Translations under genes and position numbers: made by a program
DNA from: a virus
Reading direction: 5' to 3' (one strand)
IMG/VR virus record: IMGVR_UViG_3300026522_000001
Location: 1 to 64,000 of that record
Length of the DNA stretch: 64,000 bases
Notes under the pieces: generated by a model
What the model saw: the letters and a program-made list of their open reading frames with translations, nothing else
What the model was told of the DNA's origin: nothing
Databases searched by the model: none
In this document: in pieces, positions 1 through 64,000 of the stretch
Position numbering within the stretch: the first letter of the stretch is position 1
Layout of the letters: each line of letters opens with the position of its first letter

Positions 1-82
1 CTCACCTCTTGTTTGATATTATATCTATTTATAAACTACATCTATCCCTGTGTCTAAAAGCAGCGGCTTGCGGTACAGAAAT

Positions 83-1780
83 TTATGACATTAACATTTT
101 AGTTAATGATGCAATAGATATATTATTATCTATTAGCCCATCTTGTATAGATTTCTTTTTATTTACAATATCTAGTATATGTTCATCTATTGTATTATGT
201 GCTACTAAAACATATACAGTTAATTTTTCTGTTGTTGTAGCCCTATAGCATCTATCTATTGCTTGTGTAAATCCTGCATATGTCCATCCTACACTAAAGA
301 ATATCTCTGTATGCGCTTCTTGTAGATTTAATCCTACTCCTCCTGCTCCTATTGTTGTTATAAATACTTTACAGGATTCATCTTTCTTGAACTTTTCTAC
401 TTGCTCATTTTTATTCTTTGTAGTGCCAGTTAGTAAAGCACAATTATACTTTTTAGATAGTTCTCTATACAGAATATCACATGTTGTGCTAAATACACTA
501 AATATAACTACTTTACCGTCTATTTGTTCTAGTAATTCTTTTGTTCTTTCTATTTTTGAACTTTCTAAAACATTTGTAGATAGTAATTCAGTTGTTTCTG
601 TTGCTTGCCTTAATCTTGTTAATTGACTTAACATTGTTGGTATATTTTCTATTTTATCAAGATTATCTATAATATCTTTAGTTATATTATTATATACCTT
701 TTGTTGTTTATCTGTTAATTCTATATATTCTTTTCTGATAATCTTAGGCGGTAATTCTAGTATATCTTTTTTTAATCTTCTAATAGACACACTATCTACT
801 AAATCTTTTATTTCATTTAGATTTTTATAGCTTTCTATGTTATTAAACATACCAAAGTTACAAAAATGATTCTTAAATGAATAATAATTAGTATCTATTC
901 TTCCTATAAATTTTAATGGTACATATACATTTAGAGGATTATTTGTTATTAGTGTACCTGTCATAGCTATTTTATATTTTGTATTTAGCTTTAATAATGC
1001 TTTAGTCATTATTGCATTAGGATTTGTACAAAGATGTACTTCATCTACAACAATCATTTCTATTTCTTTTTTCTTTATCCAATACTGTAGTTTCTTTACT
1101 ATATCTTTATTTTGTAAAGAATGTATATTAGTTATTATAAAAAACTCTTTTTCATCTATTTTTTGTAAATCTTCTAATTTATCTTTATTTGATTTTATAA
1201 TATATTTATTATTCCTATTCTTTCTTAGTCCTAAAACAGTAGAATTTAATCCTGTATGTGTTTTTATTTCATCTTTATAGTTCCATATCAGACTACTTCT
1301 ACATACTATGATTAAACAATGTTTTATTTTATTTTCTTTTTTTCTAATAAGAGAAGAATATATAGTTACTAAAGATTTACCTAATCCCATTTCAGATAAT
1401 AATAATGATTTATCTATACTTGTTAAATAGTCTATATCTTCTTTTTGATATTTATATGGTTTAGTAATTATTTCTTTAGGTAATTTATAATGGTTTAATT
1501 TAACTATTTTATTTTCTTTATCTAAAGGAGTACCTGTTATATTATAAGTTATACTTATATTACTATATTTATTTAATACTTCTTTTAATCTATCTAAAAC
1601 ATTATAAGGTAATTCCCAACATTGATAATATTTATCTTTTTTATCATAATGATAATATTTTTCTGTAAAAGAATTTCTAATAATATTTACTATATTAGCA
1701 TTATATACAAATTTAATATAAATACTTTGTTTATATATTTTTAATTTATTACTTTTATCATATGTTATATTTATAATCAT
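83..1780 (-). CDS. SNF2/Swi2-family helicase-like ATPase
   Basis: 565-aa ORF; motif I LSEMGLGKSL, motif II VVDEVH, C-terminal helicase-C-like block (LLTGTT, GGVGLNLQ, QAIDRCYR). Confidence 0.85.
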   Translation of the reverse strand: MIINITYDKSNKLKIYKQSIYIKFVYNANIVNIIRNSFTEKYYHYDKKDKYYQCWELPYNVLDRLKEVLNKYSNISITYNITGTPLDKENKIVKLNHYKLPKEIITKPYKYQKEDIDYLTSIDKSLLLSEMGLGKSLVTIYSSLIRKKENKIKHCLIIVCRSSLIWNYKDEIKTHTGLNSTVLGLRKNRNNKYIIKSNKDKLEDLQKIDEKEFFIITNIHSLQNKDIVKKLQYWIKKKEIEMIVVDEVHLCTNPNAIMTKALLKLNTKYKIAMTGTLITNNPLNVYVPLKFIGRIDTNYYSFKNHFCNFGMFNNIESYKNLNEIKDLVDSVSIRRLKKDILELPPKIIRKEYIELTDKQQKVYNNITKDIIDNLDKIENIPTMLSQLTRLRQATETTELLSTNVLESSKIERTKELLEQIDGKVVIFSVFSTTCDILYRELSKKYNCALLTGTTKNKNEQVEKFKKDESCKVFITTIGAGGVGLNLQEAHTEIFFSVGWTYAGFTQAIDRCYRATTTEKLTVYVLVAHNTIDEHILDIVNKKKSIQDGLIDNNISIASLTKMLMS

Positions 1781-1930
1781 TTTATTTTTCCTTTTTTATG
1801 GCTCTTAATCTATATATAGATATTATAACATATATAGGATTTCATTTCAAGTTATATTTTTATTAAAAATAAGTAGTGGAAATTGTCTTTCTAAAAAGGA
1901 CTCATGTTTATTCTGCCCTATTTATATATT

Positions 1931-1954
1931 ATATATGAACGTAGTGAATATATA
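1931..1954 (+). repeat. Single copy of the ATATA-YGAACGTAGTGAR-TATA motif that also forms the 58.9-59.1 kb palindrome arms
   Basis: atatatgaacgtagtgaatatata here versus tatatacgaacgtagtgagtatat at 58950-58972 and its reverse complement at 59072-59094. Confidence 0.6.
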
Positions 1955-2043
1955 ATATATAAATAGCATATAACTATATATTATTTATATTATATAGTTA
2001 ATTTTATTAAATAGATAAATATTATATATTATTATTTATACAT

Positions 2044-2072
2044 ATTATACAATAAAAAATACCCTTTGTCAA
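2044..2072 (-). promoter_or_regulatory. sigma70-type promoter TTGACA-N17-TATAAT reading leftward toward the SNF2 gene
   Basis: Minus strand: TTGACA (2067-2072), 17-nt spacer, TATAAT (2044-2049). The -35 sits in the loop and 3' arm of the adjacent hairpin. Confidence 0.55.
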
Positions 2073-2075
2073 GGG
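2062..2075 (-). terminator. Short intrinsic-terminator-like hairpin after vapD
   Basis: CCCTT-TGTC-AAGGG stem-loop followed by a T-run on the minus strand (tattttttatt); only 5 bp, so weak. Confidence 0.4.
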
Positions 2076-2194
2076 CATTTTGATTAAAAATTTAATAAAC
2101 AAATTTAATGTAGGTCTAATTGACCTTACTGATTTTTTGTGATACTATAAAGAATAGAAGAAATATTAATTCTGCTTCCTTTGTTAGCTTTTTA

Positions 2195-2485
2195 TTATTT
2201 TACAATATTCGTAAATTTAGATAAATCCTCTACTTTGAAAACTGCCACATCATGTACACTTTTCTTAAACCAGTCTAGTGTAGATATTCTATTGATTACT
2301 CTGTATGCATATGCTAAACTATTTTTCCCATGATAATTTATGTATACACTTCCATTTAGCCATACAAAATTAAACTTTGCAAGTTCCTCTTCTATTTCAT
2401 CATAGGCTTTGCTAGTATCTCCATATTCCTTCTTTAGCTCATCTAAATTAAAATCAAATGAAATTGCGTACATGATATAACCCAC
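2195..2485 (-). CDS. vapD: VapD-family (Cas2-fold) endoribonuclease
   Basis: 96 aa; MYAISFD...AYDEIEEELAKFNFVWLNGSVY...LDWFKKSVHDVAVFKVEDLSKFT matches remembered VapD pattern MYAIAFD...AY.DI...LAKFGF...GS.Y...SVRDIRAF..E.WSDFT. True start is probably the MYAISFD Met. Confidence 0.75.
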   Translation of the reverse strand: MGYIMYAISFDFNLDELKKEYGDTSKAYDEIEEELAKFNFVWLNGSVYINYHGKNSLAYAYRVINRISTLDWFKKSVHDVAVFKVEDLSKFTNIVK

Positions 2486-2521
2486 TTTCTTTTTATAAAT
2501 TTATTTTATAGATATAGTATA

Positions 2522-3211
2522 TCACATTTTACTAGTAGATTCAACCCTAGCTTTTACTTTTTCTGTAAGTTCCTCCATGAAAGTTACAATGGTTTGTCTA
2601 AGCAAATAAACTCCTGCTATCATGCTTGTGTATTTAGTCCATATTCCAAAATTTTTGAAAGAGCTAAATGGATTTATCTCACTTCTTTTAGTTACAAGTT
2701 TATCCATCAATGGTTGTATACCATGTATAACACTTGCTGTTAGATTCTTTCCTTGTGCGGCTATTAAATCATAAGCATTATCTTTTAGTGCACTTTCTAA
2801 TACTCTTTTTTGTTGTTTGAAGCTGTCATTTAGTGCATTAAATTGGTTTTTTATATCATCATAATTATCAGTATCCTTAAAGATATATGCGTTTATTACA
2901 TTTTTTAGTGCTGTATCTGTTGTTGTTTTTATATTTTCTTCTGTATTACTTATAGCATTTTCTATAGTATCAGATGTTTTAAGTATTATGTCTTTTATAT
3001 AGCTTTTTGTTTCATCATCTATTATGAATGTTTCTATTACATTATCTATTTTATAGTTATAAGTACCATCATATAGACCTGAAACAGTTACTTTACCATT
3101 TTCATCTGTTTTCCTAGATATTACTCCATACTGCCCTAGATTAAATATTACATCTTTTGCAGCAATAGGGCTACCACTAGAATCTTTTAGATTAAGCTGA
3201 ATATCTGCCAT
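2522..3211 (-). CDS. Hypothetical membrane-anchored protein with N-terminal Ig-like/carboxypeptidase-regulatory-like beta domain
   Basis: 229 aa; KDSSGSPIAAKDVIF...DENGKVTVSGLYDGTYNYKI motif; one C-terminal hydrophobic helix (YTSMIAGVYLL). Confidence 0.5.
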   Translation of the reverse strand: MADIQLNLKDSSGSPIAAKDVIFNLGQYGVISRKTDENGKVTVSGLYDGTYNYKIDNVIETFIIDDETKSYIKDIILKTSDTIENAISNTEENIKTTTDTALKNVINAYIFKDTDNYDDIKNQFNALNDSFKQQKRVLESALKDNAYDLIAAQGKNLTASVIHGIQPLMDKLVTKRSEINPFSSFKNFGIWTKYTSMIAGVYLLRQTIVTFMEELTEKVKARVESTSKM

Positions 3212-3236
3212 AGTCTATCATTCCCTTCTTTTTATA

Positions 3237-3608
3237 TTACATTATTATAATTTTTTCTATATAAGAATTTGTAGATGGTATAGATAATTCTATAGTTTTA
3301 TCTTCATAGCCATCTTTTATTATTTTTATTTTTGTATTGTCTATAATACCTTGTAGCTTTATTATTCCATCGCTATTTCCTATTTTAGCTATTTCTCCAT
3401 ATTTTGTGCTATTAAATACTGCTATTGGTTTATCTATTTTATTGTTATTCTTGTCTATACATTCTAATGTTATAGATACATCTGTCTTGTCTAGTATTTT
3501 TTGAGAAATATATTTACTAAAACAGTTTAGCCATCCTTCCATGTGTTTAGAAACAAAACTAACAAGATAGGGCAACACAAAGTTTATTATTTGTGCAATT
3601 ATATTCAT
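3237..3608 (-). CDS. Hypothetical small membrane protein (N-terminal TM helix plus beta domain)
   Basis: 123 aa; IIAQIINFVLPYLVSFV hydrophobic N-terminus; NSDGIIKLQGII...KDGYEDKTIEL. Confidence 0.5.
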   Translation of the reverse strand: MNIIAQIINFVLPYLVSFVSKHMEGWLNCFSKYISQKILDKTDVSITLECIDKNNNKIDKPIAVFNSTKYGEIAKIGNSDGIIKLQGIIDNTKIKIIKDGYEDKTIELSIPSTNSYIEKIIIM

Positions 3609-3640
3609 GCCTGTTCTCCCTGTCTAATTTAATTCATAAT

Positions 3641-3757
3641 GCCCTGTACAGCGCCCATATTTAGCCGCTGAGGGGCGTCTAGTCCTCTTTAGGTATATTT
3701 ATACCTATCGGCTAAAAAATTCCCTTAGAGGGGCTTCTACGGCTTTATGTCAGCCCC
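3641..3757 (+). repeat. Structured intergenic element of about 115 nt, copy A (homologous to the reverse complement of 58641-58750)
   Basis: Shared blocks CCCTGT, AGGGGC, TTTAGGTATATTTATAC, AAAAA, GGCTTCTACG; local stems TAGCCG/CGGCTA and AGGTAT/ATACCT. Confidence 0.55.
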
Positions 3758-4280
3758 ATTTTCCCTTTAGTTCTTCATATAAGATTTCTGGTGTTATACT
3801 ATCAGGTTCTACATTCCCACAAACATTATATCCAAAAGCTCTAAGTATTCTTGTTACAGCTTCACTGCAATCCATAGTATCTTCGCCATCACTATATGTT
3901 TGTTTATTTGTTACTGTATATATAGCACCACTAATTAAAGCTAACCATCCGTATGGTTTACCCCAACACTTGTTAAACTCTTTTAATCCTGCTTTTATAG
4001 ATTGCTCATCTGCACGATAGGAAATAAATTTTCTTATATTTTCTTTTTTGTAATTAGATAGTTTTGTCTGAACAAATCCGCTAGTTAATGCTTCTCTAAA
4101 TTTACCATTTATGTTTATACCAACATGTGATGGAACAAAACTATCTTGTTTATTTTTTCTAAATAGCCCACAAAACCATTTAATTATTTTACTATACCAA
4201 TGATTTGAAGAAAAGAATATTACTTCTATTCTTACAAGATTTGTATATTTATTCCCCATAACAACACCTACTTCACACAT
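3750..4280 (-). CDS. Putative cell-wall amidase/peptidase (permuted papain-like fold), weak call
   Basis: 176 aa; overlaps the endolysin gene end by 8 nt; His block SHVGIN precedes Cys block DCSEAV. Confidence 0.4.
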   Translation of the reverse strand: MCEVGVVMGNKYTNLVRIEVIFFSSNHWYSKIIKWFCGLFRKNKQDSFVPSHVGININGKFREALTSGFVQTKLSNYKKENIRKFISYRADEQSIKAGLKEFNKCWGKPYGWLALISGAIYTVTNKQTYSDGEDTMDCSEAVTRILRAFGYNVCGNVEPDSITPEILYEELKGKWG

Positions 4281-4932
4281 TATACATAGTGGATTGGTCG
4301 AGCGTATTATCGTTTGTTGTAAACTGCCACATCTTTATATTTTCTTCTAGGTCAGGATTTTCCTCTAAAAGACTATTTACAGGATATCCATACTGGGCTA
4401 CCCAAATAAGGTAGCCTTTTTCTTTTATTGTTTCAAGAGAGACATATCCACTATCGAAATAGCTATATCCTGCATATATTCCATATAGCCCACCAGGATT
4501 TCCGCTTTGCCAATCTATTAGTGTGTCTAAGAATGTTTGTACTCTTGTATCTGCTTCTACATTCTTTGTGCTTTCAACCTCTAGGTCAGCCCATATACCT
4601 AGTGTAAATAGTTTATTATCTTCACCTAGATATTCATAAATTTTATCATTAACAAATTGTGCTTCTTTTTCAGGTATGCTATCATCTATAAAATGATTTA
4701 CATAATATATGCCGAATGGTTTGTTATATTTTACTGCCGCATTTACGTTTTCAACAAAATTATCATCTAGTGTTGGTACACCTGAAAGTGTTTCCCCTAG
4801 CTTAATTATATATCCATCAGCATTATCACGTGTATCTTCAATCCAGTCTATTGTTGTCTCATATCCATGTGTACTATTGCAATCTGAAACATCATATATA
4901 TTTGCTGTTGCCATATTATATATTACCTCCAA
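4273..4932 (-). CDS. GH25-family muramidase (endolysin)
   Basis: 219 aa; YDVSDCNS, GYIIKLGE, GIYYVNHF, WVAQYG, WQFT blocks resemble the GH25 lysozyme pattern. Confidence 0.7.
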   Translation of the reverse strand: MEVIYNMATANIYDVSDCNSTHGYETTIDWIEDTRDNADGYIIKLGETLSGVPTLDDNFVENVNAAVKYNKPFGIYYVNHFIDDSIPEKEAQFVNDKIYEYLGEDNKLFTLGIWADLEVESTKNVEADTRVQTFLDTLIDWQSGNPGGLYGIYAGYSYFDSGYVSLETIKEKGYLIWVAQYGYPVNSLLEENPDLEENIKMWQFTTNDNTLDQSTMYNV

Positions 4933-4935
4933 CTT

Positions 4936-5292
4936 TTATTGTTTTATAGGCAGTTTTATCGTTTTTTCTACTATTATATTTAATCCATGATTTCCACCTA
5001 GTTTTTTATAGCTATCATACATATCTGTAATAGATGTTATTTGTTGTTGTGTGATAAACCCATTATTTTCTATATGTCTACAACTCTGTGTTATTCTATC
5101 TCGTAATAGGCTTACTATTCCTTCTTTGATAGCTACTATTTCTTCTTTATTTTCTTCTTTTTCTTTTTCTTTTCTATCTTGTAATTCTTTTAACCTTTCT
5201 TCTCTCTTTTTGAATTTGAATGTTATCCATGATATTACTAATGTTAATAATCCATTAGTAACCATGAATCCAAATTGTAAGAGAATTTCCAA
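4936..5292 (-). CDS. Membrane protein upstream of endolysin (holin candidate)
   Basis: 118 aa; single N-terminal TM (GFMVTNGLLTLVISWITF) followed by a highly charged KKREERLKELQDRKEKEKEE segment; position just 5' of the lysin. Confidence 0.4.
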   Translation of the reverse strand: MEILLQFGFMVTNGLLTLVISWITFKFKKREERLKELQDRKEKEKEENKEEIVAIKEGIVSLLRDRITQSCRHIENNGFITQQQITSITDMYDSYKKLGGNHGLNIIVEKTIKLPIKQ

Positions 5293-5311
5293 AAGAACAT
5301 CTTCCTCCTAT

Positions 5312-5995
5312 TTATGTTATCGAGTTTTGTGTGATTTGATAGTTAAACTTAAAGTCACCATCTGATAAAATATTAAATTTAAGCGTGCTGTTTCCTGTAT
5401 AGCCATAAGAATAATCTGTTCCATTTATTGCTTTTGACCATGCACCTCGTATATCAACAGTAACAGATAGTTTATCTATACTTGGCACTTGTGCAGAATT
5501 TGTTTGAGATATAGCAAAACCTATTCCTATTCCATCAACATCATTTTTACTGTCGTAGAATGTAGCCCATTGTGTTGGTGTTATTGCTCCTAAAGAACTA
5601 GCGTCAATGCCTTCATTTAACACAGTATCAACGTCCATAGCACTTAGTCTAACAAATTTACTATCATAAAATGTATAATAGTCTTTAAGGTCTTTTGTTA
5701 TAAAATAAACAATTTTACTATTTTTTTGTATTATATCTGTTACAGTAACATTATTTATTTTATCGAAAGAGTCTCCGAATAGCTCTCTAGGCAAGCATAG
5801 TATATTGTTAGGAATTGCTGTTAGCTGTACTTTGCTTACTGTGTCTGTTTCATCTTCTGATTTAACAGCTATTTTGAATTTGCCTAAATCATACAATTCT
5901 GAAGGTGATGCCTGTTCATAATTATTAAACAATGCTTCTTTTTCTGCATCACTTAATGCTGTAAAATTATCTGCTACTTTAATAAGTTTATACAA
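5312..5995 (-). CDS. Hypothetical protein downstream of DGR RT
   Basis: 227-aa ORF with no recognisable motif. Confidence 0.55.
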   Translation of the reverse strand: MYKLIKVADNFTALSDAEKEALFNNYEQASPSELYDLGKFKIAVKSEDETDTVSKVQLTAIPNNILCLPRELFGDSFDKINNVTVTDIIQKNSKIVYFITKDLKDYYTFYDSKFVRLSAMDVDTVLNEGIDASSLGAITPTQWATFYDSKNDVDGIGIGFAISQTNSAQVPSIDKLSVTVDIRGAWSKAINGTDYSYGYTGNSTLKFNILSDGDFKFNYQITQNSIT

Positions 5996-6010
5996 TTATT
6001 TCTCACCCCT

Positions 6011-7093
6011 TTATATTAGTATTCTTTTTGGCTTATATGGTTTACCATTCATTTTATAAGAAATTAACCTTGAATTTTCTCTAATTATATCTTTTACTAC
6101 ATACATATTTATATTCTTTTGCACGAAATTAAATATCTTTTTAGAATAACAATGTGTAGCCATACCTAATCTTGATGTTATTCCTTGTGCTTCTTTTACA
6201 GGTATGATTTTTAACTTACTTATTCTTCTTGTTTGATTTAATATTCCTTTTAATACTCTTTTTCTTAGTATTATTTTGTTAGGATAAAATCTATAACCTA
6301 TGAAGTCTAGTCCCATGTTTTCTAGTCTAAATAGCTGATAGGTATGTTTTGGTTTTAGTTTATATTTTCTTAATACCTTTTCTACAAGAGGTTTTATTAG
6401 TTTTGCTTTTTCCCAGTCATCACAAAAAGCCACAAAGTCATCCATATATCTTACATAGTGTTTTACTGTTGGTTGACTTCGTATTACTGAATCCATTTCT
6501 TTTAGTAGCAAATTTGCATCAAAAGCACTACAATAATTTCCTAGTGGTAATGTTTTACAGCTATATACAACTTTAGCCTTTAAGGATAAATATTTTTTAT
6601 CTTTTATAAACCTCTTATAACATTGCATCAATATGTCAGGCTGTACGTTATCAAAGAATTTTTCTATGTCTCCTTTAATGACATATGTTGTTCCTTTCTT
6701 GTCATTTGCTATCCATTTCTTTATAGCAGTAAATGCTTTCATCTGTCCTCTGCCTTTTATGCTTGCTACGGCATAAGGGTCTATTCTTTTTACTAATTTA
6801 TCTTGTATTAACATAATTAGTATATGATGAAGGCATTGGTCTGGGAAGAATTTTGGTTTTTGTAATTTTCTTAATTTCCCGTTCTCTATCCTTTCTTCAT
6901 ATATGTATTTATTTGGTGTAAATGTGTCATTCAATACCATTTCTCTTAGTAAGTCTGCATATTTATCTATATTAGCAAAGACTTTCTGTACACTTAATTT
7001 CTTGTGCTTATGTCTAGCCGCTTCTTCAATAGCAGTTATACAAAAATCATGTGTGATGTTTTCTTCTGTAATTAAATTTCCTATCCTTTTCAT
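6011..7093 (-). CDS. DGR reverse transcriptase
   Basis: 360 aa; RT motifs IKGRGQ, FDNV, LPLGNYCSA, YVRYMDDFVAF; lies directly downstream of the TR. Confidence 0.9.
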   Translation of the reverse strand: MKRIGNLITEENITHDFCITAIEEAARHKHKKLSVQKVFANIDKYADLLREMVLNDTFTPNKYIYEERIENGKLRKLQKPKFFPDQCLHHILIMLIQDKLVKRIDPYAVASIKGRGQMKAFTAIKKWIANDKKGTTYVIKGDIEKFFDNVQPDILMQCYKRFIKDKKYLSLKAKVVYSCKTLPLGNYCSAFDANLLLKEMDSVIRSQPTVKHYVRYMDDFVAFCDDWEKAKLIKPLVEKVLRKYKLKPKHTYQLFRLENMGLDFIGYRFYPNKIILRKRVLKGILNQTRRISKLKIIPVKEAQGITSRLGMATHCYSKKIFNFVQKNINMYVVKDIIRENSRLISYKMNGKPYKPKRILI

Positions 7094-7150
7094 TTCATTA
7101 TCCTAACACCATGTTTATATTGAAATACAAAACTGTATTATTTATTTCTC

Positions 7151-7400
7151 TTGTCAGCACTACAATTAACACTAATTACATTTCCAAATTAACTTCGTAC
7201 TAAGTAATTTTTATTTTGTGTATATTTTTACCTAAGTAAAGTAAGCATCACCTCATTCATTTGTATATTGTGCTGACAACTTCACAAAAACCATAGTTCA
7301 CATTAACAATGCCTACGGCATTATTACACGTAAACGTGAACAATCCACAATGTGAACCATTCTACGTGTTACTACCAACAAGAGGGGCTGTGATGCTTAC
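7151..7400 (-). ncRNA. DGR template RNA (TR plus spacer) with bracketing long-range helices
   Basis: 7390-7400 gtgatgcttac is the reverse complement of 7241-7251; 7270-7279 gtgctgacaa is the reverse complement of 7151-7160; no ORF in the region. Confidence 0.65.
7283..7389 (-). repeat. DGR template repeat (TR)
   Basis: 107 bp matching VR at offset 288; all 14 mismatches fall at TR adenines on the coding strand; in the VR frame the TR contains an in-frame TAG and AAY codons. Confidence 0.92.
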
Positions 7401-7484
7401 TCTTGAGTTACATTACTGTAACTATTTATATTATACAACAATAAAATGTAAATGTCAAATCTTACTCAAATAAAATAAAAAAAA

Positions 7485-7509
7485 CTAGGCACATTAAAAA
7501 TGTGCCTAG
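7485..7509 (-). terminator. Bidirectional intrinsic terminator between VR and TR
   Basis: ctaggcaca-ttaaaaa-tgtgcctag hairpin flanked by an A-run and a T-run. Confidence 0.7.
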
Positions 7510-7559
7510 TTTTTTTTGCCCTATTTTATTTTTTTTCTCTTTTTCTCTTTTTATTCTTT

Positions 7560-8798
7560 TTAAGCTATAGCACAAAAACCATAGTCCACATCAACAAGGC
7601 CCACGGCATGATCACACGTAAACGCGAACAATCCACAAGGCGAACCACTCCACGCGCTACCACCAACAAGAGGGGCTTGTAATCCATAAGCTGACCAAAA
7701 GTTATCATTTACTGTTTGTGTTGTTGCATTAGTATCACTAGAGGGTGTAAATAACCAATCGTAGTCTGCATCATTTGCTATAGCTGTAATTAGTGTAGAA
7801 CTACCACCATTAGGATATGTACTTGTTGTAGGAGTCCATGATGCTAAATCATTTACTGTTGGGTCTGTTTGTATTGTATCTACATCCTTAAAGTATGTTT
7901 TACCTGCATAGCATACTGCTCCATCTATATATGACCAAACATTACCCCAAAAATCTTCTATCCCTAATGCTAATGCACTTTCATTTGCTGTTACTGCTGT
8001 TGCACTACCATCCATTCCTTTTACGCTATCTGCGCCACCTGTAGTCCAAACATGACTTCCTTCGCTATATCCATTTGCCACAATAGCTTGTACATCTGTT
8101 GTTGCATATTTTACTAGCATTAACATTACTAAGCTATATTGTGCTTCAAAGGTTAATTCATTCATTCCTTTTGCTTGTAATGTTGTTCTTGCTGTATTTA
8201 ATGCTGTATTTGTTCTAGGTGTTTGTCCACTTAAGCTCTTGAAGTCTCCACTTAGTTTATATTTTGAGATATATCTTTTTTCATAGTGTTTTCCATTTAC
8301 GTAATGCCAAGGGTCAGGCTTGAATCCTGCTTTATATTTTGGTGCTACGATTATCTCAAATTTCTTATCTTCTCTTTGTACCCTTCTATACCAAAATTCA
8401 TTGACTTCAATCATGATGTCACCTTTGATAGAAGCATGAGTACCTTTTCTTATTGTCTCCCATTCTTCGTCTGTATAATCGTCTTTATACACATATGAAG
8501 CTGTCTTTGCTGTATCATTCCATATTCTACAACATTCTCTTGTTTTGAATGGTGCGATGTTCTTGAAGTTATCTATTCCTTCTACTGTATTACTGCTCCT
8601 ATTCCATGTTAATCCTGCCGCATCATACGTTCTTGTTCCTACTGTTTTACTCGGTTCAAACAATACTCCATACATAGGAACTGTTTCATCTAGTGCTGTT
8701 TTTACTGAATCAGGAATAAAACTTGTATCTACGTTTCCAATAAGTAATCCCATATCTTTCTTTTCCTCCATTAAGTAGTTTGTTCTCTCATAGCCCAA
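7560..8798 (-). CDS. DGR target protein: tail fibre/receptor-binding protein with C-type-lectin-like variable C-terminus
   Basis: 412 aa; carries the VR; GGSAW...YGF C-terminal pattern typical of DGR variable proteins; last gene of the fibre cluster. Confidence 0.85.
   Translation of the reverse strand: MGYERTNYLMEEKKDMGLLIGNVDTSFIPDSVKTALDETVPMYGVLFEPSKTVGTRTYDAAGLTWNRSSNTVEGIDNFKNIAPFKTRECCRIWNDTAKTASYVYKDDYTDEEWETIRKGTHASIKGDIMIEVNEFWYRRVQREDKKFEIIVAPKYKAGFKPDPWHYVNGKHYEKRYISKYKLSGDFKSLSGQTPRTNTALNTARTTLQAKGMNELTFEAQYSLVMLMLVKYATTDVQAIVANGYSEGSHVWTTGGADSVKGMDGSATAVTANESALALGIEDFWGNVWSYIDGAVCYAGKTYFKDVDTIQTDPTVNDLASWTPTTSTYPNGGSSTLITAIANDADYDWLFTPSSDTNATTQTVNDNFWSAYGLQAPLVGGSAWSGSPCGLFAFTCDHAVGLVDVDYGFCAIA
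7571..7677 (-). repeat. DGR variable repeat (VR)
   Basis: Covers roughly the last 36-39 codons of ORF 7560-8798 (...PLVGGSAWSGSPCGLFAFTCDHAVGLVDVDYGFC). Confidence 0.92.
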
Positions 8799-9436
8799 AC
8801 AGAATTATCAGCTACTTTTATATATACCATCTTATAGAATTTTGATAGCTCTAAATAGTCTGTCGGTATGTCTTTTAGGTATTCATTTACACCACCAAAT
8901 ATTAATACATCATCTACTGTAACATCATACCCTGTTAGTGTTTTACTGTCATTACCTAAATAAATATAGCTTTTATCATTTAAGTTAAATACAACTGTGT
9001 TTATTCCTGTTGCTATTTGTTCGTTGTTTACATATATTGTTACAGTATTATTTTTGTCTCTTTGTATTTTATACCAATTCCAATCTGTTTGTACTAATTC
9101 TTTATTATCTGTACCTATTGTTTTTGGTAGTGTTGTTCCAATGCTTGTTCCATCATTGAATATTATATGTATACTATTTGGGTGTACTTCATCTACATCC
9201 TTTAGTTTTTCAAATTTCGCCCAAAAACATACTGTAAATTCTTTATCATATGTGTATGGTATTTCACCAACATTATATAGATATGTATTTTTCTTAAATG
9301 TAGTTGCTACATATCTTTTTTTATTGCTAAATCTAGGGTCTCGTCTTACCGTGTTCATGTCTATGAGTTTACTTGATTTTGCCATAAACTCTATTGGTTT
9401 TATTTCGTCTTGCCATCTATAAATACTTTTACTCAA
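8771..9436 (-). CDS. LamG/concanavalin-like domain structural protein
   Basis: 221 aa; FTVCFWAKF...IIFNDG...WYKIQRD...VTIYVNNE pattern of Laminin_G_3-type jelly roll. Confidence 0.55.
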   Translation of the reverse strand: MSKSIYRWQDEIKPIEFMAKSSKLIDMNTVRRDPRFSNKKRYVATTFKKNTYLYNVGEIPYTYDKEFTVCFWAKFEKLKDVDEVHPNSIHIIFNDGTSIGTTLPKTIGTDNKELVQTDWNWYKIQRDKNNTVTIYVNNEQIATGINTVVFNLNDKSYIYLGNDSKTLTGYDVTVDDVLIFGGVNEYLKDIPTDYLELSKFYKMVYIKVADNSVWAMREQTT

Positions 9437-11186
9437 TTAGCTCCACCTTCTCGAAAGTCTTAAATTCTGATGGGTCTATTTCTTCTGAAACCCTATAATA
9501 GTTTGTAGTCATTTTTGTATAATCTCCTAGGACATATTTATATTCATTATTTGGCTTTGCTACTCCGTCAAATATAATAAATTTTGATTTACTTGCTATT
9601 GTATTGTTTATAGTAAACCTTTTTCCATCACCAGAATCATAATCAAATATATTTTCTGATACACCTTTTGTTACACCGGAAAGTTTTAATACTTCTACGG
9701 GTGGAAATGAGAATGTTGCTGTTTTTTGAACAGAAACATCGAATGTATCACCTTTTTTAGCCCCTAGTTTATTTACTTGACCATAGTTATTATGTTCTGT
9801 TGCAGATAGCAATACCCAATAATTAGCATCATCTTCAAAGCTCTCTGTTGACATATTTTTTTGTATGCACAAATACAATTTATTATCATTTATTACAATA
9901 TCATTAGTATTATATTGTTTTTTTGGTTTCCATTCTTCAACAGAACTTCCACCACCTATATTAGCCCAATTAGATTCTGTAAATGCAACATCAGAATTTG
10001 TTGTCTTACATTTATAGATTTTATTGTTATGCTCAACAATAGCTCCTTTTACATAATAACAACTACTTGTCCATTCAGGTATTTGTGTACATACTAATTC
10101 CCAATTATTTTGCTCTTGTGTAAAATCTGTTCCTGATGTTATATTTGCTTTTGCTCGATATAGTATATTATCATAATATACCATTTCCCCTTTATTATAT
10201 CCTTTTTTTGGTTTCCAGTCAAGTATTTTATTTGAAGAATATAATAAACCTATAATTTCCCAAGAAACATTACCGTCTGTTATAGTAGTGCCAATTTCTT
10301 CTGTTTCTAATGTTGGTGGTGTACTTGCTGTTGTTCCACCTAATACACATCTTATCCATACATCATTAAATCTTACAATATCGTCTTTATTGTATAGGTG
10401 ATTGTTCTGCCTTACAATTGAGTTTTTATTTATGTATTCTACTATTTTTTTATGATAATGTTTTAGTCCATTTGTGTCTAAAAATCCTTGTGACATTCCA
10501 TCCCATACATCTAATGAGGGTACTGTAAAATTATCTGTCCATAATCCTGCACCCTGTATGAGTGAAAAGCTATCTACTTTCATGTTTCTCTTTATGGTTG
10601 GTGTATTATCAGAATCATTACATGAACCACTATTTATAGCAAAGTCTGTTACAGGAAAACTAAAGTCTTTTGTTTTATATCTAGTCTCTAGGTTATCTTC
10701 TATTTCTTTTTTGCCATCAATGAAAACATAAAAGATGTCACCTTTTCTTACTATGCTTATGAAATGATTTTTGCCATCTGCTAGATTTAATGTTTCTGTT
10801 GCGTCAATATATACATTATTCTGTATAGCTAGTCTTAATGGATTGCATAGAAGCATAAATGTTCCTGCTGTTGTTAAGCTATTATTATTTGCTACAGACA
10901 ATAAAACTGTATTTTTACCTGCTGATGCTTCTACATTAAACCAAAAAGATAGTGTAAAGTCATTACTTCCTAGAGAAAAATTTGAAGTGCCTTTAACAGA
11001 AATCTCATAGTCTGTTCCTAGATTAAAGCTACCATCACCAATTATTCCTGCTTTTTCTATAGGTACAGAAGAATTACTTAAAGCACCTGATTTATATATT
11101 CCAAATTCTCCATTTATATTGTTGTCTTTATATATTTCAACTTTTCCATGTTTATATATTGCTCTTAATGCTAATGTATATTCCAA
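9429..11186 (-). CDS. Tail fibre protein: LamG-like domain plus CBM5/12-like repeats
   Basis: 585 aa; FTLSFWFNVEA...FISIVRKGDIFYVFIDG; then at least 3 repeats of W..YNKG..V.Y.N.LYR.K type. Confidence 0.6.
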   Translation of the reverse strand: MEYTLALRAIYKHGKVEIYKDNNINGEFGIYKSGALSNSSVPIEKAGIIGDGSFNLGTDYEISVKGTSNFSLGSNDFTLSFWFNVEASAGKNTVLLSVANNNSLTTAGTFMLLCNPLRLAIQNNVYIDATETLNLADGKNHFISIVRKGDIFYVFIDGKKEIEDNLETRYKTKDFSFPVTDFAINSGSCNDSDNTPTIKRNMKVDSFSLIQGAGLWTDNFTVPSLDVWDGMSQGFLDTNGLKHYHKKIVEYINKNSIVRQNNHLYNKDDIVRFNDVWIRCVLGGTTASTPPTLETEEIGTTITDGNVSWEIIGLLYSSNKILDWKPKKGYNKGEMVYYDNILYRAKANITSGTDFTQEQNNWELVCTQIPEWTSSCYYVKGAIVEHNNKIYKCKTTNSDVAFTESNWANIGGGSSVEEWKPKKQYNTNDIVINDNKLYLCIQKNMSTESFEDDANYWVLLSATEHNNYGQVNKLGAKKGDTFDVSVQKTATFSFPPVEVLKLSGVTKGVSENIFDYDSGDGKRFTINNTIASKSKFIIFDGVAKPNNEYKYVLGDYTKMTTNYYRVSEEIDPSEFKTFEKVELIE

Positions 11187-11218
11187 GTATTAAACCCCCA
11201 TTCACTGTAATCCTTCAA

Positions 11219-11400
11219 TTGACACTCCCCATGCTTAAAGGCAGGGGATTCCTACTTCTTTGACCGTAGCGTATGCGGTGAAACCGCATGAGGTATGGCG
11301 TAGCCATACCTTTTTATGTCTTACACAATCTCCATAGGCTTATTTTATACTGATTCCGCAAGCCCTACGGTACAGTTTTTATATTGTTTAAGCTACTGAA
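11219..11400 (-). ncRNA. Predicted TnpB omega-RNA (reRNA) scaffold
   Basis: GC-rich hairpins in AT-rich DNA just 3' of tnpB (GCGG-tgaaa-CCGC, GGTATGGC-gta-GCCATACC, CCCC..GGGG terminal hairpin); location as known for TnpB omega-RNAs. Confidence 0.6.
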
Positions 11401-12500
11401 AGTAATCTTTTACCCTCATTTAAGATGTTTATGCTTGCATTTATGTCTCTATCATGTGTAGTATGACATTTTGGACATTCCCATTCTCTGATTGACAAAT
11501 CTTTTACTTTTGGATTTCTATATCCACAAGAACTGCAGATTTGAGAACTAGGAAAGAAAGTGTCTATTTTTACTACTTGGCAATTACTTTGCCATTTTGA
11601 TTTATACTCAAGCATAGTAACAAATTTATACCATGAACAATCTTGAATAGACTTAGCTAGTCTATGACTCTTTACCATATTCTTAATCCTTAAACTCTCA
11701 ATAGCTATAACTTGGTTTTCGTCTACTAGCTTTGTTGAAAGTTTTTGAAAGAAATCATTCTTGAAATTGGTAATTTTTTCATATTGAATAGCTACTTTTA
11801 TCCTTCTTTTTTCATGGTTTTTAGATTTAGGCATTGTTCTTGAAAATTTTCTTTGTAACCTTTTTAACTTATTTTCAAGTTTTTTAATATGCTTAATATC
11901 CATATTGTATTTTGTACCATTAGATAAAATAGCAAAATCTTTAATACCTAAGTCAATACCAACTTCATTAGACTTAGAAGTTTTAAAAGTATCTTCTTCC
12001 TCAACAAGAAGTGAAACAAAATACTTATTTGATGGTGTCTTTGACACTGTAGCATTTTTGATTTTTCCAGTAAAAGCTCTACTCTGTTTTATTTTTATAA
12101 GAGTTTTTAATTTAGGCAAGTGTAACTTGCCGTCACTAATAAATATCATTCCAGACTGATTAAGTGTTCTATAAGAATTTTTCCTGTGTTTACTATGAAA
12201 TCTTGGATATTTAGACTGCTTCTTAAAAAATCTCTGAAAAGCAGTATCAAGGTCACGAAGAGATTGCTGTAAAGCAACAGAATCACTCTTTTTTAACCAT
12301 TCATATTCAGAATATCTTTTTAAATCAGTAATATGCCTTGAAAGTTCTTTCATAGAGATAGATTTTTTCTCATTTTCCCAAAGTTCTTTTTTAAGAGCTA
12401 AACAATGATTATACACAAAACGTGCATTTCCAATACATTGGTTAAAAAATTGTTTTTGACTCTCATTGGGATATAACCTAAATTTATATGCTTTTAGCAT
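11388..12500 (-). CDS. tnpB: TnpB (OrfB) RNA-guided endonuclease-type transposase accessory protein
   Basis: 370 aa; MLKAYKFRLYPN start, RuvC-like VGIDLGIKD and IAIESL, zinc ribbon CSSCG...CPKCH, DRDINASINI. Confidence 0.9.
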   Translation of the reverse strand: MLKAYKFRLYPNESQKQFFNQCIGNARFVYNHCLALKKELWENEKKSISMKELSRHITDLKRYSEYEWLKKSDSVALQQSLRDLDTAFQRFFKKQSKYPRFHSKHRKNSYRTLNQSGMIFISDGKLHLPKLKTLIKIKQSRAFTGKIKNATVSKTPSNKYFVSLLVEEEDTFKTSKSNEVGIDLGIKDFAILSNGTKYNMDIKHIKKLENKLKRLQRKFSRTMPKSKNHEKRRIKVAIQYEKITNFKNDFFQKLSTKLVDENQVIAIESLRIKNMVKSHRLAKSIQDCSWYKFVTMLEYKSKWQSNCQVVKIDTFFPSSQICSSCGYRNPKVKDLSIREWECPKCHTTHDRDINASINILNEGKRLLSVA

Positions 12501-12565
12501 TTTGTTTCACCCCCCCCCCTCCAGTTTAACACTCTCCACACCTAAATTTTTGTTATTTTGTTTAT

Positions 12566-12594
12566 ATTATAATACAAAAGTTGGTGCTTGTCAA
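12566..12594 (-). promoter_or_regulatory. Consensus promoter inside the IS left end driving tnpB
   Basis: Minus strand TTGACA (12589-12594)-N17-TATAAT (12566-12571). Confidence 0.6.
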
Positions 12595-12645
12595 TACTTA
12601 ATTTAGTTCTCGCGCCTTATATCCCCAGCCATAAATGACGGGGTT

Positions 12646-15600
12646 TTACAGTGCTTCAAATAATGTGTCTATAAATTCGTTTGTTATTGGTTGAATTTTT
12701 GTGTCATATACTGCAAGTTCAAAATTATTTTTTGAGAAACTTGTGTCATTATTCTGTTTTATGCTTCTATATATTGCACCATCATATAATACAAGCTCTC
12801 CTTCTGTATATGTATTTCCTGATTTCCAATCTTGTATATTAGATAATAATTCCCAATTATCAATATCATCTTTAAATGTATTTGCGCTTGTATGTTCTTT
12901 TATACATCTATATAATATACAATTATATATAATAACATCATTTACAAAATATCTTGTACCTTTTGCCCAGTTATCATGTTTTCTATCAAATCCATCCCAA
13001 TACTGTGGTTCAAATATACTTGTTGATATGTGTGTTGAATTACATACATACAATGCTCCATTATAATATACTAAAGTATTTTTCTCATAAACTTTATTTG
13101 CAGTCCATTTTGAAATATTTAAATCAGATACATCACCAATTAATTGCCAATATCCATCATTAACAGATATTATTAATGGCTTTACTTTATTATATGAACC
13201 ATTAGAAGCATAGCTTCGCTTTTCTCTATTTGATACGAATTTAATATATCTTGTATTTAAAGTAACTTTTAAATTAAAGTTTCCATCAAGCTCATTTTGT
13301 GTTTCATATAATTTTGAGTAATTTGTTCCGTCATCACTTACATAAATATATAAATTACAATATGCCGCGGAATAATTAGCAAAGTAAGCATAAATATTTG
13401 ATACTTGTTTTATACTTCCTAAATCATATACATCTGATGCGTCTATAGTAACATATTCGTATGAGCCTATTGGTGCGTCACCATCATATGTTGTTACAAA
13501 AAATTCATTCTTAGTATTTAATGTAGTTTGTTCAACATCTTCTGAAACACTTGTATGTGCTACTTTACATCTATATAGTTTATTATTAGAAATAACAGTA
13601 TCTCCAACTTTATAATATATTCCTTTTTTATATAATTGTACATTTGAAAATGTCTGTAACCATTCTGCTTCATCCGTTGCAAAATCATTGCCGCTTATAT
13701 GTGTTTCTACTGCTTTATATGGAACATTATTATAATAAACTATTTGGTCTTTTAAATATAATGTTTGCTTTGTCCATGTGCTAGCAATATTTATTGTTCC
13801 AATTAATTGCCAATTAGCTACATCTGCATTGAAACTTGTACTTGTATGTAATTTTACACACCTATACAAATTATTTTCATAACGAATCATATCACCAATT
13901 TCATATTTATGTGATGTTACCCAATCTAATATTGTAGCACTGCATAATTGTACCCAATCATCATTATTATAATCAACATCAAAATTATTTGTGCTTGTAT
14001 GTAATACTTTGCATCTATATAGTAAATTATTATGTAATACTAATTGGTCTTTTTTATACTCTTTGTTTGCAGTCCAGTCCGTTATTTCATCTACTGTAGG
14101 AGAAACTAATTCCCAATCACCATCAGTTTCATAATCTACTTTAAAGTCCGTACTGCTATCATTATTTTTAATGCACTTATATATCTGTGCATTTTTTAAT
14201 ACTAAATCACCAATATAATAATGTGTGTTACTTGCCCAATCGTCTATTTGTGTTTTACTTATTTCCTGCCAATAATCATTTTTATAATCGTGATTAAAAT
14301 CATTATTTGCTTTGTGTGCTAATAAGCATTGATATAGTTTATTATTATGAATAACAATGTCATCTTTTAAATACATTGTTGCCGCAGTCCATGTATTTAA
14401 TGTGCCACCACCAATGGTTTCCCAATCAGCATTATCATTGTCCCAATTAGTTGCGCTCATGTGTGCCGTTTTGCAACGATAAATCGTATTTCCATTTACA
14501 ATACATTGACCTTCATAATAATATTTATTTGCTACCCATGCTTGCAAATTTGCTAGTACGTTGCTTAGTAACGTCCATTTTGAGCGGTCTGTTTCAAAGT
14601 TACTACTAGATGTATGACCCGCTGAATTTATAAAAAATAGATTATCATATTTTATTATTGTTCCAGCCTTGTAATATACTCCGCTTGCCCAATTTGGTAT
14701 ATTAGCGTAAACTATATCCCATTTTGCAATATCTGTTTGAAAATCTGTTGTATTGCTTGTATGTTTTGTATTACAACGATATAGAATATCTTTGTATATT
14801 ACAAATTGACCTACTTGATATGGTTTATTTACTTGCCATTCATTTGCACCACCAACACCACCAACAATTTCCCATGAATTAGTTTCATTATCAAAACTTG
14901 TTGCATCACTCATGTGGTCTGTTTTAGAACGATATATAATACCGTCTACTAAAACGCATTGGCCTGTATAATAATATGTGGATGATTGCCAATTATTTAA
15001 ATATGCTGGTACATTTCCTAGTAATTTCCATTTTGCACGGTCTGTTTCAAAATTACTTGTCGATGTATGAGCACTTACACATTTATACAATAAACCATCT
15101 TTTATTACTACTACATTTAATGGGTAATATTTAGGATATGTCCAGTCATTTACTGAAGCATATAATAAGTTAAAGTTTGCAATATCATCTATAAAATTAG
15201 TGTTCCCACTTGTAAAATTTGCATTTGCTACATAGTATGTTCCTTGATATGTAACAATCTGACCTTTTTGATATTCTGTATTTTTAGCATATTCATCAAC
15301 TAAACCATATGTATCTAATAACTCAAATTTAGTTTTATCAAATGTAGTTGTACTTGTATGTTCTGTAATACATTTATAAATTCTATTATTATAAACTACT
15401 GTAGCATGTTCTTGATATAATACACCATCTTTCCACTCTTGTACATTTGAAAATAACTGTTGAAAATTAATTTTATCTTGTGCAAATGTATTTAATGATG
15501 TATGGTCTATTTTACATCTAAATATCTCATTATTATATAATACAATTTGTCCTCTTGTATAATATGTATTACCTATCCATAAGTCTAATGAGTTACTACT

Positions 15601-15951
15601 TCCAGCACTAAATTCATACACTATCCATTTTATACTACCATCAGTAACTATAGAACCTGTTACATTGTTTTTTGGTTCGGTTACACCGCTTGTGCCACCA
15701 ACAATACATTGATAGTATTGATTTGATTTTCCTTTTGTTATACGAATTATATCGCCCTTTACATAATCTGTGCTTTTATTCCAAACACTAAAATGTGCGG
15801 GGCTTTTTGCATGGTCTACCCCAAGGCACTTATCATCTATATCTTTAATAACATTATTAAATGTTACATCAATAAACTTATCTGTAGGTTGTATTAATTT
15901 AATCCCTAAATTAGTTGTTTTATTACTTGCCAATATATATTCACCCCGCAT
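12646..15951 (-). CDS. Tail fibre with about 18 CBM5/12-like repeats and an inserted discoidin (F5/8 type C)-like domain
   Basis: 1101 aa; 18 repeats of about 45 aa, W..(4-5)Y..G..V.YNN.(I/L)YRC...HTS...F..D...W; insert YVTIDASDVYDLG...YIYVSDDGTNYSKLYE...RYIKFVS between repeats 15 and 16. Confidence 0.7.
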   Translation of the reverse strand: MRGEYILASNKTTNLGIKLIQPTDKFIDVTFNNVIKDIDDKCLGVDHAKSPAHFSVWNKSTDYVKGDIIRITKGKSNQYYQCIVGGTSGVTEPKNNVTGSIVTDGSIKWIVYEFSAGSSNSLDLWIGNTYYTRGQIVLYNNEIFRCKIDHTSLNTFAQDKINFQQLFSNVQEWKDGVLYQEHATVVYNNRIYKCITEHTSTTTFDKTKFELLDTYGLVDEYAKNTEYQKGQIVTYQGTYYVANANFTSGNTNFIDDIANFNLLYASVNDWTYPKYYPLNVVVIKDGLLYKCVSAHTSTSNFETDRAKWKLLGNVPAYLNNWQSSTYYYTGQCVLVDGIIYRSKTDHMSDATSFDNETNSWEIVGGVGGANEWQVNKPYQVGQFVIYKDILYRCNTKHTSNTTDFQTDIAKWDIVYANIPNWASGVYYKAGTIIKYDNLFFINSAGHTSSSNFETDRSKWTLLSNVLANLQAWVANKYYYEGQCIVNGNTIYRCKTAHMSATNWDNDNADWETIGGGTLNTWTAATMYLKDDIVIHNNKLYQCLLAHKANNDFNHDYKNDYWQEISKTQIDDWASNTHYYIGDLVLKNAQIYKCIKNNDSSTDFKVDYETDGDWELVSPTVDEITDWTANKEYKKDQLVLHNNLLYRCKVLHTSTNNFDVDYNNDDWVQLCSATILDWVTSHKYEIGDMIRYENNLYRCVKLHTSTSFNADVANWQLIGTINIASTWTKQTLYLKDQIVYYNNVPYKAVETHISGNDFATDEAEWLQTFSNVQLYKKGIYYKVGDTVISNNKLYRCKVAHTSVSEDVEQTTLNTKNEFFVTTYDGDAPIGSYEYVTIDASDVYDLGSIKQVSNIYAYFANYSAAYCNLYIYVSDDGTNYSKLYETQNELDGNFNLKVTLNTRYIKFVSNREKRSYASNGSYNKVKPLIISVNDGYWQLIGDVSDLNISKWTANKVYEKNTLVYYNGALYVCNSTHISTSIFEPQYWDGFDRKHDNWAKGTRYFVNDVIIYNCILYRCIKEHTSANTFKDDIDNWELLSNIQDWKSGNTYTEGELVLYDGAIYRSIKQNNDTSFSKNNFELAVYDTKIQPITNEFIDTLFEAL

Positions 15952-16038
15952 AATTTTTACGTTATTAAGTATTAATTTAATTATATCATATTGCAGTATT
16001 TAAGTCAATAAAATAAGCATGATGCTTATTCACCATGC

Positions 16039-19000
16039 TTAAATTGTAATAAAGTCTTTATCTTCAAATGCACCACTATTCCACTTATAGCCTTTTGTAT
16101 AATTATTTGTTAATTGTGTATATCTTGATGCAATTCTATAGCCATCTTCCATTGTTACTGGTAACAATACAACTTTTCCATTACTATCTAATCCACATAT
16201 TCTATACATTGTAGGTTGTAATTCATATAAGAACCCATCTTGTCCTGTAACAGTACCTAATGTAGTCTGTGTCCCTATTCCTAATAATACACAATCATCT
16301 GTTGTATATGCTTGTGTAACACTATTTACTGTTTGTGGTAATGTTATTGTATTTCCTGTAACTACGCTTTGTGCAAACTGTTCCAAATCTTGTTGTGTTG
16401 TGAATACACCACCTAATATTGGAGCATTGTATTCCATTTCTTTTTCATAGCTTGCCCAAGAATAAATATTATTCTTTTCATCATATACATGTACAGTCAT
16501 ATGAATATTACTGTATTGTTTTAATTTATCATCACCAATAGCATTACAAAAATCTACCCACCTCATTCTCATGGATTTTTTACTAACACCGTTTGGTTGG
16601 TCGTATGCTACATCTTTTGTAACGTCAAATGTTTTATCATATGCTTCTATAGTAACTGTATTAAATAAATTTACATTAGTAACAACTACTGTTGTAGCAT
16701 CTGTTTGTGATATTATACCATAGTTATCAAATTTATTTCTTGGTATAAAACTATATACTAAATCACCAGTGAAATGTTTCTGTATGTCATAATCATCAAC
16801 ATATTTATATTCTGTTATGCTATCTCTATCCATGCCAAACTTCATATTTGCCATTACTGTTGGTTGTTCACTTCTACGTTTTGTGTATATAGTTTCTATT
16901 TTATCTAATTCAAAATCTTGCTCATCATTTACACTTGCCGTTCTTATTTCGTAATTATCTATTGTGATATTTCCTTCTTTGCAAGCATAATTAAGCCCAT
17001 TTGCGTTCATACCCGTATTTAAGAATGTTACTAAACTTCCTTGTGTATGCTTTTGTGGTAATGTATCAAAAATACCTCTTATAATCCCTGTTAGCTTATA
17101 TGTACCATTTGGCATTAATTGCATTTTATCATATGACATTATTTCGTCATCAATCATTACAATATTTTGACTACTCTTATTATTATATGTATCTGGGTCA
17201 TCTGCAATTCTATCACAAATATTATTAAATTGTGAACTAGAATCTGTACCTATATTTTGTATCTCAAATCCATTAGCATCTTCATCAAATGATAATGAAT
17301 ATTCTGTTGTTAGTTCACCAATCATAGAAAATTGAGAACTTCTTGATGTTACTCTAGTTCTACCATCTAAATATTTGTACATAAACCATGAGCGTGTTTC
17401 TTTATCTGGTCTTGTTGCATAAGCATTGATTGTAGTATTTAAATTCAATGTCATTTCATATGGTAATTCCAAGAAAGATGTTTGTTTACTTTCTGTTGGT
17501 TGCTCTGGTGTATCTTCCCATGATATTATACCATGATAATCATAATCAACTTTACCAAATCCAAATACATCTTCTACCGCCGTTATGTTTATAGTTTCAT
17601 CAGTTAATGAACCATAATCTATATCTGTTACCCTAAATGCCTGTTTTGTAATTCCATATGGTTCCCAGTTTATTCTTATTGGGTCTCCCAAAGTTACATT
17701 ATATCCTGCGCGATTACATTTAAATGTTATTGATGCTAATGGGTAACCTGCACTTAATAATGATGTTTGTGCTAATGTTCTTGCATTTTCAGCAGTTGTA
17801 AAATATTGTCCATCAGTATCTTGTTCAGTATAATTATGTGTTATAAATGTATTCGCAGTATCTTGTATAATTACCGTGCTTGTATCATATTTATTATTTG
17901 CATCTGTAAAATTAACATTTATTGCGCTTACTGTTTCAGACCAATCAAGTCTTGTAAACTCCATATTCTCACAATTAGATGTGTTAAATTCTATAACATT
18001 ATCTACATCGTAATCATTACGAATTAGCTTAAATGTTAGCATACCTGTTGTTGGTGAGTCAAAACATACACCATTTATATGTTGCAATATCTTATTTATA
18101 TATGAACTTGCTATATCTACTTGGTTAAATACACATGATACTCCTAATCCTTCTAGTTCGCATATTGCACCTAGCTTTATTAAGCTATCAACATCTATTC
18201 TAGTATCTCCATAATCGCAACCCCAATAATTATTCTTTAGTATCTCATATATAGCATCAGCAGGATTTTCATCATCGCCTAGTCGTCCTAAATGATAACG
18301 ACCATTTTCTACTAATTTATCAAAATTAGATGATACTCTATTAAACTCTGCACTCTTTGCATTTGGATAGTTATCTTTTAATGCTTTCCATTTATCTTTG
18401 ATATCAGATAGTGCACTATTGTAATTAACCATTTCTGCATCTGTGTCTGCCGATATAGTTCCTATATATGTATTTAGCGTATTATCACAGGCATCTTTGT
18501 AGTCTTTTATTGCATCCTTTACTGCTTGGTTTTGCTCCGATATATATTTATTAATATAATCGTAAGAATTAGTTATATCATTTCTATATTTCTGTATTAT
18601 TCTATTTTTATGATTTGTCCATAACTTATTTGGATAATTTACTATTTCAAACCACATTTCTGGTATATTTGGTTGCTTTCCTATATATGCTTTTGGTATT
18701 ACACATGTAAAATACATTGGATATACTGGTGTTAATCCTTTTAAATCATCCTCTACTTGTGCATTATCTGTCATTTGCTTAACCATCCAGCTATCTCTAC
18801 CCTGTTCTGTAGTACCAAAATATAGCCTAATATCTCCTACAAATCCACCGCCCTCATCTGGGCCACCAAACATATCCTCATCGTCTATATGAGCTACTAT
18901 ACCTTTTGGATTATCTACTTTCCATGCTACATGGTCGTTATTATCCCATACACCTTTTTCTGTAGATTCTTCAACCTTATCATCATACACATTCATGTAT

Positions 19001-19617
19001 ATTTTTTTTATTCCTATATTATCTCCTGTCCAACATATTATATGTTGCCAACCTAAATAATATTTAAACCCTTTTTGTATAGTTGTTTTTAGTAAATGTT
19101 TATTTATTAATGACATTAATATCCATACAAAGAAATGTGAAACAGCTTTCATCATTGCCGCACGTTTACCACCAGAATCTATAGTATTACCTTCACCTGG
19201 GCTAGAAGTAACACCACCACCACCACTTGTTGTAACATGTTGACCTGGGTGTACAATAACTTTATCTGGTATAGATATGCTAACTATCAAATCTATTAAC
19301 GTCCCCAATATCATAGGCCATACGTTTAATTTACTATGTGCTCCATATTCTTCTGTATATATTTTATAATCATAATCTCCATAATAACTAACTAGTGGAG
19401 TTTTAATCATTCCACGTCCAATTACTACAGGGATTGCACTACCTATTGCATTAACATTATCATATGTAAACTTTGATGGCTCTTGGATGCTACTTCCATC
19501 ATTACCAAATCTTCTCCTCAATAGCCATAGTAGCGTTGTTGATATACCCCAACCAAGATATGCTGAAAATTGGTTTTTATTTTCATTATTTTCATTATTT
19601 TTTGCGCGCTTACCCAA
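16039..19617 (-). CDS. Host-specificity / central tail hub protein (lambda J / GTA g15-like)
   Basis: 1192 aa; follows a DUF2163-like gene as in GTA-type tails; N-terminal SAIPVVIGRGMIKTPLV motif. Confidence 0.6.
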   Translation of the reverse strand: MGKRAKNNENNENKNQFSAYLGWGISTTLLWLLRRRFGNDGSSIQEPSKFTYDNVNAIGSAIPVVIGRGMIKTPLVSYYGDYDYKIYTEEYGAHSKLNVWPMILGTLIDLIVSISIPDKVIVHPGQHVTTSGGGGVTSSPGEGNTIDSGGKRAAMMKAVSHFFVWILMSLINKHLLKTTIQKGFKYYLGWQHIICWTGDNIGIKKIYMNVYDDKVEESTEKGVWDNNDHVAWKVDNPKGIVAHIDDEDMFGGPDEGGGFVGDIRLYFGTTEQGRDSWMVKQMTDNAQVEDDLKGLTPVYPMYFTCVIPKAYIGKQPNIPEMWFEIVNYPNKLWTNHKNRIIQKYRNDITNSYDYINKYISEQNQAVKDAIKDYKDACDNTLNTYIGTISADTDAEMVNYNSALSDIKDKWKALKDNYPNAKSAEFNRVSSNFDKLVENGRYHLGRLGDDENPADAIYEILKNNYWGCDYGDTRIDVDSLIKLGAICELEGLGVSCVFNQVDIASSYINKILQHINGVCFDSPTTGMLTFKLIRNDYDVDNVIEFNTSNCENMEFTRLDWSETVSAINVNFTDANNKYDTSTVIIQDTANTFITHNYTEQDTDGQYFTTAENARTLAQTSLLSAGYPLASITFKCNRAGYNVTLGDPIRINWEPYGITKQAFRVTDIDYGSLTDETINITAVEDVFGFGKVDYDYHGIISWEDTPEQPTESKQTSFLELPYEMTLNLNTTINAYATRPDKETRSWFMYKYLDGRTRVTSRSSQFSMIGELTTEYSLSFDEDANGFEIQNIGTDSSSQFNNICDRIADDPDTYNNKSSQNIVMIDDEIMSYDKMQLMPNGTYKLTGIIRGIFDTLPQKHTQGSLVTFLNTGMNANGLNYACKEGNITIDNYEIRTASVNDEQDFELDKIETIYTKRRSEQPTVMANMKFGMDRDSITEYKYVDDYDIQKHFTGDLVYSFIPRNKFDNYGIISQTDATTVVVTNVNLFNTVTIEAYDKTFDVTKDVAYDQPNGVSKKSMRMRWVDFCNAIGDDKLKQYSNIHMTVHVYDEKNNIYSWASYEKEMEYNAPILGGVFTTQQDLEQFAQSVVTGNTITLPQTVNSVTQAYTTDDCVLLGIGTQTTLGTVTGQDGFLYELQPTMYRICGLDSNGKVVLLPVTMEDGYRIASRYTQLTNNYTKGYKWNSGAFEDKDFITI

Positions 19618-19692
19618 TTATATTGTCACCTCTATAAATAAAAAAAAAATTCCTTACACATATTATATCATGTATAAGGAAAATTATCAATA

Positions 19693-20583
19693 TTAACCTA
19701 AGTTCATTGAATATATCTTTCTATCTGTATCTCGTGTAATTACATCTGTCATTACCCAATATGCTGGCGGATTTTGTGTGCTTCTTCTAGTATATACATT
19801 ATATGCTGGAATATAAGGCACTCCACTAAAATTATCTGTATTATGAAATTTTCTAGCACATTTTGTAAATAGATTACTGCATCCAGCATAAGCATAAAAT
19901 GTATTTTGTTTATCATTATCATTTATTGGATATTTTAGATATATTGTATTACCTTCATGCCTTTTTATTTGTCTATAGCAATTTCCCATTTTTATAAAGC
20001 CATCAGTAAACCACCCATTTTCAACATCTTCTAAATTCTTTGATTGTATAGTTAGTCCACTATGACTATCTACATAACATTTTAATTTCCATTCATCCAT
20101 ATTTAACATGCATTTATTATCATATATACAATTTATACAATAATAGCTTAATTTACCTTTTGGTACATTTCTTGACATTACATTTTCTATTGTAATAGTT
20201 AATTCTACTTCACTATCTATAAAATGCGCTTGCGTTACTGTTCCATCTAGTATTTTTATATAGTCTTGCTGACCTTCGCCATGCATACGATATATTTTTA
20301 ATTCAACACCGTCTTCTTCTGGTGGCGCTCCTTGATATAATAACCCTATTTGTGATGTTCTATTCATAGTTACTATACAAGTTTCTTTATTTGTAGTACC
20401 TAGTTTTAGACTATCTCCCCTATGAATATATTCTGCCGTACATGCATATATAACACCATCTAAATTAATAGTTTGTGAAAAATTTGAGCTTGTGTAGGCA
20501 TATTCAACACCATTATAGGTAAATATGTATATTTCTACAGGGTTACCATCGTCAACCGATAATTCACTAGTATTATAACTCAT
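19693..20583 (-). CDS. DUF2163 / phage BR0599-family tail protein (GTA g13-like)
   Basis: 296 aa; PVEIYIFTYNGVEYAYTSS...DGVIY N-terminus and C-terminal GCSNLFTKCARKFHNTDNFSGVPYIP (C..C..F.N..NF.G.P.IP) signature. Confidence 0.7.
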   Translation of the reverse strand: MSYNTSELSVDDGNPVEIYIFTYNGVEYAYTSSNFSQTINLDGVIYACTAEYIHRGDSLKLGTTNKETCIVTMNRTSQIGLLYQGAPPEEDGVELKIYRMHGEGQQDYIKILDGTVTQAHFIDSEVELTITIENVMSRNVPKGKLSYYCINCIYDNKCMLNMDEWKLKCYVDSHSGLTIQSKNLEDVENGWFTDGFIKMGNCYRQIKRHEGNTIYLKYPINDNDKQNTFYAYAGCSNLFTKCARKFHNTDNFSGVPYIPAYNVYTRRSTQNPPAYWVMTDVITRDTDRKIYSMNLG

Positions 20584-21842
20584 ACGTCCACTTCCTTAAA
20601 TGATACTGTTGTTGTAGCTACACAATCTGTCTCATAATTAAATTGTATCTCGTCGCTATCAAATCTTACTAGATTAAAATATGATATCATCATTATATTA
20701 TCTAATGGTATAGTTTCTTTTACTGTATCTGATAATAATATTTTACCTACTTTTATCTCCCCATATGTAGGGTCATGCCTTTTATCAGTAGCATATCCAA
20801 ATATTTTAAATATATGTGCTTGAAAATCTTTTGTCAATACTACTATATATTTCTTTCTTGTTACTGCTGAATAATAATCATACATGCCATTAAACTCTGT
20901 TATGATATAGTTTTGACCACCAACAATATCTTCATATGGCTCTATATCATTTACCCATGTTGGACAATAAAATGCTTTATATCTACCGCTAACATTTCTA
21001 AAAAATCTTTTCATATCAAATATCATTGATTTATCTAAAAGGTTTATATCCCATGTTTGTGTATCATAATAATAATTACTTTTCATATCATATTGGAATA
21101 TACCTGTATTATTATCAAGTTTATTTACATTTTTATTTATTTTTAAATTTACAGATTCGTCGCCTACCCATGTAGGTGTGAATAAAAATACTTCTCTATC
21201 ATTAAATGTTTGTGGTAGATTAAACATATTAAAATTTTCTGACGTACCCTCATAAGGTAATACTTTTGCTGGCAAACTTACGTTTCCTACTGCATTTACT
21301 GCTTCAAAATTTAATACAGTATGTGTTCCTCTAGCAAATACATAGTTTACATCTGACGATGGTTGCGTACATGTATTTATTAATGGATAAACAAATGTAG
21401 TTCCTGCTCTAAATGGTTTTGATACAGGGTCTTTTAATTCTATTATACCAACATTATTTTTATCATCTATTCTATAGTGCCTTACTTTTCTTACCATATT
21501 CTTACTTCTGCCCAATGGGTCATCTTCATAAAATAATTCTACATAATCACAATTTTCAAAATTATATAATGAGTTTACTGGTATTTTTATTATTTTACCA
21601 CCTAATACATCCTCTACTACTGGTGTAGCATTAAACCATAATGGTATATACTGTGTTCTATTTTGTTTTTGTCTTAATAATGCTCTTATCCATTGTGCTT
21701 GAAATACATCCATAGCATCGTAGTCAAAACTAAATTTACGTCTAGGATATTGCCTAGTTTTTAGTCTTTGCTCTTTACCGTCATAACTTGTTATTATACT
21801 TGTATTATATTCATATGTTTCTGTTATTTTTGTATCTGCCAA
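20580..21842 (-). CDS. Distal tail protein-like (GTA g12 / DUF2460-like), moderate call
   Basis: 420 aa; 4-nt overlap with the DUF2163 gene; N-terminal SYDGKEQRLKTRQYPRRKFSFDY resembles the family pattern. Confidence 0.5.
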   Translation of the reverse strand: MADTKITETYEYNTSIITSYDGKEQRLKTRQYPRRKFSFDYDAMDVFQAQWIRALLRQKQNRTQYIPLWFNATPVVEDVLGGKIIKIPVNSLYNFENCDYVELFYEDDPLGRSKNMVRKVRHYRIDDKNNVGIIELKDPVSKPFRAGTTFVYPLINTCTQPSSDVNYVFARGTHTVLNFEAVNAVGNVSLPAKVLPYEGTSENFNMFNLPQTFNDREVFLFTPTWVGDESVNLKINKNVNKLDNNTGIFQYDMKSNYYYDTQTWDINLLDKSMIFDMKRFFRNVSGRYKAFYCPTWVNDIEPYEDIVGGQNYIITEFNGMYDYYSAVTRKKYIVVLTKDFQAHIFKIFGYATDKRHDPTYGEIKVGKILLSDTVKETIPLDNIMMISYFNLVRFDSDEIQFNYETDCVATTTVSFKEVDV

Positions 21843-21854
21843 CTAAGTCTCACC

Positions 21855-22514
21855 TCAATTCCTGTGACTTGGGCTATACTCGCCATAATACTTTAATTCT
21901 GCGGCTTTTCTAGCATTTAATGCTTCTTCTTCTGTATCGAACCTACCCAAATGAATAGCCTTTTTATCTACTGTAATATATGCTTCCCATTTACCATAAT
22001 GAAACCTATATCCTTTTGCACCACGTCTATTAAAATTATTATGTGATATTGTAATCCATCTACAATTCTCTGGCGAATATCCTTTATCATTATCAAATCT
22101 ATCTAATTGTAATCCTTCTTTATATCCACTGTTATTAGCCCACTCAACAAATGCTTTTAGACCTTCAACTGTATCTGCCCATTCTTCACATACTTTAATT
22201 CCCCTACCACCGTAATTAGGGTATTTATAATCTTTTTCGTATTCACAACGTTTGTGCATGTCCTTAAAAACTGGGTATAATTTATTACTAGATAAATTAT
22301 GTTTTGTGAAAGTATGCTTTATAGTGCAAGCATGACACATTTTAGTTTTGCTATGCGTTAAATTTGATAATTGTACGTGGTATATTTTTCCACACCCTAA
22401 ACATTTCAAAATCAACATTCTTGCACCACTTTTATTTGGTTTTGGTAGTTCCCCCAAATACTGCCAATGTCCAATAACTTCTCCAACTGTAAAATTGTAC
22501 TTTCTGTTAGCCAT
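21855..22514 (-). CDS. HNH homing endonuclease with AP2 DNA-binding domain and one zinc-ribbon module
   Basis: 219 aa; LDRFDNDKGYSPENCRWITISHNNFN (HNH_3-like), GYRFHYGKWEAYITVDKKAIHLGRFDTEEEA (AP2), N-terminal KCLGCG...CHAC. Confidence 0.75.
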   Translation of the reverse strand: MANRKYNFTVGEVIGHWQYLGELPKPNKSGARMLILKCLGCGKIYHVQLSNLTHSKTKMCHACTIKHTFTKHNLSSNKLYPVFKDMHKRCEYEKDYKYPNYGGRGIKVCEEWADTVEGLKAFVEWANNSGYKEGLQLDRFDNDKGYSPENCRWITISHNNFNRRGAKGYRFHYGKWEAYITVDKKAIHLGRFDTEEEALNARKAAELKYYGEYSPSHRN

Positions 22515-22547
22515 AGTTAACTTCCTCCTAAATCATTTGATACATCT

Positions 22548-22576
22548 ATTATAGCATGATTTTCCTTGGTTGTCAA
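22548..22576 (-). promoter_or_regulatory. Consensus promoter for the HNH-AP2 gene
   Basis: Minus strand TTGACA (22571-22576)-N17-TATAAT (22548-22553). Confidence 0.6.
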
Positions 22577-22588
22577 CTACATGATTTT

Positions 22589-24130
22589 CTACCAGCTCGG
22601 ACTGAGGTCATATATTGAAATACTAACATCATCATTCCAATGTTCACCATGCCCTGCAATAACAAATTTATATTTACCATAAATTAACCAAGGCTCATAT
22701 ATAGGTCTATTATTTATTCCTACATCTGGTCTTTGTAATGGCTCTAATGCAGGATATAATGATGTTGAATACTCTGACAACGACCATGTTAAACTTAATG
22801 GTTTTGCAGTTAATTTAGGATATTTCTTATATTTAATAAGCACATCACAAATTTTATTTAAATATTTACTGTCTATGCCTAAATCTGTTAATGTAAAATC
22901 TTGTAATACTAAATAATTTGTTCTAAAACCATCTTTATTTTCATATGTTAATACTTCATCTTTTTTATATTCTTTTCCTATTTCTACTTCTTTTATATCA
23001 CTATCATAACATAAATAATAATCTTTATTTATACCATCATGGCAACTTTTACAACCACCACATATAAATTCTGAATCTAGCTTAGATTCTACTTCTATCC
23101 AATTATCTTTTTCTGCTTCAAAATCCCCTGTAGATGTATATTCCTTTATACATCTATAATATTTATACTCATATGCTACAAAATCACATTGTTTATATTC
23201 TTTGTTTTTTACATATTTCTTTATTTTATTTTTATTCTGCCCCTTACTTGCAATATGTGCAATCCATTTTACTCCATTTTCATCATCTATGGTTACAAAA
23301 GTTCCACTACAATTTTCTCCTTCTGGGTTATATGGGTCTATATGTGTTGGGTCAATTTTGACATGGGTTGCTCTTAACCATTCAAAACCTTCTAAATAAA
23401 AATATGTATTACTTAGTACCTTATTAAATGATAGTGTTGGATATTTATTTAATCCTGTATACTGATAATATCCTCCATTAGCAACGTGTAACCTAGACCA
23501 CTCACCAAAATATTCATATACTGTTGTTCCTGCTTTTTTATTTATTATTGTATCATATGTTGCTAATAACTTTATAAAGAATGTTGGATTATTTATGTCA
23601 TCTTTACCATATGGTCTTGCTAAATCAGCAAGATATATATTTCCAATACCCTCTTTACTATCATCATCTATTACCATATCATATACTGGTTTTTCAAAAT
23701 GCCCTATAATAAAATATTTTGTACTGTCATCATTACCACCATATATTACTTTAAATTGGTGGCTATTAGCTATAGTAAAATCTATTTTCATATCTGCTAT
23801 TGATGTGATATTTGTAGTTCTTGACTTTAATGTTTTTGTTTCATCGTATACTTCAAATACTTTTGTTGATGTGTTGTATACATATAAATACCCATCTTGC
23901 CTTGTCAATACTGCCGTTCCTGCTGGTAATGTTCCAGTATTTAAATGTAACATTCCCCACATTCTCATTGTCATAGTATCCCCATACCAAGGAAATTGTG
24001 TTAAACTACTAAGCATTTCTGCCGATACTATTCTTATTCCATTCCAATATGGGTAACTAAAATCAAAACTAGCATTTACTGGACTAAATGCTCTATATCC
24101 TATTTCTTTTACATAATATTCATTTGCCAA
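22589..24130 (-). CDS. Tail fibre/baseplate-associated structural protein with one CBM5/12-like module
   Basis: 513 aa; YKQCDFVAYEYKYYRCIKEYTSTGDFEAEKDNWIEV matches the repeat of ORF 12646-15951. Confidence 0.5.
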   Translation of the reverse strand: MANEYYVKEIGYRAFSPVNASFDFSYPYWNGIRIVSAEMLSSLTQFPWYGDTMTMRMWGMLHLNTGTLPAGTAVLTRQDGYLYVYNTSTKVFEVYDETKTLKSRTTNITSIADMKIDFTIANSHQFKVIYGGNDDSTKYFIIGHFEKPVYDMVIDDDSKEGIGNIYLADLARPYGKDDINNPTFFIKLLATYDTIINKKAGTTVYEYFGEWSRLHVANGGYYQYTGLNKYPTLSFNKVLSNTYFYLEGFEWLRATHVKIDPTHIDPYNPEGENCSGTFVTIDDENGVKWIAHIASKGQNKNKIKKYVKNKEYKQCDFVAYEYKYYRCIKEYTSTGDFEAEKDNWIEVESKLDSEFICGGCKSCHDGINKDYYLCYDSDIKEVEIGKEYKKDEVLTYENKDGFRTNYLVLQDFTLTDLGIDSKYLNKICDVLIKYKKYPKLTAKPLSLTWSLSEYSTSLYPALEPLQRPDVGINNRPIYEPWLIYGKYKFVIAGHGEHWNDDVSISIYDLSPSW

Positions 24131-24152
24131 TATATCACCACCACCAATAAAA

Positions 24153-24188
24153 AATCCTCTATATATATATTATAATATATAGAGGATT
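24153..24188 (-). terminator. Intrinsic terminator after the 1013-aa gene
   Basis: 13-bp stem aatcctctatata/tatatagaggatt followed by TTTTTT on the minus strand. Confidence 0.65.
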
Positions 24189-24197
24189 TATTGTCAA
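24169..24197 (-). promoter_or_regulatory. Consensus promoter overlapping the terminator hairpin
   Basis: Minus strand TTGACA (24192-24197)-N17-TATAAT (24169-24174). Confidence 0.55.
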
Positions 24198-27100
24198 TTT
24201 GATTCTTTTGTATTATCCTCAGTTTTTGCTTCTTCTTCTTGATATATTGAAATACCATCAAAACCATAATATCCTCTGCGCTTACCCATTGGGAATATTT
24301 CACAAAGTATATTACTTTCTGGGTATTGAATTTCATATGTATGTGATGTTTGCATGTTTAATGTGCTTATAAAATATATACCATTAGCCGCACCGGCTGG
24401 TGCATATAAATCCATGGCATCTGGGTCTACACATACACTAAAATATATTGGCATATTTATTGTAATACAATTTAATGTATTTATATCTCTACCCCAATCT
24501 AGTCTTTCTTTTGATTGTAGATATAAATAGTGTGGTATTTTACCGTTCTGTGCTTGCCCTTTTACTCTTATTGGTAATGATAGTCTCTTACCTGTTATAT
24601 TATCATTACCACTACTTGCCCAATAGATGTTTCCTCTTGCATCTGTTGGTGCCTCATCTATATCTATTCTCAAGAATGTATTTGAATATTGACCGCTACT
24701 TAATACTGGTAATATAGCTTCATCTGATTCATCTTCATCTTCATATACTTTATATGCAGTTTTCATCATATATCTTGTAGCTGAACCACTAAAATATGCT
24801 CCACCTGTCCATGTGTCATATTTATCTAAATTACCAAATATTAAATGCGTTGTTTGGAATAATTGTGATGTTGTGTCATCTTTATAGGTTATTCCTACAC
24901 CATTCTCTAAATTTGATATATAAGCATCAAATGCAGTATCATATGTTGTCATATCTTGTTGATATTTTGTCATATCTGTATTATATTGAGTCATAGCAGT
25001 ATTATAGTCATCATCTATTTTTTTACAATCTGCTTTATATTGTACCCAATCATCTGATGTCTGATTATAATATCCTATTATGTTATCTATTTCAAAATTA
25101 TTTGCTTTATTAGATTTATAATTATTTATCAATATGTCCTTAGGAACTAAATAAAGAGTGCTTGTATCGTATGTAGGTTTTGATGAACTACCAGTAGATG
25201 TAATAGTATAATTATTTTGTTTTGGTGTTTTCATAATGTTACAAAAATAACATTTAAATGATTTATCCTTACTTACCATATATGGAGCTACGCCAAAAAA
25301 GTTTACTACACTACTAAAATCCTTTTCTGTCATATATGATGTGATACTATATGACATACCAAAATCATATGATGATGATGTTGTTACTGATGATATTAAT
25401 GCACCTTTTATAGCTGGAACATATGTAACACCATCTGACTTTCCTAAACTATCACATATTGATTGTAAATTAGTATCAGCAGTAACTACTTGCATTGACT
25501 GCAAATCTAAACGTAACGCACTATAATTAGTTCCTGCGGAAGAATTTAAATCATTTAATTTATTATTAATATTTATTGCATATGATTGTAAATCTGATAC
25601 ACTACCACACCCAATATCAGAACCATTATCCCCAACTAAAACATCCCAAAACCGTGCATATGCATGGTCTGGCATATCTGACATAGCTCTTATTGCTGGT
25701 TTTGTAGGTTTATTTGGATATTGTGCTTTTACAGGTTTTACAGGTGGTGTTGGTCTTGTTGGTGGGTCTGCAACTTTATCAATAACTCTTTGTCCTTGTT
25801 TTACTAAACTAAATGTTAATGTATCTGTTGGTTTAGTAATTTCATTACAATATAAATTATATGTAAATCCTGTTGCATTTTTATTTTTCAAGTATGTTAT
25901 ATAATTATCTTCTGCTGTTAAATATGCTTGATATGCCGCTACTTTCTGAAGATATTTGTTATAATCTGCAGCTTTATTATTATAGTCTGTGTCTATTTTA
26001 TCACACTCTTGCTGATATTTTTGTAAATCTGCTTGATACTGTGCATCTATTGCCGCGACTTGTTGATTATAGGTTGCTAAATCAGATTGATATTGTTTTA
26101 ATGCAGTATCATAATCTGAAATTGTTTGGCTGAAATTCTTTAGTTTTTCAAATACTGATTTTGGCATAGCTATACCAACAATACCGTCATAAAATCCTTC
26201 TCTATATGGCCCAACTGTTGCAGTAAGTAAACTTGAGTTTACATCGCCGTTATTTTTATGTTCCACAATGGCGAATGGAAAATTAAAATTACTACCAACA
26301 GAATACTTCTCTTTCGCCTGTTCTGGCATAGCGTTCCATTTATCCATAAAACTACTTTCAGTAAGTGTGGATATTTCTTGTCCAAATACTTCAATCACAT
26401 CTTTGAACGTACCTGTACCGCCAACATATACACCTTTATTTTTAAACTCATTACCATTTTCTATTGTAGCTTGAGTACCATTAGTAACTATTCTCATTGA
26501 GTTATTATCAAATAAAAATACTATTTCATTATTATATTGATGTGCGGTATCGTATAATAAATCAGCTAGTGGAACACCCCTACCACCATATTTATCTTTA
26601 TCATTCTGTAATGAAAATGGGTCTGTTCCATGTATGTTTGTAATACGTGGTGCTATTTTTCGGCCTAGGCTTGCGTTCTTATCACTCCTAACTACTGTAG
26701 GGTCTGTTGGCTCTGTTGGCCTTGTTGGGTAATTTGCCCTTTTAGGTGCTTCTGGATAATCTTCTTTTACTGGTTTATCTACTGGAGTAGGATAATCTAC
26801 TTTTGTAGGTCTTGTCTGTACTGTTGTTGCAGTTCCCTGTGTTACTGGCATAAATACACCCTGTACATCTTTTCCTCTATATTGTACAGGTGCATTATAT
26901 TGATTATACCATCGTTGTGCCTTTGAATAACCTTCTGATACTGTCATGCCAATACCATAATAATGGATATCTTTATCTGCGCTTAAGCTATCCATTTGTG
27001 CATCGTCATTTGTGCCAAATATATTTGTACCATTTGCACTACGTAAACTTATAAAATATTCATTCGTTCTATCTTGAAATACTATTTTTTTACCATCATT

Positions 27101-27235
27101 ACTAGACCTATCATAGATATTAGAATCGTCTGTAAGGTCTTGTACTATAGTATATCCTTTTCTTGTTATATAATCTGACATTTTTTCAAGTACTTCATTA
27201 GGTGTACTTAAACCCTCATATACTACATATGACAT
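24194..27235 (-). CDS. Large structural protein (paralog family member) with alternating proline-rich and Tyr-periodic helical segments
   Basis: 1013 aa; shares N-terminal (NEVLEKMSDYITRKGYT), internal (FGNLDKYDTWTGGAYFSG) and C-terminal (DINTLNCITINMPIYF...) blocks with ORF 27235-28608. Confidence 0.6.
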   Translation of the reverse strand: MSYVVYEGLSTPNEVLEKMSDYITRKGYTIVQDLTDDSNIYDRSSNDGKKIVFQDRTNEYFISLRSANGTNIFGTNDDAQMDSLSADKDIHYYGIGMTVSEGYSKAQRWYNQYNAPVQYRGKDVQGVFMPVTQGTATTVQTRPTKVDYPTPVDKPVKEDYPEAPKRANYPTRPTEPTDPTVVRSDKNASLGRKIAPRITNIHGTDPFSLQNDKDKYGGRGVPLADLLYDTAHQYNNEIVFLFDNNSMRIVTNGTQATIENGNEFKNKGVYVGGTGTFKDVIEVFGQEISTLTESSFMDKWNAMPEQAKEKYSVGSNFNFPFAIVEHKNNGDVNSSLLTATVGPYREGFYDGIVGIAMPKSVFEKLKNFSQTISDYDTALKQYQSDLATYNQQVAAIDAQYQADLQKYQQECDKIDTDYNNKAADYNKYLQKVAAYQAYLTAEDNYITYLKNKNATGFTYNLYCNEITKPTDTLTFSLVKQGQRVIDKVADPPTRPTPPVKPVKAQYPNKPTKPAIRAMSDMPDHAYARFWDVLVGDNGSDIGCGSVSDLQSYAININNKLNDLNSSAGTNYSALRLDLQSMQVVTADTNLQSICDSLGKSDGVTYVPAIKGALISSVTTSSSYDFGMSYSITSYMTEKDFSSVVNFFGVAPYMVSKDKSFKCYFCNIMKTPKQNNYTITSTGSSSKPTYDTSTLYLVPKDILINNYKSNKANNFEIDNIIGYYNQTSDDWVQYKADCKKIDDDYNTAMTQYNTDMTKYQQDMTTYDTAFDAYISNLENGVGITYKDDTTSQLFQTTHLIFGNLDKYDTWTGGAYFSGSATRYMMKTAYKVYEDEDESDEAILPVLSSGQYSNTFLRIDIDEAPTDARGNIYWASSGNDNITGKRLSLPIRVKGQAQNGKIPHYLYLQSKERLDWGRDINTLNCITINMPIYFSVCVDPDAMDLYAPAGAANGIYFISTLNMQTSHTYEIQYPESNILCEIFPMGKRRGYYGFDGISIYQEEEAKTEDNTKESN

Positions 27236-28608
27236 TAATTATCACCTTCCTGTCTAAATGCTATTCCATTATAGCCTAATAATCCGAACATATTTCTACG
27301 AATACCTGTTTGAAAACAATTATATTTATGAACTTCTACTGGGTAATTACCATTTTTAATGCGATTTGTTGCCATATTATACATATTAACATATCTTATT
27401 ACATTTGATATTCCTACACAAGAATAATTATCTAATTGTTGCGGGTCACGTTTTACCATAAAATACATTGGCATAGCTAAGGTTATTCCATTTAATGTAT
27501 TTATGTCATGCCCCATTTCTGCTATTGATTTAGAATACAAAGGCCAATATGTTGGTAATTTTACTGCATTATTTATATCTAATGTAGTTACCATTTTCAT
27601 ATAATATGGCATATCTAATGTTGTACACCATATATTTGTCTGCTCTAAATCTTTTATATCACTATCTTTTATATCACTATCTTTTTTATCTGTACTATTA
27701 CCTAATATTACTTTTCCACCAAAATTTTGTAATAATGTTCTTTTATCACGATTTGGTGCATTATCTACCAACCCATATAAAAATACCTCTACATTAAATA
27801 ATGAATTATGATTTGGTTTTGCTGGACTAAACATATAACAATCATAATTATTTTCTGGGTAATCTATCCAAGGCTTTCCTTGTGCATACCCTGCATTATA
27901 TATTGTTGAGTGCCAACTTAAATCTTTATAATCTGCACTTGCAACCATATATACTTGTGAATATAAATATGATGCTGATTTTGCTACAGTAGAAACTCTT
28001 ACTCTATGAACTAACTCATATGTACATATAAAATCTCCACCATAATAAAATCCACCACCCATATCAGTCCATTTATCTAAATCACCAAAAAACATATTTG
28101 TTGTACAATCATAGCTTGTTGTATCTGTGAAATCTTGATACTGTACATTTTGTTTATTTATTGCTGAAATCATAAATGTATTATGGTCTGAATTATAATT
28201 CATTACTAATACATTTGGTTTATATAATGTAGGTGTTGGATATAACATATAATAATTTTTAGTAAAATCTACTGAACTAGATATATCTGAATCATATACA
28301 TTCATTATACCTCTTGTGCATAAATTCTTCTGCCAAAATATACTTTCATCATTGTCCAATTCATTTGTTGCCATCATTGAAATATATCCATTATCTATAC
28401 CAAAGAATATTACATACATTTTATAAATTCTGTTATAAAATATCATATATGTATATGTATTTTTTAGTTTTGGTATTCTATTTGGTGGTGATGCATATGT
28501 TGTTATATTTTGGTGCATAGTATATACACCTACATCTAACAAAAAATCTCTTATTTCTTTTAATATCGTAGATGTATCTGTATCTGCTAATTGTACTTCT
28601 TTTCTCAA
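27235..28608 (-). CDS. Structural protein, paralog of ORF 24194-27235
   Basis: 457 aa; STILKEIRDFLLDVGVYT, FGDLDKWTDMGGGFYYGG, HDINTLNGITLAMPMYF blocks. Confidence 0.6.
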   Translation of the reverse strand: MRKEVQLADTDTSTILKEIRDFLLDVGVYTMHQNITTYASPPNRIPKLKNTYTYMIFYNRIYKMYVIFFGIDNGYISMMATNELDNDESIFWQKNLCTRGIMNVYDSDISSSVDFTKNYYMLYPTPTLYKPNVLVMNYNSDHNTFMISAINKQNVQYQDFTDTTSYDCTTNMFFGDLDKWTDMGGGFYYGGDFICTYELVHRVRVSTVAKSASYLYSQVYMVASADYKDLSWHSTIYNAGYAQGKPWIDYPENNYDCYMFSPAKPNHNSLFNVEVFLYGLVDNAPNRDKRTLLQNFGGKVILGNSTDKKDSDIKDSDIKDLEQTNIWCTTLDMPYYMKMVTTLDINNAVKLPTYWPLYSKSIAEMGHDINTLNGITLAMPMYFMVKRDPQQLDNYSCVGISNVIRYVNMYNMATNRIKNGNYPVEVHKYNCFQTGIRRNMFGLLGYNGIAFRQEGDN

Positions 28609-28611
28609 CTA

Positions 28612-30975
28612 TTATGCACCTTCTTCCAATGGAATTAACATTTTATTATCAAATTTATTGTGTAATAATTCTTTATCAAAATAATTTAATACTTTTTTAT
28701 TTTCCCAATCATCATTTACCACTACACCGACTTTTGTAGGATATTTTCGTAATCTATCATCCCAACCATTTGGCACACTTAAATATTTTTTACCACTAAT
28801 AGTTACTTCACCGCTAGGCATTGTTTTAGACCATGACATATAATTGCTAGGTAACATACCATATATACCATTTTCTTTATGTTCTATTGCGTCTGTTTGA
28901 TATACAATTACTCTAGTGAATGGTGAAGCAAATTTTAATTTAAATTTATTTGTTAGTTCTTTTATTCTATATGTATCAGTAGTATGTGTAGTATCTGCCC
29001 TAGATGGATATGCACCATGTAAATTTGATGCTTCTAGCCATTTCGGCTCATTTAATGGATATCCCCAATCCCATATACTACCACAACTAAAATAATGTAC
29101 TACTGTTGCATCTTGTTGCATACCATAAATATCTTTCCATATACCTTCTGGTGATAATATTCTAAAATTAGAAACATTTGAACCATTAAATTTACATGGA
29201 TATAATAAGTTAGAATTTGATAATGCTATATTTTTTATATCTAATGTATATGAATTTCCTTGTGTATGTGTTGGCATACCACCTGTAGTTCTTCCAAATA
29301 CCCATATATCTTGTGTTAAAGCCCCACTACCTCCTGCTACAAATAATGGAAATTTATATGTAGCATCATCTACACAATCCATCATTCCAAAACTCATTGA
29401 TTGATATACATCTTGTAAATCTGATGGTCTAGTAACTCTATAGGTAATTGTAGCACTATAATCATTTTTTGTAAACCAATATGTTAATGTATTACCAAAT
29501 TCTGCTTTATTTTCATCACTCATTGTAAACCAAGGGCAACCAACACTAGGAAATGATGGTAATGCTATATCATTATCTGAACGACCATATTCATAATATA
29601 TTTGTCGTGCTGGTAATAAATTCTGTCTATTGAATTGTGCATGGGCTTCTTTTTCACAAGTTATTTGTGGTTGTTCACACATCCATAAATTTTCATCAAA
29701 TAATGTATGTGCTCCTATAGCTAAAAATTCACCTGTGTCTATAAATGGATTTTCTATGTTATCAGAATTATATTTAGTTCTTATATATCTACCACGGCTC
29801 CTATTATATGATAATATCTCTAAATCATTATGATTATATAATTCTGCTTGATTTGTTTTATGTGTTATTCCTTCACTATTTATATCATTAAAATTATTAG
29901 CTCTATAAAAAGGATAATCTACTTCTTTTCTTACCCAATCTGCATATGTATTTTTATTTACATCTGTATGTTGTAGTGATATATAAAAATATGGTAGTGT
30001 TTCTGAAAATTTCTTTGCTACCTTTCTTACTCCTTTTTTAGTGACTGTTACCTTTTTAGGATAGCCCTTTGCTTGTACTTTATGTATTTCTTCAAGTTTT
30101 TTATCAACAAGACTCTGTAATTCTTTCATACAATCATCTGTATATATTACATCTACTAGCCACAAAAAATAATCTGAATATGTAACATTATCTGTTGATA
30201 AATTATTTTTTTTCAGCGCATAATCTATTGCTTTTTTATGTATAGCACTATATGGAAGACCAGTTGGTGAATAACCATTCAGGCACATCCAATACGTATA
30301 ATACTGACTTTGCTTGTTATAACTCTCACCACCACGATATGATAATATAGGATTCTTAGTTTTAATTTCAGTATTCATGTTTATTATATTTGTCGAAGTA
30401 ATATTTGACAATTTTGATAAAAGTTCTTGCCAAATACTGTCACCATTTAACATCATTGGTGAAAAACTTGTTTCATTTTTATCTGGTAATATCGGAATTA
30501 TCAATATATTATTACTATTTATATAGTTTTTTATATATGATATAATAGTATCTGTATCACCAGTATACTTAGTTCCAATAGATAATACATCTATCCTATT
30601 AGTAAATGTTGGTATCGTATATCCTTCTGGTGCGCTACCAACTGTATCAAAATTATTTACTAGCTTGCAACCTGTATACGAAAAATTATTTTTTGAGGAA
30701 ATGACATTTAATCCTGCTCCATTATAACCTGTAAAATTATCTTTAATTTCGTATTTAGGATATATATACCCATCTTCTGTATATGTATATTCTTCATCCA
30801 CATATCGTGTTACTTCTTTTGTTATTGGTACTTGTAATGTAGCTCCATAAAAACTATGTAGTCTATCATCTACTAAATTCCATGCTTGTGTTGTAGCATT
30901 TGATTTTTGGGCAAATGTTAAAAATTTGTCTCCCATATCCCTTAGTGATGTTGCCGTTCCTTTTTCAACCATCAT
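28612..30975 (-). CDS. Large structural protein, related to ORF 30983-31900
   Basis: 787 aa; YKFPLFVAGGSGALTQ block parallels YPMYIAGNGTSQGG of the 305-aa neighbour. Confidence 0.55.
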   Translation of the reverse strand: MMVEKGTATSLRDMGDKFLTFAQKSNATTQAWNLVDDRLHSFYGATLQVPITKEVTRYVDEEYTYTEDGYIYPKYEIKDNFTGYNGAGLNVISSKNNFSYTGCKLVNNFDTVGSAPEGYTIPTFTNRIDVLSIGTKYTGDTDTIISYIKNYINSNNILIIPILPDKNETSFSPMMLNGDSIWQELLSKLSNITSTNIINMNTEIKTKNPILSYRGGESYNKQSQYYTYWMCLNGYSPTGLPYSAIHKKAIDYALKKNNLSTDNVTYSDYFLWLVDVIYTDDCMKELQSLVDKKLEEIHKVQAKGYPKKVTVTKKGVRKVAKKFSETLPYFYISLQHTDVNKNTYADWVRKEVDYPFYRANNFNDINSEGITHKTNQAELYNHNDLEILSYNRSRGRYIRTKYNSDNIENPFIDTGEFLAIGAHTLFDENLWMCEQPQITCEKEAHAQFNRQNLLPARQIYYEYGRSDNDIALPSFPSVGCPWFTMSDENKAEFGNTLTYWFTKNDYSATITYRVTRPSDLQDVYQSMSFGMMDCVDDATYKFPLFVAGGSGALTQDIWVFGRTTGGMPTHTQGNSYTLDIKNIALSNSNLLYPCKFNGSNVSNFRILSPEGIWKDIYGMQQDATVVHYFSCGSIWDWGYPLNEPKWLEASNLHGAYPSRADTTHTTDTYRIKELTNKFKLKFASPFTRVIVYQTDAIEHKENGIYGMLPSNYMSWSKTMPSGEVTISGKKYLSVPNGWDDRLRKYPTKVGVVVNDDWENKKVLNYFDKELLHNKFDNKMLIPLEEGA

Positions 30976-30982
30976 AATAACA

Positions 30983-31900
30983 TCACTCCAATTTTATACA
31001 AAAATATGAGTTGTTACTTCTCATTTGCTTTGTATCAAATGCAATATATTGTTCATTATTCCATGTCAATATACGTTCAGCATCTAAGTCTCTAGTACCA
31101 GAAATCCAATATACACCACGAAGAATACCATTTACATCTATTGGGTCATTTGTTTGTAACATTACTGGTATCAATAAGAAGTTATTCTGCTCAACTTGGC
31201 CATCTTCACGATAATTAGGAATTAGTTTCTCATTCTTAGCATTATATGGAAATACTGTACCTACTGTGTTATATCCATAGCTTGTGTTAAAATCAAATTT
31301 TCTCCATGTTCCATCTGCTCTACGCAAATATCCGCTACCACCATTAGGAAATAGGAATGACCCTTGTGTATTATTAGGCCATACACCGCCCTGTGATGTT
31401 CCATTACCTGCAATATACATTGGATATGGATATTGACGTTCACTTGCTATTGGATTTATAAATCCAATATACATACTCTCGTATACGATTGACATACGAG
31501 TTACTATTATTGCTCTATATGTATCTACAAATATCCAATACACAAACCTTTCATCTTTAGCCGTTGTATATGCTGGTTGTAATCCTATCTCTCCTTGATG
31601 AGATATTTTTAACCATTGTTGTATAGAACCAGGTTGTTCCCATAACATTAAATATTCATCATACCCTGCACATGAATCTAAATACATTCTTGCATTTGTG
31701 TTAGTATCTACTAATGCCTGTAAGTATATTTTATCATTGCCATCTCCGATGCCTTCCCATATGCAGTGCATTAGTCTATCATTACCATTATATGTATGTT
31801 TTTGTACTAAATGTTGTGTCCAACCTACCTTAACTAACATTTCATCTAGTTTTTCTATTACATCATATATTGAAGATGCTTCACCACTTACATAAGCCAA
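30983..31900 (-). CDS. Structural protein (paralog family; TTG start)
   Basis: 305 aa; SSIYDVIEKLDEMLVKVGWT N-terminal motif shared with the 457- and 1013-aa proteins. Confidence 0.55.
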   Translation of the reverse strand: MAYVSGEASSIYDVIEKLDEMLVKVGWTQHLVQKHTYNGNDRLMHCIWEGIGDGNDKIYLQALVDTNTNARMYLDSCAGYDEYLMLWEQPGSIQQWLKISHQGEIGLQPAYTTAKDERFVYWIFVDTYRAIIVTRMSIVYESMYIGFINPIASERQYPYPMYIAGNGTSQGGVWPNNTQGSFLFPNGGSGYLRRADGTWRKFDFNTSYGYNTVGTVFPYNAKNEKLIPNYREDGQVEQNNFLLIPVMLQTNDPIDVNGILRGVYWISGTRDLDAERILTWNNEQYIAFDTKQMRSNNSYFCIKLE

Positions 31901-31904
31901 TTTA

Positions 31905-32027
31905 TCACCCCATCTGCTTCATTAATTCATTCATGTCTAATTTTGAAAAATCAACATGATTCATTTGTTCCATCATTTCATTCGTCATATCCCTTGTTAT
32001 ACCCACCTGTGTCTCTACACTATTCAT
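31905..32027 (-). CDS. Possible 40-aa ORF translationally coupled to the next gene
   Basis: MNSVETQVGITRDMTNEMMEQMNHVDFSKLDMNELMKQMG; its end (ATGGGGTGA) supplies the SD for the TTG start at 31900; its own SD is weak. Confidence 0.3.
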   Translation of the reverse strand: MNSVETQVGITRDMTNEMMEQMNHVDFSKLDMNELMKQMG

Positions 32028-32061
32028 GGTGAGTATTGCACTATATGTTTCTATTTTTTTT

Positions 32062-32148
32062 TCAACAATTCATAAGAATTGTCTTGTAAATATTCTTTGA
32101 TTGCTTTTTACGCTCATCTGTCAATTTTTCAATAAACTTCTCATCCAT
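32062..32148 (-). CDS. Possible 28-aa ORF
   Basis: GGAGG SD 8 nt before ATG; consensus promoter about 35 nt upstream; MDEKFIEKLTDERKKQSKNIYKTILMNC. Confidence 0.4.
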   Translation of the reverse strand: MDEKFIEKLTDERKKQSKNIYKTILMNC

Positions 32149-32185
32149 ATTAATTTCCTCCGTGCTATCAAATTTCTATATATTC

Positions 32186-32214
32186 ATTATAGCATTTATA
32201 CAGCATTATGTCAA
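32186..32214 (-). promoter_or_regulatory. Consensus promoter restarting transcription of the baseplate/fibre genes
   Basis: Minus strand TTGACA (32209-32214)-N17-TATAAT (32186-32191); abuts the orphan omega-RNA-like end. Confidence 0.6.
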
Positions 32215-32218
32215 TAAA

Positions 32219-32371
32219 TTGACACTCCACATTTCTAAAAGCAGGAGATTCTTGGTTCAACAACCATTGCGCTTTCCGCCAAAGCATCTGGCGTCTTACA
32301 CGATTTCCCCAAGCGTGAATTCCCATGCAAAACATATAGCTAAATTATTTTAAAAAATAGAAATTTGACAA
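32219..32371 (-). ncRNA. Orphan (tnpB-less) omega-RNA-like IS605-family right-end copy with upstream promoter-like box
   Basis: Closely similar to 58446-58571 and shares the terminal hairpin and GTCTTACA box with the tnpB-linked copy; TTGTCA-N17-ATAATT at 32343-32371. Confidence 0.55.
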
Positions 32372-32386
32372 TGAAGTATAACTTGA

Positions 32387-32590
32387 CTATGTGTTTATAG
32401 TACCACATGACTTTTCATATGCCAATAGATTTTTATGAAAAATTTTATTTTTTCTTGAAGAAATTTCCAAAGATTTGAACAGTTCTTGTTTTGTGTCACA
32501 ATTAGGTAAACATATTAATATTTCCATAACTTGTTCATATGTCATTCTCATAGAAACTTCTCTACTATTACAATCCATATATGTAAACAT
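32387..32590 (-). CDS. Hypothetical 67-aa protein (possible small HTH)
   Basis: GAGGTG SD 8 nt upstream of ATG; no recognised motif. Confidence 0.45.
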   Translation of the reverse strand: MFTYMDCNSREVSMRMTYEQVMEILICLPNCDTKQELFKSLEISSRKNKIFHKNLLAYEKSCGTINT

Positions 32591-32689
32591 GAATTATAAC
32601 ACCTCAATATGTGTACTTAAATACAATATGCCATAAATAATATTAACTATTTAAGACATATTTTATATTATTACTTACATTTAGCCGTA

Positions 32690-32965
32690 AAATAAAATCG
32701 TACAAAACAGGGTAGGCGAAATCCTGTCACGATTTTAGATGTTACGGAGCACCTACATCTACAAATTTCTTATACCGTTTCTCTTGCAAGCAATGGACTA
32801 CAACAGCTTGGGAAATCCGTTACCTTATTAGAATCCAATCAGGTAGGAGTGCCTGAATCTCTTGGAACAGACAGTCCTACCTGATTGGAATTTTATTATC
32901 TAAATTAAGCAGGTTTCGTAAAGTCACTTCTTTTATACATAGGATAACACCTCGTTTATTGTCTT
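32690..32965 (-). ncRNA. Stand-alone structured RNA of about 270 nt (unknown class) with 11-codon mini-ORF at its 5' end
   Basis: Consensus promoter 32971-32999. SD plus ATG for MYKRSDFTKPA (32905-32940). 15-bp perfect hairpin 32834-32848/32875-32889. Further stems CAAGC/GCTTG and AGATGT/ACATCT. Nested terminal hairpin 32694-32736 followed by a U-rich tract. Confidence 0.55.
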
Positions 32966-32970
32966 TTTAT

Positions 32971-32999
32971 ATTATATCATTTTTGTTCTAATTTGTCAA
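32971..32999 (-). promoter_or_regulatory. Consensus promoter of the structured RNA locus
   Basis: Minus strand TTGACA (32994-32999)-N17-TATAAT (32971-32976). Confidence 0.6.
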
Positions 33000-33006
33000 A
33001 TAAAAA

Positions 33007-33047
33007 ATAGGTGCAAATAAGGAATTTATGCCCCCGTTTGCACCTAT
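33007..33047 (-). terminator. Intrinsic terminator ending the tape-measure transcription unit
   Basis: 11-bp stem ataggtgcaaa/tttgcacctat, followed by TTTTTT on the minus strand. Confidence 0.65.
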
Positions 33048-33321
33048 TATAAAATCTGCTAACTTACCTTTTAGTATTAAAGTACTGATAATACTTTAAT
33101 TTGGTATAGTTTATTATTTATAGAGTCTAACTCTGTTGATATATCTATATTATTATTTTGTATTACTGACTTTAATTTTGAAATATAGTTTATTATAGTA
33201 TCAGTATTCTGTTTACTATCTTCTGCCAACACAATATTTATATAATTTTTCATATACTAAATTATACTCTTATTAAATTCTTCTACAATTTCATCTTCTG
33301 TAATAACCTCACCTTCCTATA

Positions 33322-36300
33322 TTAATAGCTACCAACAATCTTATTAGTAAACTTAGCACTACCTCTTGTAAAGTCAAGCATAATTCTCTGACCTCTTGGT
33401 GAACGCATAAAGTGTGCTATGGCTTCTTCTTGGTTGCTTACTAATGCTACATTCATATTTGTTGTACTACTTACATTTGTTCCTAAAGTACTAGCAAATG
33501 TACTCATTCCTCTTGCAGTCTCTTGTGCCGCAACTTCACCACCATCTGCAAATTTAGGAACATTTATAATATTTGGTATTCTGCTAAAGTTACCATTATT
33601 TACAGCATTTAAGAATCCTGTTCCGTATTTTCTTACGGCGCTTGCTTTAACAACAAATTCTCCATTACTCAACATCGCAGGTATACTGTCACTTGTTGAT
33701 GTTCCTTCACCTTTAACATTTCCACCTGTAGAGAATTTTCTTATTAGTCCTCCATCCTTATGCCCTTGTTCTTTAGTTCCTTGCCCTGAAGGTATATTTG
33801 CAGCTGCTGTTGCTATAACGTCTAGTGCTTCCTTTGCACTTTTAGCTGAATCACTAAGTTCATCTAAACTAGTCTTTACTTCTGTTGAACTTTGCTGAAC
33901 TGCACTAGATAGCTGTTGCAAAGATGTATTTGTTTGTGATATTGTTGTTTCTATTGAAGCATTATTTGTAGCTTGCTGTGCTTGTGCAGAAGCATTTGCT
34001 ACTGTTGGAGTAGATAATGCTGATTGTGATTTCTTCAATTCACTATATGTTTTATTTTGGTCTAATACTCTAAAGTATCCACCAGTACCATCTTGCATCC
34101 ATGTATTTTTTAAGTCATAATTCTTTTTGCTATTATCCATCTCAAAATAATGACCAGTTTCGGGATTTTTAAGGCCTAATATATCTGAGGAATCTCTATA
34201 TGTTTGTAGACCCTGTATTCCAGTACCATCTTCTGATGCTATAATATGTAGCTGTGACCTGATAGGTGAAAAATAGTCTGTTAAACCATTTTTATCTACA
34301 TTTTTATATTGATTAAGTGTATATATTTGCCCTGGTGTTACTTTAGACGCAAGATTTTCTGTTGTTGGTTGTCTACCAGACTCGTCTTTTACTGGAAACC
34401 ATTGTTGCATAAGCCCTTCAACAAGTCTCTTTGCAAAGAACTTTTGCATTGTCTTTAGGAAATCTACAACCATATTTTGTAGAGCTTCACCTAATGAATG
34501 AGCTTCATTTACCCCGTCTGTAAGGAATGTTACAAGCCCATCTTCTAGTGCTTGTCTTGCAGTTTCATGCGTTTCTTCTAATAAAGTTTTTATATGACTT
34601 AACATACCAGAAATTCTCTCTTTATTAGCTATCTCTTGCATCTGACTCATAGAAGCTGTCTGTCTTTCCATCTGTAAAGCTATATCAGCATTTAACTCAT
34701 CTATTCTTTTTGTTACATTAGCCACTTCTTGAGAGCCTTGTGGAAGTCTATCTCTTTCTGCCTGTTTCTTGCTTAATTCTTCTCTTAATCCTGCTATTTG
34801 TATCTGCCTACTCATATAGTCATTATTCATAGCGGCATATTGTTGTTTATATGCTTTATTTAATTCGGCATTTTTATAGGCTTTCATCTCCTTATTTGCT
34901 TCTTCTCTTTGAAGGTTTGTCATAGGTATATTTTCTAATACACTATTCATGTAGTCATACCTATCAGAAATTGCTTGTGTCATACCATTTAATATACTAT
35001 ATAATTTTTCTTGTGCACTTATTAGCTTTTTCTTTATTTCTTCTGCTTTTTCAGAATTACCCATAGCTGTAAACTCAGCATATTGCTTTACTAGAGCTTC
35101 CATCTGATAAGCAGGTGTTTGTTTAGCAAGATTTATTTTTGTTCTAAGTGTATCTAATTCTTTATTGTACTCTGATAATTCAACATCTGATTTTTTCTTT
35201 GCAACAAAATATGCTTGTTCTTTTATTTTTAGGTCTGATTTTTTCTGATTCCAAATCTTCTGTTCTGCAAGTAAATCATCTCTTGTAATGTTCTTACCTG
35301 CTGTTTTATCAGACATATCAAAGCCCTTATTATACTTAATAAGCATTTCATAGAACTTTTGATTTTCTTTACTAAATTCTTTTCTTACTTTATCATAGTC
35401 TGATTTAGCGTTTTGTGTATTTCTTATATTAGCATATTTACCAATATCAGAACGCTTTAAACCTTCTCTTAAAGAGTCTTGTAAGCCTTTTCTCCAATAA
35501 TAACTATCAAACTGTTTCTTATTCTCATTGTTGTTTCTATACGCCCACTCTTTATCATTAGCTTCTTTCCAACTATTATAATAAGTCTTATATGACTCGT
35601 TCATCATATCATTACCACGAAGTGCTAATAATCTTTGTGTATCTGCATGTAAGTCATTTAATACATTTAGCTTATCAACTATTCCTTGGTTCTTAATATA
35701 ATTACTATCATTTAACTTCTTATATGCACTTTGTAGTTCTTCTTTTGATGAAAGTCTATAATAATAATCACTAAGCATATTTCTACTTTCTTCCATTGAC
35801 TGCCAAGAGTCAACAATATTTTTATTATTACCTGTGTTATTAAATCTCCAAAGTGCATCATTAGCAGGACGTTCTTTATCATTTATTTCTCTATATTTTG
35901 GATTTGATTTATCCCATCCTATTGAATCCATTTCTGTTTTATATTTTTTATATTCAGAAAATAAATAATTAAATTCACTTACTAAATCTTTTGCATTATT
36001 TTGTGACTCAAATACTTCCATCTTGCTTGTAAGATTTTCATAAGCTTTCTTTAATTCACTAAACCCATTAGGATTAGATAGGAAATCATATATTTTTTGT
36101 CTCTTATCGAGTGTATCTCTTATTAAGGATATACTTTCAGGTTTATTTATATAACCTATATATTTTTCTGCTAATTCACCAAAATCTGTATCATAGTTTT
36201 TATATTTTCCATAAGCAACTTCATATGCACGATACTTAGCTGTTGTTTCAAGTCTACTTATATTAAAGTCAAGCTGTTTTTCTAGTGCATCTGTTACAAC

Positions 36301-39300
36301 TTTTGCTGTCTCTTGTCTTATTCTTATATTTAGTGCGTTAACCATATCACTAGCTTCAGGAGAATTACTTCTTTTGGCTTTTTCTAGCTTTTCATAAAGA
36401 CTTCTTAACTTTACTTCAAGCATTGGCTGACTACCAAATATATCAGAATTTATATCACTTAATATATCCTTGTATTCATCTATTTTCTTTTGCATATCTT
36501 CAAATGCTTGCATAGCTTCTTTTGAGCTATGTGGAGAAAATAGAGACATCCTTCCATTAGATGAACCGCCACTTAATGCAACATTCTGTGAACCTGTTCT
36601 TATTACTGCATTTGTTCTAGCTAACCAATAATTTAAGTCTTGTTCCATAATACCACTACCACTAGAAGTATTTGGGTTATTATGTGAGCTGTTTCCTACA
36701 GTATGCTGTGCGTCTTTTACCATAACAACATGACCATAATCATTTGTAACTAAAACATCACCCGGCTGTGCAATACTTGTATTTGTGTCTACTGCAATCC
36801 CTTGACTCTTTGCATCACTAACAAGTCTATCAACATTTGCTACACCTTTAGCATATTCATCTGCTAAGAATGTGTTAAACCAACTACCTAGTCTAACTAC
36901 TGCTTCTACACACCCATTAGCTAAATCAGGCATTTCTGCATTTCTTAGTCCACTATTTAATGCTGTATTCAATGCACTTGTAATAGCATTTCCTGCATTA
37001 AATCCTATCTGCTCTCCTAATGCTTGGTTTCCTATTGAGTTACTAATATAATTAGCTAATGTTATTCCGCTTTGTGAAATTTTCTGCTGATATTCTTGTG
37101 CTAATGAAATATATCCACTTAAGTCATTTGTGGTCATATAACCGCCATTATGGAGTATGTTAAATGCACTAGAAGCATCATGTGACTGTAAGAATCCACT
37201 ATATCTATCTTGTTCTAATACTTCTGCTAAATCTTTAGCGGCGGCTGATAAGTCAGGAAATTTTACATAATATCCACCCTCATTAGAAGGTCTTGCGTCA
37301 CCACGCATTGACATTGGATAATTTTCATTCCACGTTATGCCAGCTGGGTTATTATCATTTACAAATACATCACTTGTTCCTCTTGCTGTTTCATTAGCTA
37401 TAAGTCCTGCTATTATTCCAATATCAGGTGAAGTTCCTGTCTGTGCTTGGATTGCCTTAGAAACTTCTATTGCTAAGTCTAATACTTTATCACCTGTATT
37501 AGCTTGTGCACCATTCGTTCCTGACTGCTGTACCATCTGCATAGAAGAAAGTGCATTACTAAATTGTGCAGATGCTTCAAGCATTACTTCGCTATATGTA
37601 CCTAAGTCTCTACCAATTTCTTTTTGTGTTTGTGTAGCTTTAGCAAGTTCTTTTGTATATTTATTTATTTCTCTTTGTACTTTATGTTCTTCTTTTAGCT
37701 TATCATACTCGTTTGCAAATTTACTTGTCTGTATAGCGGCTAGTTCTTCTTTTGCTTCTTCTAGTCTAGCCGCCGCTTCTTCTTTTTCGATTTCTGTTTT
37801 CTGCATATAATAATCTTTTACAGACTTAAATCCTTCTTTATATGCTATGTCATTTTTTTCAAGTAAATCTTTTAGTGCTTCTATCTTATCGCTAAGAATC
37901 TCTTTTAGTCTTTCTCTGTTTTCTTTTAGCATATCTTGAGATTCTTTAATAGCCGCTCTATTTGCCTTATCTGCTTCTCTTTGTGCTTTAGCTTTTTCTT
38001 TGCTATCGTCAGCAGGTCTGCCTTTTAATGCGTTTTGATTTGGATTTTGAGTTGAAAGTATATGTTCCCTATTATTTAAGAAATTTCTTATACCTTCAAC
38101 AAAATCATGCAAATTCTTATGTGGTTGTGAATTTTCTCCTGCTTCTCTTGCTTGCTGACCTCTTTCTCTCCATCCATTTATGGTTTGAATATCTCTGTAA
38201 GAATTTGTTATTATATCTGCACCTGTAATGGCTATCCCTGCGATTGGGATATATTTCTTTAACATGCCTTTTGCGGCTTCTGCTGCATCTACTCCTGCTT
38301 GTGTAAATGCCTTTGCCGCACCTTCTGCATCACCATGCATCAAATCCCACACAGCCTTAACAACATTGTATAAAGTTCTAAAAATAGCAACAACAGGTTT
38401 TACATATGAAACAATACCTATAAGTACATTCTTAATTATTGCAAAAGCATATAAAGCATCATAACCTAAATCTTCAATAGATGTTTTATTTTCTTCTAAT
38501 AAAGCAATTACATCTATTATTCTTTCTGCAATGAATACTAATAAGCCAACACAAATACTTATTGCGTCGCTAAGTGAATCTACAGAATCTTCTGCCCCTA
38601 GAGATTGCTCTGCATATTCTGCAACCTCTATAATAGCATCACCGATAATTTCAACAAAATTAGCAACAAAATTAAGTAATCCTTCAAATGATTCACTTAA
38701 TGTTATTACAGTAGCATTTTGTTCTTCTAATGCTTGTGTTTCTTCTTCTGTTGCTCCTGTTGCTTCTCTATACTTTGTAGCATCATCTTGCAGTCCTGTA
38801 TCTTCTGCATTTTTATCTACCGCCGCTTGGTCTGATGTATCAATACCATTTCTTGCCGCTGATGATTTCTTTAGCACATCCCATTTTGCAGAGTTTGGAT
38901 TGATTCCCATATCATAGACTGTTGCTATTTGAGAACCTACCCATTTCATAAACTCAATTACAGGCTGTTTTACTGCATCACTATCAAATACACTTGCTAG
39001 TGTTAATTCCCATGTTGATTTTAAGCTGTCAAAAGCACCACCTAGAGTAGCAATGTTTTCTCTGTTTGATGCAACGAAACCTGCTAGTCTATTCTCTAAC
39101 CACGCATATAAATCTTCACCTTTGGCTTTTACTTCTTTAATTTCTTCGTCTGTAATGCCTAGTTGTTTAGCCATTACAGTTCTGTTAGCCATACCATTAA
39201 AGATATCTCTTGTATCTCTTGCGATAGTCAAAGAGTTTAATTGAAGTTCTTTACCAATAGTTGTGAACAAATTAGCCATTTCTTCAATCTGACTAATGTT

Positions 39301-41655
39301 CATTCCTGATTGTAAGCCAGGCTCAATGATTGCTCTAAATGTATTTGTTATTGCTTCTAGGCTAGTACCTGTTTTTATTGCGTCTACTGCTAGTTGCTTA
39401 ACAATACCATCTGCCATATTTAGTGCTTGGCTAAATTGTAGTGGTTGATTATTTAGCAAACCTATTGATGACATAGCACCTGCAATACCATTACGCATCA
39501 TCTGCATAGCGTTTGCCGCTTCTAGCCCAGGCTTTATAATATAATCTTCTATTGCACTACCAATAGATTGTACAACACTAAAAAGTGTTTCTGTTGCTGA
39601 AATAGCACCACCGATTGCAACAGAAAATGCCGCCGCTCCTGCAACCATAGTAGAAAACATCTCTGGGAGAACCGCTAGACCATTGTTTATACCAAGTATT
39701 GACTTTTCTGCCATCTCCGACTGTCTAGCCAATTCGTGCATACCAGAACCAAATCCACGTTCAAAAGAACCTGCTAACTTAGCTAATTCTATCCCTGAAA
39801 GTCTTGTTGTGAGAATATTCTTTAAGGAAGATATTGTAGGCTCATATCTTCCTTCTACATTTGAACGTAATCCTGAACCTAGATTTGCATAGTTATTATT
39901 AACAGCCGCCGCTCTTTGACGTTTTAGCCATTCCCTTCTAGCATATTCATTCTTTATTGAAGGTAGGAAATCACCATATAATTTAGATTCTGCCGCATAA
40001 CTTAGCTTTCCTCTTTCTGTAAGGAATTGCTTCATGTTATTCATGATTCCTAGTGCTTCTTGTACTCTAGCATTTAAGGCTTTATTACCCTTATCAGCAC
40101 TGGTATCAAATTTATTTATTTCTGCAATAGTAGACGCAAGTTGTTTACGTAATTCATTAAACTGTTTACTATCATTATTTACCTCGCGTCTATTCTTCCT
40201 TATAGAGTCAGTTAATCTATCTACACCCGCAGAAGAATTTCCAGTATCACCTAATAACTGTTTAGCATAATTATTAAAGTTATTTTTTCTACTTTCTATT
40301 GTATTTTTTAGTTGTGCCGCTGTATCATATCTAGGGTCTTGTTCTGTTATTGTACCATTCTTGATTTGAGAAAGAAGATTTCTATATACTTTTTGCTGTT
40401 CTGAAATAGAACGTAAAGAATTTAAGAACTCATTTTGTGCCGCTTTTGTTGCATCTCTTTCAGCAACTAATGCATTATATTTACCAAGGTCTCCATCTCT
40501 CCATGCTTTTTCAGCACCTTGAGTAGCATTTTTTATTCTAGTATTAAACTGTTCATTTTTTTCTTTTGCAAGTCTTTCACGACGTTCTTTGTTTTCTAAA
40601 GCTGTTAATGCTCTATCTGTTTTTTCACGTTCTCTTTCAGCTTCTTTATCCTTGCGGATTTGTGCAATTTCTTCTTGCTTTACTTGTCTCCACATGGCAT
40701 CGATTTGCTTATTAGCTTCTGCCCTGCTTCGTCTTTCTTCTCTATCTAAAGCATTATTTGCTCTTGCTATATTATTAGAGGTTCTTATTCGTTCTGCTTT
40801 AGATATTTCAGGCTCATTTATTTTATCAATAACTTCTTGCCCTTTTGCTTTTAGCTGTTGCATTTTAGCATTAGCTGAATCTAGTCCATTACCAAATCCA
40901 TCTATATGAACAGCCTTTGCCTTATCCCCTAGCTCTTGTAAAAGCCCTATTGCCTGTGTTAAAGACCTTTGTGCATTTTTATTATCTGCAAGCCCATCAT
41001 ACATACTTGCTTCTAGCACTTTTACTTGTGCTAGTTTCTGCTTTAGCTTATCTAAATTAGGTGTAAGCCCTGCTTCTTTCTGCATAGTAAAAGAGTCTTT
41101 TATAGCCTTAGAAACAATTCCAGACCTAATTTGATAGCTTGCTATGCTAGGTGAATCTTTTAATGCTTTAGCAACAGCATTTTCATAACTCTTTACTGCC
41201 TTTCTAGCAGAGTCTACATCTAGCCCATTATTCTTTAAGTTTGAAAGCAATAGCCTAGCATCACTAGCCCTATTGTTTCCATATGAAAGATTTCCTGCTA
41301 TTTTTTGATTTGTTATATGGAATGGGGAATTCTTTATAGCAAGAGAGAGCGCCTTTAGTCTATTTAGAGCCGCTTCTAGTTCTGCTATATCTCTCTTTGC
41401 TTGCTTTGTGTCTACCCCTATTTTAATGTCTTTTGCTACAGTTGAAAGTTGTTTGCTTAATCCCTTTGTAGCAACTACTGATTCCCTCTCAAGGCTATTC
41501 TGCAAATTTTTAAGAGGTTTATTTACATCAAATTTTATGTTTGCATCATTTAGACTTCTTTTCCAGTCTGTTATTTTTCTTTTAGCTACGTCTAAATTTG
41601 CTAGTAGACTTTTTACATCCGCTTCTATGTCTACTACTATTTTTTCTCTAGCCAT
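33322..41655 (-). CDS. Tape measure protein with embedded glucosaminidase-like and CHAP/NlpC-P60-like domains
   Basis: 2777 aa; long coiled-coil regions and a Gly/Ala-rich hydrophobic core; NPAGITWNENYP...GGYYVKFPDL block; NGCVEAVVRLGSW...GDVLVTNDYGHVVMV block; follows the frameshifted chaperone. Confidence 0.85.
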   Translation of the reverse strand: MAREKIVVDIEADVKSLLANLDVAKRKITDWKRSLNDANIKFDVNKPLKNLQNSLERESVVATKGLSKQLSTVAKDIKIGVDTKQAKRDIAELEAALNRLKALSLAIKNSPFHITNQKIAGNLSYGNNRASDARLLLSNLKNNGLDVDSARKAVKSYENAVAKALKDSPSIASYQIRSGIVSKAIKDSFTMQKEAGLTPNLDKLKQKLAQVKVLEASMYDGLADNKNAQRSLTQAIGLLQELGDKAKAVHIDGFGNGLDSANAKMQQLKAKGQEVIDKINEPEISKAERIRTSNNIARANNALDREERRSRAEANKQIDAMWRQVKQEEIAQIRKDKEAEREREKTDRALTALENKERRERLAKEKNEQFNTRIKNATQGAEKAWRDGDLGKYNALVAERDATKAAQNEFLNSLRSISEQQKVYRNLLSQIKNGTITEQDPRYDTAAQLKNTIESRKNNFNNYAKQLLGDTGNSSAGVDRLTDSIRKNRREVNNDSKQFNELRKQLASTIAEINKFDTSADKGNKALNARVQEALGIMNNMKQFLTERGKLSYAAESKLYGDFLPSIKNEYARREWLKRQRAAAVNNNYANLGSGLRSNVEGRYEPTISSLKNILTTRLSGIELAKLAGSFERGFGSGMHELARQSEMAEKSILGINNGLAVLPEMFSTMVAGAAAFSVAIGGAISATETLFSVVQSIGSAIEDYIIKPGLEAANAMQMMRNGIAGAMSSIGLLNNQPLQFSQALNMADGIVKQLAVDAIKTGTSLEAITNTFRAIIEPGLQSGMNISQIEEMANLFTTIGKELQLNSLTIARDTRDIFNGMANRTVMAKQLGITDEEIKEVKAKGEDLYAWLENRLAGFVASNRENIATLGGAFDSLKSTWELTLASVFDSDAVKQPVIEFMKWVGSQIATVYDMGINPNSAKWDVLKKSSAARNGIDTSDQAAVDKNAEDTGLQDDATKYREATGATEEETQALEEQNATVITLSESFEGLLNFVANFVEIIGDAIIEVAEYAEQSLGAEDSVDSLSDAISICVGLLVFIAERIIDVIALLEENKTSIEDLGYDALYAFAIIKNVLIGIVSYVKPVVAIFRTLYNVVKAVWDLMHGDAEGAAKAFTQAGVDAAEAAKGMLKKYIPIAGIAITGADIITNSYRDIQTINGWRERGQQAREAGENSQPHKNLHDFVEGIRNFLNNREHILSTQNPNQNALKGRPADDSKEKAKAQREADKANRAAIKESQDMLKENRERLKEILSDKIEALKDLLEKNDIAYKEGFKSVKDYYMQKTEIEKEEAAARLEEAKEELAAIQTSKFANEYDKLKEEHKVQREINKYTKELAKATQTQKEIGRDLGTYSEVMLEASAQFSNALSSMQMVQQSGTNGAQANTGDKVLDLAIEVSKAIQAQTGTSPDIGIIAGLIANETARGTSDVFVNDNNPAGITWNENYPMSMRGDARPSNEGGYYVKFPDLSAAAKDLAEVLEQDRYSGFLQSHDASSAFNILHNGGYMTTNDLSGYISLAQEYQQKISQSGITLANYISNSIGNQALGEQIGFNAGNAITSALNTALNSGLRNAEMPDLANGCVEAVVRLGSWFNTFLADEYAKGVANVDRLVSDAKSQGIAVDTNTSIAQPGDVLVTNDYGHVVMVKDAQHTVGNSSHNNPNTSSGSGIMEQDLNYWLARTNAVIRTGSQNVALSGGSSNGRMSLFSPHSSKEAMQAFEDMQKKIDEYKDILSDINSDIFGSQPMLEVKLRSLYEKLEKAKRSNSPEASDMVNALNIRIRQETAKVVTDALEKQLDFNISRLETTAKYRAYEVAYGKYKNYDTDFGELAEKYIGYINKPESISLIRDTLDKRQKIYDFLSNPNGFSELKKAYENLTSKMEVFESQNNAKDLVSEFNYLFSEYKKYKTEMDSIGWDKSNPKYREINDKERPANDALWRFNNTGNNKNIVDSWQSMEESRNMLSDYYYRLSSKEELQSAYKKLNDSNYIKNQGIVDKLNVLNDLHADTQRLLALRGNDMMNESYKTYYNSWKEANDKEWAYRNNNENKKQFDSYYWRKGLQDSLREGLKRSDIGKYANIRNTQNAKSDYDKVRKEFSKENQKFYEMLIKYNKGFDMSDKTAGKNITRDDLLAEQKIWNQKKSDLKIKEQAYFVAKKKSDVELSEYNKELDTLRTKINLAKQTPAYQMEALVKQYAEFTAMGNSEKAEEIKKKLISAQEKLYSILNGMTQAISDRYDYMNSVLENIPMTNLQREEANKEMKAYKNAELNKAYKQQYAAMNNDYMSRQIQIAGLREELSKKQAERDRLPQGSQEVANVTKRIDELNADIALQMERQTASMSQMQEIANKERISGMLSHIKTLLEETHETARQALEDGLVTFLTDGVNEAHSLGEALQNMVVDFLKTMQKFFAKRLVEGLMQQWFPVKDESGRQPTTENLASKVTPGQIYTLNQYKNVDKNGLTDYFSPIRSQLHIIASEDGTGIQGLQTYRDSSDILGLKNPETGHYFEMDNSKKNYDLKNTWMQDGTGGYFRVLDQNKTYSELKKSQSALSTPTVANASAQAQQATNNASIETTISQTNTSLQQLSSAVQQSSTEVKTSLDELSDSAKSAKEALDVIATAAANIPSGQGTKEQGHKDGGLIRKFSTGGNVKGEGTSTSDSIPAMLSNGEFVVKASAVRKYGTGFLNAVNNGNFSRIPNIINVPKFADGGEVAAQETARGMSTFASTLGTNVSSTTNMNVALVSNQEEAIAHFMRSPRGQRIMLDFTRGSAKFTNKIVGSY

Positions 41656-41754
41656 ATATCCACACCGACCTCTGCTTTCTATATTATATGCCGTACATTT
41701 TATTTATTAACAAAATAGCCGTATCTAACATAAAATTAAATACGGCTAATATAT

Positions 41755-42075
41755 TTATTGCTTCATTTTGTCTAGTAGCTTTGTTATGCGTTTTCCACCG
41801 TTGCCATTACCAGAAAAAGCTAAACCAATCGCCATTGCTGTCATTTCACAGTCATAGGCATTTTTTCGCATGTCTTGCTTTACACACTTTTCATAGTACA
41901 TCATGATTTCTTCTCTACTATATTCTCTTAGTATTTTATCTTTATCGTGACCATGTTCTATTAAGCATTGTATAGCATCATATATGCTTATTTGCTCTTC
42001 TTCTTTTCTGCGTCTAGCTTCTTCTTGACTCCCGCTAACTTCTCGTTTACTTTCGTTATAAATTTCGTAAAAAAA
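41755..42075 (-). other. -1 programmed frameshift extension of the tail assembly chaperone (G/GT-type)
   Basis: Slippery GGT TTT TTT A (A7 run 42069-42075 on + strand). The -1 frame stays open for about 105 codons to a TAA at 41755-41757 (...EYSREEIMMYYEKCVKQDMRKNAYDCEMTAMAIGLAFSGNGNGGKRITKLLDKMKQ). Confidence 0.7.
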
Positions 42076-42467
42076 CCTTCATTTACCTCGTAGATGTTTT
42101 GAATCAAATCAACACTATCTTCAAGTGCAATCATCTCTACATCTTCATCTGTCATTGTGGTTGACTTTACAATTAAATCTTTAATAAAGTCTACACCTTC
42201 ATCACCAATCATAGTTACAAGGTCTACAAAACCTAGTAGACGTATGCTTGTAGTTGTAGCTTTATTATTTTCATCTACATACGAAAGTTCACTTATTGCT
42301 CTACTAAATCCTTCGCTATCTTCCATTAGCCGTTTAACAACACCACTTAGTTTTGTTGTTAGTCTGATAGCATTAAGCATTGAAATTTTCTTTACGATAA
42401 ATTTCTTTGTACCTAGTTTTATTTCTCTTTCTGCCAAGAGTAAATCCATTTCATCTTTTGTACTCAT
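41988..42467 (-). CDS. Tail assembly chaperone (zero-frame product)
   Basis: 159 aa, acidic; sits between the tube and tape measure genes. Confidence 0.7.
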   Translation of the reverse strand: MSTKDEMDLLLAEREIKLGTKKFIVKKISMLNAIRLTTKLSGVVKRLMEDSEGFSRAISELSYVDENNKATTTSIRLLGFVDLVTMIGDEGVDFIKDLIVKSTTMTDEDVEMIALEDSVDLIQNIYEVNEGFFTKFITKVNEKLAGVKKKLDAEKKKSK

Positions 42468-42528
42468 AAAATCTTCCTCATTTCTTTTTATTAATTTTAT
42501 TAGTTTTCTGCATCAATTCATTAATTAT

Positions 42529-42557
42529 ATTATAACATATTTATCAAAAAAATGCAA
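42529..42557 (-). promoter_or_regulatory. Promoter for the chaperone/tape-measure unit
   Basis: Minus strand TTGCAT-N17-TATAAT with TGn extended -10. Confidence 0.5.
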
Positions 42558-42576
42558 TATGCAAAAATGCAATACA

Positions 42577-44382
42577 TTACTGTTTCCACATCCATTTTGT
42601 ATTACCACATCTCCATACTTGAAATGCGCCTAGCTTATCCATTATATACACTTCTTTATTTCCTACTTCTTTATTTATTGCTTCTTCAAACAAATCAGGA
42701 TAATCTTTTTTTAGATATTTTAACTGACAATGCTCTCTTTTTATTTCTTCCCCGTTCAAATACCAATAATATCTAGGTGTAGACTGACTATCAAATTTAT
42801 ACCCCAATACAGGATATATTCCCCCTAAAAAGTAGTCATTATCAGAATAGCTTCTTATGTATTTAGGACTATATTCTCTAATAAAGGCTTTATGCAGTTT
42901 ATTTGCACCGCCTACAATAGTATATCCATCTTTTACACAATACCTGTGTAACTCATATTCGCCACTTTCTGCTTTTGTCAATCTAGGCTTACCAAAAATC
43001 ATTACAGAATATAATTCGTCATTATAAAACAATCCATAATTATACAATGCAAAATGCTTTTGTGTTCTGCCCTGAATATGATATTTGTCACAAAAGCTAT
43101 TTGCTTCTTCCTCTGTAATATGTCTTACAATACATTTTCTTGCATAGATTGCTTTATTTTTTACTAATAATGACCTTAAATACATTTTTATTTTTTCAGA
43201 GTTTTTCTTCCAGTCAACATCAAAAATACTAATTAGATGTACACCATTTTCTTTGCATGTCAAAAATTTTTCTCTATGATATTCTTTATCTTTGCAATAT
43301 AGTTTATTATTTACTGAATGAAATACACTACCGTTATATTCAATAGCTAAATGCTTAGATGGAATATAAATATCAAGCTCTTTTCCACCTAATACACTTC
43401 TATTATGTTGCACTACTTCCTCGTTTGTAATGCTTTTTACATAATCATATATTTCTAATTCTGCTTGTGAACCTCTCTGTGCAATGTTTACACAACCACA
43501 AGAATAGCACTTACCAGCTTTGACGGAAGTAACTCGCATTATCTTATCTTTTCCACAATGTGTACAATGGAATTTCCAAAAAGTTGCCCCGTCTTTAGTA
43601 TAAACATATTCTTTAGCTACTAAATATCCAAACTGTTTCCCTGTAATATCTTCATATCTATGCTCATGTTTTTTATGTCCACAAGAAGTTGTTAAACCAC
43701 TTTTCATTCTTTTACCACAGATAACACACTTCTTTCCGCAAGAACATGTACAATTCCAATAAGCCCTATGTTCTTTAGTATATGCAAAAGAATCAACATG
43801 CAATTCTCCAAAAGTCTTTCCCGTTAAATCCTCACCAAAATGATTATGCTTTCCACAATCATCTGTCTTACCATTTCTTAGCCTTTGTCCACTAGCTACG
43901 CATGTGTTCCCACAATCACATACACAATTCCAATAAAGCCTATTATCTTTACTATATGCAAAAGAAGTTACTGTTAGTTTTCCAAATCTTTTACCAATAA
44001 GTTCTTTTCTTTCTTCCTCTGGCTTACACTTGCCACAGGATTTTCTTCTTCCATTTAACAAAGAGTCTCCATCTGCAATAGTTTCATTTCCACAATCACA
44101 TTTACACCTAAATTTACTTTTACCAACATACTCCAATACAGTAAGGCTACCATACTTATTCCCAATCATATAATCATATTTTGTTGACTTCTTTTTTAAT
44201 ATACATTCTTTACAATGTGTTGTTATACCTTTTGTTAAATTTCCTGTTGCTGTTTCAATAGTGCCACCACAATCACATTTACATAACCAAAGTACCTTTC
44301 CACTATTTGATTTATGGTTGCATTTATTTAATACAACTAAGCTCCCAAATCTTTTCCCAGCTAAATTTAATGCTTTTGGCAT
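42577..44382 (-). CDS. Free-standing homing-endonuclease-like protein: 5 zinc-ribbon repeats, a Vsr/DUF559-like PD-(D/E)xK domain and a conserved C-terminal domain
   Basis: 601 aa; 5 repeats of G(K/R)xFGxLxV...W.C.CDCG...L..G....CG; ELDIYIPSKHLAIEYNGSVFHS; C-terminal half paralogous to ORF 45814-47460. Confidence 0.6.
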   Translation of the reverse strand: MPKALNLAGKRFGSLVVLNKCNHKSNSGKVLWLCKCDCGGTIETATGNLTKGITTHCKECILKKKSTKYDYMIGNKYGSLTVLEYVGKSKFRCKCDCGNETIADGDSLLNGRRKSCGKCKPEEERKELIGKRFGKLTVTSFAYSKDNRLYWNCVCDCGNTCVASGQRLRNGKTDDCGKHNHFGEDLTGKTFGELHVDSFAYTKEHRAYWNCTCSCGKKCVICGKRMKSGLTTSCGHKKHEHRYEDITGKQFGYLVAKEYVYTKDGATFWKFHCTHCGKDKIMRVTSVKAGKCYSCGCVNIAQRGSQAELEIYDYVKSITNEEVVQHNRSVLGGKELDIYIPSKHLAIEYNGSVFHSVNNKLYCKDKEYHREKFLTCKENGVHLISIFDVDWKKNSEKIKMYLRSLLVKNKAIYARKCIVRHITEEEANSFCDKYHIQGRTQKHFALYNYGLFYNDELYSVMIFGKPRLTKAESGEYELHRYCVKDGYTIVGGANKLHKAFIREYSPKYIRSYSDNDYFLGGIYPVLGYKFDSQSTPRYYWYLNGEEIKREHCQLKYLKKDYPDLFEEAINKEVGNKEVYIMDKLGAFQVWRCGNTKWMWKQ

Positions 44383-44473
44383 ATTAAAGTCTCCTTATGC
44401 TCCTTATGTCTCCTTAAAAAATTCTAAATACGGGCATTCCCTGCCCTTGCAGGTCATTCTTATACATACTTAT

Positions 44474-44501
44474 ATTATACCACAAATTGAGCATAAGTCA
44501 A
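44474..44501 (-). promoter_or_regulatory. Own promoter of the 601-aa endonuclease-like gene
   Basis: Minus strand TTGACT-N16-TGgTATAAT. Confidence 0.5.
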
Positions 44502-44599
44502 TTACAATTACATTAAATTTTTATACTAAAAAGAGGGTACTCCTGTGCCGGAATACCCTCTGTTCATAAAAAGGAAAAGAAAGGAAAAGATTTATATGA

Positions 44600-45811
44600 T
44601 TACCACTCAGGTAGATATTCACCTTTACCGCTCTGTGCATCAGAAACACGCTCGATTGCTGTAACCTTTGCATATGGGAACTGTGGGTGGTGTTCTGAAT
44701 CGTCCAAAAAGTCAATTTTTAGCTTATAAGAGCCAAAATCACTTGAGATAAGACCTGAAAGGTCGCCATCAGGCTGCACTTTGACCTTCCAACCTTCTAT
44801 TGTATAGTTGATACCAACATTAGCGTCACCAACAAATAGAAGTTCACCTTCAATATCTCCTGCGTCACCTAGTGAAACATTTGAGAATGTTCTTTCAGGA
44901 ACAGATGCACTAACTAGAACTGTGTCACCTGTCTTTAGTGAACCATTTGGAAGGAATCTTATGATACCTGCTCTTGCATCTTGTTCAGAGCAATCATAGT
45001 CTACACCTTTTACATATGCTGTCTTTGGTGCTACTATTTTTACTTCTGCCATTACACCTGAACTAAATGCTGTAAAAGAATCACTACTAGTTAGTGTTAT
45101 TACTGCTTTTGCACCACTTGCAAGAGTAAATGTTTCTGTTGTACCTGTTGTAGCTGTATACTTCTGTGCCGCGCCTGTAATACCTTCTTTGAAAGTTATT
45201 ACTAGCCCTGCAACATCACCATTAGCTGTGTTTGCTGTGTCTACACTAAAGAATAGTCTTTCATCTGTGCCTGTTGCATAAGCAGTTGCATCAATCTGTA
45301 TTTTACCACCTTTATCATCTGTTAGTGTAGAACCTGTAAAGTTCATAGAAGATGGCGCTGTCTTTACTGTTGCTGTTGCTTTACCTGCACCAACAGGCTT
45401 AACAACAATATCCTTTACATCATAGTATCTATTACCATCTGCATCTGTTAGTGTTATGATTCCTGGAACACTTGCAAGAGTATATGATTCATTAGTTAGT
45501 GTTACCGCTTCTTGCTTTGTTATTGCTTCCTCACCATAAAGACCGAGTGCAAGGTCATATGGGTTGTATTCTGTTAGTGTAAGAGAAGCACTAGGCTTAA
45601 CTGCTGTTGTAACTGTTGCCATTAGCGTTCTCTTTCTATTCATTGAACTGTTCTTTTCGACTGTTGTTACGTCTACTGTAATATTAAATTCATCAACATT
45701 GCCTAGATGGTGGAATCCGTTTGAATCCTTTGATGCACTCTTACGATTAAACCAAACTTCACCCGCCCCTACGAGGAGATCGGAAGCTAGACTTTGTGCC
45801 TGATTACTCAA
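44600..45811 (-). CDS. Major tail (tube) protein with C-terminal Ig-like extension (TTG start)
   Basis: 403 aa; position between neck genes and chaperone; Thr/Ala/Gly-rich beta composition; GGGAGG SD. Confidence 0.65.
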   Translation of the reverse strand: MSNQAQSLASDLLVGAGEVWFNRKSASKDSNGFHHLGNVDEFNITVDVTTVEKNSSMNRKRTLMATVTTAVKPSASLTLTEYNPYDLALGLYGEEAITKQEAVTLTNESYTLASVPGIITLTDADGNRYYDVKDIVVKPVGAGKATATVKTAPSSMNFTGSTLTDDKGGKIQIDATAYATGTDERLFFSVDTANTANGDVAGLVITFKEGITGAAQKYTATTGTTETFTLASGAKAVITLTSSDSFTAFSSGVMAEVKIVAPKTAYVKGVDYDCSEQDARAGIIRFLPNGSLKTGDTVLVSASVPERTFSNVSLGDAGDIEGELLFVGDANVGINYTIEGWKVKVQPDGDLSGLISSDFGSYKLKIDFLDDSEHHPQFPYAKVTAIERVSDAQSGKGEYLPEW

Positions 45812-45813
45812 TA

Positions 45814-47460
45814 TTATTCCTCCCTTAAATTAAACAACCATTTTGTGTTGCCACTTCTATATACCTGACTTGCATTTAATTTTGTCATTACATAAATTTC
45901 TTTATTTGAAGCATTTTCTTTTAATGCTTCATTATAGATGTCTTTATACATTTCTTTTAGGTATTTTAACTGGCATTTTTCTCTTTTAAGCTCTACGCCG
46001 TTTAAGTACCAATAGTATCTAGGGTTTGTATACCCACTAAATGTATATCCTAGTCTATTGTAGATATTACCACTAAAGAAATCATTATCAGAATAGCTTA
46101 CTATTTGTTTTACATTGTGTGTTCTTTCAAAATACTTGTGTAATTTATTTGCCCCACCGACTACTGTATAGCCGTCCTTTACACAATATCTGTGTAATTC
46201 GTAGTAACCTTCTTTATTTTTAACAAATCTTTGATTACCAAAACACATTACACTAATCAATTCATTGTTATAGTATAAACCATAAATATATTTTGAAAGT
46301 CCTTTTCTTGAAGCCCCTTGTAAATGATATTTATTACAAAAGTCTTTATATGTCTCATAGTCTACATGTACTAGAGCGCATTTTCTTGCATATACCACTT
46401 TATTCTTTGTTAGCAATGATTTTAGATACATTTTAATCTTTTGTTTGTTTGATTCCCAGTCAACATCAAAGATATTTATTAAATGTACTCCTTTTTCTTT
46501 TGCTAATTTAAATTTATTAAAATGATATAGCTTGTCAACATTATCATATACGGAATTTACTGTTGCATGAAACATACTTCCATTATATTCTATACCTAAT
46601 TTATATTCAGGTAAATACAAGTCTATTTCTTTACCATCAAGAATTTCTCTTGTTTTTTCTATCTTTATATTTTTATTTAGTGATAATATATAATTTTTAA
46701 TTTCTAATTCTTCACTAGAACCTTCTTTTGCTATTGAAATGCAACCACAAGACTTGACTTCGCCGCGCATTACATATATTTTCTTTGCAATTATTTCATT
46801 ACCACAATCGCATCTAAATTTCCAGTAATGCCTTTTATCATCGCCCACATGGTCGAAACATATAGCTGTTAAATGATTGAATTTTTTATCCGTAATATCA
46901 ATAGTTCTTTCTTCATCTCGTAAACATCCACAAGACTTAGACCTCCCTGCTAATAACTTAGCTTTTTCTACTACTGATGTATTTCCACAATCACACCTAC
47001 ATAACCATTTTGCATCACCAACATAGGAAACTACTGTAAACCTACCAAATCTTCTACCAATAAATGAAGTGTCAATCTTTTTTCTACTACACCCACAAGA
47101 ATAATCTTTATCGTTCTTATGTGATATTAAGTAACTTCTTTTCTTTGTTGTGTAGTTTCCACATTCACACTTACATTTCCACAAGTCATTACCTAAATAT
47201 TCAACAATGGTAAGTTTCCCTATCTTTTTATTTAATAGGTCTTTGTTAAAGTTTTTTCTTTGTGCTTTCTTTCTTTGCTCTTTTCTAAAACACCCACAAG
47301 AAATTACCTTACCAGTATTTAGCAATGAACCTTGTACGGTTGTGTAATTTCCACAATCGCATTTACATAGCCATGCAGTCCGCCCGTTCTTCTTGCCATT
47401 CTCTCGAATAACTGTTAGTCTGCCAAACCGCTTTCCTGAAAGTTCTAGCTTTCGTCCCAC
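45814..47460 (-). CDS. Free-standing homing-endonuclease-like protein, paralog of ORF 42577-44382 (4 zinc-ribbon repeats, GTG start)
   Basis: 548 aa; EIDLYLPEYKLGIEYNGSMFHA; LHRYCVKDGYTVVGGANKLHK and PRYYWYLNGVELKREKCQLKYLK nearly identical to the paralog. Confidence 0.6.
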   Translation of the reverse strand: MGRKLELSGKRFGRLTVIRENGKKNGRTAWLCKCDCGNYTTVQGSLLNTGKVISCGCFRKEQRKKAQRKNFNKDLLNKKIGKLTIVEYLGNDLWKCKCECGNYTTKKRSYLISHKNDKDYSCGCSRKKIDTSFIGRRFGRFTVVSYVGDAKWLCRCDCGNTSVVEKAKLLAGRSKSCGCLRDEERTIDITDKKFNHLTAICFDHVGDDKRHYWKFRCDCGNEIIAKKIYVMRGEVKSCGCISIAKEGSSEELEIKNYILSLNKNIKIEKTREILDGKEIDLYLPEYKLGIEYNGSMFHATVNSVYDNVDKLYHFNKFKLAKEKGVHLINIFDVDWESNKQKIKMYLKSLLTKNKVVYARKCALVHVDYETYKDFCNKYHLQGASRKGLSKYIYGLYYNNELISVMCFGNQRFVKNKEGYYELHRYCVKDGYTVVGGANKLHKYFERTHNVKQIVSYSDNDFFSGNIYNRLGYTFSGYTNPRYYWYLNGVELKREKCQLKYLKEMYKDIYNEALKENASNKEIYVMTKLNASQVYRSGNTKWLFNLREE

Positions 47461-47484
47461 TTTTCATTTCCCCTCTCACTATGT

Positions 47485-47513
47485 ATTATACCACATTTTG
47501 AGGGAAATTTCAA
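47485..47513 (-). promoter_or_regulatory. Own promoter of the 548-aa endonuclease-like gene
   Basis: Minus strand TTGAAA-N17-TGgTATAAT. Confidence 0.5.
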
Positions 47514-47576
47514 CTCCAAAACTCTAACCACCATTTAGCATATTTATATGCAAACATTTTCTTTATTTTATTTTTT

Positions 47577-48062
47577 TTATAATCTATTTTTGCGCCATTC
47601 TATATCTAAAACATAGCGTGCTGAAACTGAAACTGGAGCATTTGTATCTCCATCGCTCAATACTGCTAATGGATTTAGCTTCATCACTATTCCATTGTCT
47701 GCCATGTATCTTTGAAATACAGGTAATAGTTGAGTTATTTCTTGTTCTATTTCATATACTTGCCGATAACAGGAGTCGTCGTAATCGTTCTCTCCATCTT
47801 CTGCCGCACCTTTTACATACATATCTATCCATAACTGAACTATTGCTCCGTTTACCCTGTCCTGTTTATCTAATGATTCTTCTGAACCAAATAGTATCCA
47901 TATTGCAGGATATTCGCCTGTATTACCTGCGCCTACTCTTATTATTAAGTCATCTCTATCAACTAGAGATGGAAATAATATAGAACCATCACTCTTTTTA
48001 TAGTTTCTCAAAAAATTTCTTAGCGTCATAGCTATTGTATACCAATTAACTTCATGTAACAA
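47577..48062 (-). CDS. Neck/tail-completion protein (by position)
   Basis: 161-aa ORF between the head-tail joining genes and the tube module. Confidence 0.45.
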   Translation of the reverse strand: MLHEVNWYTIAMTLRNFLRNYKKSDGSILFPSLVDRDDLIIRVGAGNTGEYPAIWILFGSEESLDKQDRVNGAIVQLWIDMYVKGAAEDGENDYDDSCYRQVYEIEQEITQLLPVFQRYMADNGIVMKLNPLAVLSDGDTNAPVSVSARYVLDIEWRKNRL

Positions 48063-48076
48063 TTTTGTTTCACTCC

Positions 48077-48463
48077 TTAATTTCTATACACAGCCATTGT
48101 ACTAGGAAACTTTCTTCTTTTAGCACTATTACCATCTTTGAAGCTATCAGCTGTTATTTTTGATTCAAGCTCATCTAATAAAGATTTATATAGTCTATAC
48201 TTTAATGAAAAACTGTCATTATTTGCATCTTTACCAACACTAAATGTTGCTTTTCTTTGCGCCGCTGTCATATAAGCAAATGTCTGTGCAAGTCTGCTTA
48301 TTGGATATGGTGTAGGATTAGCAATATCTTTTGGCAAGATGTTAAATGTTAGTGCTAATGATTCTATATACTTAGATGATTCCTCTACTATAGCAGGGGT
48401 TACATAAGTTTTTAAGAGAGCATCATCTAAGTTTTTTGAATTAAAATATTCTCTATTAGCCAT
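48077..48463 (-). CDS. Head-tail connector/adaptor protein (by position)
   Basis: 128-aa ORF overlapping the upstream gene by 8 nt. Confidence 0.45.
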   Translation of the reverse strand: MANREYFNSKNLDDALLKTYVTPAIVEESSKYIESLALTFNILPKDIANPTPYPISRLAQTFAYMTAAQRKATFSVGKDANNDSFSLKYRLYKSLLDELESKITADSFKDGNSAKRRKFPSTMAVYRN

Positions 48464-48992
48464 TAAGTAACCTCTCTAAGTTTTTGCTAAAAATCTTACT
48501 TATAGAAACAGACTTCTTTGCATTTATTACAGGTTTTTCTAAGTCTATTGGCGATGTACCCGGATGAAGTACTCTATGAACAACTATATATTTATCCATT
48601 TTCTCCCAATAAAACTTTAGCTTTTTATGTGGTGTATATTTACCAACTATCTCATGTGGTCTTGTACCATTCTGCACATATGGAGCATAATAATAATCTT
48701 TACCATGTTCTCTATGTACAGCTATTCTTTCGTTTATATATATAGTACCACCTTTTGCACCGTTTACTAACCTATATTGTATTGCTCGTTCTAGTCTGCC
48801 GCTTCTTGTCTTAAAAGAAGGATGGTGATGTCTTGCATACATAGTAATTTTTTCACAGGCTTCTACTAGACTGTCTCTTATAAAAGCATTGATGTCAACA
48901 TCTTTTATAATCCCTTCTTCTAGTCCTTTTGAAAGTTTATTTCTAAACTTAACTGCAACCCTACTACCTACATTATTAAGTATATCTGCCAC
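48456..48992 (-). CDS. HK97 gp10-family head-tail joining protein
   Basis: 178 aa; FKTRSGRLERAIQY...YAPYVQNGTRPH pattern. Confidence 0.55.
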   Translation of the reverse strand: MADILNNVGSRVAVKFRNKLSKGLEEGIIKDVDINAFIRDSLVEACEKITMYARHHHPSFKTRSGRLERAIQYRLVNGAKGGTIYINERIAVHREHGKDYYYAPYVQNGTRPHEIVGKYTPHKKLKFYWEKMDKYIVVHRVLHPGTSPIDLEKPVINAKKSVSISKIFSKNLERLLNG

Positions 48993-49016
48993 AACATCAC
49001 CACTTTCTTAAACTTA

Positions 49017-50066
49017 TTAGTTTACAGAAGCAATTAGGATTGAACCTGCACCACTCTCAACGTCTGTGCTAAAGGATGGCAAGCAAATCTGAGAAACGAT
49101 TGTCTCAACATTAACAGGGTGCTCTATTGTACGTGTAAATACTGCTACACCTGTATCAATGATGCTAACTGCATTATTCTGCTTATTGAGAAGGTCTGCT
49201 TCCTCTGGTGTTGTACCCATGAACATGTTACCAATCACGCCGTTACCAACTGGAAGAAGTGTAACAACATCATCAGGGAAGAATGTCTTTGGTGTGCCAC
49301 CAACTGCATCTCTATAAGAGTTATCATTGATAAGAACAGTTAGTCCTGTAAACTTCTGAATTGCACTCTTAACTTCTGCCGCTGTGACAAGAGGTGCATT
49401 TACTGCATTTGGATAAAGTGCCTGCTTAACTTCCTTAGAAGCCTTGATAAGATTAAATGTCTTTGTTGTCATTACTGCGTAACCAAGTGCAATACGGAAG
49501 TCTGTTCTAAATTGGTCAACCCAATTCATCAGATCTTCTAGTGGTTTGCTGTTTTCAGTATCTTCCCACTTAACAGAAGCCTTTGTCTTTTGCTTACGAT
49601 TTAGCTTGTAGTCATATGCAAGACGAACACCATTACCAACAATATCAATCTTACCAGTTGAGATAAGTTGCATTGCCATGCGTTCGCGCTGTGCTCTTGC
49701 ACCACGGATTAGGTTGTTGGTATCATCAAAGATGTTTGCAACAATTCCTTCTAGTACGCTATCATTGGAGATTGCCATGATTTGCTGTCTAGTTTCCTCG
49801 TCAACCTTCATTCTTTCACGGAAGAATGGCATCTTTGATTTCTGGAGTTCAACAGACTGTCTATCACGGTATGTTGCCTGTGTATCAAAAGCACTTGGCT
49901 TTAGAGTAACAGGAAGTCCTGCATATCCGCTAATCTTATTTATTTCAAGCCCCATAACCTTCTTCTTTGGGAAAAGGTAATCAGAAAGATAAGTTGTCTG
50001 ATTTGCTTTTGTATTATCCCAATATGCTACAATATTTTGTGGGGTAACAATATCAAAAATATTCAC
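49017..50066 (-). CDS. Major capsid protein (lambda gpE-like family)
   Basis: 349 aa; follows the scaffold and decoration genes; N-terminal IVAYWDN...YLSDYLFPKKKVMGLEI resembles Phage_cap_E. Confidence 0.75.
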   Translation of the reverse strand: MNIFDIVTPQNIVAYWDNTKANQTTYLSDYLFPKKKVMGLEINKISGYAGLPVTLKPSAFDTQATYRDRQSVELQKSKMPFFRERMKVDEETRQQIMAISNDSVLEGIVANIFDDTNNLIRGARAQRERMAMQLISTGKIDIVGNGVRLAYDYKLNRKQKTKASVKWEDTENSKPLEDLMNWVDQFRTDFRIALGYAVMTTKTFNLIKASKEVKQALYPNAVNAPLVTAAEVKSAIQKFTGLTVLINDNSYRDAVGGTPKTFFPDDVVTLLPVGNGVIGNMFMGTTPEEADLLNKQNNAVSIIDTGVAVFTRTIEHPVNVETIVSQICLPSFSTDVESGAGSILIASVN

Positions 50067-50089
50067 TATTATTTTTCCTCCCTCTTATA

Positions 50090-50818
50090 TTAGTCCTTAC
50101 GACCAAATACGATATGTGGTAGCTTTGCTTTTACTGCCGCACTTGGAACACTTGGCATATTATCTACATTGATATAGCCATGAATAATAAGTGCTCCTGT
50201 TGCTTCACCATCTGTAACATCTACACTGTGATAAAGAATACCGTCGATGTCTCCATCTACTGTTGCATCTCCACCCTTTGAAAGTGGCGCGGCTACTGCT
50301 TCTGCCGCTAGAGCATCTTCACCAACACCGGCCGCGAGTTCTGCTGTTACAAAAGTATTAGCAACAATATCGTCATTGATTGCATCGACAACCTCTTTAT
50401 ATGTGGTTGTGATAGCACCTGCCTTGTCTACTGCAAGAGTAACAACTAGTGCCTTTGTTTTAACATCAAAATTAACAGAAAGTGCACGCTTTGTTCCTTT
50501 TGTAAATGCTACTGTATAAGCACTAAGGTCGCCCTCATCCTTTGCTGTAACAACAACACTAGAATTTACTGTTAGTGCTGACTTTGTAACTTTTTCCTTA
50601 ACTGCTACTGCTTCTTGCTGTGGATTAACTAGAAGTGAACCTTCCTTACCATAAAGATATGTGCCTTGTGGAATAATATAATGTCCATCAACAGGTGTAA
50701 TATCTGCAATGGTATCTTTTGAAACTGTTACAGGACGTGCAACATACCCCTCGCTGACAAGAAGTAGTTCTTTATCATCCAAGCCTGTAACTGGACTTTT
50801 TCCAAAATTTACTGCCAT
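50090..50818 (-). CDS. Head decoration protein
   Basis: 242 aa, Ala/Val/Thr-rich, immediately upstream of the major capsid gene. Confidence 0.55.
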   Translation of the reverse strand: MAVNFGKSPVTGLDDKELLLVSEGYVARPVTVSKDTIADITPVDGHYIIPQGTYLYGKEGSLLVNPQQEAVAVKEKVTKSALTVNSSVVVTAKDEGDLSAYTVAFTKGTKRALSVNFDVKTKALVVTLAVDKAGAITTTYKEVVDAINDDIVANTFVTAELAAGVGEDALAAEAVAAPLSKGGDATVDGDIDGILYHSVDVTDGEATGALIIHGYINVDNMPSVPSAAVKAKLPHIVFGRKD

Positions 50819-50865
50819 ATTTATTATGTCCTCCTTAAATATTAAATTTATTATATATTATCCGA

Positions 50866-51630
50866 TTAGCCAAATGTTTCAGCTAAACTTGCTCCGTCAC
50901 CATTTTCATTGCCGGAATTGTTATCACCAATAATCTTTGACATAAAATCACTAACACCAGTGTTAGCTCCATTGCCATTAGAACCATTTGAACCAAATCC
51001 ACTATGTACTTGTTTTTCAATAAATGCACTATTAGATTCATCATTTGCGAAGTCTGCAATATAATCAGCAATAGAAAGTTCCGAACCATCATCACCTGTA
51101 ATCATAACAGTCTTGCCGTCCTTGTCTACTGTTGCTCTACTGCTAAACATATCAACAAACATGTCAGGCTTAATTACATGATTCTTTTCAAGCTCTTTTC
51201 TAATAGCTGTCTTTTTAACTCCATCAATTCTCATTTTCTGTTCTTTGGTGAGATTTTCTGTAAGTTCAGAAATCTGCTTTGCATCCTTTTCTGTTTGACG
51301 CTTTAGCTTTGTAAGCTCTCTATTGAGTTCCTTAATCTCATCAGGTGTAGCTCCACCACCTGCTTCTTTTAGCATTTCATCTTTCTTTTCTTGAATCATT
51401 GTGTCAATATCTTCTGCTTCAAAGTCAAGATTAAATGCTTTCTTTACAATATCTAGCTTTTCTAGGCTTGCCTTATTATCCTCTAGGGACTTGTTAGATG
51501 CTTCTAGGTCTTTCTTTGCCTTGTTAAGCTCTCTCTGTTGAGCATTATATTCTTTCTTTAGAATACTTGCCTTATCCTTATTTTCATCTGTATCAAGCCC
51601 AAGTGCCTTTGTAAGTTCTTCTAGTGTCAT
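50866..51630 (-). CDS. Capsid scaffolding protein
   Basis: Coiled-coil, Lys/Glu-rich. Start set at MTLEEL (GGAGGA SD), because the consensus promoter 51684-51712 would place the transcription start at about 51677. The longest ORF runs to 51678. Confidence 0.65.
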   Translation of the reverse strand: MTLEELTKALGLDTDENKDKASILKKEYNAQQRELNKAKKDLEASNKSLEDNKASLEKLDIVKKAFNLDFEAEDIDTMIQEKKDEMLKEAGGGATPDEIKELNRELTKLKRQTEKDAKQISELTENLTKEQKMRIDGVKKTAIRKELEKNHVIKPDMFVDMFSSRATVDKDGKTVMITGDDGSELSIADYIADFANDESNSAFIEKQVHSGFGSNGSNGNGANTGVSDFMSKIIGDNNSGNENGDGASLAETFG

Positions 51631-51683
51631 ATTTATCTTTTCCTCCGTAATAAAAATCTTTTTATAATTTTCATTCATTATAT

Positions 51684-51712
51684 ATTATAACATATTTTTA
51701 ATAATTTGTCAA
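51684..51712 (-). promoter_or_regulatory. Consensus promoter upstream of the scaffold gene
   Basis: Minus strand TTGACA (51707-51712)-N17-TATAAT (51684-51689). Confidence 0.55.
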
Positions 51713-51787
51713 TACCTGTAAATATATATAAAAGTGTGTATAAAATCTCGTTATTAAACATATACAAATAATACATATTATTACCTC

Positions 51788-53260
51788 TTATACCGCTGTT
51801 GGCTGAACTGTCTTTATTGTACCTGCTTCTATTCCAGTACCCTTTTCAGGATTCTTCTCTAGGTCATTTATTACTTCTGTTACAACACTATTGTCAACAT
51901 CTTGAAGTACACTTCTTATTACCTGCTTCTTTACTTCTATATTAAATCCTTCGCAAATATTCATCGCTAAAGAAGAAGTAGCATTTGCAAGAACACTTGA
52001 AGCGTCTGTAACACTAAAGTTTTTATTATATACTACTGATATGTTATCAAGACTTTCACCAACATATAGCCCAAATATCTTTGCTATCTTTTTTTCTACT
52101 TCTTGTAGCCCATTAGCTAATTCTGTCAATGACTGATATAGCTGTTGGTTCATCATCTGCATAGCCGCACCAGAAACATTTGAAACATACTGTTGCTGTG
52201 TAAACTGCATGTTTGCCATTCTATAAATTTCTTTTATTAACATAGAAATTTCATTACTTATCATATCAGAAGCATGTGTATTAGGGCAAATCCATTCAGG
52301 TTTCTGACTACCATTTCTATATAATAGCAAATCAGAAGTTCCTATGTTTAGTGAATCAACATCTTCATAATCATCATCTTCACCTACTGGGTATACTAAT
52401 AGGTTAAATGCCTGATTACGTGTAATTTCTCTCCATTCACTGCAAGCATTAAACAGAGCTAAATTAGTTCTTGCTATTGCATACATATCAGATTGTGGAA
52501 TTAAATCATCACTATTATTTATAGTCCCATAGACAGGTATCATTGGTATAATACCAATAGTATTATCAAACTTTTCTGTATTGCCATCATAGCTTTTAAT
52601 ACAAAATTCTTTTGTCAATGTCCATGTCTCAAACATGGTTTTCTTATTACCTTCGCTGTCTATTGTATCATTCTCCACACTATATTTAATGTATACAAGT
52701 CTACCAAATTTATCTACAACATAATCTTCTATGTTTGCTGGACTAACTAAATATAGATATGGATATAGTCTATCATCAATAAATTTCTTTTTTGTTACAA
52801 CAGTAGTTTCATCTATTCTTGGTGCGTCTATTACAATAAATTCAACCCCATGTAGCTTTGCTCTTATAGCCGCTTTTTTCATAAATCTTGTCAATGATGT
52901 TCCGTTTCCATCAACGTCTGATAAAAACAAATTATAAGTTGATGAAATGTTCTGCCTAACAGGTTCATTCTTAAAAATAAGATTTATATTTGCATCTACT
53001 ATCGGCTTTACATAATTTATGAAATATGACATGTTCTTACGTCTTGTATATTTCTCTGCTGTTTCTCTCGGATGAGGAATTAAAGCATCTCCTGTTTCAA
53101 ACATACCATTTGCTCTATAAGCATCATCAAGTAATTTATATTTGTTAAATGGAGCACCACTATATGAAGCCATCAACTGATTTATTGTCTCATTATATTT
53201 CTTTTCAGTATATTCATGCTCACCTTTTAACGTGGAATACCTTTCACCTATTTGTGACAT
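51788..53260 (-). CDS. Portal protein
   Basis: 490-aa ORF between the large terminase and scaffold genes. Confidence 0.7.
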   Translation of the reverse strand: MSQIGERYSTLKGEHEYTEKKYNETINQLMASYSGAPFNKYKLLDDAYRANGMFETGDALIPHPRETAEKYTRRKNMSYFINYVKPIVDANINLIFKNEPVRQNISSTYNLFLSDVDGNGTSLTRFMKKAAIRAKLHGVEFIVIDAPRIDETTVVTKKKFIDDRLYPYLYLVSPANIEDYVVDKFGRLVYIKYSVENDTIDSEGNKKTMFETWTLTKEFCIKSYDGNTEKFDNTIGIIPMIPVYGTINNSDDLIPQSDMYAIARTNLALFNACSEWREITRNQAFNLLVYPVGEDDDYEDVDSLNIGTSDLLLYRNGSQKPEWICPNTHASDMISNEISMLIKEIYRMANMQFTQQQYVSNVSGAAMQMMNQQLYQSLTELANGLQEVEKKIAKIFGLYVGESLDNISVVYNKNFSVTDASSVLANATSSLAMNICEGFNIEVKKQVIRSVLQDVDNSVVTEVINDLEKNPEKGTGIEAGTIKTVQPTAV

Positions 53261-53289
53261 CTAATTATATTCACCAACTTTCAAAATCA

Positions 53290-54636
53290 TTACAGGCCTA
53301 TACGGCGTGTAACATTTTCCATAGAATGTACTCTCTGTGTTTCCATTACTAAATATCTTAATGCATCGCAAGCGTGGTCATTAACCTTGCATGGACTATC
53401 TATACCTAACTGTTGTTTTTTTGAATCCCAACTATATGTATGTAATTCTTGTATTAGATTTGTACATTCTTTACTTATATATAATTTACCTTGTGAAAAC
53501 AATGTGGCTACTGTTCTTATTCCATCTAATACATCGTTATTAGCATTTTTTGTTTTCATATGGTATCTTCTTAACTGTAACTTAAAGCTATTTGCCGCAG
53601 GGTCTACAATTATAGGAATTTCTCTATATGTAAGCCCATCTGTTAAATATTCATTATCAGATATGAATTGTCTCATATCATTTGTATACTCAATATCTGT
53701 TTTTTGTGAATCATAGTCACCCTGTTCTTGAGCTTCTAATCTTCCTGCAAAATAATATTCTTTACATATATAAATATTTCCATTTATATCCTTAAAACCT
53801 AATTCAAAAGCTGTAGCATTTGCTGTTCCATAGTCTACACCAATATACCATTTTTCAGCCTTATCATAAGGTATATCGTCAGGATGTTTTATGTTTACTG
53901 GTGACAACATATCATATATTAGTCCATCAGCAACACACCATTTACCATCTATAAATCTACGTTTCCAAACACCACTATATAGCTGTTTGTATCTATCCTT
54001 TACTTCTTCTGAAAGTGAAGGGTTATCATCCATCGTGAAATGTAAATAGATTCCATTTATTTTTGGTAGCCTTTTTATTACATCTTTATAAAACCATGAC
54101 CAAGGACTACCAGGGTTTGAAGTAGTAAATATTTTTGCACCATCAACACTATGTCTTGCTACTAACTGATTATAGAACGATTCAGGCATTAGTACAACCT
54201 CGTCGATTAGTGAACAAGCAAGTGTTAAGCCCTGTACCATGTCTTGTGCTCTCTCATCTTTACCACCGAAGATATATACAAGATTACAAGTCTTTCCCTG
54301 ACGTAACTCTAAAAAGTTCTCACTTCTATGGTCTATTACTTCTATACCTAATGTTAAACATATTTGCTTTAGTGGATTTACTAAGTTTCTTCTTGCTGTC
54401 ATTACTGTCTTACCACTTATTGAAGCATTTTGATAGTTAAAATTTGACATTAAGAATAAAACAAAAGATGTTATAGCTACAACTGTTTTTCCTGAGCGGA
54501 CACTTCCGTCAGCTACACATATAAATTTATCTTTATATGGACTATCTTTTGTCCACCAAGATAATAATTCAAGTTGTTTTTTGCTAAATGGTTGAAACTT
54601 AAATGCTTTAGCAACAATACTCTTATTATTTGCCAT
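53290..54636 (-). CDS. Terminase large subunit (PBSX-type)
   Basis: 448 aa; Walker A ADGSVRSGKT, LIDEV Walker B-like, C-terminal nuclease-type acidic residues. Confidence 0.85.
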   Translation of the reverse strand: MANNKSIVAKAFKFQPFSKKQLELLSWWTKDSPYKDKFICVADGSVRSGKTVVAITSFVLFLMSNFNYQNASISGKTVMTARRNLVNPLKQICLTLGIEVIDHRSENFLELRQGKTCNLVYIFGGKDERAQDMVQGLTLACSLIDEVVLMPESFYNQLVARHSVDGAKIFTTSNPGSPWSWFYKDVIKRLPKINGIYLHFTMDDNPSLSEEVKDRYKQLYSGVWKRRFIDGKWCVADGLIYDMLSPVNIKHPDDIPYDKAEKWYIGVDYGTANATAFELGFKDINGNIYICKEYYFAGRLEAQEQGDYDSQKTDIEYTNDMRQFISDNEYLTDGLTYREIPIIVDPAANSFKLQLRRYHMKTKNANNDVLDGIRTVATLFSQGKLYISKECTNLIQELHTYSWDSKKQQLGIDSPCKVNDHACDALRYLVMETQRVHSMENVTRRIGL

Positions 54637-54650
54637 TCAAATCTTTTCCT

Positions 54651-55370
54651 TTAGTAGTCTTTTGTCGCTTCTTTCCAATCATCATTTGAATCATTATTTT
54701 CTTCTTTTTGATTCTCATATAATTTCTTTGTTGATTTACTTATAGCATCAATAAGGCTATTTGAATCAGCTCCAGAATCTTTCTTTGTGCCCCAATCAAA
54801 GTAATTCTTTAGATTTTCCCATGCTTTATATTTATTTGGAAGTAATAGTTTTATTCCATCTCTGCCTTGTGAAACTTCTGACAAAAGACTTGTATCACAC
54901 TCATCACTATTCTTAAATTTAAGTCTACTTATTTTCTTAAATTTCTGATTTCCATTTTCATCTAAAACAGGACTACCATCTACGTCTGTTTCTGGTACTT
55001 CTTCTGTATAGAATGACATATAATCTCCTATGTCTGCTTTTGCTATTTTTAGATTATATTCTACATATTCTAGTGGGTCTATATCTAAAGTATATGCCAT
55101 TAACTTCTTTGCTCTTTTTAGTGCGGCCTGTATTTTAGGCTTTTTTATTTCCATATTTCCTAAAACACCTGCTGTTTTCTTATTCTTTACATTAAAAGCA
55201 CTAAAATAAGAAATTGTAGGATTTGAATTAGAAAGATATAGCATAACAAAATCTTTTTGTTTATCAGTTAAATCTGAATCACCAAAAATATCATCATATA
55301 TTTTTTCTCTTAATTCTTTATTTTCTTCAAAAGAATTAACAACACGCTCTTCTTCTTTTTTCTTTGCCAT
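54651..55370 (-). CDS. Terminase small subunit
   Basis: 239 aa; LTDKQKDFVMLYL...AGVLGNMEIKKPKIQAAL HTH-type N-terminus; precedes the large subunit. Confidence 0.7.
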   Translation of the reverse strand: MAKKKEEERVVNSFEENKELREKIYDDIFGDSDLTDKQKDFVMLYLSNSNPTISYFSAFNVKNKKTAGVLGNMEIKKPKIQAALKRAKKLMAYTLDIDPLEYVEYNLKIAKADIGDYMSFYTEEVPETDVDGSPVLDENGNQKFKKISRLKFKNSDECDTSLLSEVSQGRDGIKLLLPNKYKAWENLKNYFDWGTKKDSGADSNSLIDAISKSTKKLYENQKEENNDSNDDWKEATKDY

Positions 55371-55417
55371 CTAAAAAGTCCCCTTTATCTAAATGATTAG
55401 CATACTGTTATATCAGT

Positions 55418-55446
55418 ATTATAGCATATTTTTAATAAAAAATCAA
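55418..55446 (-). promoter_or_regulatory. Promoter of the packaging/head operon
   Basis: Minus strand TTGATT-N17-TATAAT. Confidence 0.5.
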
Positions 55447-55463
55447 GATATTATATACAACAA

Positions 55464-55493
55464 AATAGCTACTGTGGTTAATCAGTAGCTATT
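55464..55493 (-). terminator. Intrinsic terminator after the tRNA array
   Basis: 11-bp stem aatagctactg/cagtagctatt with 8-nt loop, then TTTTG on the minus strand. Confidence 0.6.
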
Positions 55494-55566
55494 TGCACAA
55501 GGAGACTGAAAAATGGAAACCGAATTCATTGGCAATCTTTATGTGTTTAGCATATTGATTGCATGT

Positions 55567-55640
55567 TGGAGCGAATAATCAGAATCGAACTGACATATTA
55601 TCCTTGGAGGGGATATGTTCTACCATTGAACTATATTCGC
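55567..55640 (-). tRNA. tRNA-Gly (anticodon UCC), CCA encoded, unusual C33
   Basis: GCGAATA/TATTCGC acceptor, GTTC/GAAC D stem, TATCC-CCTCCAA-GGATA anticodon arm, GTCAG-TTCGATT-CTGAT T arm, U73. Confidence 0.75.
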
Positions 55641-55642
55641 AT

Positions 55643-55716
55643 TGGATGCGGAAGAAAGAGTTGCACTTTCATCTCCTGCCTATGAAACAAGTATTCTTCT
55701 GTTAAACTATTCCGCT
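55643..55716 (-). tRNA. Non-canonical tRNA-like gene, anticodon CAU (Met or Ile2), CCA encoded
   Basis: Acceptor GCGGAA/TTCCGC with an A1xA72 mismatch, U8 A9, weak D stem GTTT/GAAT with D loop lacking GG, CTTGT-TTCATAG-GCAGG, T arm GAAAG-TGCAACT-CTTTC (G at position 55). Confidence 0.5.
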
Positions 55717-55717
55717 A

Positions 55718-56036
55718 TGGTTGAGATAGATGGGCTTGAACCATCGACCTTTGGTTTATCTTGCTACTACATATTTCTATGTCCACAAAAAATATTGTGT
55801 TGTAGTCTGGGCTATATCTTCATCATTTCAGATGGGCAACGTATAGTCTCTACGAATCCTGTGCAATCAGTTTTCTCGGTATTGTCTTTAGCATTACCTA
55901 GTAAGAGTTTCACCGATATAGTTGCCTGCACTTTATACATTAACTCATTACATTAAATCTATTGCAAGTAATGATTCTGTATAAAGGCTCATATTATGTT
56001 TAAGACCACTGCTCTAACCTACTGAGCTATATCTCA
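55718..56036 (-). tRNA. Intron-containing tRNA, most likely tRNA-Ile (UAU); exons 56002-56036 and 55718-55759
   Basis: Exons join to TGAGATA TA GCTC AGTAGGTTA GAGC A GTGGT CTT|ATAA ACCAA AGGTC GATGG TTCAAGC CCATC TATCTCA A CCA. Confidence 0.75.
55760..56001 (-). ncRNA. Group I (IC3-like) self-splicing intron in the tRNA anticodon loop, 242 nt, ORF-less
   Basis: 5' splice after U, last nt G, IGS GAGCC, P2 TTTATACA/TGTATAAA, P3 GGCAAC/GTTGCC, P4 TCGGT/ACCGA, P9 ACTACA/TGTAGT. Core GTAGAGACTATACG resembles GUAGAGACUAGACGG of tRNA IC3 introns. Confidence 0.8.
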
Positions 56037-56040
56037 ATTA

Positions 56041-56115
56041 TGGTGGGCTTACTAAGAATCGAACTTAGATTGTGGGATTAGAAGTCCCATGTATTATCCT
56101 TTATACTATAAGCCC
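56041..56115 (-). tRNA. tRNA-Arg (anticodon UCU), CCA encoded
   Basis: GGGCTTA/TAAGCCC, GTAT/ATAC, TGGGA-CTTCTAA-TCCCA, CTAAG-TTCGATT-CTTAG. Confidence 0.9.
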
Positions 56116-56338
56116 ATTATTACAAGTTTTTTCCTGTTTCCCCACCAAGCAGAATGGAAAACTTGAAAAACCATCTAACACACCCACATATTACTATGTA
56201 TATATCCATATGTAATGTTAGTCCCTAAGCCAGCTTACATTTTACTAGACGCATTTGATAAAGATTTATAAATCATATATGTATAACTTTTTTCAATTAA
56301 TTGCTGTGTGCGTCTATTCCCTTACCGCTTATATATTT

Positions 56339-56367
56339 ATTATACCACAGGTTAAGCCCTGTGTCAA
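56339..56367 (-). promoter_or_regulatory. Consensus promoter upstream of the tRNA array
   Basis: Minus strand TTGACA (56362-56367)-N17-TATAAT (56339-56344). Confidence 0.6.
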
Positions 56368-56427
56368 TACCTTATTTTTTTTTATTCTCCAAACTTGAAA
56401 TTCTGTTCTCCCCGATGACATGTACTT

Positions 56428-56456
56428 ATTCTAACACATATTAGCCCCAATGTCAA
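56428..56456 (-). promoter_or_regulatory. Second tandem promoter upstream of the tRNA array
   Basis: Minus strand TTGACA (56451-56456, overlapping the DUF2828 stop)-N17-TAGAAT. Confidence 0.5.
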
Positions 56457-58009
56457 CAGTATTTGAAAATTTCTTCGACAACGTCATAGCGGGACTTATT
56501 CAGCTGTCTGCAAAAGGCTTTATATGGGTCAAGTTCATTACAACAAACCATATCTACAAGCTCTTTACTAAATCCACTCAAAAGAATTACACCATTTCTT
56601 GAGCTTTGAATTGGGACTGTACCATCATTATAACAAGAGACATTCCAAAAAATGAGTTTAGGAAGTTCATACCCACAATCCTTATACTTCTTCTCAATAT
56701 TCTCAAATAATGTGTCATTTTCTTGTATATTTTGATTGCGTAATGGGAATCCAAATGCATCTGTATCACACATAGCAGTATTAAACTGCATATCAGAAAT
56801 GATAAGAACATTCTTTGGCATATCTGCCTGTGTCGCATTACACTTCTTTGCTGTTTTTAGGATGAGGTCAAATACAGATTCAACATTAGTTGTACTACAT
56901 TCTGTATTTTTCATTAGCTTTTCTATATTGTCCCTTAATGTATTGCAGTTTACTGTAATCATCTTTGGGTTATTAGAAAATGCCATGATTTTATCTTTGA
57001 ATACACCTGTATTATTTTTTGCACAATACAGAGCAATTGAATCCCCAATTTCCATCGCTGAAACATTTTTTGATACATATGATAACATAGAGCCACTTCC
57101 ATCTCTAACAACAAGCGTATCAGCAAATGTTTTTGGTTTCTTTTGAGATTCCCAAAGACTCTCTAGGGTATTGTCAACAGGTTTCATTCCAATGCCAAAA
57201 AAATTAGCATCTTTCTCATATGCATGAACTATGTCATACAAAAACATAGAATTAGCATTTATCTTATTTTCGCCACGAGCTACATCAATAAGATATTCAT
57301 TTCTTCTAGCAAAATCGTGCTTAAGAAAAGAATCCTTATACTTGATATTTGCTAAAGATGGTACATGAGAGTAATCTACTTTATCCCATTTATTTGAACT
57401 TAACTTTACCTCTAAAACATCTAGCCCTTTTCTTAGTTTAGAAAGTGTTTTTCTATACTGTGAAGGAGACATTCTAAAATATTTTCTAAGTTCATTACCA
57501 ACTGCTACTGTTTTCTTTGAAGATGTATTGATACTCGGCATCCATTTTGCTAAAAGACTGTATGGCTTTCCATTGGAATAATTATATAAGTCATCATAAA
57601 GCTGTTCTTGCAAAATCCCTGCAATATATATTTTTAAGTCATCATATTTTGTATTTGCAAAAAGATAAATATAGTCGTCCCATCTGCCAAATTCAGGCAA
57701 GTCAACCGTGTAAATAAATCTATAGAAAATAGACATATCGATTTCTGTAAGATGAAGTAGCAACTTTCTAAAAGTATCTCTTTCACCCATTCCTTCTCTG
57801 ACATCTCTCAAAAAGAGAAGGAATCTTAATGTCATAGCTTTATCTTGATAATATGCTTCATCAAAAAGAGAATAATCTATTGGATTTTCCCTAAATGATG
57901 AAACTTTATAGAAAAAATCTAAAAGTTTACTGCCTGTTGTAGCATAAGCTACTGCACCATTTTCTGTTGTTGTTTTTACATTGTTTTCAAGATTTTCAAT
58001 AAAATTCAT
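56453..58009 (-). CDS. DUF2828-family protein (TROVE-like N-terminal region plus vWA-like C-terminal domain)
   Basis: 518 aa; N-terminal TTENGAVAYATTGSKLLDFFYK...FLLFLRDVREGMGER as remembered for DUF2828; C-terminal VVRDGSGSM...LIISDMQF is vWA/MIDAS-like. Confidence 0.65.
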   Translation of the reverse strand: MNFIENLENNVKTTTENGAVAYATTGSKLLDFFYKVSSFRENPIDYSLFDEAYYQDKAMTLRFLLFLRDVREGMGERDTFRKLLLHLTEIDMSIFYRFIYTVDLPEFGRWDDYIYLFANTKYDDLKIYIAGILQEQLYDDLYNYSNGKPYSLLAKWMPSINTSSKKTVAVGNELRKYFRMSPSQYRKTLSKLRKGLDVLEVKLSSNKWDKVDYSHVPSLANIKYKDSFLKHDFARRNEYLIDVARGENKINANSMFLYDIVHAYEKDANFFGIGMKPVDNTLESLWESQKKPKTFADTLVVRDGSGSMLSYVSKNVSAMEIGDSIALYCAKNNTGVFKDKIMAFSNNPKMITVNCNTLRDNIEKLMKNTECSTTNVESVFDLILKTAKKCNATQADMPKNVLIISDMQFNTAMCDTDAFGFPLRNQNIQENDTLFENIEKKYKDCGYELPKLIFWNVSCYNDGTVPIQSSRNGVILLSGFSKELVDMVCCNELDPYKAFCRQLNKSRYDVVEEIFKYC

Positions 58010-58099
58010 CTTTTTTCTTCCTTCCTAGATACAAAATAATTATCCCATATTATTATTTATTATTGATTGCTGTATGTATCTAAATAAATTAAAATTATA

Positions 58100-58174
58100 T
58101 TATAAATACTTTAGGTTATGAATACCAAAACAAATCAATACAATTCCTGAAATTAGAATAAGACTAACTAGCAT
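58100..58174 (-). CDS. Possible 24-aa hydrophobic peptide
   Basis: GGAGA SD 7 nt before ATG; MLVSLILISGIVLICFGIHNLKYL. Confidence 0.3.
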   Translation of the reverse strand: MLVSLILISGIVLICFGIHNLKYL

Positions 58175-58273
58175 TATATATCTCCAAAAAGCAATTTGCT
58201 TTAACATCTATTGGTTTCATCATTTTGACTACTTATGCTATCCACCACGTAAAGGTTGATGTTACTGGATAAC

Positions 58274-58354
58274 TGCCCCTGACAGGATTCGAACCTGCAC
58301 GTCTTTCGACAACGGATTTTGAATCCGCACTGTCTTCCATTCCAGCACAAGGGC
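58274..58354 (-). tRNA. tRNA-Leu (anticodon CAA), type II, no encoded CCA
   Basis: GCCCTTG/CAGGGGC acceptor, GCGGA-TTCAAAA-TCCGT, long variable arm GTC-GAAA-GAC, GCAGG-TTCGAAT-CCTGT, A73. Confidence 0.85.
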
Positions 58355-58445
58355 AATAATTGGTTTTTTCGTTTTTTCCTTAACGACCTAGCTTTTCAGA
58401 TGCGTTTTAGTGCTGGCCAGTCACTTCAAGCATAGTCCTATCCGC

Positions 58446-58600
58446 TTGACACTCCCCATGCCTAAAGGCAGGGGATTCTTGGTTCAACGACCAGTGCACC
58501 GCTTCCAAGGAATTGGTGTCTTACATGATTTCCCCAAGCGTGAATTCCCGTGTGTCCCACGGTATGTTTATATTATAACACACCCTAAAACACATGTCAA
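58446..58600 (-). ncRNA. Orphan (tnpB-less) omega-RNA-like IS605-family right end fused to a consensus promoter
   Basis: ttgacactccccatgcctaaaggcaggggattc... shares the terminal hairpin with the tnpB-linked copy and is closely similar to 32219-32345; TTGACA (58595-58600)-N17-TATAAT (58572-58577) on the minus strand. Confidence 0.6.
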
Positions 58601-58640
58601 CACCTTTTCTGAAAAATTTTGACGAAAATTGAAAAATATA

Positions 58641-58750
58641 TTCTGACCTCGTAGAAGCCGTTCTGAGAGTATTTTTCCCTCTATGAGTATAAATATACCT
58701 AAAAATGCTTGGGAGCCCCTTAGTGGGCATCCTTCGAAACGACACAGGGT
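58641..58750 (-). repeat. Structured element of about 110 nt, copy B (reverse complement resembles 3641-3757); possible IS left-end remnant
   Basis: Shared blocks CCCTGT, AGGGGC, TTTAGGTATATTTATAC, GGCTTCTACG. Confidence 0.5.
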
Positions 58751-58939
58751 TTTATATTTATATTCTTTTCTCCAACCTGCACAAAAATAAAAATATTGGC
58801 CAAAAAATGAATTTTATATATATAGTGAAATTTTTCACAAGCTATACACTATTTTTTTAGGAGAGGGAGACAGCTAAAGGTAGTTCCCCTCATGGTATAC
58901 ATTTTACACATTTGTCCATTTCGTCTTATATTATATATT

Positions 58940-59105
58940 ATTATATTATATATACGAACGTAGTGAGTATATTTAATATATAATATATAATATAATATAT
59001 ATAAAAAATAATATAATAAATATATATATATAAATAATAAAATATTATATATGCTATATATATTATATTATATATACTCACTACGTTCGTATATATAATA
59101 TAATA
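58940..59105. repeat. 166-bp AT-rich palindrome with perfect arms of about 33 bp, at the divergent late/early junction
   Basis: 58940-58972 attatattatatatacgaacgtagtgagtatat is the reverse complement of 59073-59105; the centre consists only of A/T. Confidence 0.8.
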
Positions 59106-59440
59106 TATATAGGGCAAAATAAGCACCTGTCTTTTAGAGAAAGACAAATTATAAAGACTACTTTTTAGCTAAAAATTAGACTAAAGTCCTATTTACTATT
59201 TAGACAAAATACTTTATAATATATAAAATAATAAAAATAAATAAAAAATAATAATATTTTATCTAAACAGAGCATATAATATTTAGATAAAAATAAATAT
59301 AAAATAATCTTAAATAATAAATTTAATATTAATTTTTATAAATAAAATATAATAATAAATTCTAAATAATTATTATATGTTTAGATTAACATAAATATAA
59401 GAATTTAATAAAAGTTTAATAAAATAAATTAAAATTTCTA

Positions 59441-59469
59441 TTGACAGCTATATATACGTATGATATAAT
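59441..59469 (+). promoter_or_regulatory. Consensus early promoter (rightward)
   Basis: TTGACA (59441-59446)-N17-TATAAT (59464-59469). Confidence 0.65.
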
Positions 59470-59535
59470 ATATGTATAGAGAAAAAGGAAATAAGGATTT
59501 TAGAGATAATAATAAAAAGAAGTGAAAGGAAAAAT

Positions 59536-60060
59536 ATGATTCAAAAACACATAAATATAAAAAATTTACAAGGAACAGTTTCTTTGAATAAAGATATTCT
59601 TGTAGATTTAGCAGAATTAGTAAGAATTTCACCTATTTCATCAAGACTATTATTCTTTATTATGGGTTATGCAGATGATAATAATGAAATTATTACAAAT
59701 GTAAAGACTTTATCTAAATATTTAGGAAAAAATAGAGGATTAATAGAATATGCAATTAAAAATCTAGTTAAAAATGGATATATTACTATGTCATGTGTAG
59801 ATATAGATAAATCTATTGATATTATTGGTAAAGAGCATGATATGGAACTCTATTTAGCTTCAAATAAACGTATTTGGAAAGTTATAGGAAATAAATATAT
59901 TGGAACTTTTAAGATTAAGGGAAAATATATTAAACTTAAAGTTAATGAGAATATTATTAAGTGTTCAAATAATAGAACAGGAAATATTATTCTTAATATA
60001 AAAGATAATTTATATTATGATACAAGAATTGAAGATAATGATTTAAAGTGGGAGTTATAA
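59536..60060 (+). CDS. Hypothetical early protein, possible winged-helix DNA-binding protein
   Basis: 174 aa; LSKYLGKNRGLIEYAIKNLVKNGYI is wHTH-like; first gene after the early promoter. Confidence 0.45.
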   Translation: MIQKHINIKNLQGTVSLNKDILVDLAELVRISPISSRLLFFIMGYADDNNEIITNVKTLSKYLGKNRGLIEYAIKNLVKNGYITMSCVDIDKSIDIIGKEHDMELYLASNKRIWKVIGNKYIGTFKIKGKYIKLKVNENIIKCSNNRTGNIILNIKDNLYYDTRIEDNDLKWEL

Positions 60061-60063
60061 TAT

Positions 60064-60228
60064 ATGCAGTCTACAAGAATTATTTTTAATATAAATACTA
60101 GACTAAAAGAAATGTTTGAAGATATTTGTAAAGAAAAAGGACTTACAAAAACTAAAGTTATTACAATGCTAATTAAAAAATATGTTAATGATAATAATAA
60201 AATTGAAAGAGAGGAAATTAAGGTTTGA
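60064..60228 (+). CDS. Ribbon-helix-helix (CopG/Arc-like) protein, 54 aa (below the ORF-track cutoff)
   Basis: MQSTRIIFNINTRLKEMFEDICKEKGLTKTKVITMLIKKYV fits the beta-alpha-alpha RHH pattern; stop overlaps the next start (GTTTGA). Confidence 0.55.
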   Translation: MQSTRIIFNINTRLKEMFEDICKEKGLTKTKVITMLIKKYVNDNNKIEREEIKV

Positions 60229-61022
60229 TAGAAAAAGAAAAATTACTATCAGATAAACTAAATACACATACATTCTCTTTTAGAACAACTCAAGATAAAA
60301 TGTTTTTAGTAGTTTTATCTGATATACACATGGGAGCTTGTAATAGAGAATATCTTAGAGAAATTATCTCTTTTATTCTTAGTATTAAAAACTGTTATGT
60401 TATCTTAGGTGGAGATGCTACAAATAGTACAACTACTACTTCTAAAGGAAATGTTTTAGAAGAACAATTATCAGGTGATAAACAGATTTATGCTATTGTA
60501 GAAGATTTAAAGCCATTAGTAGAAAACAATAGATTAATTGCTATTGGTGAAACAGGAAATCATGGTAATAGAATTTATGATAATTCTTATATAAGCATCA
60601 ATAAGATGATTGCTGTTTTGCTAGGTGTTCCTAAACTATATAAGGGAAATGCTCTTTTTGGATTTATCAATGTAAATAATATTTGTTATACAATATCAGT
60701 AATTCATAAAAACAGAAAAGCAAAAAATTATTATGAATATGCTAGATGTGATATTCTTTATAAAGAACATTGGCATGAACTTAGATATGAACAAAAACTT
60801 GTTTATGAATGGAATAAATATAATAAGTCACTAAGTGTTATTCCAACATTTGAAATTTATAATGGTTCTTTTTTGAATTTTCCTGAATATAGCTTGAAAG
60901 CTAATTATAGACCACAGTTTATTGGAACATACTTTACTCTTTTAGACGGTAAAAAGAGATATATTCAACCATTTATAGATAAAGATTTATATTACATTAT
61001 CAATAATGGGTTTAAGGCTTAA
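60225..61022 (+). CDS. Calcineurin-like metallophosphoesterase
   Basis: 265 aa; LSDIHMG, GGDATN, GNHG motifs. Confidence 0.75.
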   Translation: MIEKEKLLSDKLNTHTFSFRTTQDKMFLVVLSDIHMGACNREYLREIISFILSIKNCYVILGGDATNSTTTTSKGNVLEEQLSGDKQIYAIVEDLKPLVENNRLIAIGETGNHGNRIYDNSYISINKMIAVLLGVPKLYKGNALFGFINVNNICYTISVIHKNRKAKNYYEYARCDILYKEHWHELRYEQKLVYEWNKYNKSLSVIPTFEIYNGSFLNFPEYSLKANYRPQFIGTYFTLLDGKKRYIQPFIDKDLYYIINNGFKA

Positions 61023-61034
61023 AGGGGAAAATAA

Positions 61035-61319
61035 ATGAGTGAATTAAGCATATCAGATAAGTTTTTAGATTTTCTAAAAAATAAAATTAATGAACATGTA
61101 GATATTGTAAATAATTATTCTTATAACGAAGAAAAACTAAACAAGGCTTTAGAAAAATTACAAGTAGAAACAACTATTTATGCTAATCTTGTAACAATTT
61201 ATACAAATTCAAAAACAAAAGAAATTACAGATGAAATTATTAATAGTATGAAAAATGTTGACGCTGATACTATCAATAATGCAATAAGTCAGTTTAGTAA
61301 TTTTACAGATAAGAATTAA
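61035..61319 (+). CDS. Hypothetical protein
   Basis: 94-aa ORF with a GGGGAAA SD. Confidence 0.5.
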   Translation: MSELSISDKFLDFLKNKINEHVDIVNNYSYNEEKLNKALEKLQVETTIYANLVTIYTNSKTKEITDEIINSMKNVDADTINNAISQFSNFTDKN

Positions 61320-61333
61320 GACGGGGTAATTAT

Positions 61334-61786
61334 ATGAAGCCAATTAGAGAATTTAAGTCAGACGAAGAATTTCAAAAGATTGCTAAAGACCTACAGCATA
61401 AACTCTTTTTAGATGATTGGTTTATCATTTTTGGGCTTACAGATGAGCCAATTAAGATTTCTGAAGGATATGCTAGTGGATTAACACATTATGATTATGA
61501 TAATAGAGAAGCTACAATTCTTGTTCTAAATAAAGATAATTGGGATTATTCACCAGAAGTAGCAGAGCATAAACCTGCTGTAACTAGGAATTGTGCCTTA
61601 TTGAATCTTCTACATGAATTATTGCATCTAAAGAGAGAGTATATAGTTCCTTCTGATATTCTTGGAAATGAAGCAGATGAATTATCTGAAATGGAAAGAG
61701 AAGAAGTTCATGTAAATCTTGAAAAGATGGCAAAAACACTTTTCATGGCACTAACAGGAACTAATACAGATTATTTTCTAAAATAA
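61334..61786 (+). CDS. Hypothetical protein with HExxH motif (possible zinc metallopeptidase)
   Basis: 150 aa; LLNLLHELLHLKREY. Confidence 0.4.
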   Translation: MKPIREFKSDEEFQKIAKDLQHKLFLDDWFIIFGLTDEPIKISEGYASGLTHYDYDNREATILVLNKDNWDYSPEVAEHKPAVTRNCALLNLLHELLHLKREYIVPSDILGNEADELSEMEREEVHVNLEKMAKTLFMALTGTNTDYFLK

Positions 61787-61811
61787 AAAGAATAAAGGAG
61801 TTTTCTATTAT

Positions 61812-62495
61812 ATGAGAAAACAAGACAATGATTATATAGACTTAAAGAATATGAAAGAAAGAGATAGAATATTCCTAAAGTTCAATAAAGAACAAAAAGA
61901 AATGTTTAAGTCTATACAAGATAATATATTCACATTTGTAGAAGCAAAGTCAGGAACAGGAAAGACATTAGTCTCTATTTCTGCTATGATTGACCTTTTG
62001 GCAAACGACGAAATTAATAAGATTGTGTATTTCCAAAAAGTAAGTGACAGATACCTAGAGCATGGATTTTTAGCGGGAAGTTTAGAAGAAAAAACAAATA
62101 TGCTTTGGACTCCATTTTATGATGCAATGAATACTTTAGGATTTTTTGAAAGCACTATTCAACATCTTATTGATAAAGAAATTATTGTATTGACAACAGA
62201 TAGTGTTCTTAGAGGAGTTAATTTAGAGAAGTGTGGTGTTATTGCAGATGAGTGTGAAAACTGTGACACAGAAACACTAAGGCTTATTTTTACAAGATGT
62301 CATGATGATTGTCATATAGTAATGCTTGGTGATTCAATGCAAAAAGACAATGCACATAAAGATAATAAAGAGTTTGTTTACTATGGTGAATATCTTTCTA
62401 ATCAAGAATTTGGTGATAGATGCAAACTAACTAAGAATTATAGAGGTAAATTCAGTAAGTGTGCAGAAGATTTTATTTATAATTTTAAAGAATGA
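61812..62495 (+). CDS. PhoH-like ATPase
   Basis: 227 aa; Walker A EAKSGTGKT, Walker B VIADECEN, LGDSMQ. Confidence 0.75.
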   Translation: MRKQDNDYIDLKNMKERDRIFLKFNKEQKEMFKSIQDNIFTFVEAKSGTGKTLVSISAMIDLLANDEINKIVYFQKVSDRYLEHGFLAGSLEEKTNMLWTPFYDAMNTLGFFESTIQHLIDKEIIVLTTDSVLRGVNLEKCGVIADECENCDTETLRLIFTRCHDDCHIVMLGDSMQKDNAHKDNKEFVYYGEYLSNQEFGDRCKLTKNYRGKFSKCAEDFIYNFKE

Positions 62496-62509
62496 GATAA
62501 ATATAATAT

Positions 62510-62680
62510 ATGACATATACTAAATTAAAAAAAAATACTATTGATTCAGTCCTTGCAAATAATGCAATAACTGATAAATCTAGCAAAATTAGTCAATATA
62601 TTAAGTTAATGGAAGATTTTAGTAATAAATATGAAATTTACTTTTTAACTGTTATGGATAGTGATGGTGATACACATTGA
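62510..62680 (+). CDS. Possible 56-aa ORF (below the ORF-track cutoff)
   Basis: ATG at 62510; stop overlaps the TTG start of the next ORF (CATTGA). Confidence 0.35.
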   Translation: MTYTKLKKNTIDSVLANNAITDKSSKISQYIKLMEDFSNKYEIYFLTVMDSDGDTH

Positions 62681-63228
62681 GTACTGATAGTAGAGCTTTT
62701 TTTGAGCGAGAACTAAAGATTTTGGAGGATGAATCAGAAAAAGATGATAAGGCTATTTTTGATAAAACAGGCAAATATCCTTCTCCTTCTGCTTTGTCCG
62801 TCCAAAAGAAAGTTACAAATGCTATCTTAGAATTACATGATGTATTTGCTAAACAACATCATGATAATTTTAGTGCTAGTTATGTAATGGATTTATTTTA
62901 TAAACTTGTTCATTTTACACCTCTTTCGCCGCTTACTGGTAAAGATGAAGAATGGGAACCTGTAGATGGTATGGATAATACAGAATATAATACTAGATTT
63001 ACTGGTATTAGTCGTACTAATAAAGATAATAGTACTGCTATTTGGAATGATGGTATTCTATTTTGTGAACCAAATAATAATAATTGGTTTGGGGCTAAAG
63101 AATCAAGAGTAAACGTATCATTTCCTTTTTCTGATTTTGCGCGAAAGCTATATGTGTTGAAATATAAATGTGAAGATAAACCTATTGCAGACCAGCTTAA
63201 AGATGGAGATTATGAGGTTGTGAATTAA
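62677..63228 (+). CDS. Hypothetical protein
   Basis: 183-aa ORF with no recognised motif. Confidence 0.5.
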   Translation: MSTDSRAFFERELKILEDESEKDDKAIFDKTGKYPSPSALSVQKKVTNAILELHDVFAKQHHDNFSASYVMDLFYKLVHFTPLSPLTGKDEEWEPVDGMDNTEYNTRFTGISRTNKDNSTAIWNDGILFCEPNNNNWFGAKESRVNVSFPFSDFARKLYVLKYKCEDKPIADQLKDGDYEVVN

Positions 63229-63307
63229 TGTCAGTATCCCTACATAAAAACATCAAATTATTATCTATGCGTAAAAATTATCTGTGTGAACTAAGAAAGG
63301 TGGTGTA

Positions 63308-63529
63308 GTGGCGATTCCTCCCACGGGCTTGCCCGTGGGTTTCCTCGCCACAGATATTATGACTTATCGTATTACATTCACAAACGGCGAAGTAAAAGAA
63401 GTAGAGAGCGTTACAGACATTGTTTTAGACAAGGACGGTATGTGTAAGGTTTCTGTTGAATGGACTGAATCGGCATATCTTATTTTTCCTAAGTCTAAGA
63501 TTGAACTAATTGAACTTATTGAAGCGTAA
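63308..63529 (+). CDS. Hypothetical small protein (start ambiguous: GTG 63308 or ATG 63359)
   Basis: The first 15 codons (of 17 before the alternative ATG) are encoded by a GC-rich nested hairpin (63308-63351); AAAGGTGG SD before the GTG. Confidence 0.45.
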   Translation: MAIPPTGLPVGFLATDIMTYRITFTNGEVKEVESVTDIVLDKDGMCKVSVEWTESAYLIFPKSKIELIELIEA

Positions 63530-63536
63530 ATAAACG

Positions 63537-63560
63537 AGAGGAAAGCAATTTCCTCTTTTT
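63537..63560 (+). terminator. Intrinsic terminator
   Basis: agaggaaa-gcaa-tttcctct followed by TTTT. Confidence 0.7.
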
Positions 63561-63572
63561 GTGCATATATAT

Positions 63573-64000
63573 ATGAAAACAAAAAAGACAAAAGAAATAG
63601 AAAATTATTTATATCTGTTTTTACAGAGAAAAGGAACATTTTGTTGTCCAGAAGTAAAGATGGGTATGGGGAATACAGGTAAACATGGTATAGTAGACTA
63701 TCTTAGTCTAACAACTAAAGGTATAGTTACCTGTTATGAAATAAAGGTAACTAAAGAAGATTTAGTTAATAGTAGTCATGGTCATAATTTTTATGGTAAT
63801 TACAATTTCTATGTTATTCCAATAGGATTGTATTCAAAAATTAAAGACTTTGTGCCAAAATATGTTGGTGTAATAGGCTTTGATATAGATGGTCATGCTA
63901 AATACTTAAAAGAAGCAAAATTCCTTACTATAAGAAATCTTTCTAGTATTAAATTATACTTGATACGTTCTTTATATAGGGAATTTCAAAAAACGATGAA
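63573..64000 (+). CDS. PD-(D/E)xK nuclease-like protein (MmcB-like), 3' end beyond the window
   Basis: ATG at 63573 and open to the window end; GIVDYLSL...CYEIKVTKEDL gives a D...E.K signature. Confidence 0.5.
   Translation, partial: MKTKKTKEIENYLYLFLQRKGTFCCPEVKMGMGNTGKHGIVDYLSLTTKGIVTCYEIKVTKEDLVNSSHGHNFYGNYNFYVIPIGLYSKIKDFVPKYVGVIGFDIDGHAKYLKEAKFLTIRNLSSIKLYLIRSLYREFQKTM

Follow-up and report, generated by a model that had tools for sequence, protein, structure and literature searches.

The closest described counterparts of the two genes analysed here are the Hef and Hef-like proteins of T4-like, Campylobacter, ViI-like and jumbo phages, and the Hef-type enzymes were placed among the EDxHD homing endonucleases by Taylor et al. 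(2011). Hef-like genes are free-standing, lie between conserved essential genes and occur in several copies per genome; nrdA-nrdB is the locus of hef in phage U5 and hef cleaves nrdB. A Hef-like gene is also present between nrdA and nrdB in Escherichia phage N2 (T4-like), and in LIMEstone1 such a gene adjoins the tail tube gene. The prototype of the EDxHD group, I-Bth0305I (3r3p), is encoded by an intron in recA and has an N-terminal DNA-binding region of NUMOD/HTH type followed by a C-terminal nuclease domain. In jumbo phages, Mom domains fused to REase-fold nucleases were described by Iyer et al. (2021), who predicted a restriction-plus-modification function for them.

The window analysed here is a stretch of 64,000 nt of IMGVR_UViG_3300026522_000001, an uncultivated phage from the gut with tail genes of the siphovirus type, for whose lineage no relatives were found in the annotated phage collection. 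Two ORFs of its minus strand, which proved intact as listed in the initial annotation, bracket the gene of the major tail (tube) protein (44600-45811, minus strand, 403 aa, TTG start): gene A (42577-44382, 601 aa, ATG start) lies 3' (downstream) of the tube gene and gene B (45814-47460, 548 aa, GTG start) between a 161-aa head-tail gene and the tube gene, a placement with a precedent in LIMEstone1. The tube gene matched phrog_807 (E 3e-32), its product matched PF27730 and 320 homologs were found. The A and B proteins are 47% identical over 547 aa (E 6e-161) and share the same domain order, a Zn-ribbon array, a Vsr-like EDxHD nuclease and a Mom-like GNAT domain. We consider it likely that both belong to the EDxHD (Vsr-like) homing-endonuclease family, and within it to the Hef-like branch, as free-standing genes on the two flanks of the tube gene.

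An enzyme encoded in an intron or intein was ruled out, as the tube ORF is unbroken, a search of positions 41000-48500 against Rfam at E <= 1 gave zero matches and hence no intron, and each gene lies in an intergenic position with a promoter of its own, in agreement with the free-standing genes proposed at the outset. A recent local duplication was also rejected, because the distance from A to B is about the same as that to homologs on other contigs: the C-terminal 306 aa of A are 57% identical to B and up to 60% identical to those homologs. The direct DNA repeat reported to flank the tube gene does exist, although it spans 783 bp and not about 0.9 kb, with 68.6% identity and no exact match longer than 18 bp; likewise, the C-terminal domains described as nearly identical are 59% identical. 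Public data contain a protein 92% identical to A.

The N-terminal regions of both proteins consist of repeated modules with the Cys pattern CxC...CxxC, five of about 55-60 aa in A (aa 5-299, 43486-44370, minus strand; starts at aa 9, 74, 130, 188 and 248) and four in B (aa 5-238, 46747-47448, minus strand; starts at aa 9, 77, 135 and 191). Each repeat fits a repeat HMM at 1e-20 to 1e-27 (1e-21 to 1e-27 for the five of A), so that the numbers of Zn-ribbon repeats counted earlier were right; the array of A had no Pfam family at threshold. It is presumed to be the sequence-reading DNA-binding region. A further gene, ORF 21855-22514, was said to carry one such module next to HNH and AP2 domains. 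The module is indeed there, with a weak match to the repeat HMM (E 0.0085) and a match to phrog_374 over the same profile region (~191-262) as the repeats of A and B, but no HNH domain was detectable in this ORF.

The label of HNH endonuclease attached to phrog_559 and phrog_374 would also extend to A, which matched phrog_559 (E 2e-82) and phrog_3339 (E 4e-77), B having matched phrog_3339 (E 1.5e-75). This assignment was rejected: no HNH motif (beta-beta-alpha-metal) was found in either protein by Pfam or NCBIfam match, and their sole nuclease-like domain has a Vsr-like fold. The Zn-ribbon module is thus what A, B and ORF 21855-22514 have in common with the phrog_374 proteins, whereas the PHROG label misdescribes the catalytic domain.

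The nuclease domain occupies aa 300-405 in A (43168-43485, minus strand) and aa 239-349 in B (46414-46746, minus strand; nuclease HMM E 1.7e-50). The motif E(L/I)D(I/L)Y(I/L)P..(H/K)L(A/G)IEYNGS(V/M)FH, from which a Vsr/DUF559-like block had been proposed, was found in both proteins together with the C-terminal motifs, and the proposal held at the level of the fold. An AF2 model of the A domain (pLDDT 88.5) retrieved I-Bth0305I as the first Foldseek match in the PDB (E 2e-4, TM 0.67/0.74); the top 11 also included Vsr (1cw0/1vsr) and the DUF559 structure 3hrl, and RAP-domain mitoribosomal proteins were among the matches. I-Bth0305I was further aligned with this domain by hhalign (E 4e-5) and hmmsearch (22 bits), in such a way that all five EDxHD residues and an extra conserved acidic residue coincide: E170, D196, E206, N208, H213 and D222 correspond to E308, D337, E348, N350, H355 and D365 of A, and the B residues are E251, D280, E291, N293, H298 and D309. 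Among about 140 diverse relatives, these residues are 86-97% conserved, except for the last Asp with only 40%. In contrast to I-Bth0305I, the nuclease domain of A and B is central and a GNAT domain follows it. E. coli Vsr and DUF559/RAP proteins share with A and B the same Vsr-like variant of the restriction-endonuclease fold, and Hef-like relatives gave sub-threshold matches to DUF559 and MTES_1575. No sequence-level match was obtained between A or B and Vsr, relative to which an acidic residue replaces F62 and Asn replaces H64, and the context is a mobile gene instead of mismatch repair.

The same C-terminal module of Vsr-like nuclease plus GNAT-like domain is shared with Hef and Hef-like proteins. 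With the N2 protein from the nrdA-nrdB locus as a stand-in for U5 Hef, A showed 33% identity over 273 aa (E 1e-27), restricted to the nuclease and GNAT domains, and 29% identity over 94% of its length was found with a protein of Campylobacter phage CPX. The N-terminal regions differ, being unrelated to the Zn-ribbon modules in the T4-type protein and made of a different Cys-rich repeat in CPX. U5 Hef, the member studied by experiment, likewise differs in its N-terminal part, which counts against assigning members with Zn-ribbon arrays to the homing endonucleases. The architecture itself is already described and very abundant, and A and B are further members: the Hef-like family was found in 511 annotated phage records, with 10-12 copies labelled "Hef-like homing endonuclease" in Campylobacter phages, and the nuclease plus GNAT module in 416 phage records and 20,579 representative protein clusters. 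Therefore, the view of a poorly characterised architecture was not borne out, since the family has a name and is annotated in hundreds of phages.

When 20 related loci were compared (18 of them informative for the downstream slot; individual loci carry handles such as L002), the two slots beside the tube gene behaved differently. The upstream slot was occupied in five and empty in 15, with B inserted exactly between the stop codon of the upstream gene and the Shine-Dalgarno sequence (SD) of the tube gene, in a 22-nt spacer. Over the first 60 nt of the tube region, identity between alleles lacking the upstream gene (HEG-minus) and those carrying it (HEG-plus) was 55-56%; it rose to 76-78% over the following 60 nt, compared to roughly 85-98% over most of the rest, whereas the two HEG-plus alleles were 95-98% identical to each other within this 5' tract of divergence. 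On these comparisons B behaves like a recent invader, since it is absent from most relatives, sits at an exact site within a short spacer and adjoins a divergence tract. Its target probably lies in the divergent tract at the 5' end of the tube gene, although the tract could reflect recombination history instead of a target site.

In contrast, none of the 18 informative loci had an empty downstream slot, across tube identities ranging from 46 to 100%. The presence/absence polymorphism suggested for the tube locus is real for the upstream copy, as a clean intergenic insertion, but was not seen among these loci for the downstream one. The divergence of the downstream gene was incongruent with that of the tube gene, the tube being 84% and the module 57% identical between L002 and L004, against 77% and 91% between L002 and L005. 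Between L010 and L006 the module of the downstream gene was 85% and its array 40% identical. The slot holds non-orthologous alleles, with Zn-ribbon arrays swapped between lineages; truncated array-only ORFs precede the full-length genes in L006, L007 and L022, L005 has an extra gene copy, and L021 and L023 carry a nuclease variant without GNAT domain. Between clades, the catalytic module was conserved as much as the tube protein or more (68% vs. 55% between L006 and L022). By these comparisons, the A slot would be an old hot spot in which the catalytic module is largely inherited vertically and the arrays are replaced by recombination at the boundary between array and nuclease. All domains are under purifying selection, with dN/dS values of 0.02-0.32 for the three domains of A and B (0.02-0.13 for A) that are mostly at or below the 0.16-0.21 of the tube gene and exceed it only in the Zn-ribbon array of B (0.22 and 0.32).

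A slot that is filled throughout, and a catalytic module no less conserved than the tube protein, are easier to reconcile with a gene retained because it benefits the phage than with a purely selfish element, which should decay once fixed. A could be a domesticated resident nuclease, for example one acting in marker exclusion of co-infecting relatives, with only B currently mobile. The strong purifying selection, the turnover of arrays resembling an arms race, and the promoter and terminator that set A apart from the tube operon (see below) all agree with this reading, which we nevertheless regard as unlikely. Allele replacement and incongruence (L002-L004, L002-L005, L022-L024), the extra copies in L005 and the GNAT-less variant are what repeated invasion would be expected to produce, the sample comprises only 20 loci, and exclusion and homing are two outcomes of one cleavage activity, so that domestication overlaps with homing and does not replace it. 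The original proposal of homing endonucleases thus stands for the Vsr-like fold, the free-standing genes and the polymorphic upstream copy, but a simple picture of a sporadic selfish gene is not borne out so far for the downstream copy.

The C-terminal ~200 aa of both proteins are predicted from models to adopt a Mom-like GNAT fold, which had been missed in the initial annotation (A, aa 406-601, 42580-43167, minus strand; B, aa 350-548, 45817-46413, minus strand, GNAT-domain HMM E 3e-93). The AF2 model of the A domain (pLDDT 93.9) retrieved phage Mu Mom (8bv8), a glycyl-tRNA-dependent DNA adenine-modifying GNAT, at ranks 1-2 of the Foldseek search in the PDB (E 3e-8), followed by more than 40 GNATs. 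The "Mom-like" phrog_1384 matched this domain (E 4e-14), and a profile-profile alignment to the Mom family gave E 1.4e-4. At the level of Pfam, A and B were below the gathering threshold of PF25680 (Mom) and had no match at E <= 0.1 to any family; among homologs, P0006 passes it (37.2 vs. 27.1 bits) and P0032 and P0002 fall below. The residues noted in A are R415, H435, E477, R480, G491-G492-A493, D514 and Y523. Equivalents of Mom H58, R111, D149 and Y159 are kept in the family (83-98% conserved), and the G-G-A loop lies at the cofactor-binding position. Three Mom residues have been reported as essential, R111, S124 and R151. The first corresponds to R480 of A and is 98% conserved in the family; S124 falls in a 6-residue deletion beside G491-G492 or on a Gly, in an alignment (E 1.4e-4) that is uncertain near the gap, and R151 aligns to D516, a position with Asp in A and B and with 46% Asp and 24% Arg in the family. 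The profile-profile alignment also shows that the dimer residue W48, as well as Y59 and W181, are not kept. It stops at Mom 188, within the HTH-like insertion (~175-209) needed for Mom activity, and in the model the GNAT core is followed by helices.

The fusion of this domain behind a nuclease, while Mom is a stand-alone enzyme, is the architecture of the jumbo-phage Mom-REase fusions, and a "putative homing endonuclease" of PA5oct matched the model over 300 residues (E 8e-32). By the interpretation of Iyer et al. (2021), A and B would be self-protecting enzymes whose Mom-like domain acylates or aminoacylates the phage's own adenines while DNA of the host or of competitors that lacks the modification is attacked by the REase-fold domain. 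That PA5oct, credited by the same authors with five momylating enzymes, supplies a top structural match, that Mom is the best PDB match of the GNAT domain with its pocket conserved family-wide, and that the dN/dS of this domain is about 0.1 would all agree with such a system. We consider it very unlikely, as two of the three essential Mom residues (S124 and R151) have no counterpart, W48 and W181 are gone, the SYSD motif is lost in the T4-type Hef at the nrdA-nrdB locus and a PADLOC search gave no match; moreover, the long, fast-swapped arrays and the site-specific insertion polymorphism point to rare specific targets, which fits homing or exclusion better than genome-wide restriction. The GNAT domain is strongly conserved and integral to the enzyme; most likely it descends from a DNA-modifying enzyme and serves in nucleic-acid binding or dimerisation. 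The near-invariant pocket, superfluous to plain homing, hints at a second activity. It is conceivable, though quite unlikely, that Hef-type enzymes are bifunctional, with an active nucleic-acid acyl- or aminoacyl-transferase that is guided by the Zn-ribbons and marks, in the carrier genome, the site which the enzyme itself recognises. A homing endonuclease with built-in self-immunity, in effect a single-chain site-specific "restriction-modification" homing element, would account for both the near-invariance of the pocket across ~20,000 clusters and the persistence of the downstream copy in all relatives.

Under the preferred reading as homing endonucleases, cleavage and homing by A and B would proceed by analogy with described systems. 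Each gene would be transcribed from its own host-type promoter, the array of four or five modules would read a long DNA target, and the central domain would cut it through the E/D/(E)xN/H/D constellation, whose residues are present. The cut would fall in the genome of a co-infecting related phage without the gene, and repair would copy the endonuclease gene and adjacent tube sequence into the cut genome, a step suggested by the characterised members of the family and the insertion signature.

The extended -10 promoters attributed to each gene were both found, directly 5' of the respective gene, and are the two best sigma-70-like sites within 41600-48200, each with an 11/12 match plus the TG. 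That of A (44474-44501, minus strand) has TTGACT, a spacing of 16 nt and TG-n-TATAAT, and is kept in L003 and L005; that of B (47485-47513, minus strand) has TTGAAA, 17 nt and TG-n-TATAAT, and is kept in L004 and L005. An intrinsic terminator after the tube gene (44532-44561, minus strand; 12-bp stem with 6 GC pairs and a T run), kept in L005 with compensating changes, is predicted to insulate A from the late operon. As no terminator separates the B promoter from the tube gene, this promoter may also drive tube transcription.

The final codons of B (TTA AGG GAG GAA TAA) do contain the SD of the tube gene, as annotated, 7 nt before its TTG start. Such an overlap, the position of both genes around the most highly expressed tail gene and a possible binding of nucleic acid by the Zn-ribbon arrays without cutting could be explained if A and B were endonucleases only in appearance, with no nuclease activity, and controlled tail gene expression by binding DNA or RNA. 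This is extremely improbable, given that both proteins retain the catalytic residues, which are conserved across the family, that the upstream gene is missing from most relatives, whose tube gene has an SD of its own, and that the tube SD of L004 is not part of the upstream ORF. Finally, the triplicated SD reported 5' of A is present as three tandem TAAGGAG copies (44389-44416, minus strand), of which only the last is at a working distance from the ATG; it is not a conserved feature, as the copy number varies from one in L005 to four in L003.

The locus is transcribed from the minus strand and starts with a 161-aa head-tail gene (47577-48062), followed by ORF B (45814-47460, 548 aa, GTG start), the major tail or tube gene (44600-45811, 403 aa, TTG start, matching phrog_807 and PF27730), ORF A (42577-44382, 601 aa), a tail assembly chaperone gene (41988-42467) and the tape measure gene (33322-41655), whose 2777-aa product implies a very long tail and has an SLT domain in relatives. 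As proposed in the initial annotation, A and B are each preceded by a promoter of their own, these being the two top promoter-like sites of the region (11/12 plus TG), and the final codons of B contain the Shine-Dalgarno (SD) sequence of the tube gene; a sequence scan placed a terminator after the tube gene. The promoter 11-mer TGTGGTATAAT was found exactly at these two endonuclease promoters and at only one other site (56339-56349, minus strand), located downstream of a 518-aa DUF2828/DUF7788/VWA gene and ahead of the terminase genes. The three TAAGGAG copies described upstream of A are also present, as a tandem repeat of the unit TAAGGAG(A)CA (44389-44416), but they do not constitute a conserved functional feature, as close relatives carry one, three or four copies (four in the related locus L003 and one in L005). 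Such a tandem repeat suggests slippage rather than a designed multiple ribosome-binding site.

Both proteins begin with a Zn-ribbon array, followed by a nuclease domain and a C-terminal GNAT domain. The repeat numbers first proposed were correct, with five copies in A and four in B of a 55-60-aa module of pattern G(K/R)xFGxLxV...WxCxCxCG...L..G...SCGC, each scoring 1e-20 to 1e-27 against the repeat HMM. The similarity between both genes had been overstated, as the C-terminal domains taken as nearly identical share 59% identity, and the direct DNA repeat, although real, spans 783 bp at 68.6% identity instead of about 0.9 kb. With a longest exact run of 18 nt, this identity is too low for efficient recombination deleting the tube gene. 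A recent tandem duplication was rejected as the origin of the pair, since the proteins are 47% identical over 547 aa and those encoded by other contigs are about as close to A as B is. No further copies of the nuclease or GNAT domains were detected within the window at E ≤ 0.01. A single Zn-ribbon module of the same type is encoded among the tail/baseplate genes by a 219-aa ORF (21855-22514, minus strand) that carries the YGGRGIKVCEEW motif and an AP2-like C-terminus. This ORF matched phrog_374 'HNH endonuclease' (E 1.7e-60) only over profile positions 191-412 of 617 and gave no Pfam HNH match; it could be what is left of another mobile endonuclease gene after loss of its nuclease.

Scans of A and B against Pfam and NCBIfam returned nothing useful, and neither sequences nor profiles matched any PDB entry, even at E 10; the folds of the A domains were assigned from AF2 models with Foldseek. 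In PHROGs, both proteins fell in families labelled homing or HNH endonuclease, and the last 170 aa of A in one labelled 'Mom-like DNA modification protein'. Relatives were found by tblastn in 511 annotated phage genomes, with 10-12 copies in each of the Campylobacter phages, annotated there as 'Hef-like homing endonuclease'. The module formed by the nuclease and the C-terminal domain was found on its own in 416 phage records and in 20,579 representative protein clusters, nearly always as the C-terminal part of proteins whose N-terminal region varies. Hef, short for 'homing endonuclease-like function', comes from T-even phage U5, where its gene lies between nrdA and nrdB and its reported cleavage target is nrdB. 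Tequatrovirus N2 encodes a Hef-like protein exactly between nrdA and nrdB, which shares this module with A (33% identity, E 1e-27) but has an unrelated N-terminal region. Hef-type proteins were already placed in the 'EDxHD' family (Taylor et al., 2011), and a nuclease-Mom fusion in jumbo phages has been described as well (Iyer et al., 2021). Therefore, the architecture is not poorly characterised, as had been thought, since the family, the nuclease class and the Mom fusion were all known; the earlier finding is mostly a correct re-identification, and A and B are new members, from a new phage lineage, of a described family. The 'HNH' label was rejected, as Pfam and NCBIfam revealed no HNH domain and the nuclease fold is Vsr-like; a location in an intron or intein and membership in a known defence system were rejected as well. 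Free-standing Hef-like genes beside structural genes are common in phages, and the window adds two from an unsampled gut lineage. The additions made here are a comparison with Mom and I-Bth0305I at the level of single residues, a mapped empty/filled site and evidence of array swapping at a domain boundary.

The AF2 model of A residues 300-408 (pLDDT 88.5) showed the alpha-beta-beta-beta-alpha-beta core of restriction-type nucleases. Its top PDB match was the catalytic domain of I-Bth0305I (3r3p; E 2e-4, TM 0.67/0.74), followed by RAP-domain proteins, Vsr (1cw0, 1vsr) and a DUF559 protein (3hrl). The sequence of I-Bth0305I was taken from the phage 0305phi8-36 genome (ORF029, 266 aa), in which residues 170, 196, 208, 213 and 222 are E, D, N, H and D, in agreement with the published ones. 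The nuclease profile aligned with it in hhalign (E 4e-5), in such a way that E170, D196, N208, H213 and D222 correspond to E308, D337, N350, H355 and D365 of A, and the extra acidic residue E206 to E348; B holds the same EDxHD residues and the extra acidic one. The catalytic positions are 86-97% conserved in about 140 diverse relatives, except for the final Asp (40%). Global and local hhalign comparisons of the profile with E. coli Vsr, used as a single sequence, gave no useful information, so the link to Vsr is based on the fold and on I-Bth0305I. Fold match and residue mapping thus confirmed the Vsr/DUF559-like nuclease recognised initially, which on fold and motif belongs to the EDxHD family. 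The Bacillus phage 0305phi8-36 also encodes a free-standing 170-aa 'homing nuclease' (ORF194; L030 14861-15373) that matches the Hef nuclease profile (E 1.7e-5) and has a Cys-rich N-terminus; hence, the phage of I-Bth0305I also has a small gene of Zn-finger/EDxHD-like type.

For the C-terminal domain, the model of A residues 296-601 (pLDDT 93.9) had the Mom protein of phage Mu as best PDB match (8bv8, E 3e-8), followed by more than 40 GNAT acetyltransferases. In a viral structure library, the A model matched full-length relatives, including a 'putative homing endonuclease' of PA5oct, and stand-alone Mom proteins. The Pfam Mom threshold was reached by close homologs and not by A or B. Mom transfers glycine from glycyl-tRNA to the N6 of adenine, with R111, S124 and R151 as essential residues and H58, Y59, W48, D149, Y159 and W181 as important ones. 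When the Hef GNAT domain was aligned, profile to profile, with 100-odd homologs of Mom (E 1.4e-4), H58, R111, D149 and Y159 proved to be kept in A as H435, R480, D514 and Y523, positions with 83-98% conservation in the Hef-like family. In contrast, S124 falls inside a six-residue deletion beside an invariant G-G-A loop, R151 is aligned with an Asp, and W48, Y59 and W181 are not kept; the SYSD motif is also lost in T4-type Hef. With four pocket residues kept and two of the three essential ones lost, the domain is a Mom relative with a conserved pocket, not a Mom-type enzyme as judged by the residues compared.

These data bear on a protein family that has received two incompatible descriptions in the literature, one as a homing endonuclease and the other as a restriction nuclease joined to a DNA modifier of Mom type. 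The nuclease-Mom fusion was read by Iyer et al. as momylation plus restriction, which is the chief competing explanation here, and the near-invariant pocket of the GNAT domain is the only feature left unexplained by plain homing. However, for A and B we rate momylation plus restriction below homing, because two of the three essential Mom residues are missing and because the genes behave in the compared genomes as site-specific elements. The best-supported reading is that A and B are Hef-like EDxHD site-specific endonucleases, which would cleave DNA at defined targets and in which the GNAT domain may have a role. The residue-level comparison sharpens the question of homing versus modification, and the recently demonstrated use of glycyl-tRNA by Mom makes it directly testable.

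The genomic behaviour was analysed in 20 loci from public assemblies and IMG/VR, with tube proteins 46-100% identical to that of the window. Neither megablast of the region nor tblastn of the tube protein revealed related annotated phages, and relatives in IMG/VR were not found by a single-sequence scan and were found by an alignment-based one. The presence/absence polymorphism expected near the tube gene was seen at the upstream slot, the place of B, which was filled in five of the 20 loci (the window's own contig, two close relatives, L006 and L007) and empty in 15. The empty loci L010 and L011 are 87-92% identical in their flanks to the filled L006 and L007. In the empty genomes, the stop codon of the upstream gene is followed by 22 nt and the GTG start of the tube gene, and in the filled ones the endonuclease gene is placed exactly within this spacer. 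Empty and filled alleles share 55-56% identity over the initial 60 nt of the tube region, 76-78% over the 60 nt that follow and roughly 85-98% over most of the remainder, and the two filled alleles are 95-98% identical across the divergent tract. Such a pattern would be expected from a target located at the tube gene's 5' end, with resistant sequence co-converted along with the endonuclease gene. In the best-supported reading, B is a typical free-standing homing endonuclease gene that has been spreading recently. In L010 (5965-6000) and at the equivalent place in L011, gene callers begin the tube gene at an internal ATG (396 aa), and the conserved N-terminus MANQ... starts at a GTG 36 nt upstream, behind a AAGGGGGA SD.

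The downstream slot, occupied by A, was filled by a gene with a Zn-ribbon array in each of the 18 loci that had enough sequence. Its catalytic module partly co-diverges with the tube gene (tube 91-94% vs. module 85-89% among L006, L007 and L010), but clearly incongruent cases were also found (tube 84% vs. module 57% for L002-L004, 77% vs. 91% for L002-L005 and 99% vs. 81% for L022-L024). Arrays have been swapped, as between L010 and L006, where the module is 85% identical and the array 40%. ORFs formed only by arrays of 3-5 Zn-ribbon modules were observed in L006 (7262-8263), L007 (7221-8264) and L022 (6316-7158), each directly 5' of a full-length Hef-like gene and ending just past the first nuclease helix (GSKAELEI...). 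They look like displaced arrays, remnants left after a new array recombined before the old catalytic module. The dN/dS values of every domain of A and B (0.02-0.32) were mostly at or below those of the tube gene (0.16-0.21), and above them only in the Zn-ribbon array of B (0.22 and 0.32), which shows purifying selection. In the best-supported reading, A occupies an old, always-filled hot spot where specificity modules turn over, and this turnover could reflect either homing that goes on between lineages or a gene kept because it serves competition among phages. The related loci offer an unusually clean natural experiment for the Hef-like family: the precise empty/filled site, the short divergent tract predicting the cut of the upstream enzyme and the repeated replacement of arrays at the array/nuclease boundary could together help to map the target sites of a modular DNA-recognition scaffold.

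Other variants were observed around the tube gene. In L005, the 601-aa gene is followed by a third Hef-like gene (9287-10375) that is truncated where the contig stops, so the downstream slot can hold two full copies. In L021 (6311-7534) and L023 (6270-7538), this slot carries a gene with three Zn-ribbon modules and a different DUF559-like motif (RPDYR...IVEIDGVPHY), without the GNAT domain. In L004, the tube gene and the downstream Hef-like gene are separated by a 135-aa ORF (7416-7823) that has no match in PHROGs and is absent from the window. The tube homolog of L028 (5001-6602) has 534 aa, about 130 aa above the others, which could reflect an inserted domain or a mobile insertion in the tube gene. 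Most public contigs with tube homologs are only 1.3-2.5 kb long, barely more than the gene; assemblies seem to break at both of its ends, which would fit flanks that occur in several copies or vary within the populations sampled. Elsewhere in the window, the first 2 kb (1-2000) have a GC content of only 22%, and within 58000-64000 both GC and AT skews flip sign near 59-60 kb, coinciding with the switch of genes to the plus strand (PhoH-like, phosphoesterase).

Follow-up and report, generated by a model that had tools for sequence, protein, structure and literature searches.

The tRNA-Leu(UAA) intron of cyanobacteria and plastids, as in Anabaena, is a small intron that lies between positions 34 and 35 of the tRNA and follows a 5' exon ending in CUU. 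It has the guide sequence GAGCC and a P9 enclosing a pair of hairpins, of which the second is capped by a GAAA loop, as does the intron described here. The Azoarcus tRNA-Ile(CAU) intron is inserted 3' of the anticodon, and its J6/7-P7 block, which we take to be GUAGAGACUAGACGG, is similar to the J6/7-P7 of our intron. We know of no endonuclease-bearing relatives of the Azoarcus intron. Bonocora and Shub reportedly described, in 2001, a cyanobacterial tRNA-fMet intron with an intron-encoded endonuclease. The Azoarcus intron is 205 nt long, is located in the anticodon loop, and self-splices efficiently at 37°C without the peripheral domains of the Tetrahymena intron. For phages, a 2014 review stated that every group I intron recorded up to that time was in a protein-coding gene, even though phages carry many tRNA genes (PMC3984707). 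Devoto et al. (2019) reported "enigmatic" introns in the anticodon loops of Lak megaphage tRNAs as the first in phage tRNAs (PMC6784885). The Lak tRNA-Tyr(GUA) has a 93-nt insert, predicted to lie after the base that follows the anticodon, other introns are in tRNA-Phe, tRNA-Gly, and tRNA-Thr, and all were left unclassified, with no description of them as group I or self-splicing (PMC6784885). We do not regard the Lak introns as prior art for the locus described here, since a 93-nt insert 3' of the anticodon differs from a 242-nt insert that has a group I core and lies between positions 34 and 35.

The window, by which we mean the whole 64,000-nt stretch of viral DNA that was analyzed, carries on its minus strand a tRNA-Ile(UAU) gene in two parts. 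We conclude, with a probability of roughly 85%, that this is a phage tRNA-Ile(UAU) gene whose anticodon loop is interrupted, after U34 and before A35, by a small group I intron like those of bacterial tRNA genes; the intron would be removed by the mechanism proposed below. The 5' exon (56002-56036) contains the 5' strand of the acceptor stem, the D arm, the 5' strand of the anticodon stem, and C32, U33, and U34. The 3' exon (55718-55759) contains A35, U36, A37, and A38, the 3' strand of the anticodon stem, the variable loop AGGUC, the T arm, the 3' strand of the acceptor stem, A73, and an encoded CCA (55718-55720). Between them is the 242-nt intron (55760-56001), which has no ORF of its own. 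The exons were delimited by ARAGORN in intron mode and their cloverleaf stems were checked; the intron was delimited by ARAGORN, Rfam, a covariance model of related introns (the family model), and the ORF list, in which only short or antisense ORFs and no intron-encoded ORF fall within 55760-56001. On unspliced DNA, ARAGORN in intron mode places a 242-nt intron at position 36 of a tRNA-Ile(tat), while default ARAGORN, without this mode, skips the gene. Splicing in silico yields a 77-nt tRNA-Ile(UAU) that ARAGORN recognizes in ordinary mode, with a 7-bp acceptor stem, a 5-nt variable loop, and the encoded CCA. The exons retain all stems and the conserved tertiary positions. Against a working tRNA stands a G27·A43 mismatch in the anticodon stem, which is also found in the related contig L202. 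The original prediction had placed the tRNA halves and the 242-nt insert at the same boundaries, and its proposal that splicing between 34 and 35 gives the loop CU-UAU-AA and a 5-nt variable loop, fitting tRNA-Ile(UAU), agrees with the product of in silico splicing.

The split gene is part of a tRNA cluster (55567-56115) whose order is also found in the related contigs L201 and L202. Its neighbor is an intronless tRNA-Arg(UCU) (56041-56115), and the cluster also includes tRNA-Met(CAU) (55643-55716) and tRNA-Gly(UCC) (55567-55640), so that the order on the minus strand is Leu-CAA, Arg-UCU, a gap that corresponds to the split Ile gene, Met-CAU, and Gly-UCC. Packaging genes, namely those for the small and large terminase, the portal, and the major capsid protein, lie directly downstream of the cluster, and these genes identify the context as phage. 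The window genome is about 30% GC and has only distant kin among cultured phages. Two other candidates in this region were rejected. A 104-aa plus-strand ORF that runs over the region is antisense to the tRNAs, and its mirror in L202 results from tRNA conservation. A weak match to YrlA (Y-RNA-like) across tRNA-Arg and the Ile 5' exon scores 19.5 bits, compared with a threshold of 69, and is tRNA-like noise.

The intron begins with AAACAUAAUAU-GAGCC. Its internal guide sequence, GAGCC (55986-55990), was read from the sequence, and GAG is present in all family introns located in U34 tRNAs. GAG (55988-55990) pairs with C32-U33-U34 of the 5' exon (56002-56004) to form P1, with a U·G pair at the splice site. 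The pairing of the exon-terminal U with a GAGCC guide had been predicted; the CUU/GAG part of it is contiguous, but the extra CC requires a mismatch or bulge. The contiguous P1 is therefore only three pairs long, since the CC that follows can reach G(-5) and G(-6) only by way of that mismatch or bulge. The 5' strand of P10 is UAU (55991-55993), which pairs with AUA (55757-55759) at the start of the 3' exon. Across the family, the nucleotide just before GAG covaries with base +1 of the 3' exon, the combination being U/A in Ile and Leu introns, G/C in Arg introns, and G/U in the Lys intron, and this covariation supports both P10 and the splice-site assignment. The omega-G, the terminal guanosine at the 3' splice site, is at 55760, where the family-model match ends, and the last intron base is G in every family member. 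A U-ended 5' exon, a U·G pair in P1, and an intron-final G are found together in all 19 of the 19 cloverleaf-scan loci. The terminal G and the 3-bp P10 (UAU/AUA) thus hold as originally proposed, the latter with covariation.

P2 (55931-55986) is formed by CUUUAUACA (55978-55986) and UGUAUAAAG (55931-55939), based on the minimum free energy (MFE) fold and family comparison, and the MFE fold of the segment places an inner hairpin, CAUUAC/GUAAUG, at 55946-55973. Arg-UCU and Lys-UUU introns share this helix, and compared with the Arg-UCU intron L018 it has undergone a G-C to C-G exchange. It is also the site of the HNH ORF in relatives: the HNH ORFs of the L202, L112, L023, and L113 introns all start inside the 5' strand of P2.

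The core that follows is compact. P3 pairs GGCAAC (55921-55926) with GUUGCC (55835-55840), the latter strand also recovered by RNAalifold, and all six of its pairs covary, with three to five pair types each. The P4-P5 domain (55876-55916), supported by RNAalifold, covariation, and the family model, consists of P4 (UCGGUG, 55911-55916, with UACCGA, 55876-55881), a J4/5 of AAA, and P5 (UCUU, 55903-55906, with AAGA, 55885-55888), which is built around an internal loop and a hairpin. P6 (55854-55875), which RNAalifold and covariation support, pairs GAA (55873-55875) with UUC (55854-55856) and has an inner CUG/CAG hairpin. J6/7 and the 5' strand of P7, GUAGAGACUA (55844-55853), form an invariant alignment block whose P7 pairs were included in the pair counts; the P7 5' strand holds the guanosine-binding G (55848) and also A55847, which faces C55811. 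The 3' strand of P7 is UAGCCC (55809-55814), where the family has UAGUCC. P8 (CAUC, 55831-55834, with GAUG, 55821-55824, and the loop UGAAAU) is followed by J8/7, AAGAUA (55815-55820), and this region (55815-55834) is supported by Rfam, RNAalifold, covariation, and the family model. The P9 domain (55763-55806), supported by RNAalifold, covariation, and the family model, has P9 itself (ACUAC, 55802-55806, with GUAGC, 55763-55767) enclosing P9a (55784-55799) and P9b (55769-55782), the latter with a GAAA loop. Since the intron ends in GUAGUAGC, two P9 registers are possible. The register first proposed, ACTACA/TGTAGT, can form in the sequence, but the family alignment favors the register 3 nt away, ACUAC/GUAGC, which is then followed by AAG. 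The predicted helices P2, P3, and P4 are all found in the window sequence, as is the predicted core GUAGAGACUAUACG.

The 3' strand of P3 starts 3 nt after P7, which leaves no P7.1 or P7.2. P5abc and P2.1 are absent as well; the P5 region measures 27 nt and J2/3 4 nt. A putative assignment to an IC3-like subgroup, as originally suggested, fits the architecture and the tRNA site and is consistent with a small tRNA-located intron that lacks P7.1/P7.2, P5abc, and P2.1.

Rfam RF00028 (Intron_gpI) matches 55789-55964 on the minus strand over model positions 1 to 253, from P3 through P9, with a score of 32.5 bits and an E value of 1.5e-6 in a 551-nt search. The Infernal check that had been proposed with this model thus matches the core, but with a score below the gathering score of 50, and whole-window Rfam runs at gathering thresholds and with E-value filters do not report the intron. 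A second, independent line of evidence comes from a covariance model built from 14 tRNA-embedded viral introns, with the window excluded. Its sole match in the 64 kb is 55760-55930 on the minus strand, with 135.3 bits and an E value of 2.2e-36, and this match is full length and ends exactly at the proposed 3' splice site. Such a score against a model built without the window establishes that the observation is real and far beyond chance.

A structural alignment of 16 tRNA-embedded intron cores supports the group I fold. RNAalifold, applied unguided to the 16 cores, recovers P3, P4, P5, P6, P8, P9, and the two P9 sub-hairpins. When pairs were counted over the complete group I fold, with the P3/P7 pseudoknot taken into account (nine helices, 40 pairs), standard pairs were found in 97.3% of cells, compared with 76% in column shuffles and 27 to 42% when partners were slid by 1 to 3 columns. 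Among these 16 introns, both partners have changed in 29 of the 40 pairs, and pairing in the P7 pseudoknot reaches 99%, with three covarying pairs. No shuffle out of 500 matched any of the five observed pairing measures. The P3-P9 fold, including the P3/P7 pseudoknot, is thus strongly supported by covariation, and the group I architecture that had been predicted for the insert is borne out by both covariation and the family model.

A search with the large terminase (TerL) led to three related viral contigs, and comparison with these relatives reveals a presence/absence polymorphism at this one site. L201, whose TerL is 97% identical, has the same tRNA order, with a continuous tRNA-Ile(UAU) gene in the corresponding slot. 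This tRNA is about half identical to the window exons, and homology to the window stops precisely at the boundaries of the gene. L202, whose TerL is 94% identical, has a tRNA-Ile(UAU) that is split at the identical position (GGUCUU/AAA ... AAG/AUAAACC) by a 923-nt intron encoding a 252-aa HNH_3 endonuclease. Phages with 94 to 97% identical TerL therefore have no intron (L201), a 242-nt intron (the window), or a 923-nt intron (L202) at the same site. The existence of intron-free, ORF-less, and ORF-bearing alleles in close relatives is a classic mobile-intron signature. The window intron lacks a homing endonuclease ORF, which is present in the relatives L202, L112, L023, and L113. Based on the HNH-encoding intron in one relative and the intronless site in another, the window intron most likely represents a selfish mobile element from which the homing endonuclease gene was lost, and it was probably mobile in the past.

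Matches in metagenome and genome scans were for the most part unrelated tRNA-like repeats or unusual tRNAs, with L246 as the single true orthologue; the window's own contig is absent from all three scanned collections. The L246 contig, from a metagenome, carries 11 tRNA genes and has a higher GC content; a 195-nt intron interrupts its tRNA-Ile(UAU) at the same position. Searches with junction patterns were set aside, as the 5'-junction DNA pattern (14 specified bases) gave chance matches only, and the 3'-junction pattern found, in viral contigs, the L202 contig plus chance matches in coding sequence. Across the three split genes (window, L202, and L246), the acceptor and T stems have almost nothing in common in sequence, yet every pair in them forms; the D stems are paired as well. 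Paired but divergent exons at three loci indicate selection as a working tRNA, which would require removal of the intron.

The intron belongs to a wider family in viral contigs. A scan of viral contigs by core pattern gave at least 119 loci, and family loci were called by cloverleaf geometry and the rule of a U at the end of the 5' exon and a G at the end of the intron, plus inspection of flanks. Group I introns are present in tRNA-Arg(UCU) at no fewer than 11 of the scan loci plus one in LR756508.1, in tRNA-Ile(UAU) at at least 3 loci plus a probable fourth (L073), and also in tRNA-Lys(UUU), tRNA-Leu(UAA), and tRNA-Leu(UAG) of viral contigs. The Arg-UCU, Ile-UAU, Lys-UUU, and Leu-UAA/UAG introns are all inserted between 34 and 35, after a CUU that is paired with a GAG guide. 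Other sites are used in tRNA-Asn(GUU), which is split between 35 and 36, and in tRNA-Arg(CCU), which is split between 36 and 37. LR756508.1, a 484-kb uncultured phage, has two adjacent split tRNAs. A split tRNA is also found in the GenBank record of Microcoleus phage My-WqHQDG, where it is annotated as a 286-nt "tRNA-Arg" that is unmentioned in the preprint on this phage. The intron boundaries given by ARAGORN for the relatives were discarded: they imply wrong anticodons (Ser-GCT, Lys-TTT, Stop), so the boundaries were re-derived from the cloverleaf and the U(-1)/G(omega) rule.

With the family model, tRNA-embedded introns score about 95 to 172 bits, and most other core-pattern matches score below about 85 bits. 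Non-tRNA matches with inspected flanks have longer P9 extensions followed by coding sequence. The DnaB intron of the crAss-like Kolpuevirus scores 93 bits with the tRNA-intron model, and the viral-contig Leu(UAA) intron L106 and Leu(UAG) intron L099 fit the model. Among the matches listed, the window core is most similar to the Arg-UCU introns, with 72% identity to L112, compared with 57 to 59% identity to the other two Ile introns compared. Similarly, the L202 core is closest, among the matches listed, to the Arg-UCU intron L018 (75%). Each of the three Ile introns (window, L202, and L246) is nearer to Arg-UCU introns than to the other two. This suggests that introns of this family have moved repeatedly between different U34 tRNA genes, and the 3-nt GAG guide would permit such movement.

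We propose the following mechanism. The tRNA cluster would be transcribed as a precursor in which the intron folds into its P3-P9 core. The GAG guide would pair with C32-U33-U34 of the 5' exon to form P1, with the U·G pair at the cleavage site, and a free guanosine held in P7 would attack after U34. The terminal G (55760) would then occupy the P7 site, and the 5' exon would attack after it, with the exons brought into line by the 3-bp P10 and also, if bacterial tRNA introns are a guide, by the anticodon stem. The expected product is an intact anticodon loop, CU-UAU-AA, in a tRNA that would decode AUA and that, judging by its anticodon alone, is probably aminoacylated with isoleucine. Codon usage in 25 long window ORFs favors AUA, at 60% of Ile codons (41 per 1,000 codons), and AGA, at 69% of arginine codons. 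Based on these preferences, the split Ile-UAU and the intronless Arg-UCU match the phage's most used Ile and Arg codons.

A feature that the original prediction did not mention is that A55847 and C55811 form an A·C mismatch directly beside the guanosine-binding G-C pair of P7. The G-C pair and the bulged A of the guanosine site are both present. The same pair was compared in 101 distinct aligned introns, in which it is A-U in 95, G-C in 1, and G·U in 1, with A·C in the window alone; the change is also absent from 94 distinct viral cores that share the 5' strand of the window's P7. A Logan assembly of SRR7971120, from what is possibly the same sample as the window, is 100% identical over 3.4 kb that include C55811, which argues against a one-off assembly error at this base. 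The mismatch could reduce or abolish catalysis, and the intron could then be real but crippled, the tRNA a pseudogene in the making, and AUA decoding supplied by the host. The uniqueness and position of the mismatch, the loss of the endonuclease ORF, and the different intronless tRNA-Ile(UAU) in a close relative, which implies that the slot can be refilled, are all consistent with such decay. However, we consider it unlikely: every other helix is intact, the intron scores 135 bits against a model of other introns, the exon stems and conserved tertiary positions are kept, and the phage's heavy use of AUA favors keeping the tRNA. Moreover, the pair is G·U in one relative and a compensated G-C in the second intron of LR756508.1, so that the A·C of the window may be a tolerated evolutionary intermediate.

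Host anticodon nucleases cleave tRNAs, Lys-UUU among them, at the wobble base or next to it. It is conceivable, but we regard it as rather improbable, that introns are kept in phage U34 tRNAs because they are useful. An anticodon loop split directly after the wobble U would escape these nucleases, and guanosine-dependent splicing would then set the decoders of AUA, AGA, and AAA free at times dictated by the condition of the infected cell. In that case, the intron would serve phage translation as an anti-defense or timing device.

Group I introns of organelles and fungi can be spliced with the help of proteins, and a phage or host maturase or RNA chaperone could similarly offset the short P1 and the P7 mismatch in vivo. 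Three contiguous P1 pairs, a 3-bp P10, and a weakened P7 would leave room for such a helper, and an uncharacterized protein labeled "RNA-binding" by PHROGs adjoins the tRNA cluster. We think that a requirement for a helper is highly improbable, since this neighbor is also located beside the intronless allele region in relatives, the ORF list contains no maturase-like ORF, and small bacterial tRNA introns with an equally short P1 self-splice. The idea that the resemblance is spurious, reflecting a misassembly or an unrelated insertion between tRNA fragments, draws on the empty Rfam result at the gathering threshold and the failure of default ARAGORN to find the gene, but it is effectively refuted by the covariation, the family-model match (E value of 2e-36), and the identical Logan sequence; the same split in L202 and L246, where both the introns and the exons differ, also speaks against it. 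A protein-spliced (bulge-helix-bulge) tRNA intron, which is short and canonically at 37/38, fits neither the 34/35 position nor the complete ribozyme core.

Our full-text searches, which covered few of the subscription journals, turned up no account of group I introns in phage tRNA genes. The placement had been singled out as unusual; it does appear to lack a published description, but it recurs in viral contigs and in two GenBank phage records, which indicates that it is undescribed rather than rare. It runs against the generalization of the 2014 review that phage group I introns are in protein-coding genes. It also makes phages concrete candidate vectors of tRNA introns, and this bears on whether ancient inheritance or lateral spread is behind the patchy distribution of tRNA introns in bacteria, including cyanobacteria. 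Since default tRNA finders miss split genes or assign wrong anticodons to them, phage tRNA repertoires and codon-matching analyses undercount these tRNAs, which are the ones that AT-rich phages use most.

Among the known systems, the Anabaena tRNA-Leu intron resembles the window intron in its position after U34, the CUU end of its 5' exon, and its small size, but the Anabaena and plastid introns are located in tRNA-Leu on a bacterial or plastid chromosome, while the window intron is located in a phage tRNA-Ile(UAU). With the Azoarcus intron, the window intron shares its compactness and a location in a tRNA-Ile anticodon loop, but the Azoarcus intron is bacterial and the insertion sites in the two loops differ. 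With the cyanobacterial tRNA-fMet intron, the viral introns L202, L112, L023, and L113 share an endonuclease encoded within a tRNA intron, although the tRNA is a different one, the host is a bacterium, and the endonucleases of the viral family are HNH_3. The introns of T4 td and nrdB, the Vibrio phage phi 1 DNA polymerase gene, Yersinia phage fHe-Yen9-04 nrdB, and the DnaB gene of the Kolpuevirus "frurule" are likewise phage-borne and often carry HNH or GIY ORFs, and the P4-P6 segment of the window is 89 to 93% identical over 42 to 47 nt to the DNA polymerase and nrdB introns of cultured phages. However, these protein-gene introns interrupt ORFs and their guides target coding exons, while the intron described here interrupts a tRNA. 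The mechanism is thus a known one in a new setting, that of an apparently undescribed, recurrent family of phage introns that target U34 tRNAs.

The slot occupied in the window by the split tRNA-Ile(UAU) gene (55718-56036, minus strand) holds an intronless tRNA-Ile(UAU) of quite different sequence in L201, a viral contig from a close relative (L201:3934-4010). The flanks of the two genes are ~90% identical between L201 and the window, and homology stops exactly at both ends of the tRNA-Ile(UAU) gene. Based on this combination of flank identity and a homology break at the gene ends, the locus looks like the product of cassette exchange, as if the entire tRNA gene had been swapped.

The tRNA cluster of the window lies directly downstream of a gene for a 518-aa protein (56453-58009, minus strand) that has DUF2828, DUF7788 and a weak vWA domain and matches PHROG 850 ("RNA-binding protein"), with a 337-nt noncoding gap (56116-56452) between them. 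Within the cluster, tRNA-Arg(UCU) (56041-56115, minus strand) is intronless, and its anticodon loop, CUUCUAA, is the commonest insertion site of the intron family among the other viral-contig matches listed. The tRNA called Met(CAU) (55643-55716, minus strand) scores only modestly with Rfam (44 bits), and its position 1:72 is unpaired, with A opposite A. Instead of an elongator tRNA-Met, this may be an initiator-like tRNA or else a tRNA-Ile of the lysidine type.

A unit resembling a tRNA 3' half, CGG-GAUAAACCGNAGGUC-T arm-GGCUC, occurs in metagenome and MAG contigs (L226, L214, L223, L249 and others, found in scans for orthologues of the split tRNA), and the MAG contigs that carry it are labeled as Patescibacteria/CPR, Bacteroidota and other phyla. 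In some of these contigs the copies are in tandem (e.g., three copies 64 nt apart in L226), and a matching 5' half is absent directly upstream of each tandem copy.

Elsewhere in the window, the structural module has two large, related minus-strand ORFs of 601 aa (42577-44382) and 548 aa (45814-47460). Both match PHROG HNH/homing-endonuclease families (E = 1e-75 to 1e-82), and despite these matches, neither has a Pfam domain. A single ORF of 2777 aa spans 33322-41655 (minus strand).

Group I introns are also present in other phage records. In the 484-kb uncultured phage LR756508.1, the Lys-UUU and Arg-UCU tRNAs are both split by such introns and are separated by ~130 nt (first split tRNA, L265:1362-1629; second, L265:1761-2012); the second intron has a fully compensated P7 variant, GAGGCCA/UGGCCC. 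The 286-nt "tRNA-Arg" annotated in Microcoleus phage My-WqHQDG (OR578706.1; L264:1013-1298) is a tRNA-Arg(CCU) gene split between positions 36 and 37 by a group I intron of 213 nt, which is unmentioned in the preprint associated with this phage. In the cultured crAss-like phage Kolpuevirus "frurule," an intron (L266:1354-1560) with an accompanying GIY endonuclease ORF splits the DnaB helicase gene. This intron scores 93 bits with the covariance model made from 14 tRNA-embedded viral introns (window left out), which ties the tRNA introns to those of phage protein-coding genes.

Follow-up and report, generated by a model that had tools for sequence, protein, structure and literature searches.

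In full elements of the IS605 family, the omega RNA is found right after tnpB. Within the 64,000-nucleotide stretch of viral DNA that we analysed (hereafter the window), an RNA of this type, called here unit 2, stands instead directly behind a perfect promoter and reads towards a tRNA-Leu gene. Where does this arrangement come from, and does the RNA serve the phage that carries it? The original prediction saw in it a precise internal deletion that had fused the left-end promoter of an insertion sequence (IS) to the RNA of its right end, with a transcript continuing into the tRNA. Its coordinates are accurate to the base (Table 1), and it rightly described a perfect promoter, TTGACA-N17-TATAAT, directly ahead of an omega-RNA scaffold (138.9 bits) with no tnpB adjacent. 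The origin that it proposed for the fusion fared less well, as discussed below.

The window has the features of an AT-rich, phage-like genome (G+C about 30%), whose terminase shares no more than 46% identity with the enzymes of Clostridium and other Firmicutes phages; INPHARED gave no nucleotide match to this phage. Where listed, the long ORFs are minus-strand as far as about 58 kb and plus-strand beyond 59.5 kb, and unit 2 sits at the start of the leftward gene block. Positions 58000-59600 are identical, over the stretch compared, to an 87.6-kb ENA metagenome contig (L043). Four relatives were informative for this region: L023 and L024, recovered via the DUF2828 protein (92% and 88% protein identity), and L044 and L045, recovered via exact matches to the neighbouring HTH protein. 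Compared among these phages, the locus appears to be a conserved leftward transcription unit made of a promoter, a structured RNA that we call X RNA, tRNA-Leu(CAA) and a DUF2828/vWA gene.

Table 1. Positions in the window of the features discussed, and state of the unit-1 locus in related phages.
Feature	Positions	Strand	Basis or remark
Perfect sigma-70-type promoter	58572..58600	-	TTGACA 58600-58595; TATAAT 58577-58572
Pre-scaffold 11 nt, AATATAAACAT	58564..58574	-	first 3 nt within the -10 hexamer
Unit 2: omega-RNA scaffold / right-end module, complete, 118 nt, IS605-family	58446..58563	-	covariance model; ACCGTGGGACACACGG...GGGGAGTGTCAA, 58563-58446
Right-end subterminal hairpin of unit 2, CCCCTGCCTTTAGGCATGGGG	58474-58454	-	terminal motif ...GTGTCAA
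Guide-equivalent, 20 nt, GCGGATAGGACTATGCTTGA	58426..58445	-	by position, directly 3' of the right end
X RNA, 3' portion, 90 nt, relatively G+C-rich	58356..58445	-	homology to conserved phage RNA
tRNA-Leu(CAA)	58273..58355	-	ARAGORN and Rfam; same transcription direction
Candidate HDV-like ribozyme, weak match	58216..58273	-	RF02682
Unit 1: second copy of the scaffold family of unit 2	32219..32338	-	covariance model, 78.8 bits
Resident tnpB-only IS	11219..12656	-	Pfam, left-end profile, covariance model
Resident IS, left end	12656-12610	-	
Resident IS, promoter	12594-12566	-	
Resident IS, tnpB	12500-11388	-	
Resident IS, omega RNA / right end	11371-11219	-	
Unit-1 locus in L048 and L050			mini-element of PATE type, complete, with its TAM (TTTAT), a left end of 45 nt that has a hairpin, and the scaffold
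Unit-1 locus in the window (= L049) and L051			tRNA, left end and first 12 scaffold nt lost
Unit-1 locus in L052 and L053			losses extended by about 80 nt of scaffold and by the downstream promoter

The nature of the scaffold is the firmest point. Against our covariance model R1, an alignment of 18 distinct copies with a mean identity of 91%, unit 2 is matched with E = 1.7e-31 and only one broken pair. RNAalifold folds the same 18-copy family alignment into 36 pairs, 9 of them with compensatory changes, and the arms of the right-end hairpin (CCCCTGCC/GGCATGGGG) covary across the family. Unit 2 is 92.4% identical to the family consensus; it differs at 9 of 118 positions, and 8 of these 9 differences are unpaired or keep the pairing. 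Its G+C reaches 53% within a stretch of about 26%. The intact structure and the high G+C fit a recent arrival, but constraint is also compatible with them.

A scan of viral contigs with a conserved 30-mer recovered the element L002, in which the same 118 nt begin 12 nt downstream of the stop of a tnpB reading frame of 396 codons, itself preceded by a 136-aa ORF that resembles, judged by eye, a Y1 transposase (tnpA). The scaffold likewise directly follows tnpB reading frames in L005, L006 and L015 (396-414 codons with L002 included). A scan of one genome per species added 19 further copies, together with one unrelated chance match (L012). Selenomonadaceae account for most of the 19 (Selenomonas, Mitsuokella, Anaerovibrio and others), and Succinatimonas for two; about half have the end of a tnpB-like reading frame just 5' of the scaffold, and the remainder are derivatives or run into a contig end. 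From the flanks of nine independent left ends, the TAM of the family reads (T)TTAT, which is the TTTAT reported for GstTnpB2 (PMC10055086). By its sequence and secondary structure, unit 2 is a TnpB omega RNA, that is, an IS605 right end, and the best explanation for its source is a tnpA-tnpB transposon of the IS605 family common in rumen and gut Selenomonadaceae. It is an orphan, without left end, tnpA or tnpB at the locus: no TnpB-like ORF lies near it, and the nearest tnpB, that of the resident IS, is of another lineage. Deleted or solo derivatives of the same IS family exist elsewhere (L001, L009, L010 and L020).

Could unit 2 nevertheless derive from a copy like the resident one, as first proposed? 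The two RNAs share the 5' hairpin and the GUGUAAGAC junction, and the last 33 nt of unit 2 are 97% identical (32/33) to positions 11219-11251. They differ mainly in hairpin lengths: the resident omega RNA scores only 40.1 bits, three of its hairpins differing in length from the model. Besides, the resident TnpB is 50% identical to that of L002, which is the cognate type of unit 2. With 138.9 against 40.1 bits and TnpBs at 50% identity, unit 2 belongs to a lineage different from that of the resident copy, and a precise internal deletion of an element like that at 11.2-12.6 kb is not supported. The resident protein itself has the Pfam domains OrfB_IS605, Cas12f1-like_TNB and HTH_OrfB_IS605, is a homologue of ISDra2 TnpB (E = 1e-82), aligns end to end with the designed TnpB-like nuclease 9yyg and has the D/E/D motifs in its sequence (GIDLG, IAIESL and HDRD); no other TnpB of the window would be available for action in trans.

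Unit 1 is much closer. The statement that the scaffold of unit 2 is the same as that at 32219 holds, both matching the covariance model and being 82% identical over 112 nt (window 32219-32327). Unit 1 lacks its 5' end, and neither its closing helix nor its right-end hairpin is unbroken. Palindrome-associated transposable elements (PATEs) are protein-less mini-IS200/IS605 elements which often encode omega RNAs used in trans (PMC10055086). Unit 1 is the truncated form of a PATE-like mini-element, complete in relatives, where the scaffold scores 113.7 bits (L048) and 90.7 bits (L050). A tRNA-Leu(CAA) precedes the mini-element of L048; none is called in L050. From complete to truncated to nearly lost, the states of this locus (Table 1; the L051 contig ends 44 nt into the scaffold) read clearly as a decay series across the relatives.

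The promoter of unit 2 ends 8 nt upstream of the scaffold, with ATAAACAT directly 3' of TATAAT. Its 17-nt spacer ends in TGT, i.e. an extended -10, and as predicted it matches the sigma-70 consensus at 12 of 12 positions, plus TGn, at 17-nt spacing and in the orientation of the downstream genes; transcription would start near 58565. The 35-nt promoter string occurs once in the window. Perfect TTGACA-N17-TATAAT motifs, on the other hand, number 11 in the window against 0.05 expected by chance, so that the motif is not random, yet is no peculiarity of the unit 2 site. Ten of the 11 are on the minus strand, every one below 58.7 kb, and the sole plus-strand copy, at 59.4 kb, lies just upstream of the first rightward ORF. 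An extended -10 TGn is found in 7 of them (hand count); TATAAT is followed by ATA in 7 and by ATAAA in 4.

The hexamers and the TGT are moreover identical in five related phages (the window, L023, L024, L044 and L045), while the spacer varies. Relatives with and without the element, whose comparison had been suggested as a check, show the following: the promoter is present in all four and the scaffold only in L045. Because of the 11 perfect copies and of the identical hexamers in the scaffold-free phages L023, L024 and L044, we take the promoter to be the phage's own and not the transposon's. The context said to be shared with the promoter of the resident IS (12566-12594) is really shared, but "TATAATATAAAC" is typical of this phage's promoters and common among them.

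Downstream of the scaffold, the bases that come right after ...GTGTCAA (GCGGATAGGACTATGC...) are the guide-equivalent by position, as foreseen. However, they are not a tRNA flank: they are the 3' part of the X RNA, a conserved and structured phage RNA truncated by the insertion. Scanning with 24 nt of the flank led to L028-L032 in metagenomes and to L041 in viral contigs, and X RNA homologues are present in L023, L024, L028-L031, L041 and L044, with a short form of about 170 nt and a long form of about 320 nt. A tRNA gene lies directly 3' of the X RNA in most of the L028-L032 and L041 contigs. The consensus fold is plausible, with compensatory pairs in a GATGYG/CRCATC helix and in a CCTAAAGC/GCTAGG helix. 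Rfam gave no match to the X RNA at the gathering score, and likewise none at E <= 10. A link between X RNA and DUF2828/vWA was considered and rejected, tblastn finding no DUF2828 in the DNA around the X RNA loci of L028-L032.

In L023, L024 and L044 the promoter is followed by a short leader, then by a complete short-form X RNA. We considered whether this segment could be a diverged scaffold, and rejected it in favour of homology to X RNA; with default filters the covariance model gave no match at E <= 10 in L023 and L024, and with the filters off L044 scored 0.3 bits. Relative to these intact alleles, all that lies between ...ACCGTG and ...CCTTGAT is replaced in the window by the scaffold. 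As the 5' part is replaced, the 5' strands of both covarying helices are missing, and the X RNA of the window is disrupted. Homology to L044 and L024 restarts at the first base past GTGTCAA, where intact alleles read ...TTGAT followed directly by GCGG. The pentamer at this place is TTGAT in L023, L024 and L044, and CTGAT in L028-L031 and L041, that is one and two mismatches respectively from the family TAM.

Among the sequences scanned, X RNA alleles alone resemble the guide. Within the window, a search allowing up to 3 mismatches found its own flank only; the collection scans with the flank found X RNA loci only, with no perfectly matching target in any collection scanned. The scaffold-free relatives with TTGAT show 1-2 mismatches in the first 16 nt, the single one being at position 10 in L044 and at position 6 in L024, and the more distant phages with CTGAT show 2-3.

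A scan of the minus strand from the promoter to the tRNA gave no terminator-like site, and, as originally proposed, the transcript would plausibly read on into tRNA-Leu. It is predicted to comprise the omega scaffold in full, the 90 nt left of the truncated X RNA, and tRNA-Leu; an RNase P cut at the 5' end of the tRNA would free the upstream part.

How the scaffold came to lie there is partly recorded in its junctions. The pre-scaffold bases and the first six bases of the scaffold (ACCGTG, 58563-58558) form an IS-like 17-mer, AATATAAACATACCGTG, common to all the related phages, with or without scaffold (alignment A7). In L024 and L045 this 17-mer takes the form AATAAATGTGTACCGTG, which agrees at 16/17 positions with the stretch between tnpB stop and scaffold in a Mitsuokella copy (L022). 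Since the 17-mer is IS-like in all five phages, the shared leader is itself an IS relic, and there may have been an older IS contribution to the -10 region.

L045 has a scaffold behind the same promoter and with the same left junction (...CATACCGTGG), in flanks 87-90% identical to those of the window. This copy is degraded: it scores 93.2 bits, is 82% identical to the consensus, and in one of its hairpins 9 nt take the place of 19 positions of the model. Beyond its right end comes AATAAATGTGTACCGTGAAGAG...; compared with an L024-type allele, the joint falls directly after GTTAT, within the -10 box. The X RNA is for the most part deleted and the tRNA is kept. The two scaffolds are 81% identical, or about 88% (96/109 nt) with the indel discounted, against 90% for the upstream flanks, so that the scaffold shows no excess conservation.

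The window and L045 thus share the left junction and differ at the right one. No single simple history explains both, and a single-step history for the locus was rejected. None of the relatives found provides an intermediate with a left end or a tnpB still at the locus. The right end of unit 2 is joined, exactly to the base, to the middle of the X RNA gene, where intact alleles pass from TTGAT to GCGG. Such a base-precise joint beside a TAM-like pentamer would be of the kind made by the Y1 transposase TnpA, by reference to the mechanism of IS608/ISGst (PMC10055086). The left side would then have been trimmed by deletion or recombination at the short IS-like repeat ...TACCGTG just after the promoter, as a result of which the scaffold would now begin about 2 nt after the predicted transcription start.

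Two histories can be drawn along this line. In history (a), the insertions would be independent, each followed by a deletion at the TACCGTG repeat: TnpA would have placed an element at TTGAT in an L044-like allele, and the deletion would then have run from the relic TACCGTG to the same bases where the new scaffold starts. In history (b), one deletion each would have led from a single L045-like ancestor to every observed type; the scaffold of L045 lies between two repeats, and to these correspond the two spacer variants seen in scaffold-free phages. Each of the two accounts better for some of the junctions. In both, the fusion of promoter and scaffold would result from recombination at an IS-like repeat, and not from the internal deletion of a resident-like tnpB copy.

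On the whole, we favour with moderate confidence the view that unit 2 is a stranded transposon remnant, co-transcribed and decaying, which hitch-hikes without adaptive role and leaves the X RNA inactivated. It would have entered only the first phase of the decay that relatives show, and the degraded copy of L045, the unit-1 series and the absence of excess scaffold conservation all support this view. Some observations go against it: the window copy is structurally intact and probably strongly transcribed, and an intact TnpB accompanies it. The differing right junctions and the missing intermediate weigh in the same direction. For an insertion of the TnpA type, a further difficulty is that the inferred site, TTGAT, is one base off (T)TTAT, and in a related system a mutated TAM abolishes excision by TnpA (PMC10055086).

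As to origin, promoter and scaffold might together be a mini-IS605 of the PATE form, its left end fused to the right end by internal deletion. Left ends of the family do carry promoters (that of L002 is TATAATATAAATATG) and the 17 nt ahead of the scaffold are IS-like. L009 shows a left end fused to a scaffold, and so do L048 and L050 where unit 1 lies in the window; this part of the original prediction stands as a type, but is unsupported for unit 2. A profile built from eight left ends matches only the resident left end (E = 2.5e-8) and two right-end hairpins, and finds nothing upstream of the promoter: neither 58564-58830 nor L023 gives a match, and there is no left-end hairpin or TAM upstream. 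The spacer and -10 do resemble the L048 left end (TTTAGGG-N6-ATAATATA), with a score of 20, but 1.8% of the 54-mers of the window reach at least 20 and other promoters score 14-18, so this candidate was rejected as not significant against either control. Upstream of the -10 a hand alignment of the L002 left end with the promoter gives about 31% identity, the random level, and all that the L002 and resident left ends share with the upstream region is the 8-mer TAAAACCC and the -10 box. The TATAAT-ATAAA context recurs in 4 of the 11 phage promoters, and three relatives without any scaffold have the promoter, with hexamers identical to those here. Such an origin, for the promoter in particular, appears unlikely to us.

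As to role, the phage promoter could express a functional solo omega RNA with which the resident TnpB (11388-12500) would cut the uninterrupted X RNA alleles of co-infecting sibling phages, leading to homing of the interrupted allele or exclusion of competitors. The window TnpB is intact with its D/E/D motifs, its own omega RNA has in common with unit 2 the features noted above, up to 32 of the last 33 nt, the promoter is conserved and predicted to be strong, L044 and L024 each match the guide with one mismatch in the first 16 nt, and the omega RNAs that PATEs encode are believed to act in trans (PMC10055086). Nevertheless, all known uninterrupted alleles carry TTGAT or CTGAT and not (T)TTAT, and for GstTnpB2, which depends on TTTAT, single-base changes of the TAM abolish cleavage (PMC10055086). 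With a non-cognate TAM at the known targets, use in trans by the resident TnpB is possible but unsupported. A TnpB just 50% identical to the cognate type, the lack of a perfectly matching target in the collections scanned, the decay of unit 1 and of the L045 copy, and a scaffold no more conserved than its flanks also weigh against it, and we consider it decidedly improbable. In its bolder form the phage, with its TnpB 46 kb away, would use a captured solo omega RNA, driven by a strong constitutive promoter, as a CRISPR-like weapon or a homing device with a single spacer. This is the least probable of the readings weighed here; if it were true, the intact X RNA loci of co-infecting siblings would be cut, and these phages converted to the interrupted allele or excluded. 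Hardly more credible is the co-option of the scaffold as a stable, structured 5' leader of tRNA-Leu and the gene behind it, or as a platform for their processing, taking over from the lost part of the X RNA. The scaffold does stand behind a conserved promoter and ahead of tRNA-Leu, without a predicted terminator, and relatives always have a structured RNA here ahead of a tRNA; but scaffold and replaced X RNA part have no similarity of sequence or structure, in L045 the tRNA is retained although most of the X RNA and part of the scaffold are gone, and conservation lends such a role no support.

The remnant that we favour can be set against known systems. Like the omega RNA (reRNA) of IS200/IS605 elements such as ISDra2 and ISGst2 of G. 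stearothermophilus, unit 2 has a scaffold of about 120 nt with a subterminal hairpin and a terminal motif, and its guide is the DNA flanking the right end. It is unlike them in having no tnpB, tnpA or left end and a structured RNA gene as flank; its expression would come from a captured phage promoter and not from the element. With PATEs, whose omega RNAs must be used in trans according to Meers et al. (PMC10055086), it shares the state of a protein-less derivative bearing an omega RNA, and truly PATE-like relatives exist (L009, L048 and L050). However, a PATE keeps both ends and is mobilisable, whereas unit 2 is a solo right end that cannot be mobilised; because the left end is absent, it falls outside the definition of a PATE.

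TldRs are phage-encoded, nuclease-dead TnpB repressors whose guide targets overlap promoters, with a TAM such as GTTAT; their guides are encoded beside the RuvC-dead TnpB homologue and match a distant host promoter (PMC10705468). Unit 2 is also a phage-borne guide RNA derived from a TnpB system, but the only TnpB of the window is 46 kb away and keeps its D/E/D motifs, and the guide matches its own flank in the window and X RNA genes elsewhere, not a distant promoter. With neither an adjacent dead TnpB nor a distant promoter match, unit 2 is not a TldR guide. Solo IS ends and relics are closer: unit 2 is a one-ended deletion relic with presence/absence polymorphism and progressive decay among relatives. 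It differs from them in encoding a complete structured RNA within a few bases of whose 5' end a strong promoter would start transcription. We would class it as a solo right-end/omega-RNA relic that a phage promoter has captured.

Omega RNAs that stand alone or are borne by PATEs were already recognised, and unit 2 adds one example. Wider interest may lie in the series that two loci of related phages form together: a complete mini-element, an intact solo scaffold, a degraded scaffold and a 17-nt relic, which illustrates how IS605 guide-RNA modules enter phage genomes, are captured by phage promoters and decay there. Besides, the orphan guide, the intact TnpB encoded elsewhere in the window and uninterrupted natural targets whose TAM is near-cognate make a testable trio for the modularity of TnpB and guide and for TAM tolerance. 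The X RNA, an unannotated, conserved and structured RNA in tRNA arrays of metagenome phages, may matter more than unit 2 itself. On the other side of the tRNA, the candidate HDV-like ribozyme begins at the first base past the tRNA gene. Its match to RF02682 reaches 22.2 bits, where the gathering score is 44, with E = 0.016 over the 121 nt searched, and its sequence is conserved in L044 and L045.

The scaffold of unit 2, the 118-nt TnpB omega-RNA copy at 58446-58563 (-) in the window, is followed by the remnant of a conserved and apparently structured RNA (X RNA) and by tRNA-Leu(CAA). X RNA contains covarying helices and exists in a short (~170 nt) and a long (~320 nt) form; its 35-nt core, GGACTATGCTTGAAGTGACTGGCCAGCACTAAAAC, is invariant across all copies except that of the related phage L044. 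Most of the phage and metagenome contigs carrying X RNA have a tRNA gene directly 3' of it. A search of Rfam with X RNA gave no match, even at E <= 10.

The tRNA-Leu(CAA) gene itself is unlike between close relatives (window 58203-58315 compared with L023:1747-1803). One version, accompanied by an HDV-like element, is common to the window and the related phages L044 and L045; the tRNA-Leu(CAA) of the phages L023 and L024 is quite distinct and has no such element. The existence of two versions among close relatives points to a cassette-like exchange of tRNA genes. The HDV-like match is weak (22.2 bits for a gathering score of 44), it starts at the first base beyond the tRNA end, and the sequence is kept in L044 and L045, where P1 shows one pairing-compatible change. 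This candidate element might process the 3' end of the tRNA.

Coordinates of the features in the window and in other sequences
Feature	Location	Strand	Remark
X RNA, truncated copy	window 58356-58445	-	
X RNA, full copy	L029:4436-4756	+	
X RNA, full copy	L031:427-762	-	
X RNA, full copy	L030:138-473	-	
X RNA, short form	L028:541-712	-	
X RNA, short form	L023:1546-1704	+	
X RNA, short form	L024:505-664	+	
X RNA, short form	L041:1-170	+	
X RNA, short form	L044, about 1840-1990	-	
HDV-like ribozyme candidate	window 58216-58273	-	weak RF02682 match
Unit-1 locus	window 32219-32338	-	
Unit-1 locus, PATE-like mini-IS605	L048:1762-2041		
Unit-1 locus, PATE-like mini-IS605	L050, about 790-953		
Solo scaffold and upstream RNA-like segment	L001:6009-6330	-	viral contig
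Cargo-bearing IS605 derivative	L003:452-845	+	
Cargo-bearing IS605 derivative	L007:1313-1720	-	
Cargo-bearing IS605 derivative	L016 and L017		
Perfect promoters	window 2044, 7430, 12566, 22548, 24169, 32186, 32971, 51684, 56339, 58572	-	
Perfect promoter	window 59441	+	

At the unit-1 locus, relatives harbor a complete PATE-like (protein-less) mini-IS605, composed of the TAM TTTAT, a 45-nt left end and the 118-nt scaffold; in L048, another tRNA-Leu(CAA) immediately precedes it. At this locus the window no longer has the tRNA or the left end, and its scaffold is shorter by 12 nt; the losses are larger still in L052 and L053, where the downstream promoter is gone too. A scaffold adjoining a tRNA-Leu(CAA) gene is a feature shared by the L048 locus and unit 2.

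Elsewhere, L001 carries a solo scaffold devoid of tnpB and of left end. It is preceded, at a distance of about 70 nt, by an unannotated RNA-like segment that has a tRNA-like T-arm and ...CACTCCA as its terminal sequence; ARAGORN called no tRNA in this segment. In Selenomonas and Anaerovibrio, an IS605 derivative bears ~190 nt of conserved non-coding "cargo" in place of tnpA/tnpB; this cargo, which separates the left-end promoter from the scaffold, contains GGAGAAG...GGTTGAGGTTGCGTGTATCAACC hairpins.

The resident tnpB-only IS (window 11219-12656, minus strand) has the appearance of a hybrid: the hairpins at its left and right ends belong to the Selenomonadaceae/L002 type, while its RNA body and TnpB are nearest to the viral copies L034-L036 (75-81% aa identity), whose end hairpins differ. 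Two large tail-fibre-like ORFs flank it. If its predicted boundary falls right after ATTAT, the 1101-aa ORF takes its final codons, stop codon included, from the left end, and in the viral contig L002 the ORF upstream of the IS copy is completed in the same way by that copy's left end.

Perfect TTGACA-N17-TATAAT promoters number 11 in the window, for 0.05 expected. Most have an extended -10, and the set is unusually uniform for a phage. Ten of them are on the minus strand, all short of 58.7 kb; the remaining one, on the plus strand, is at 59.4 kb.
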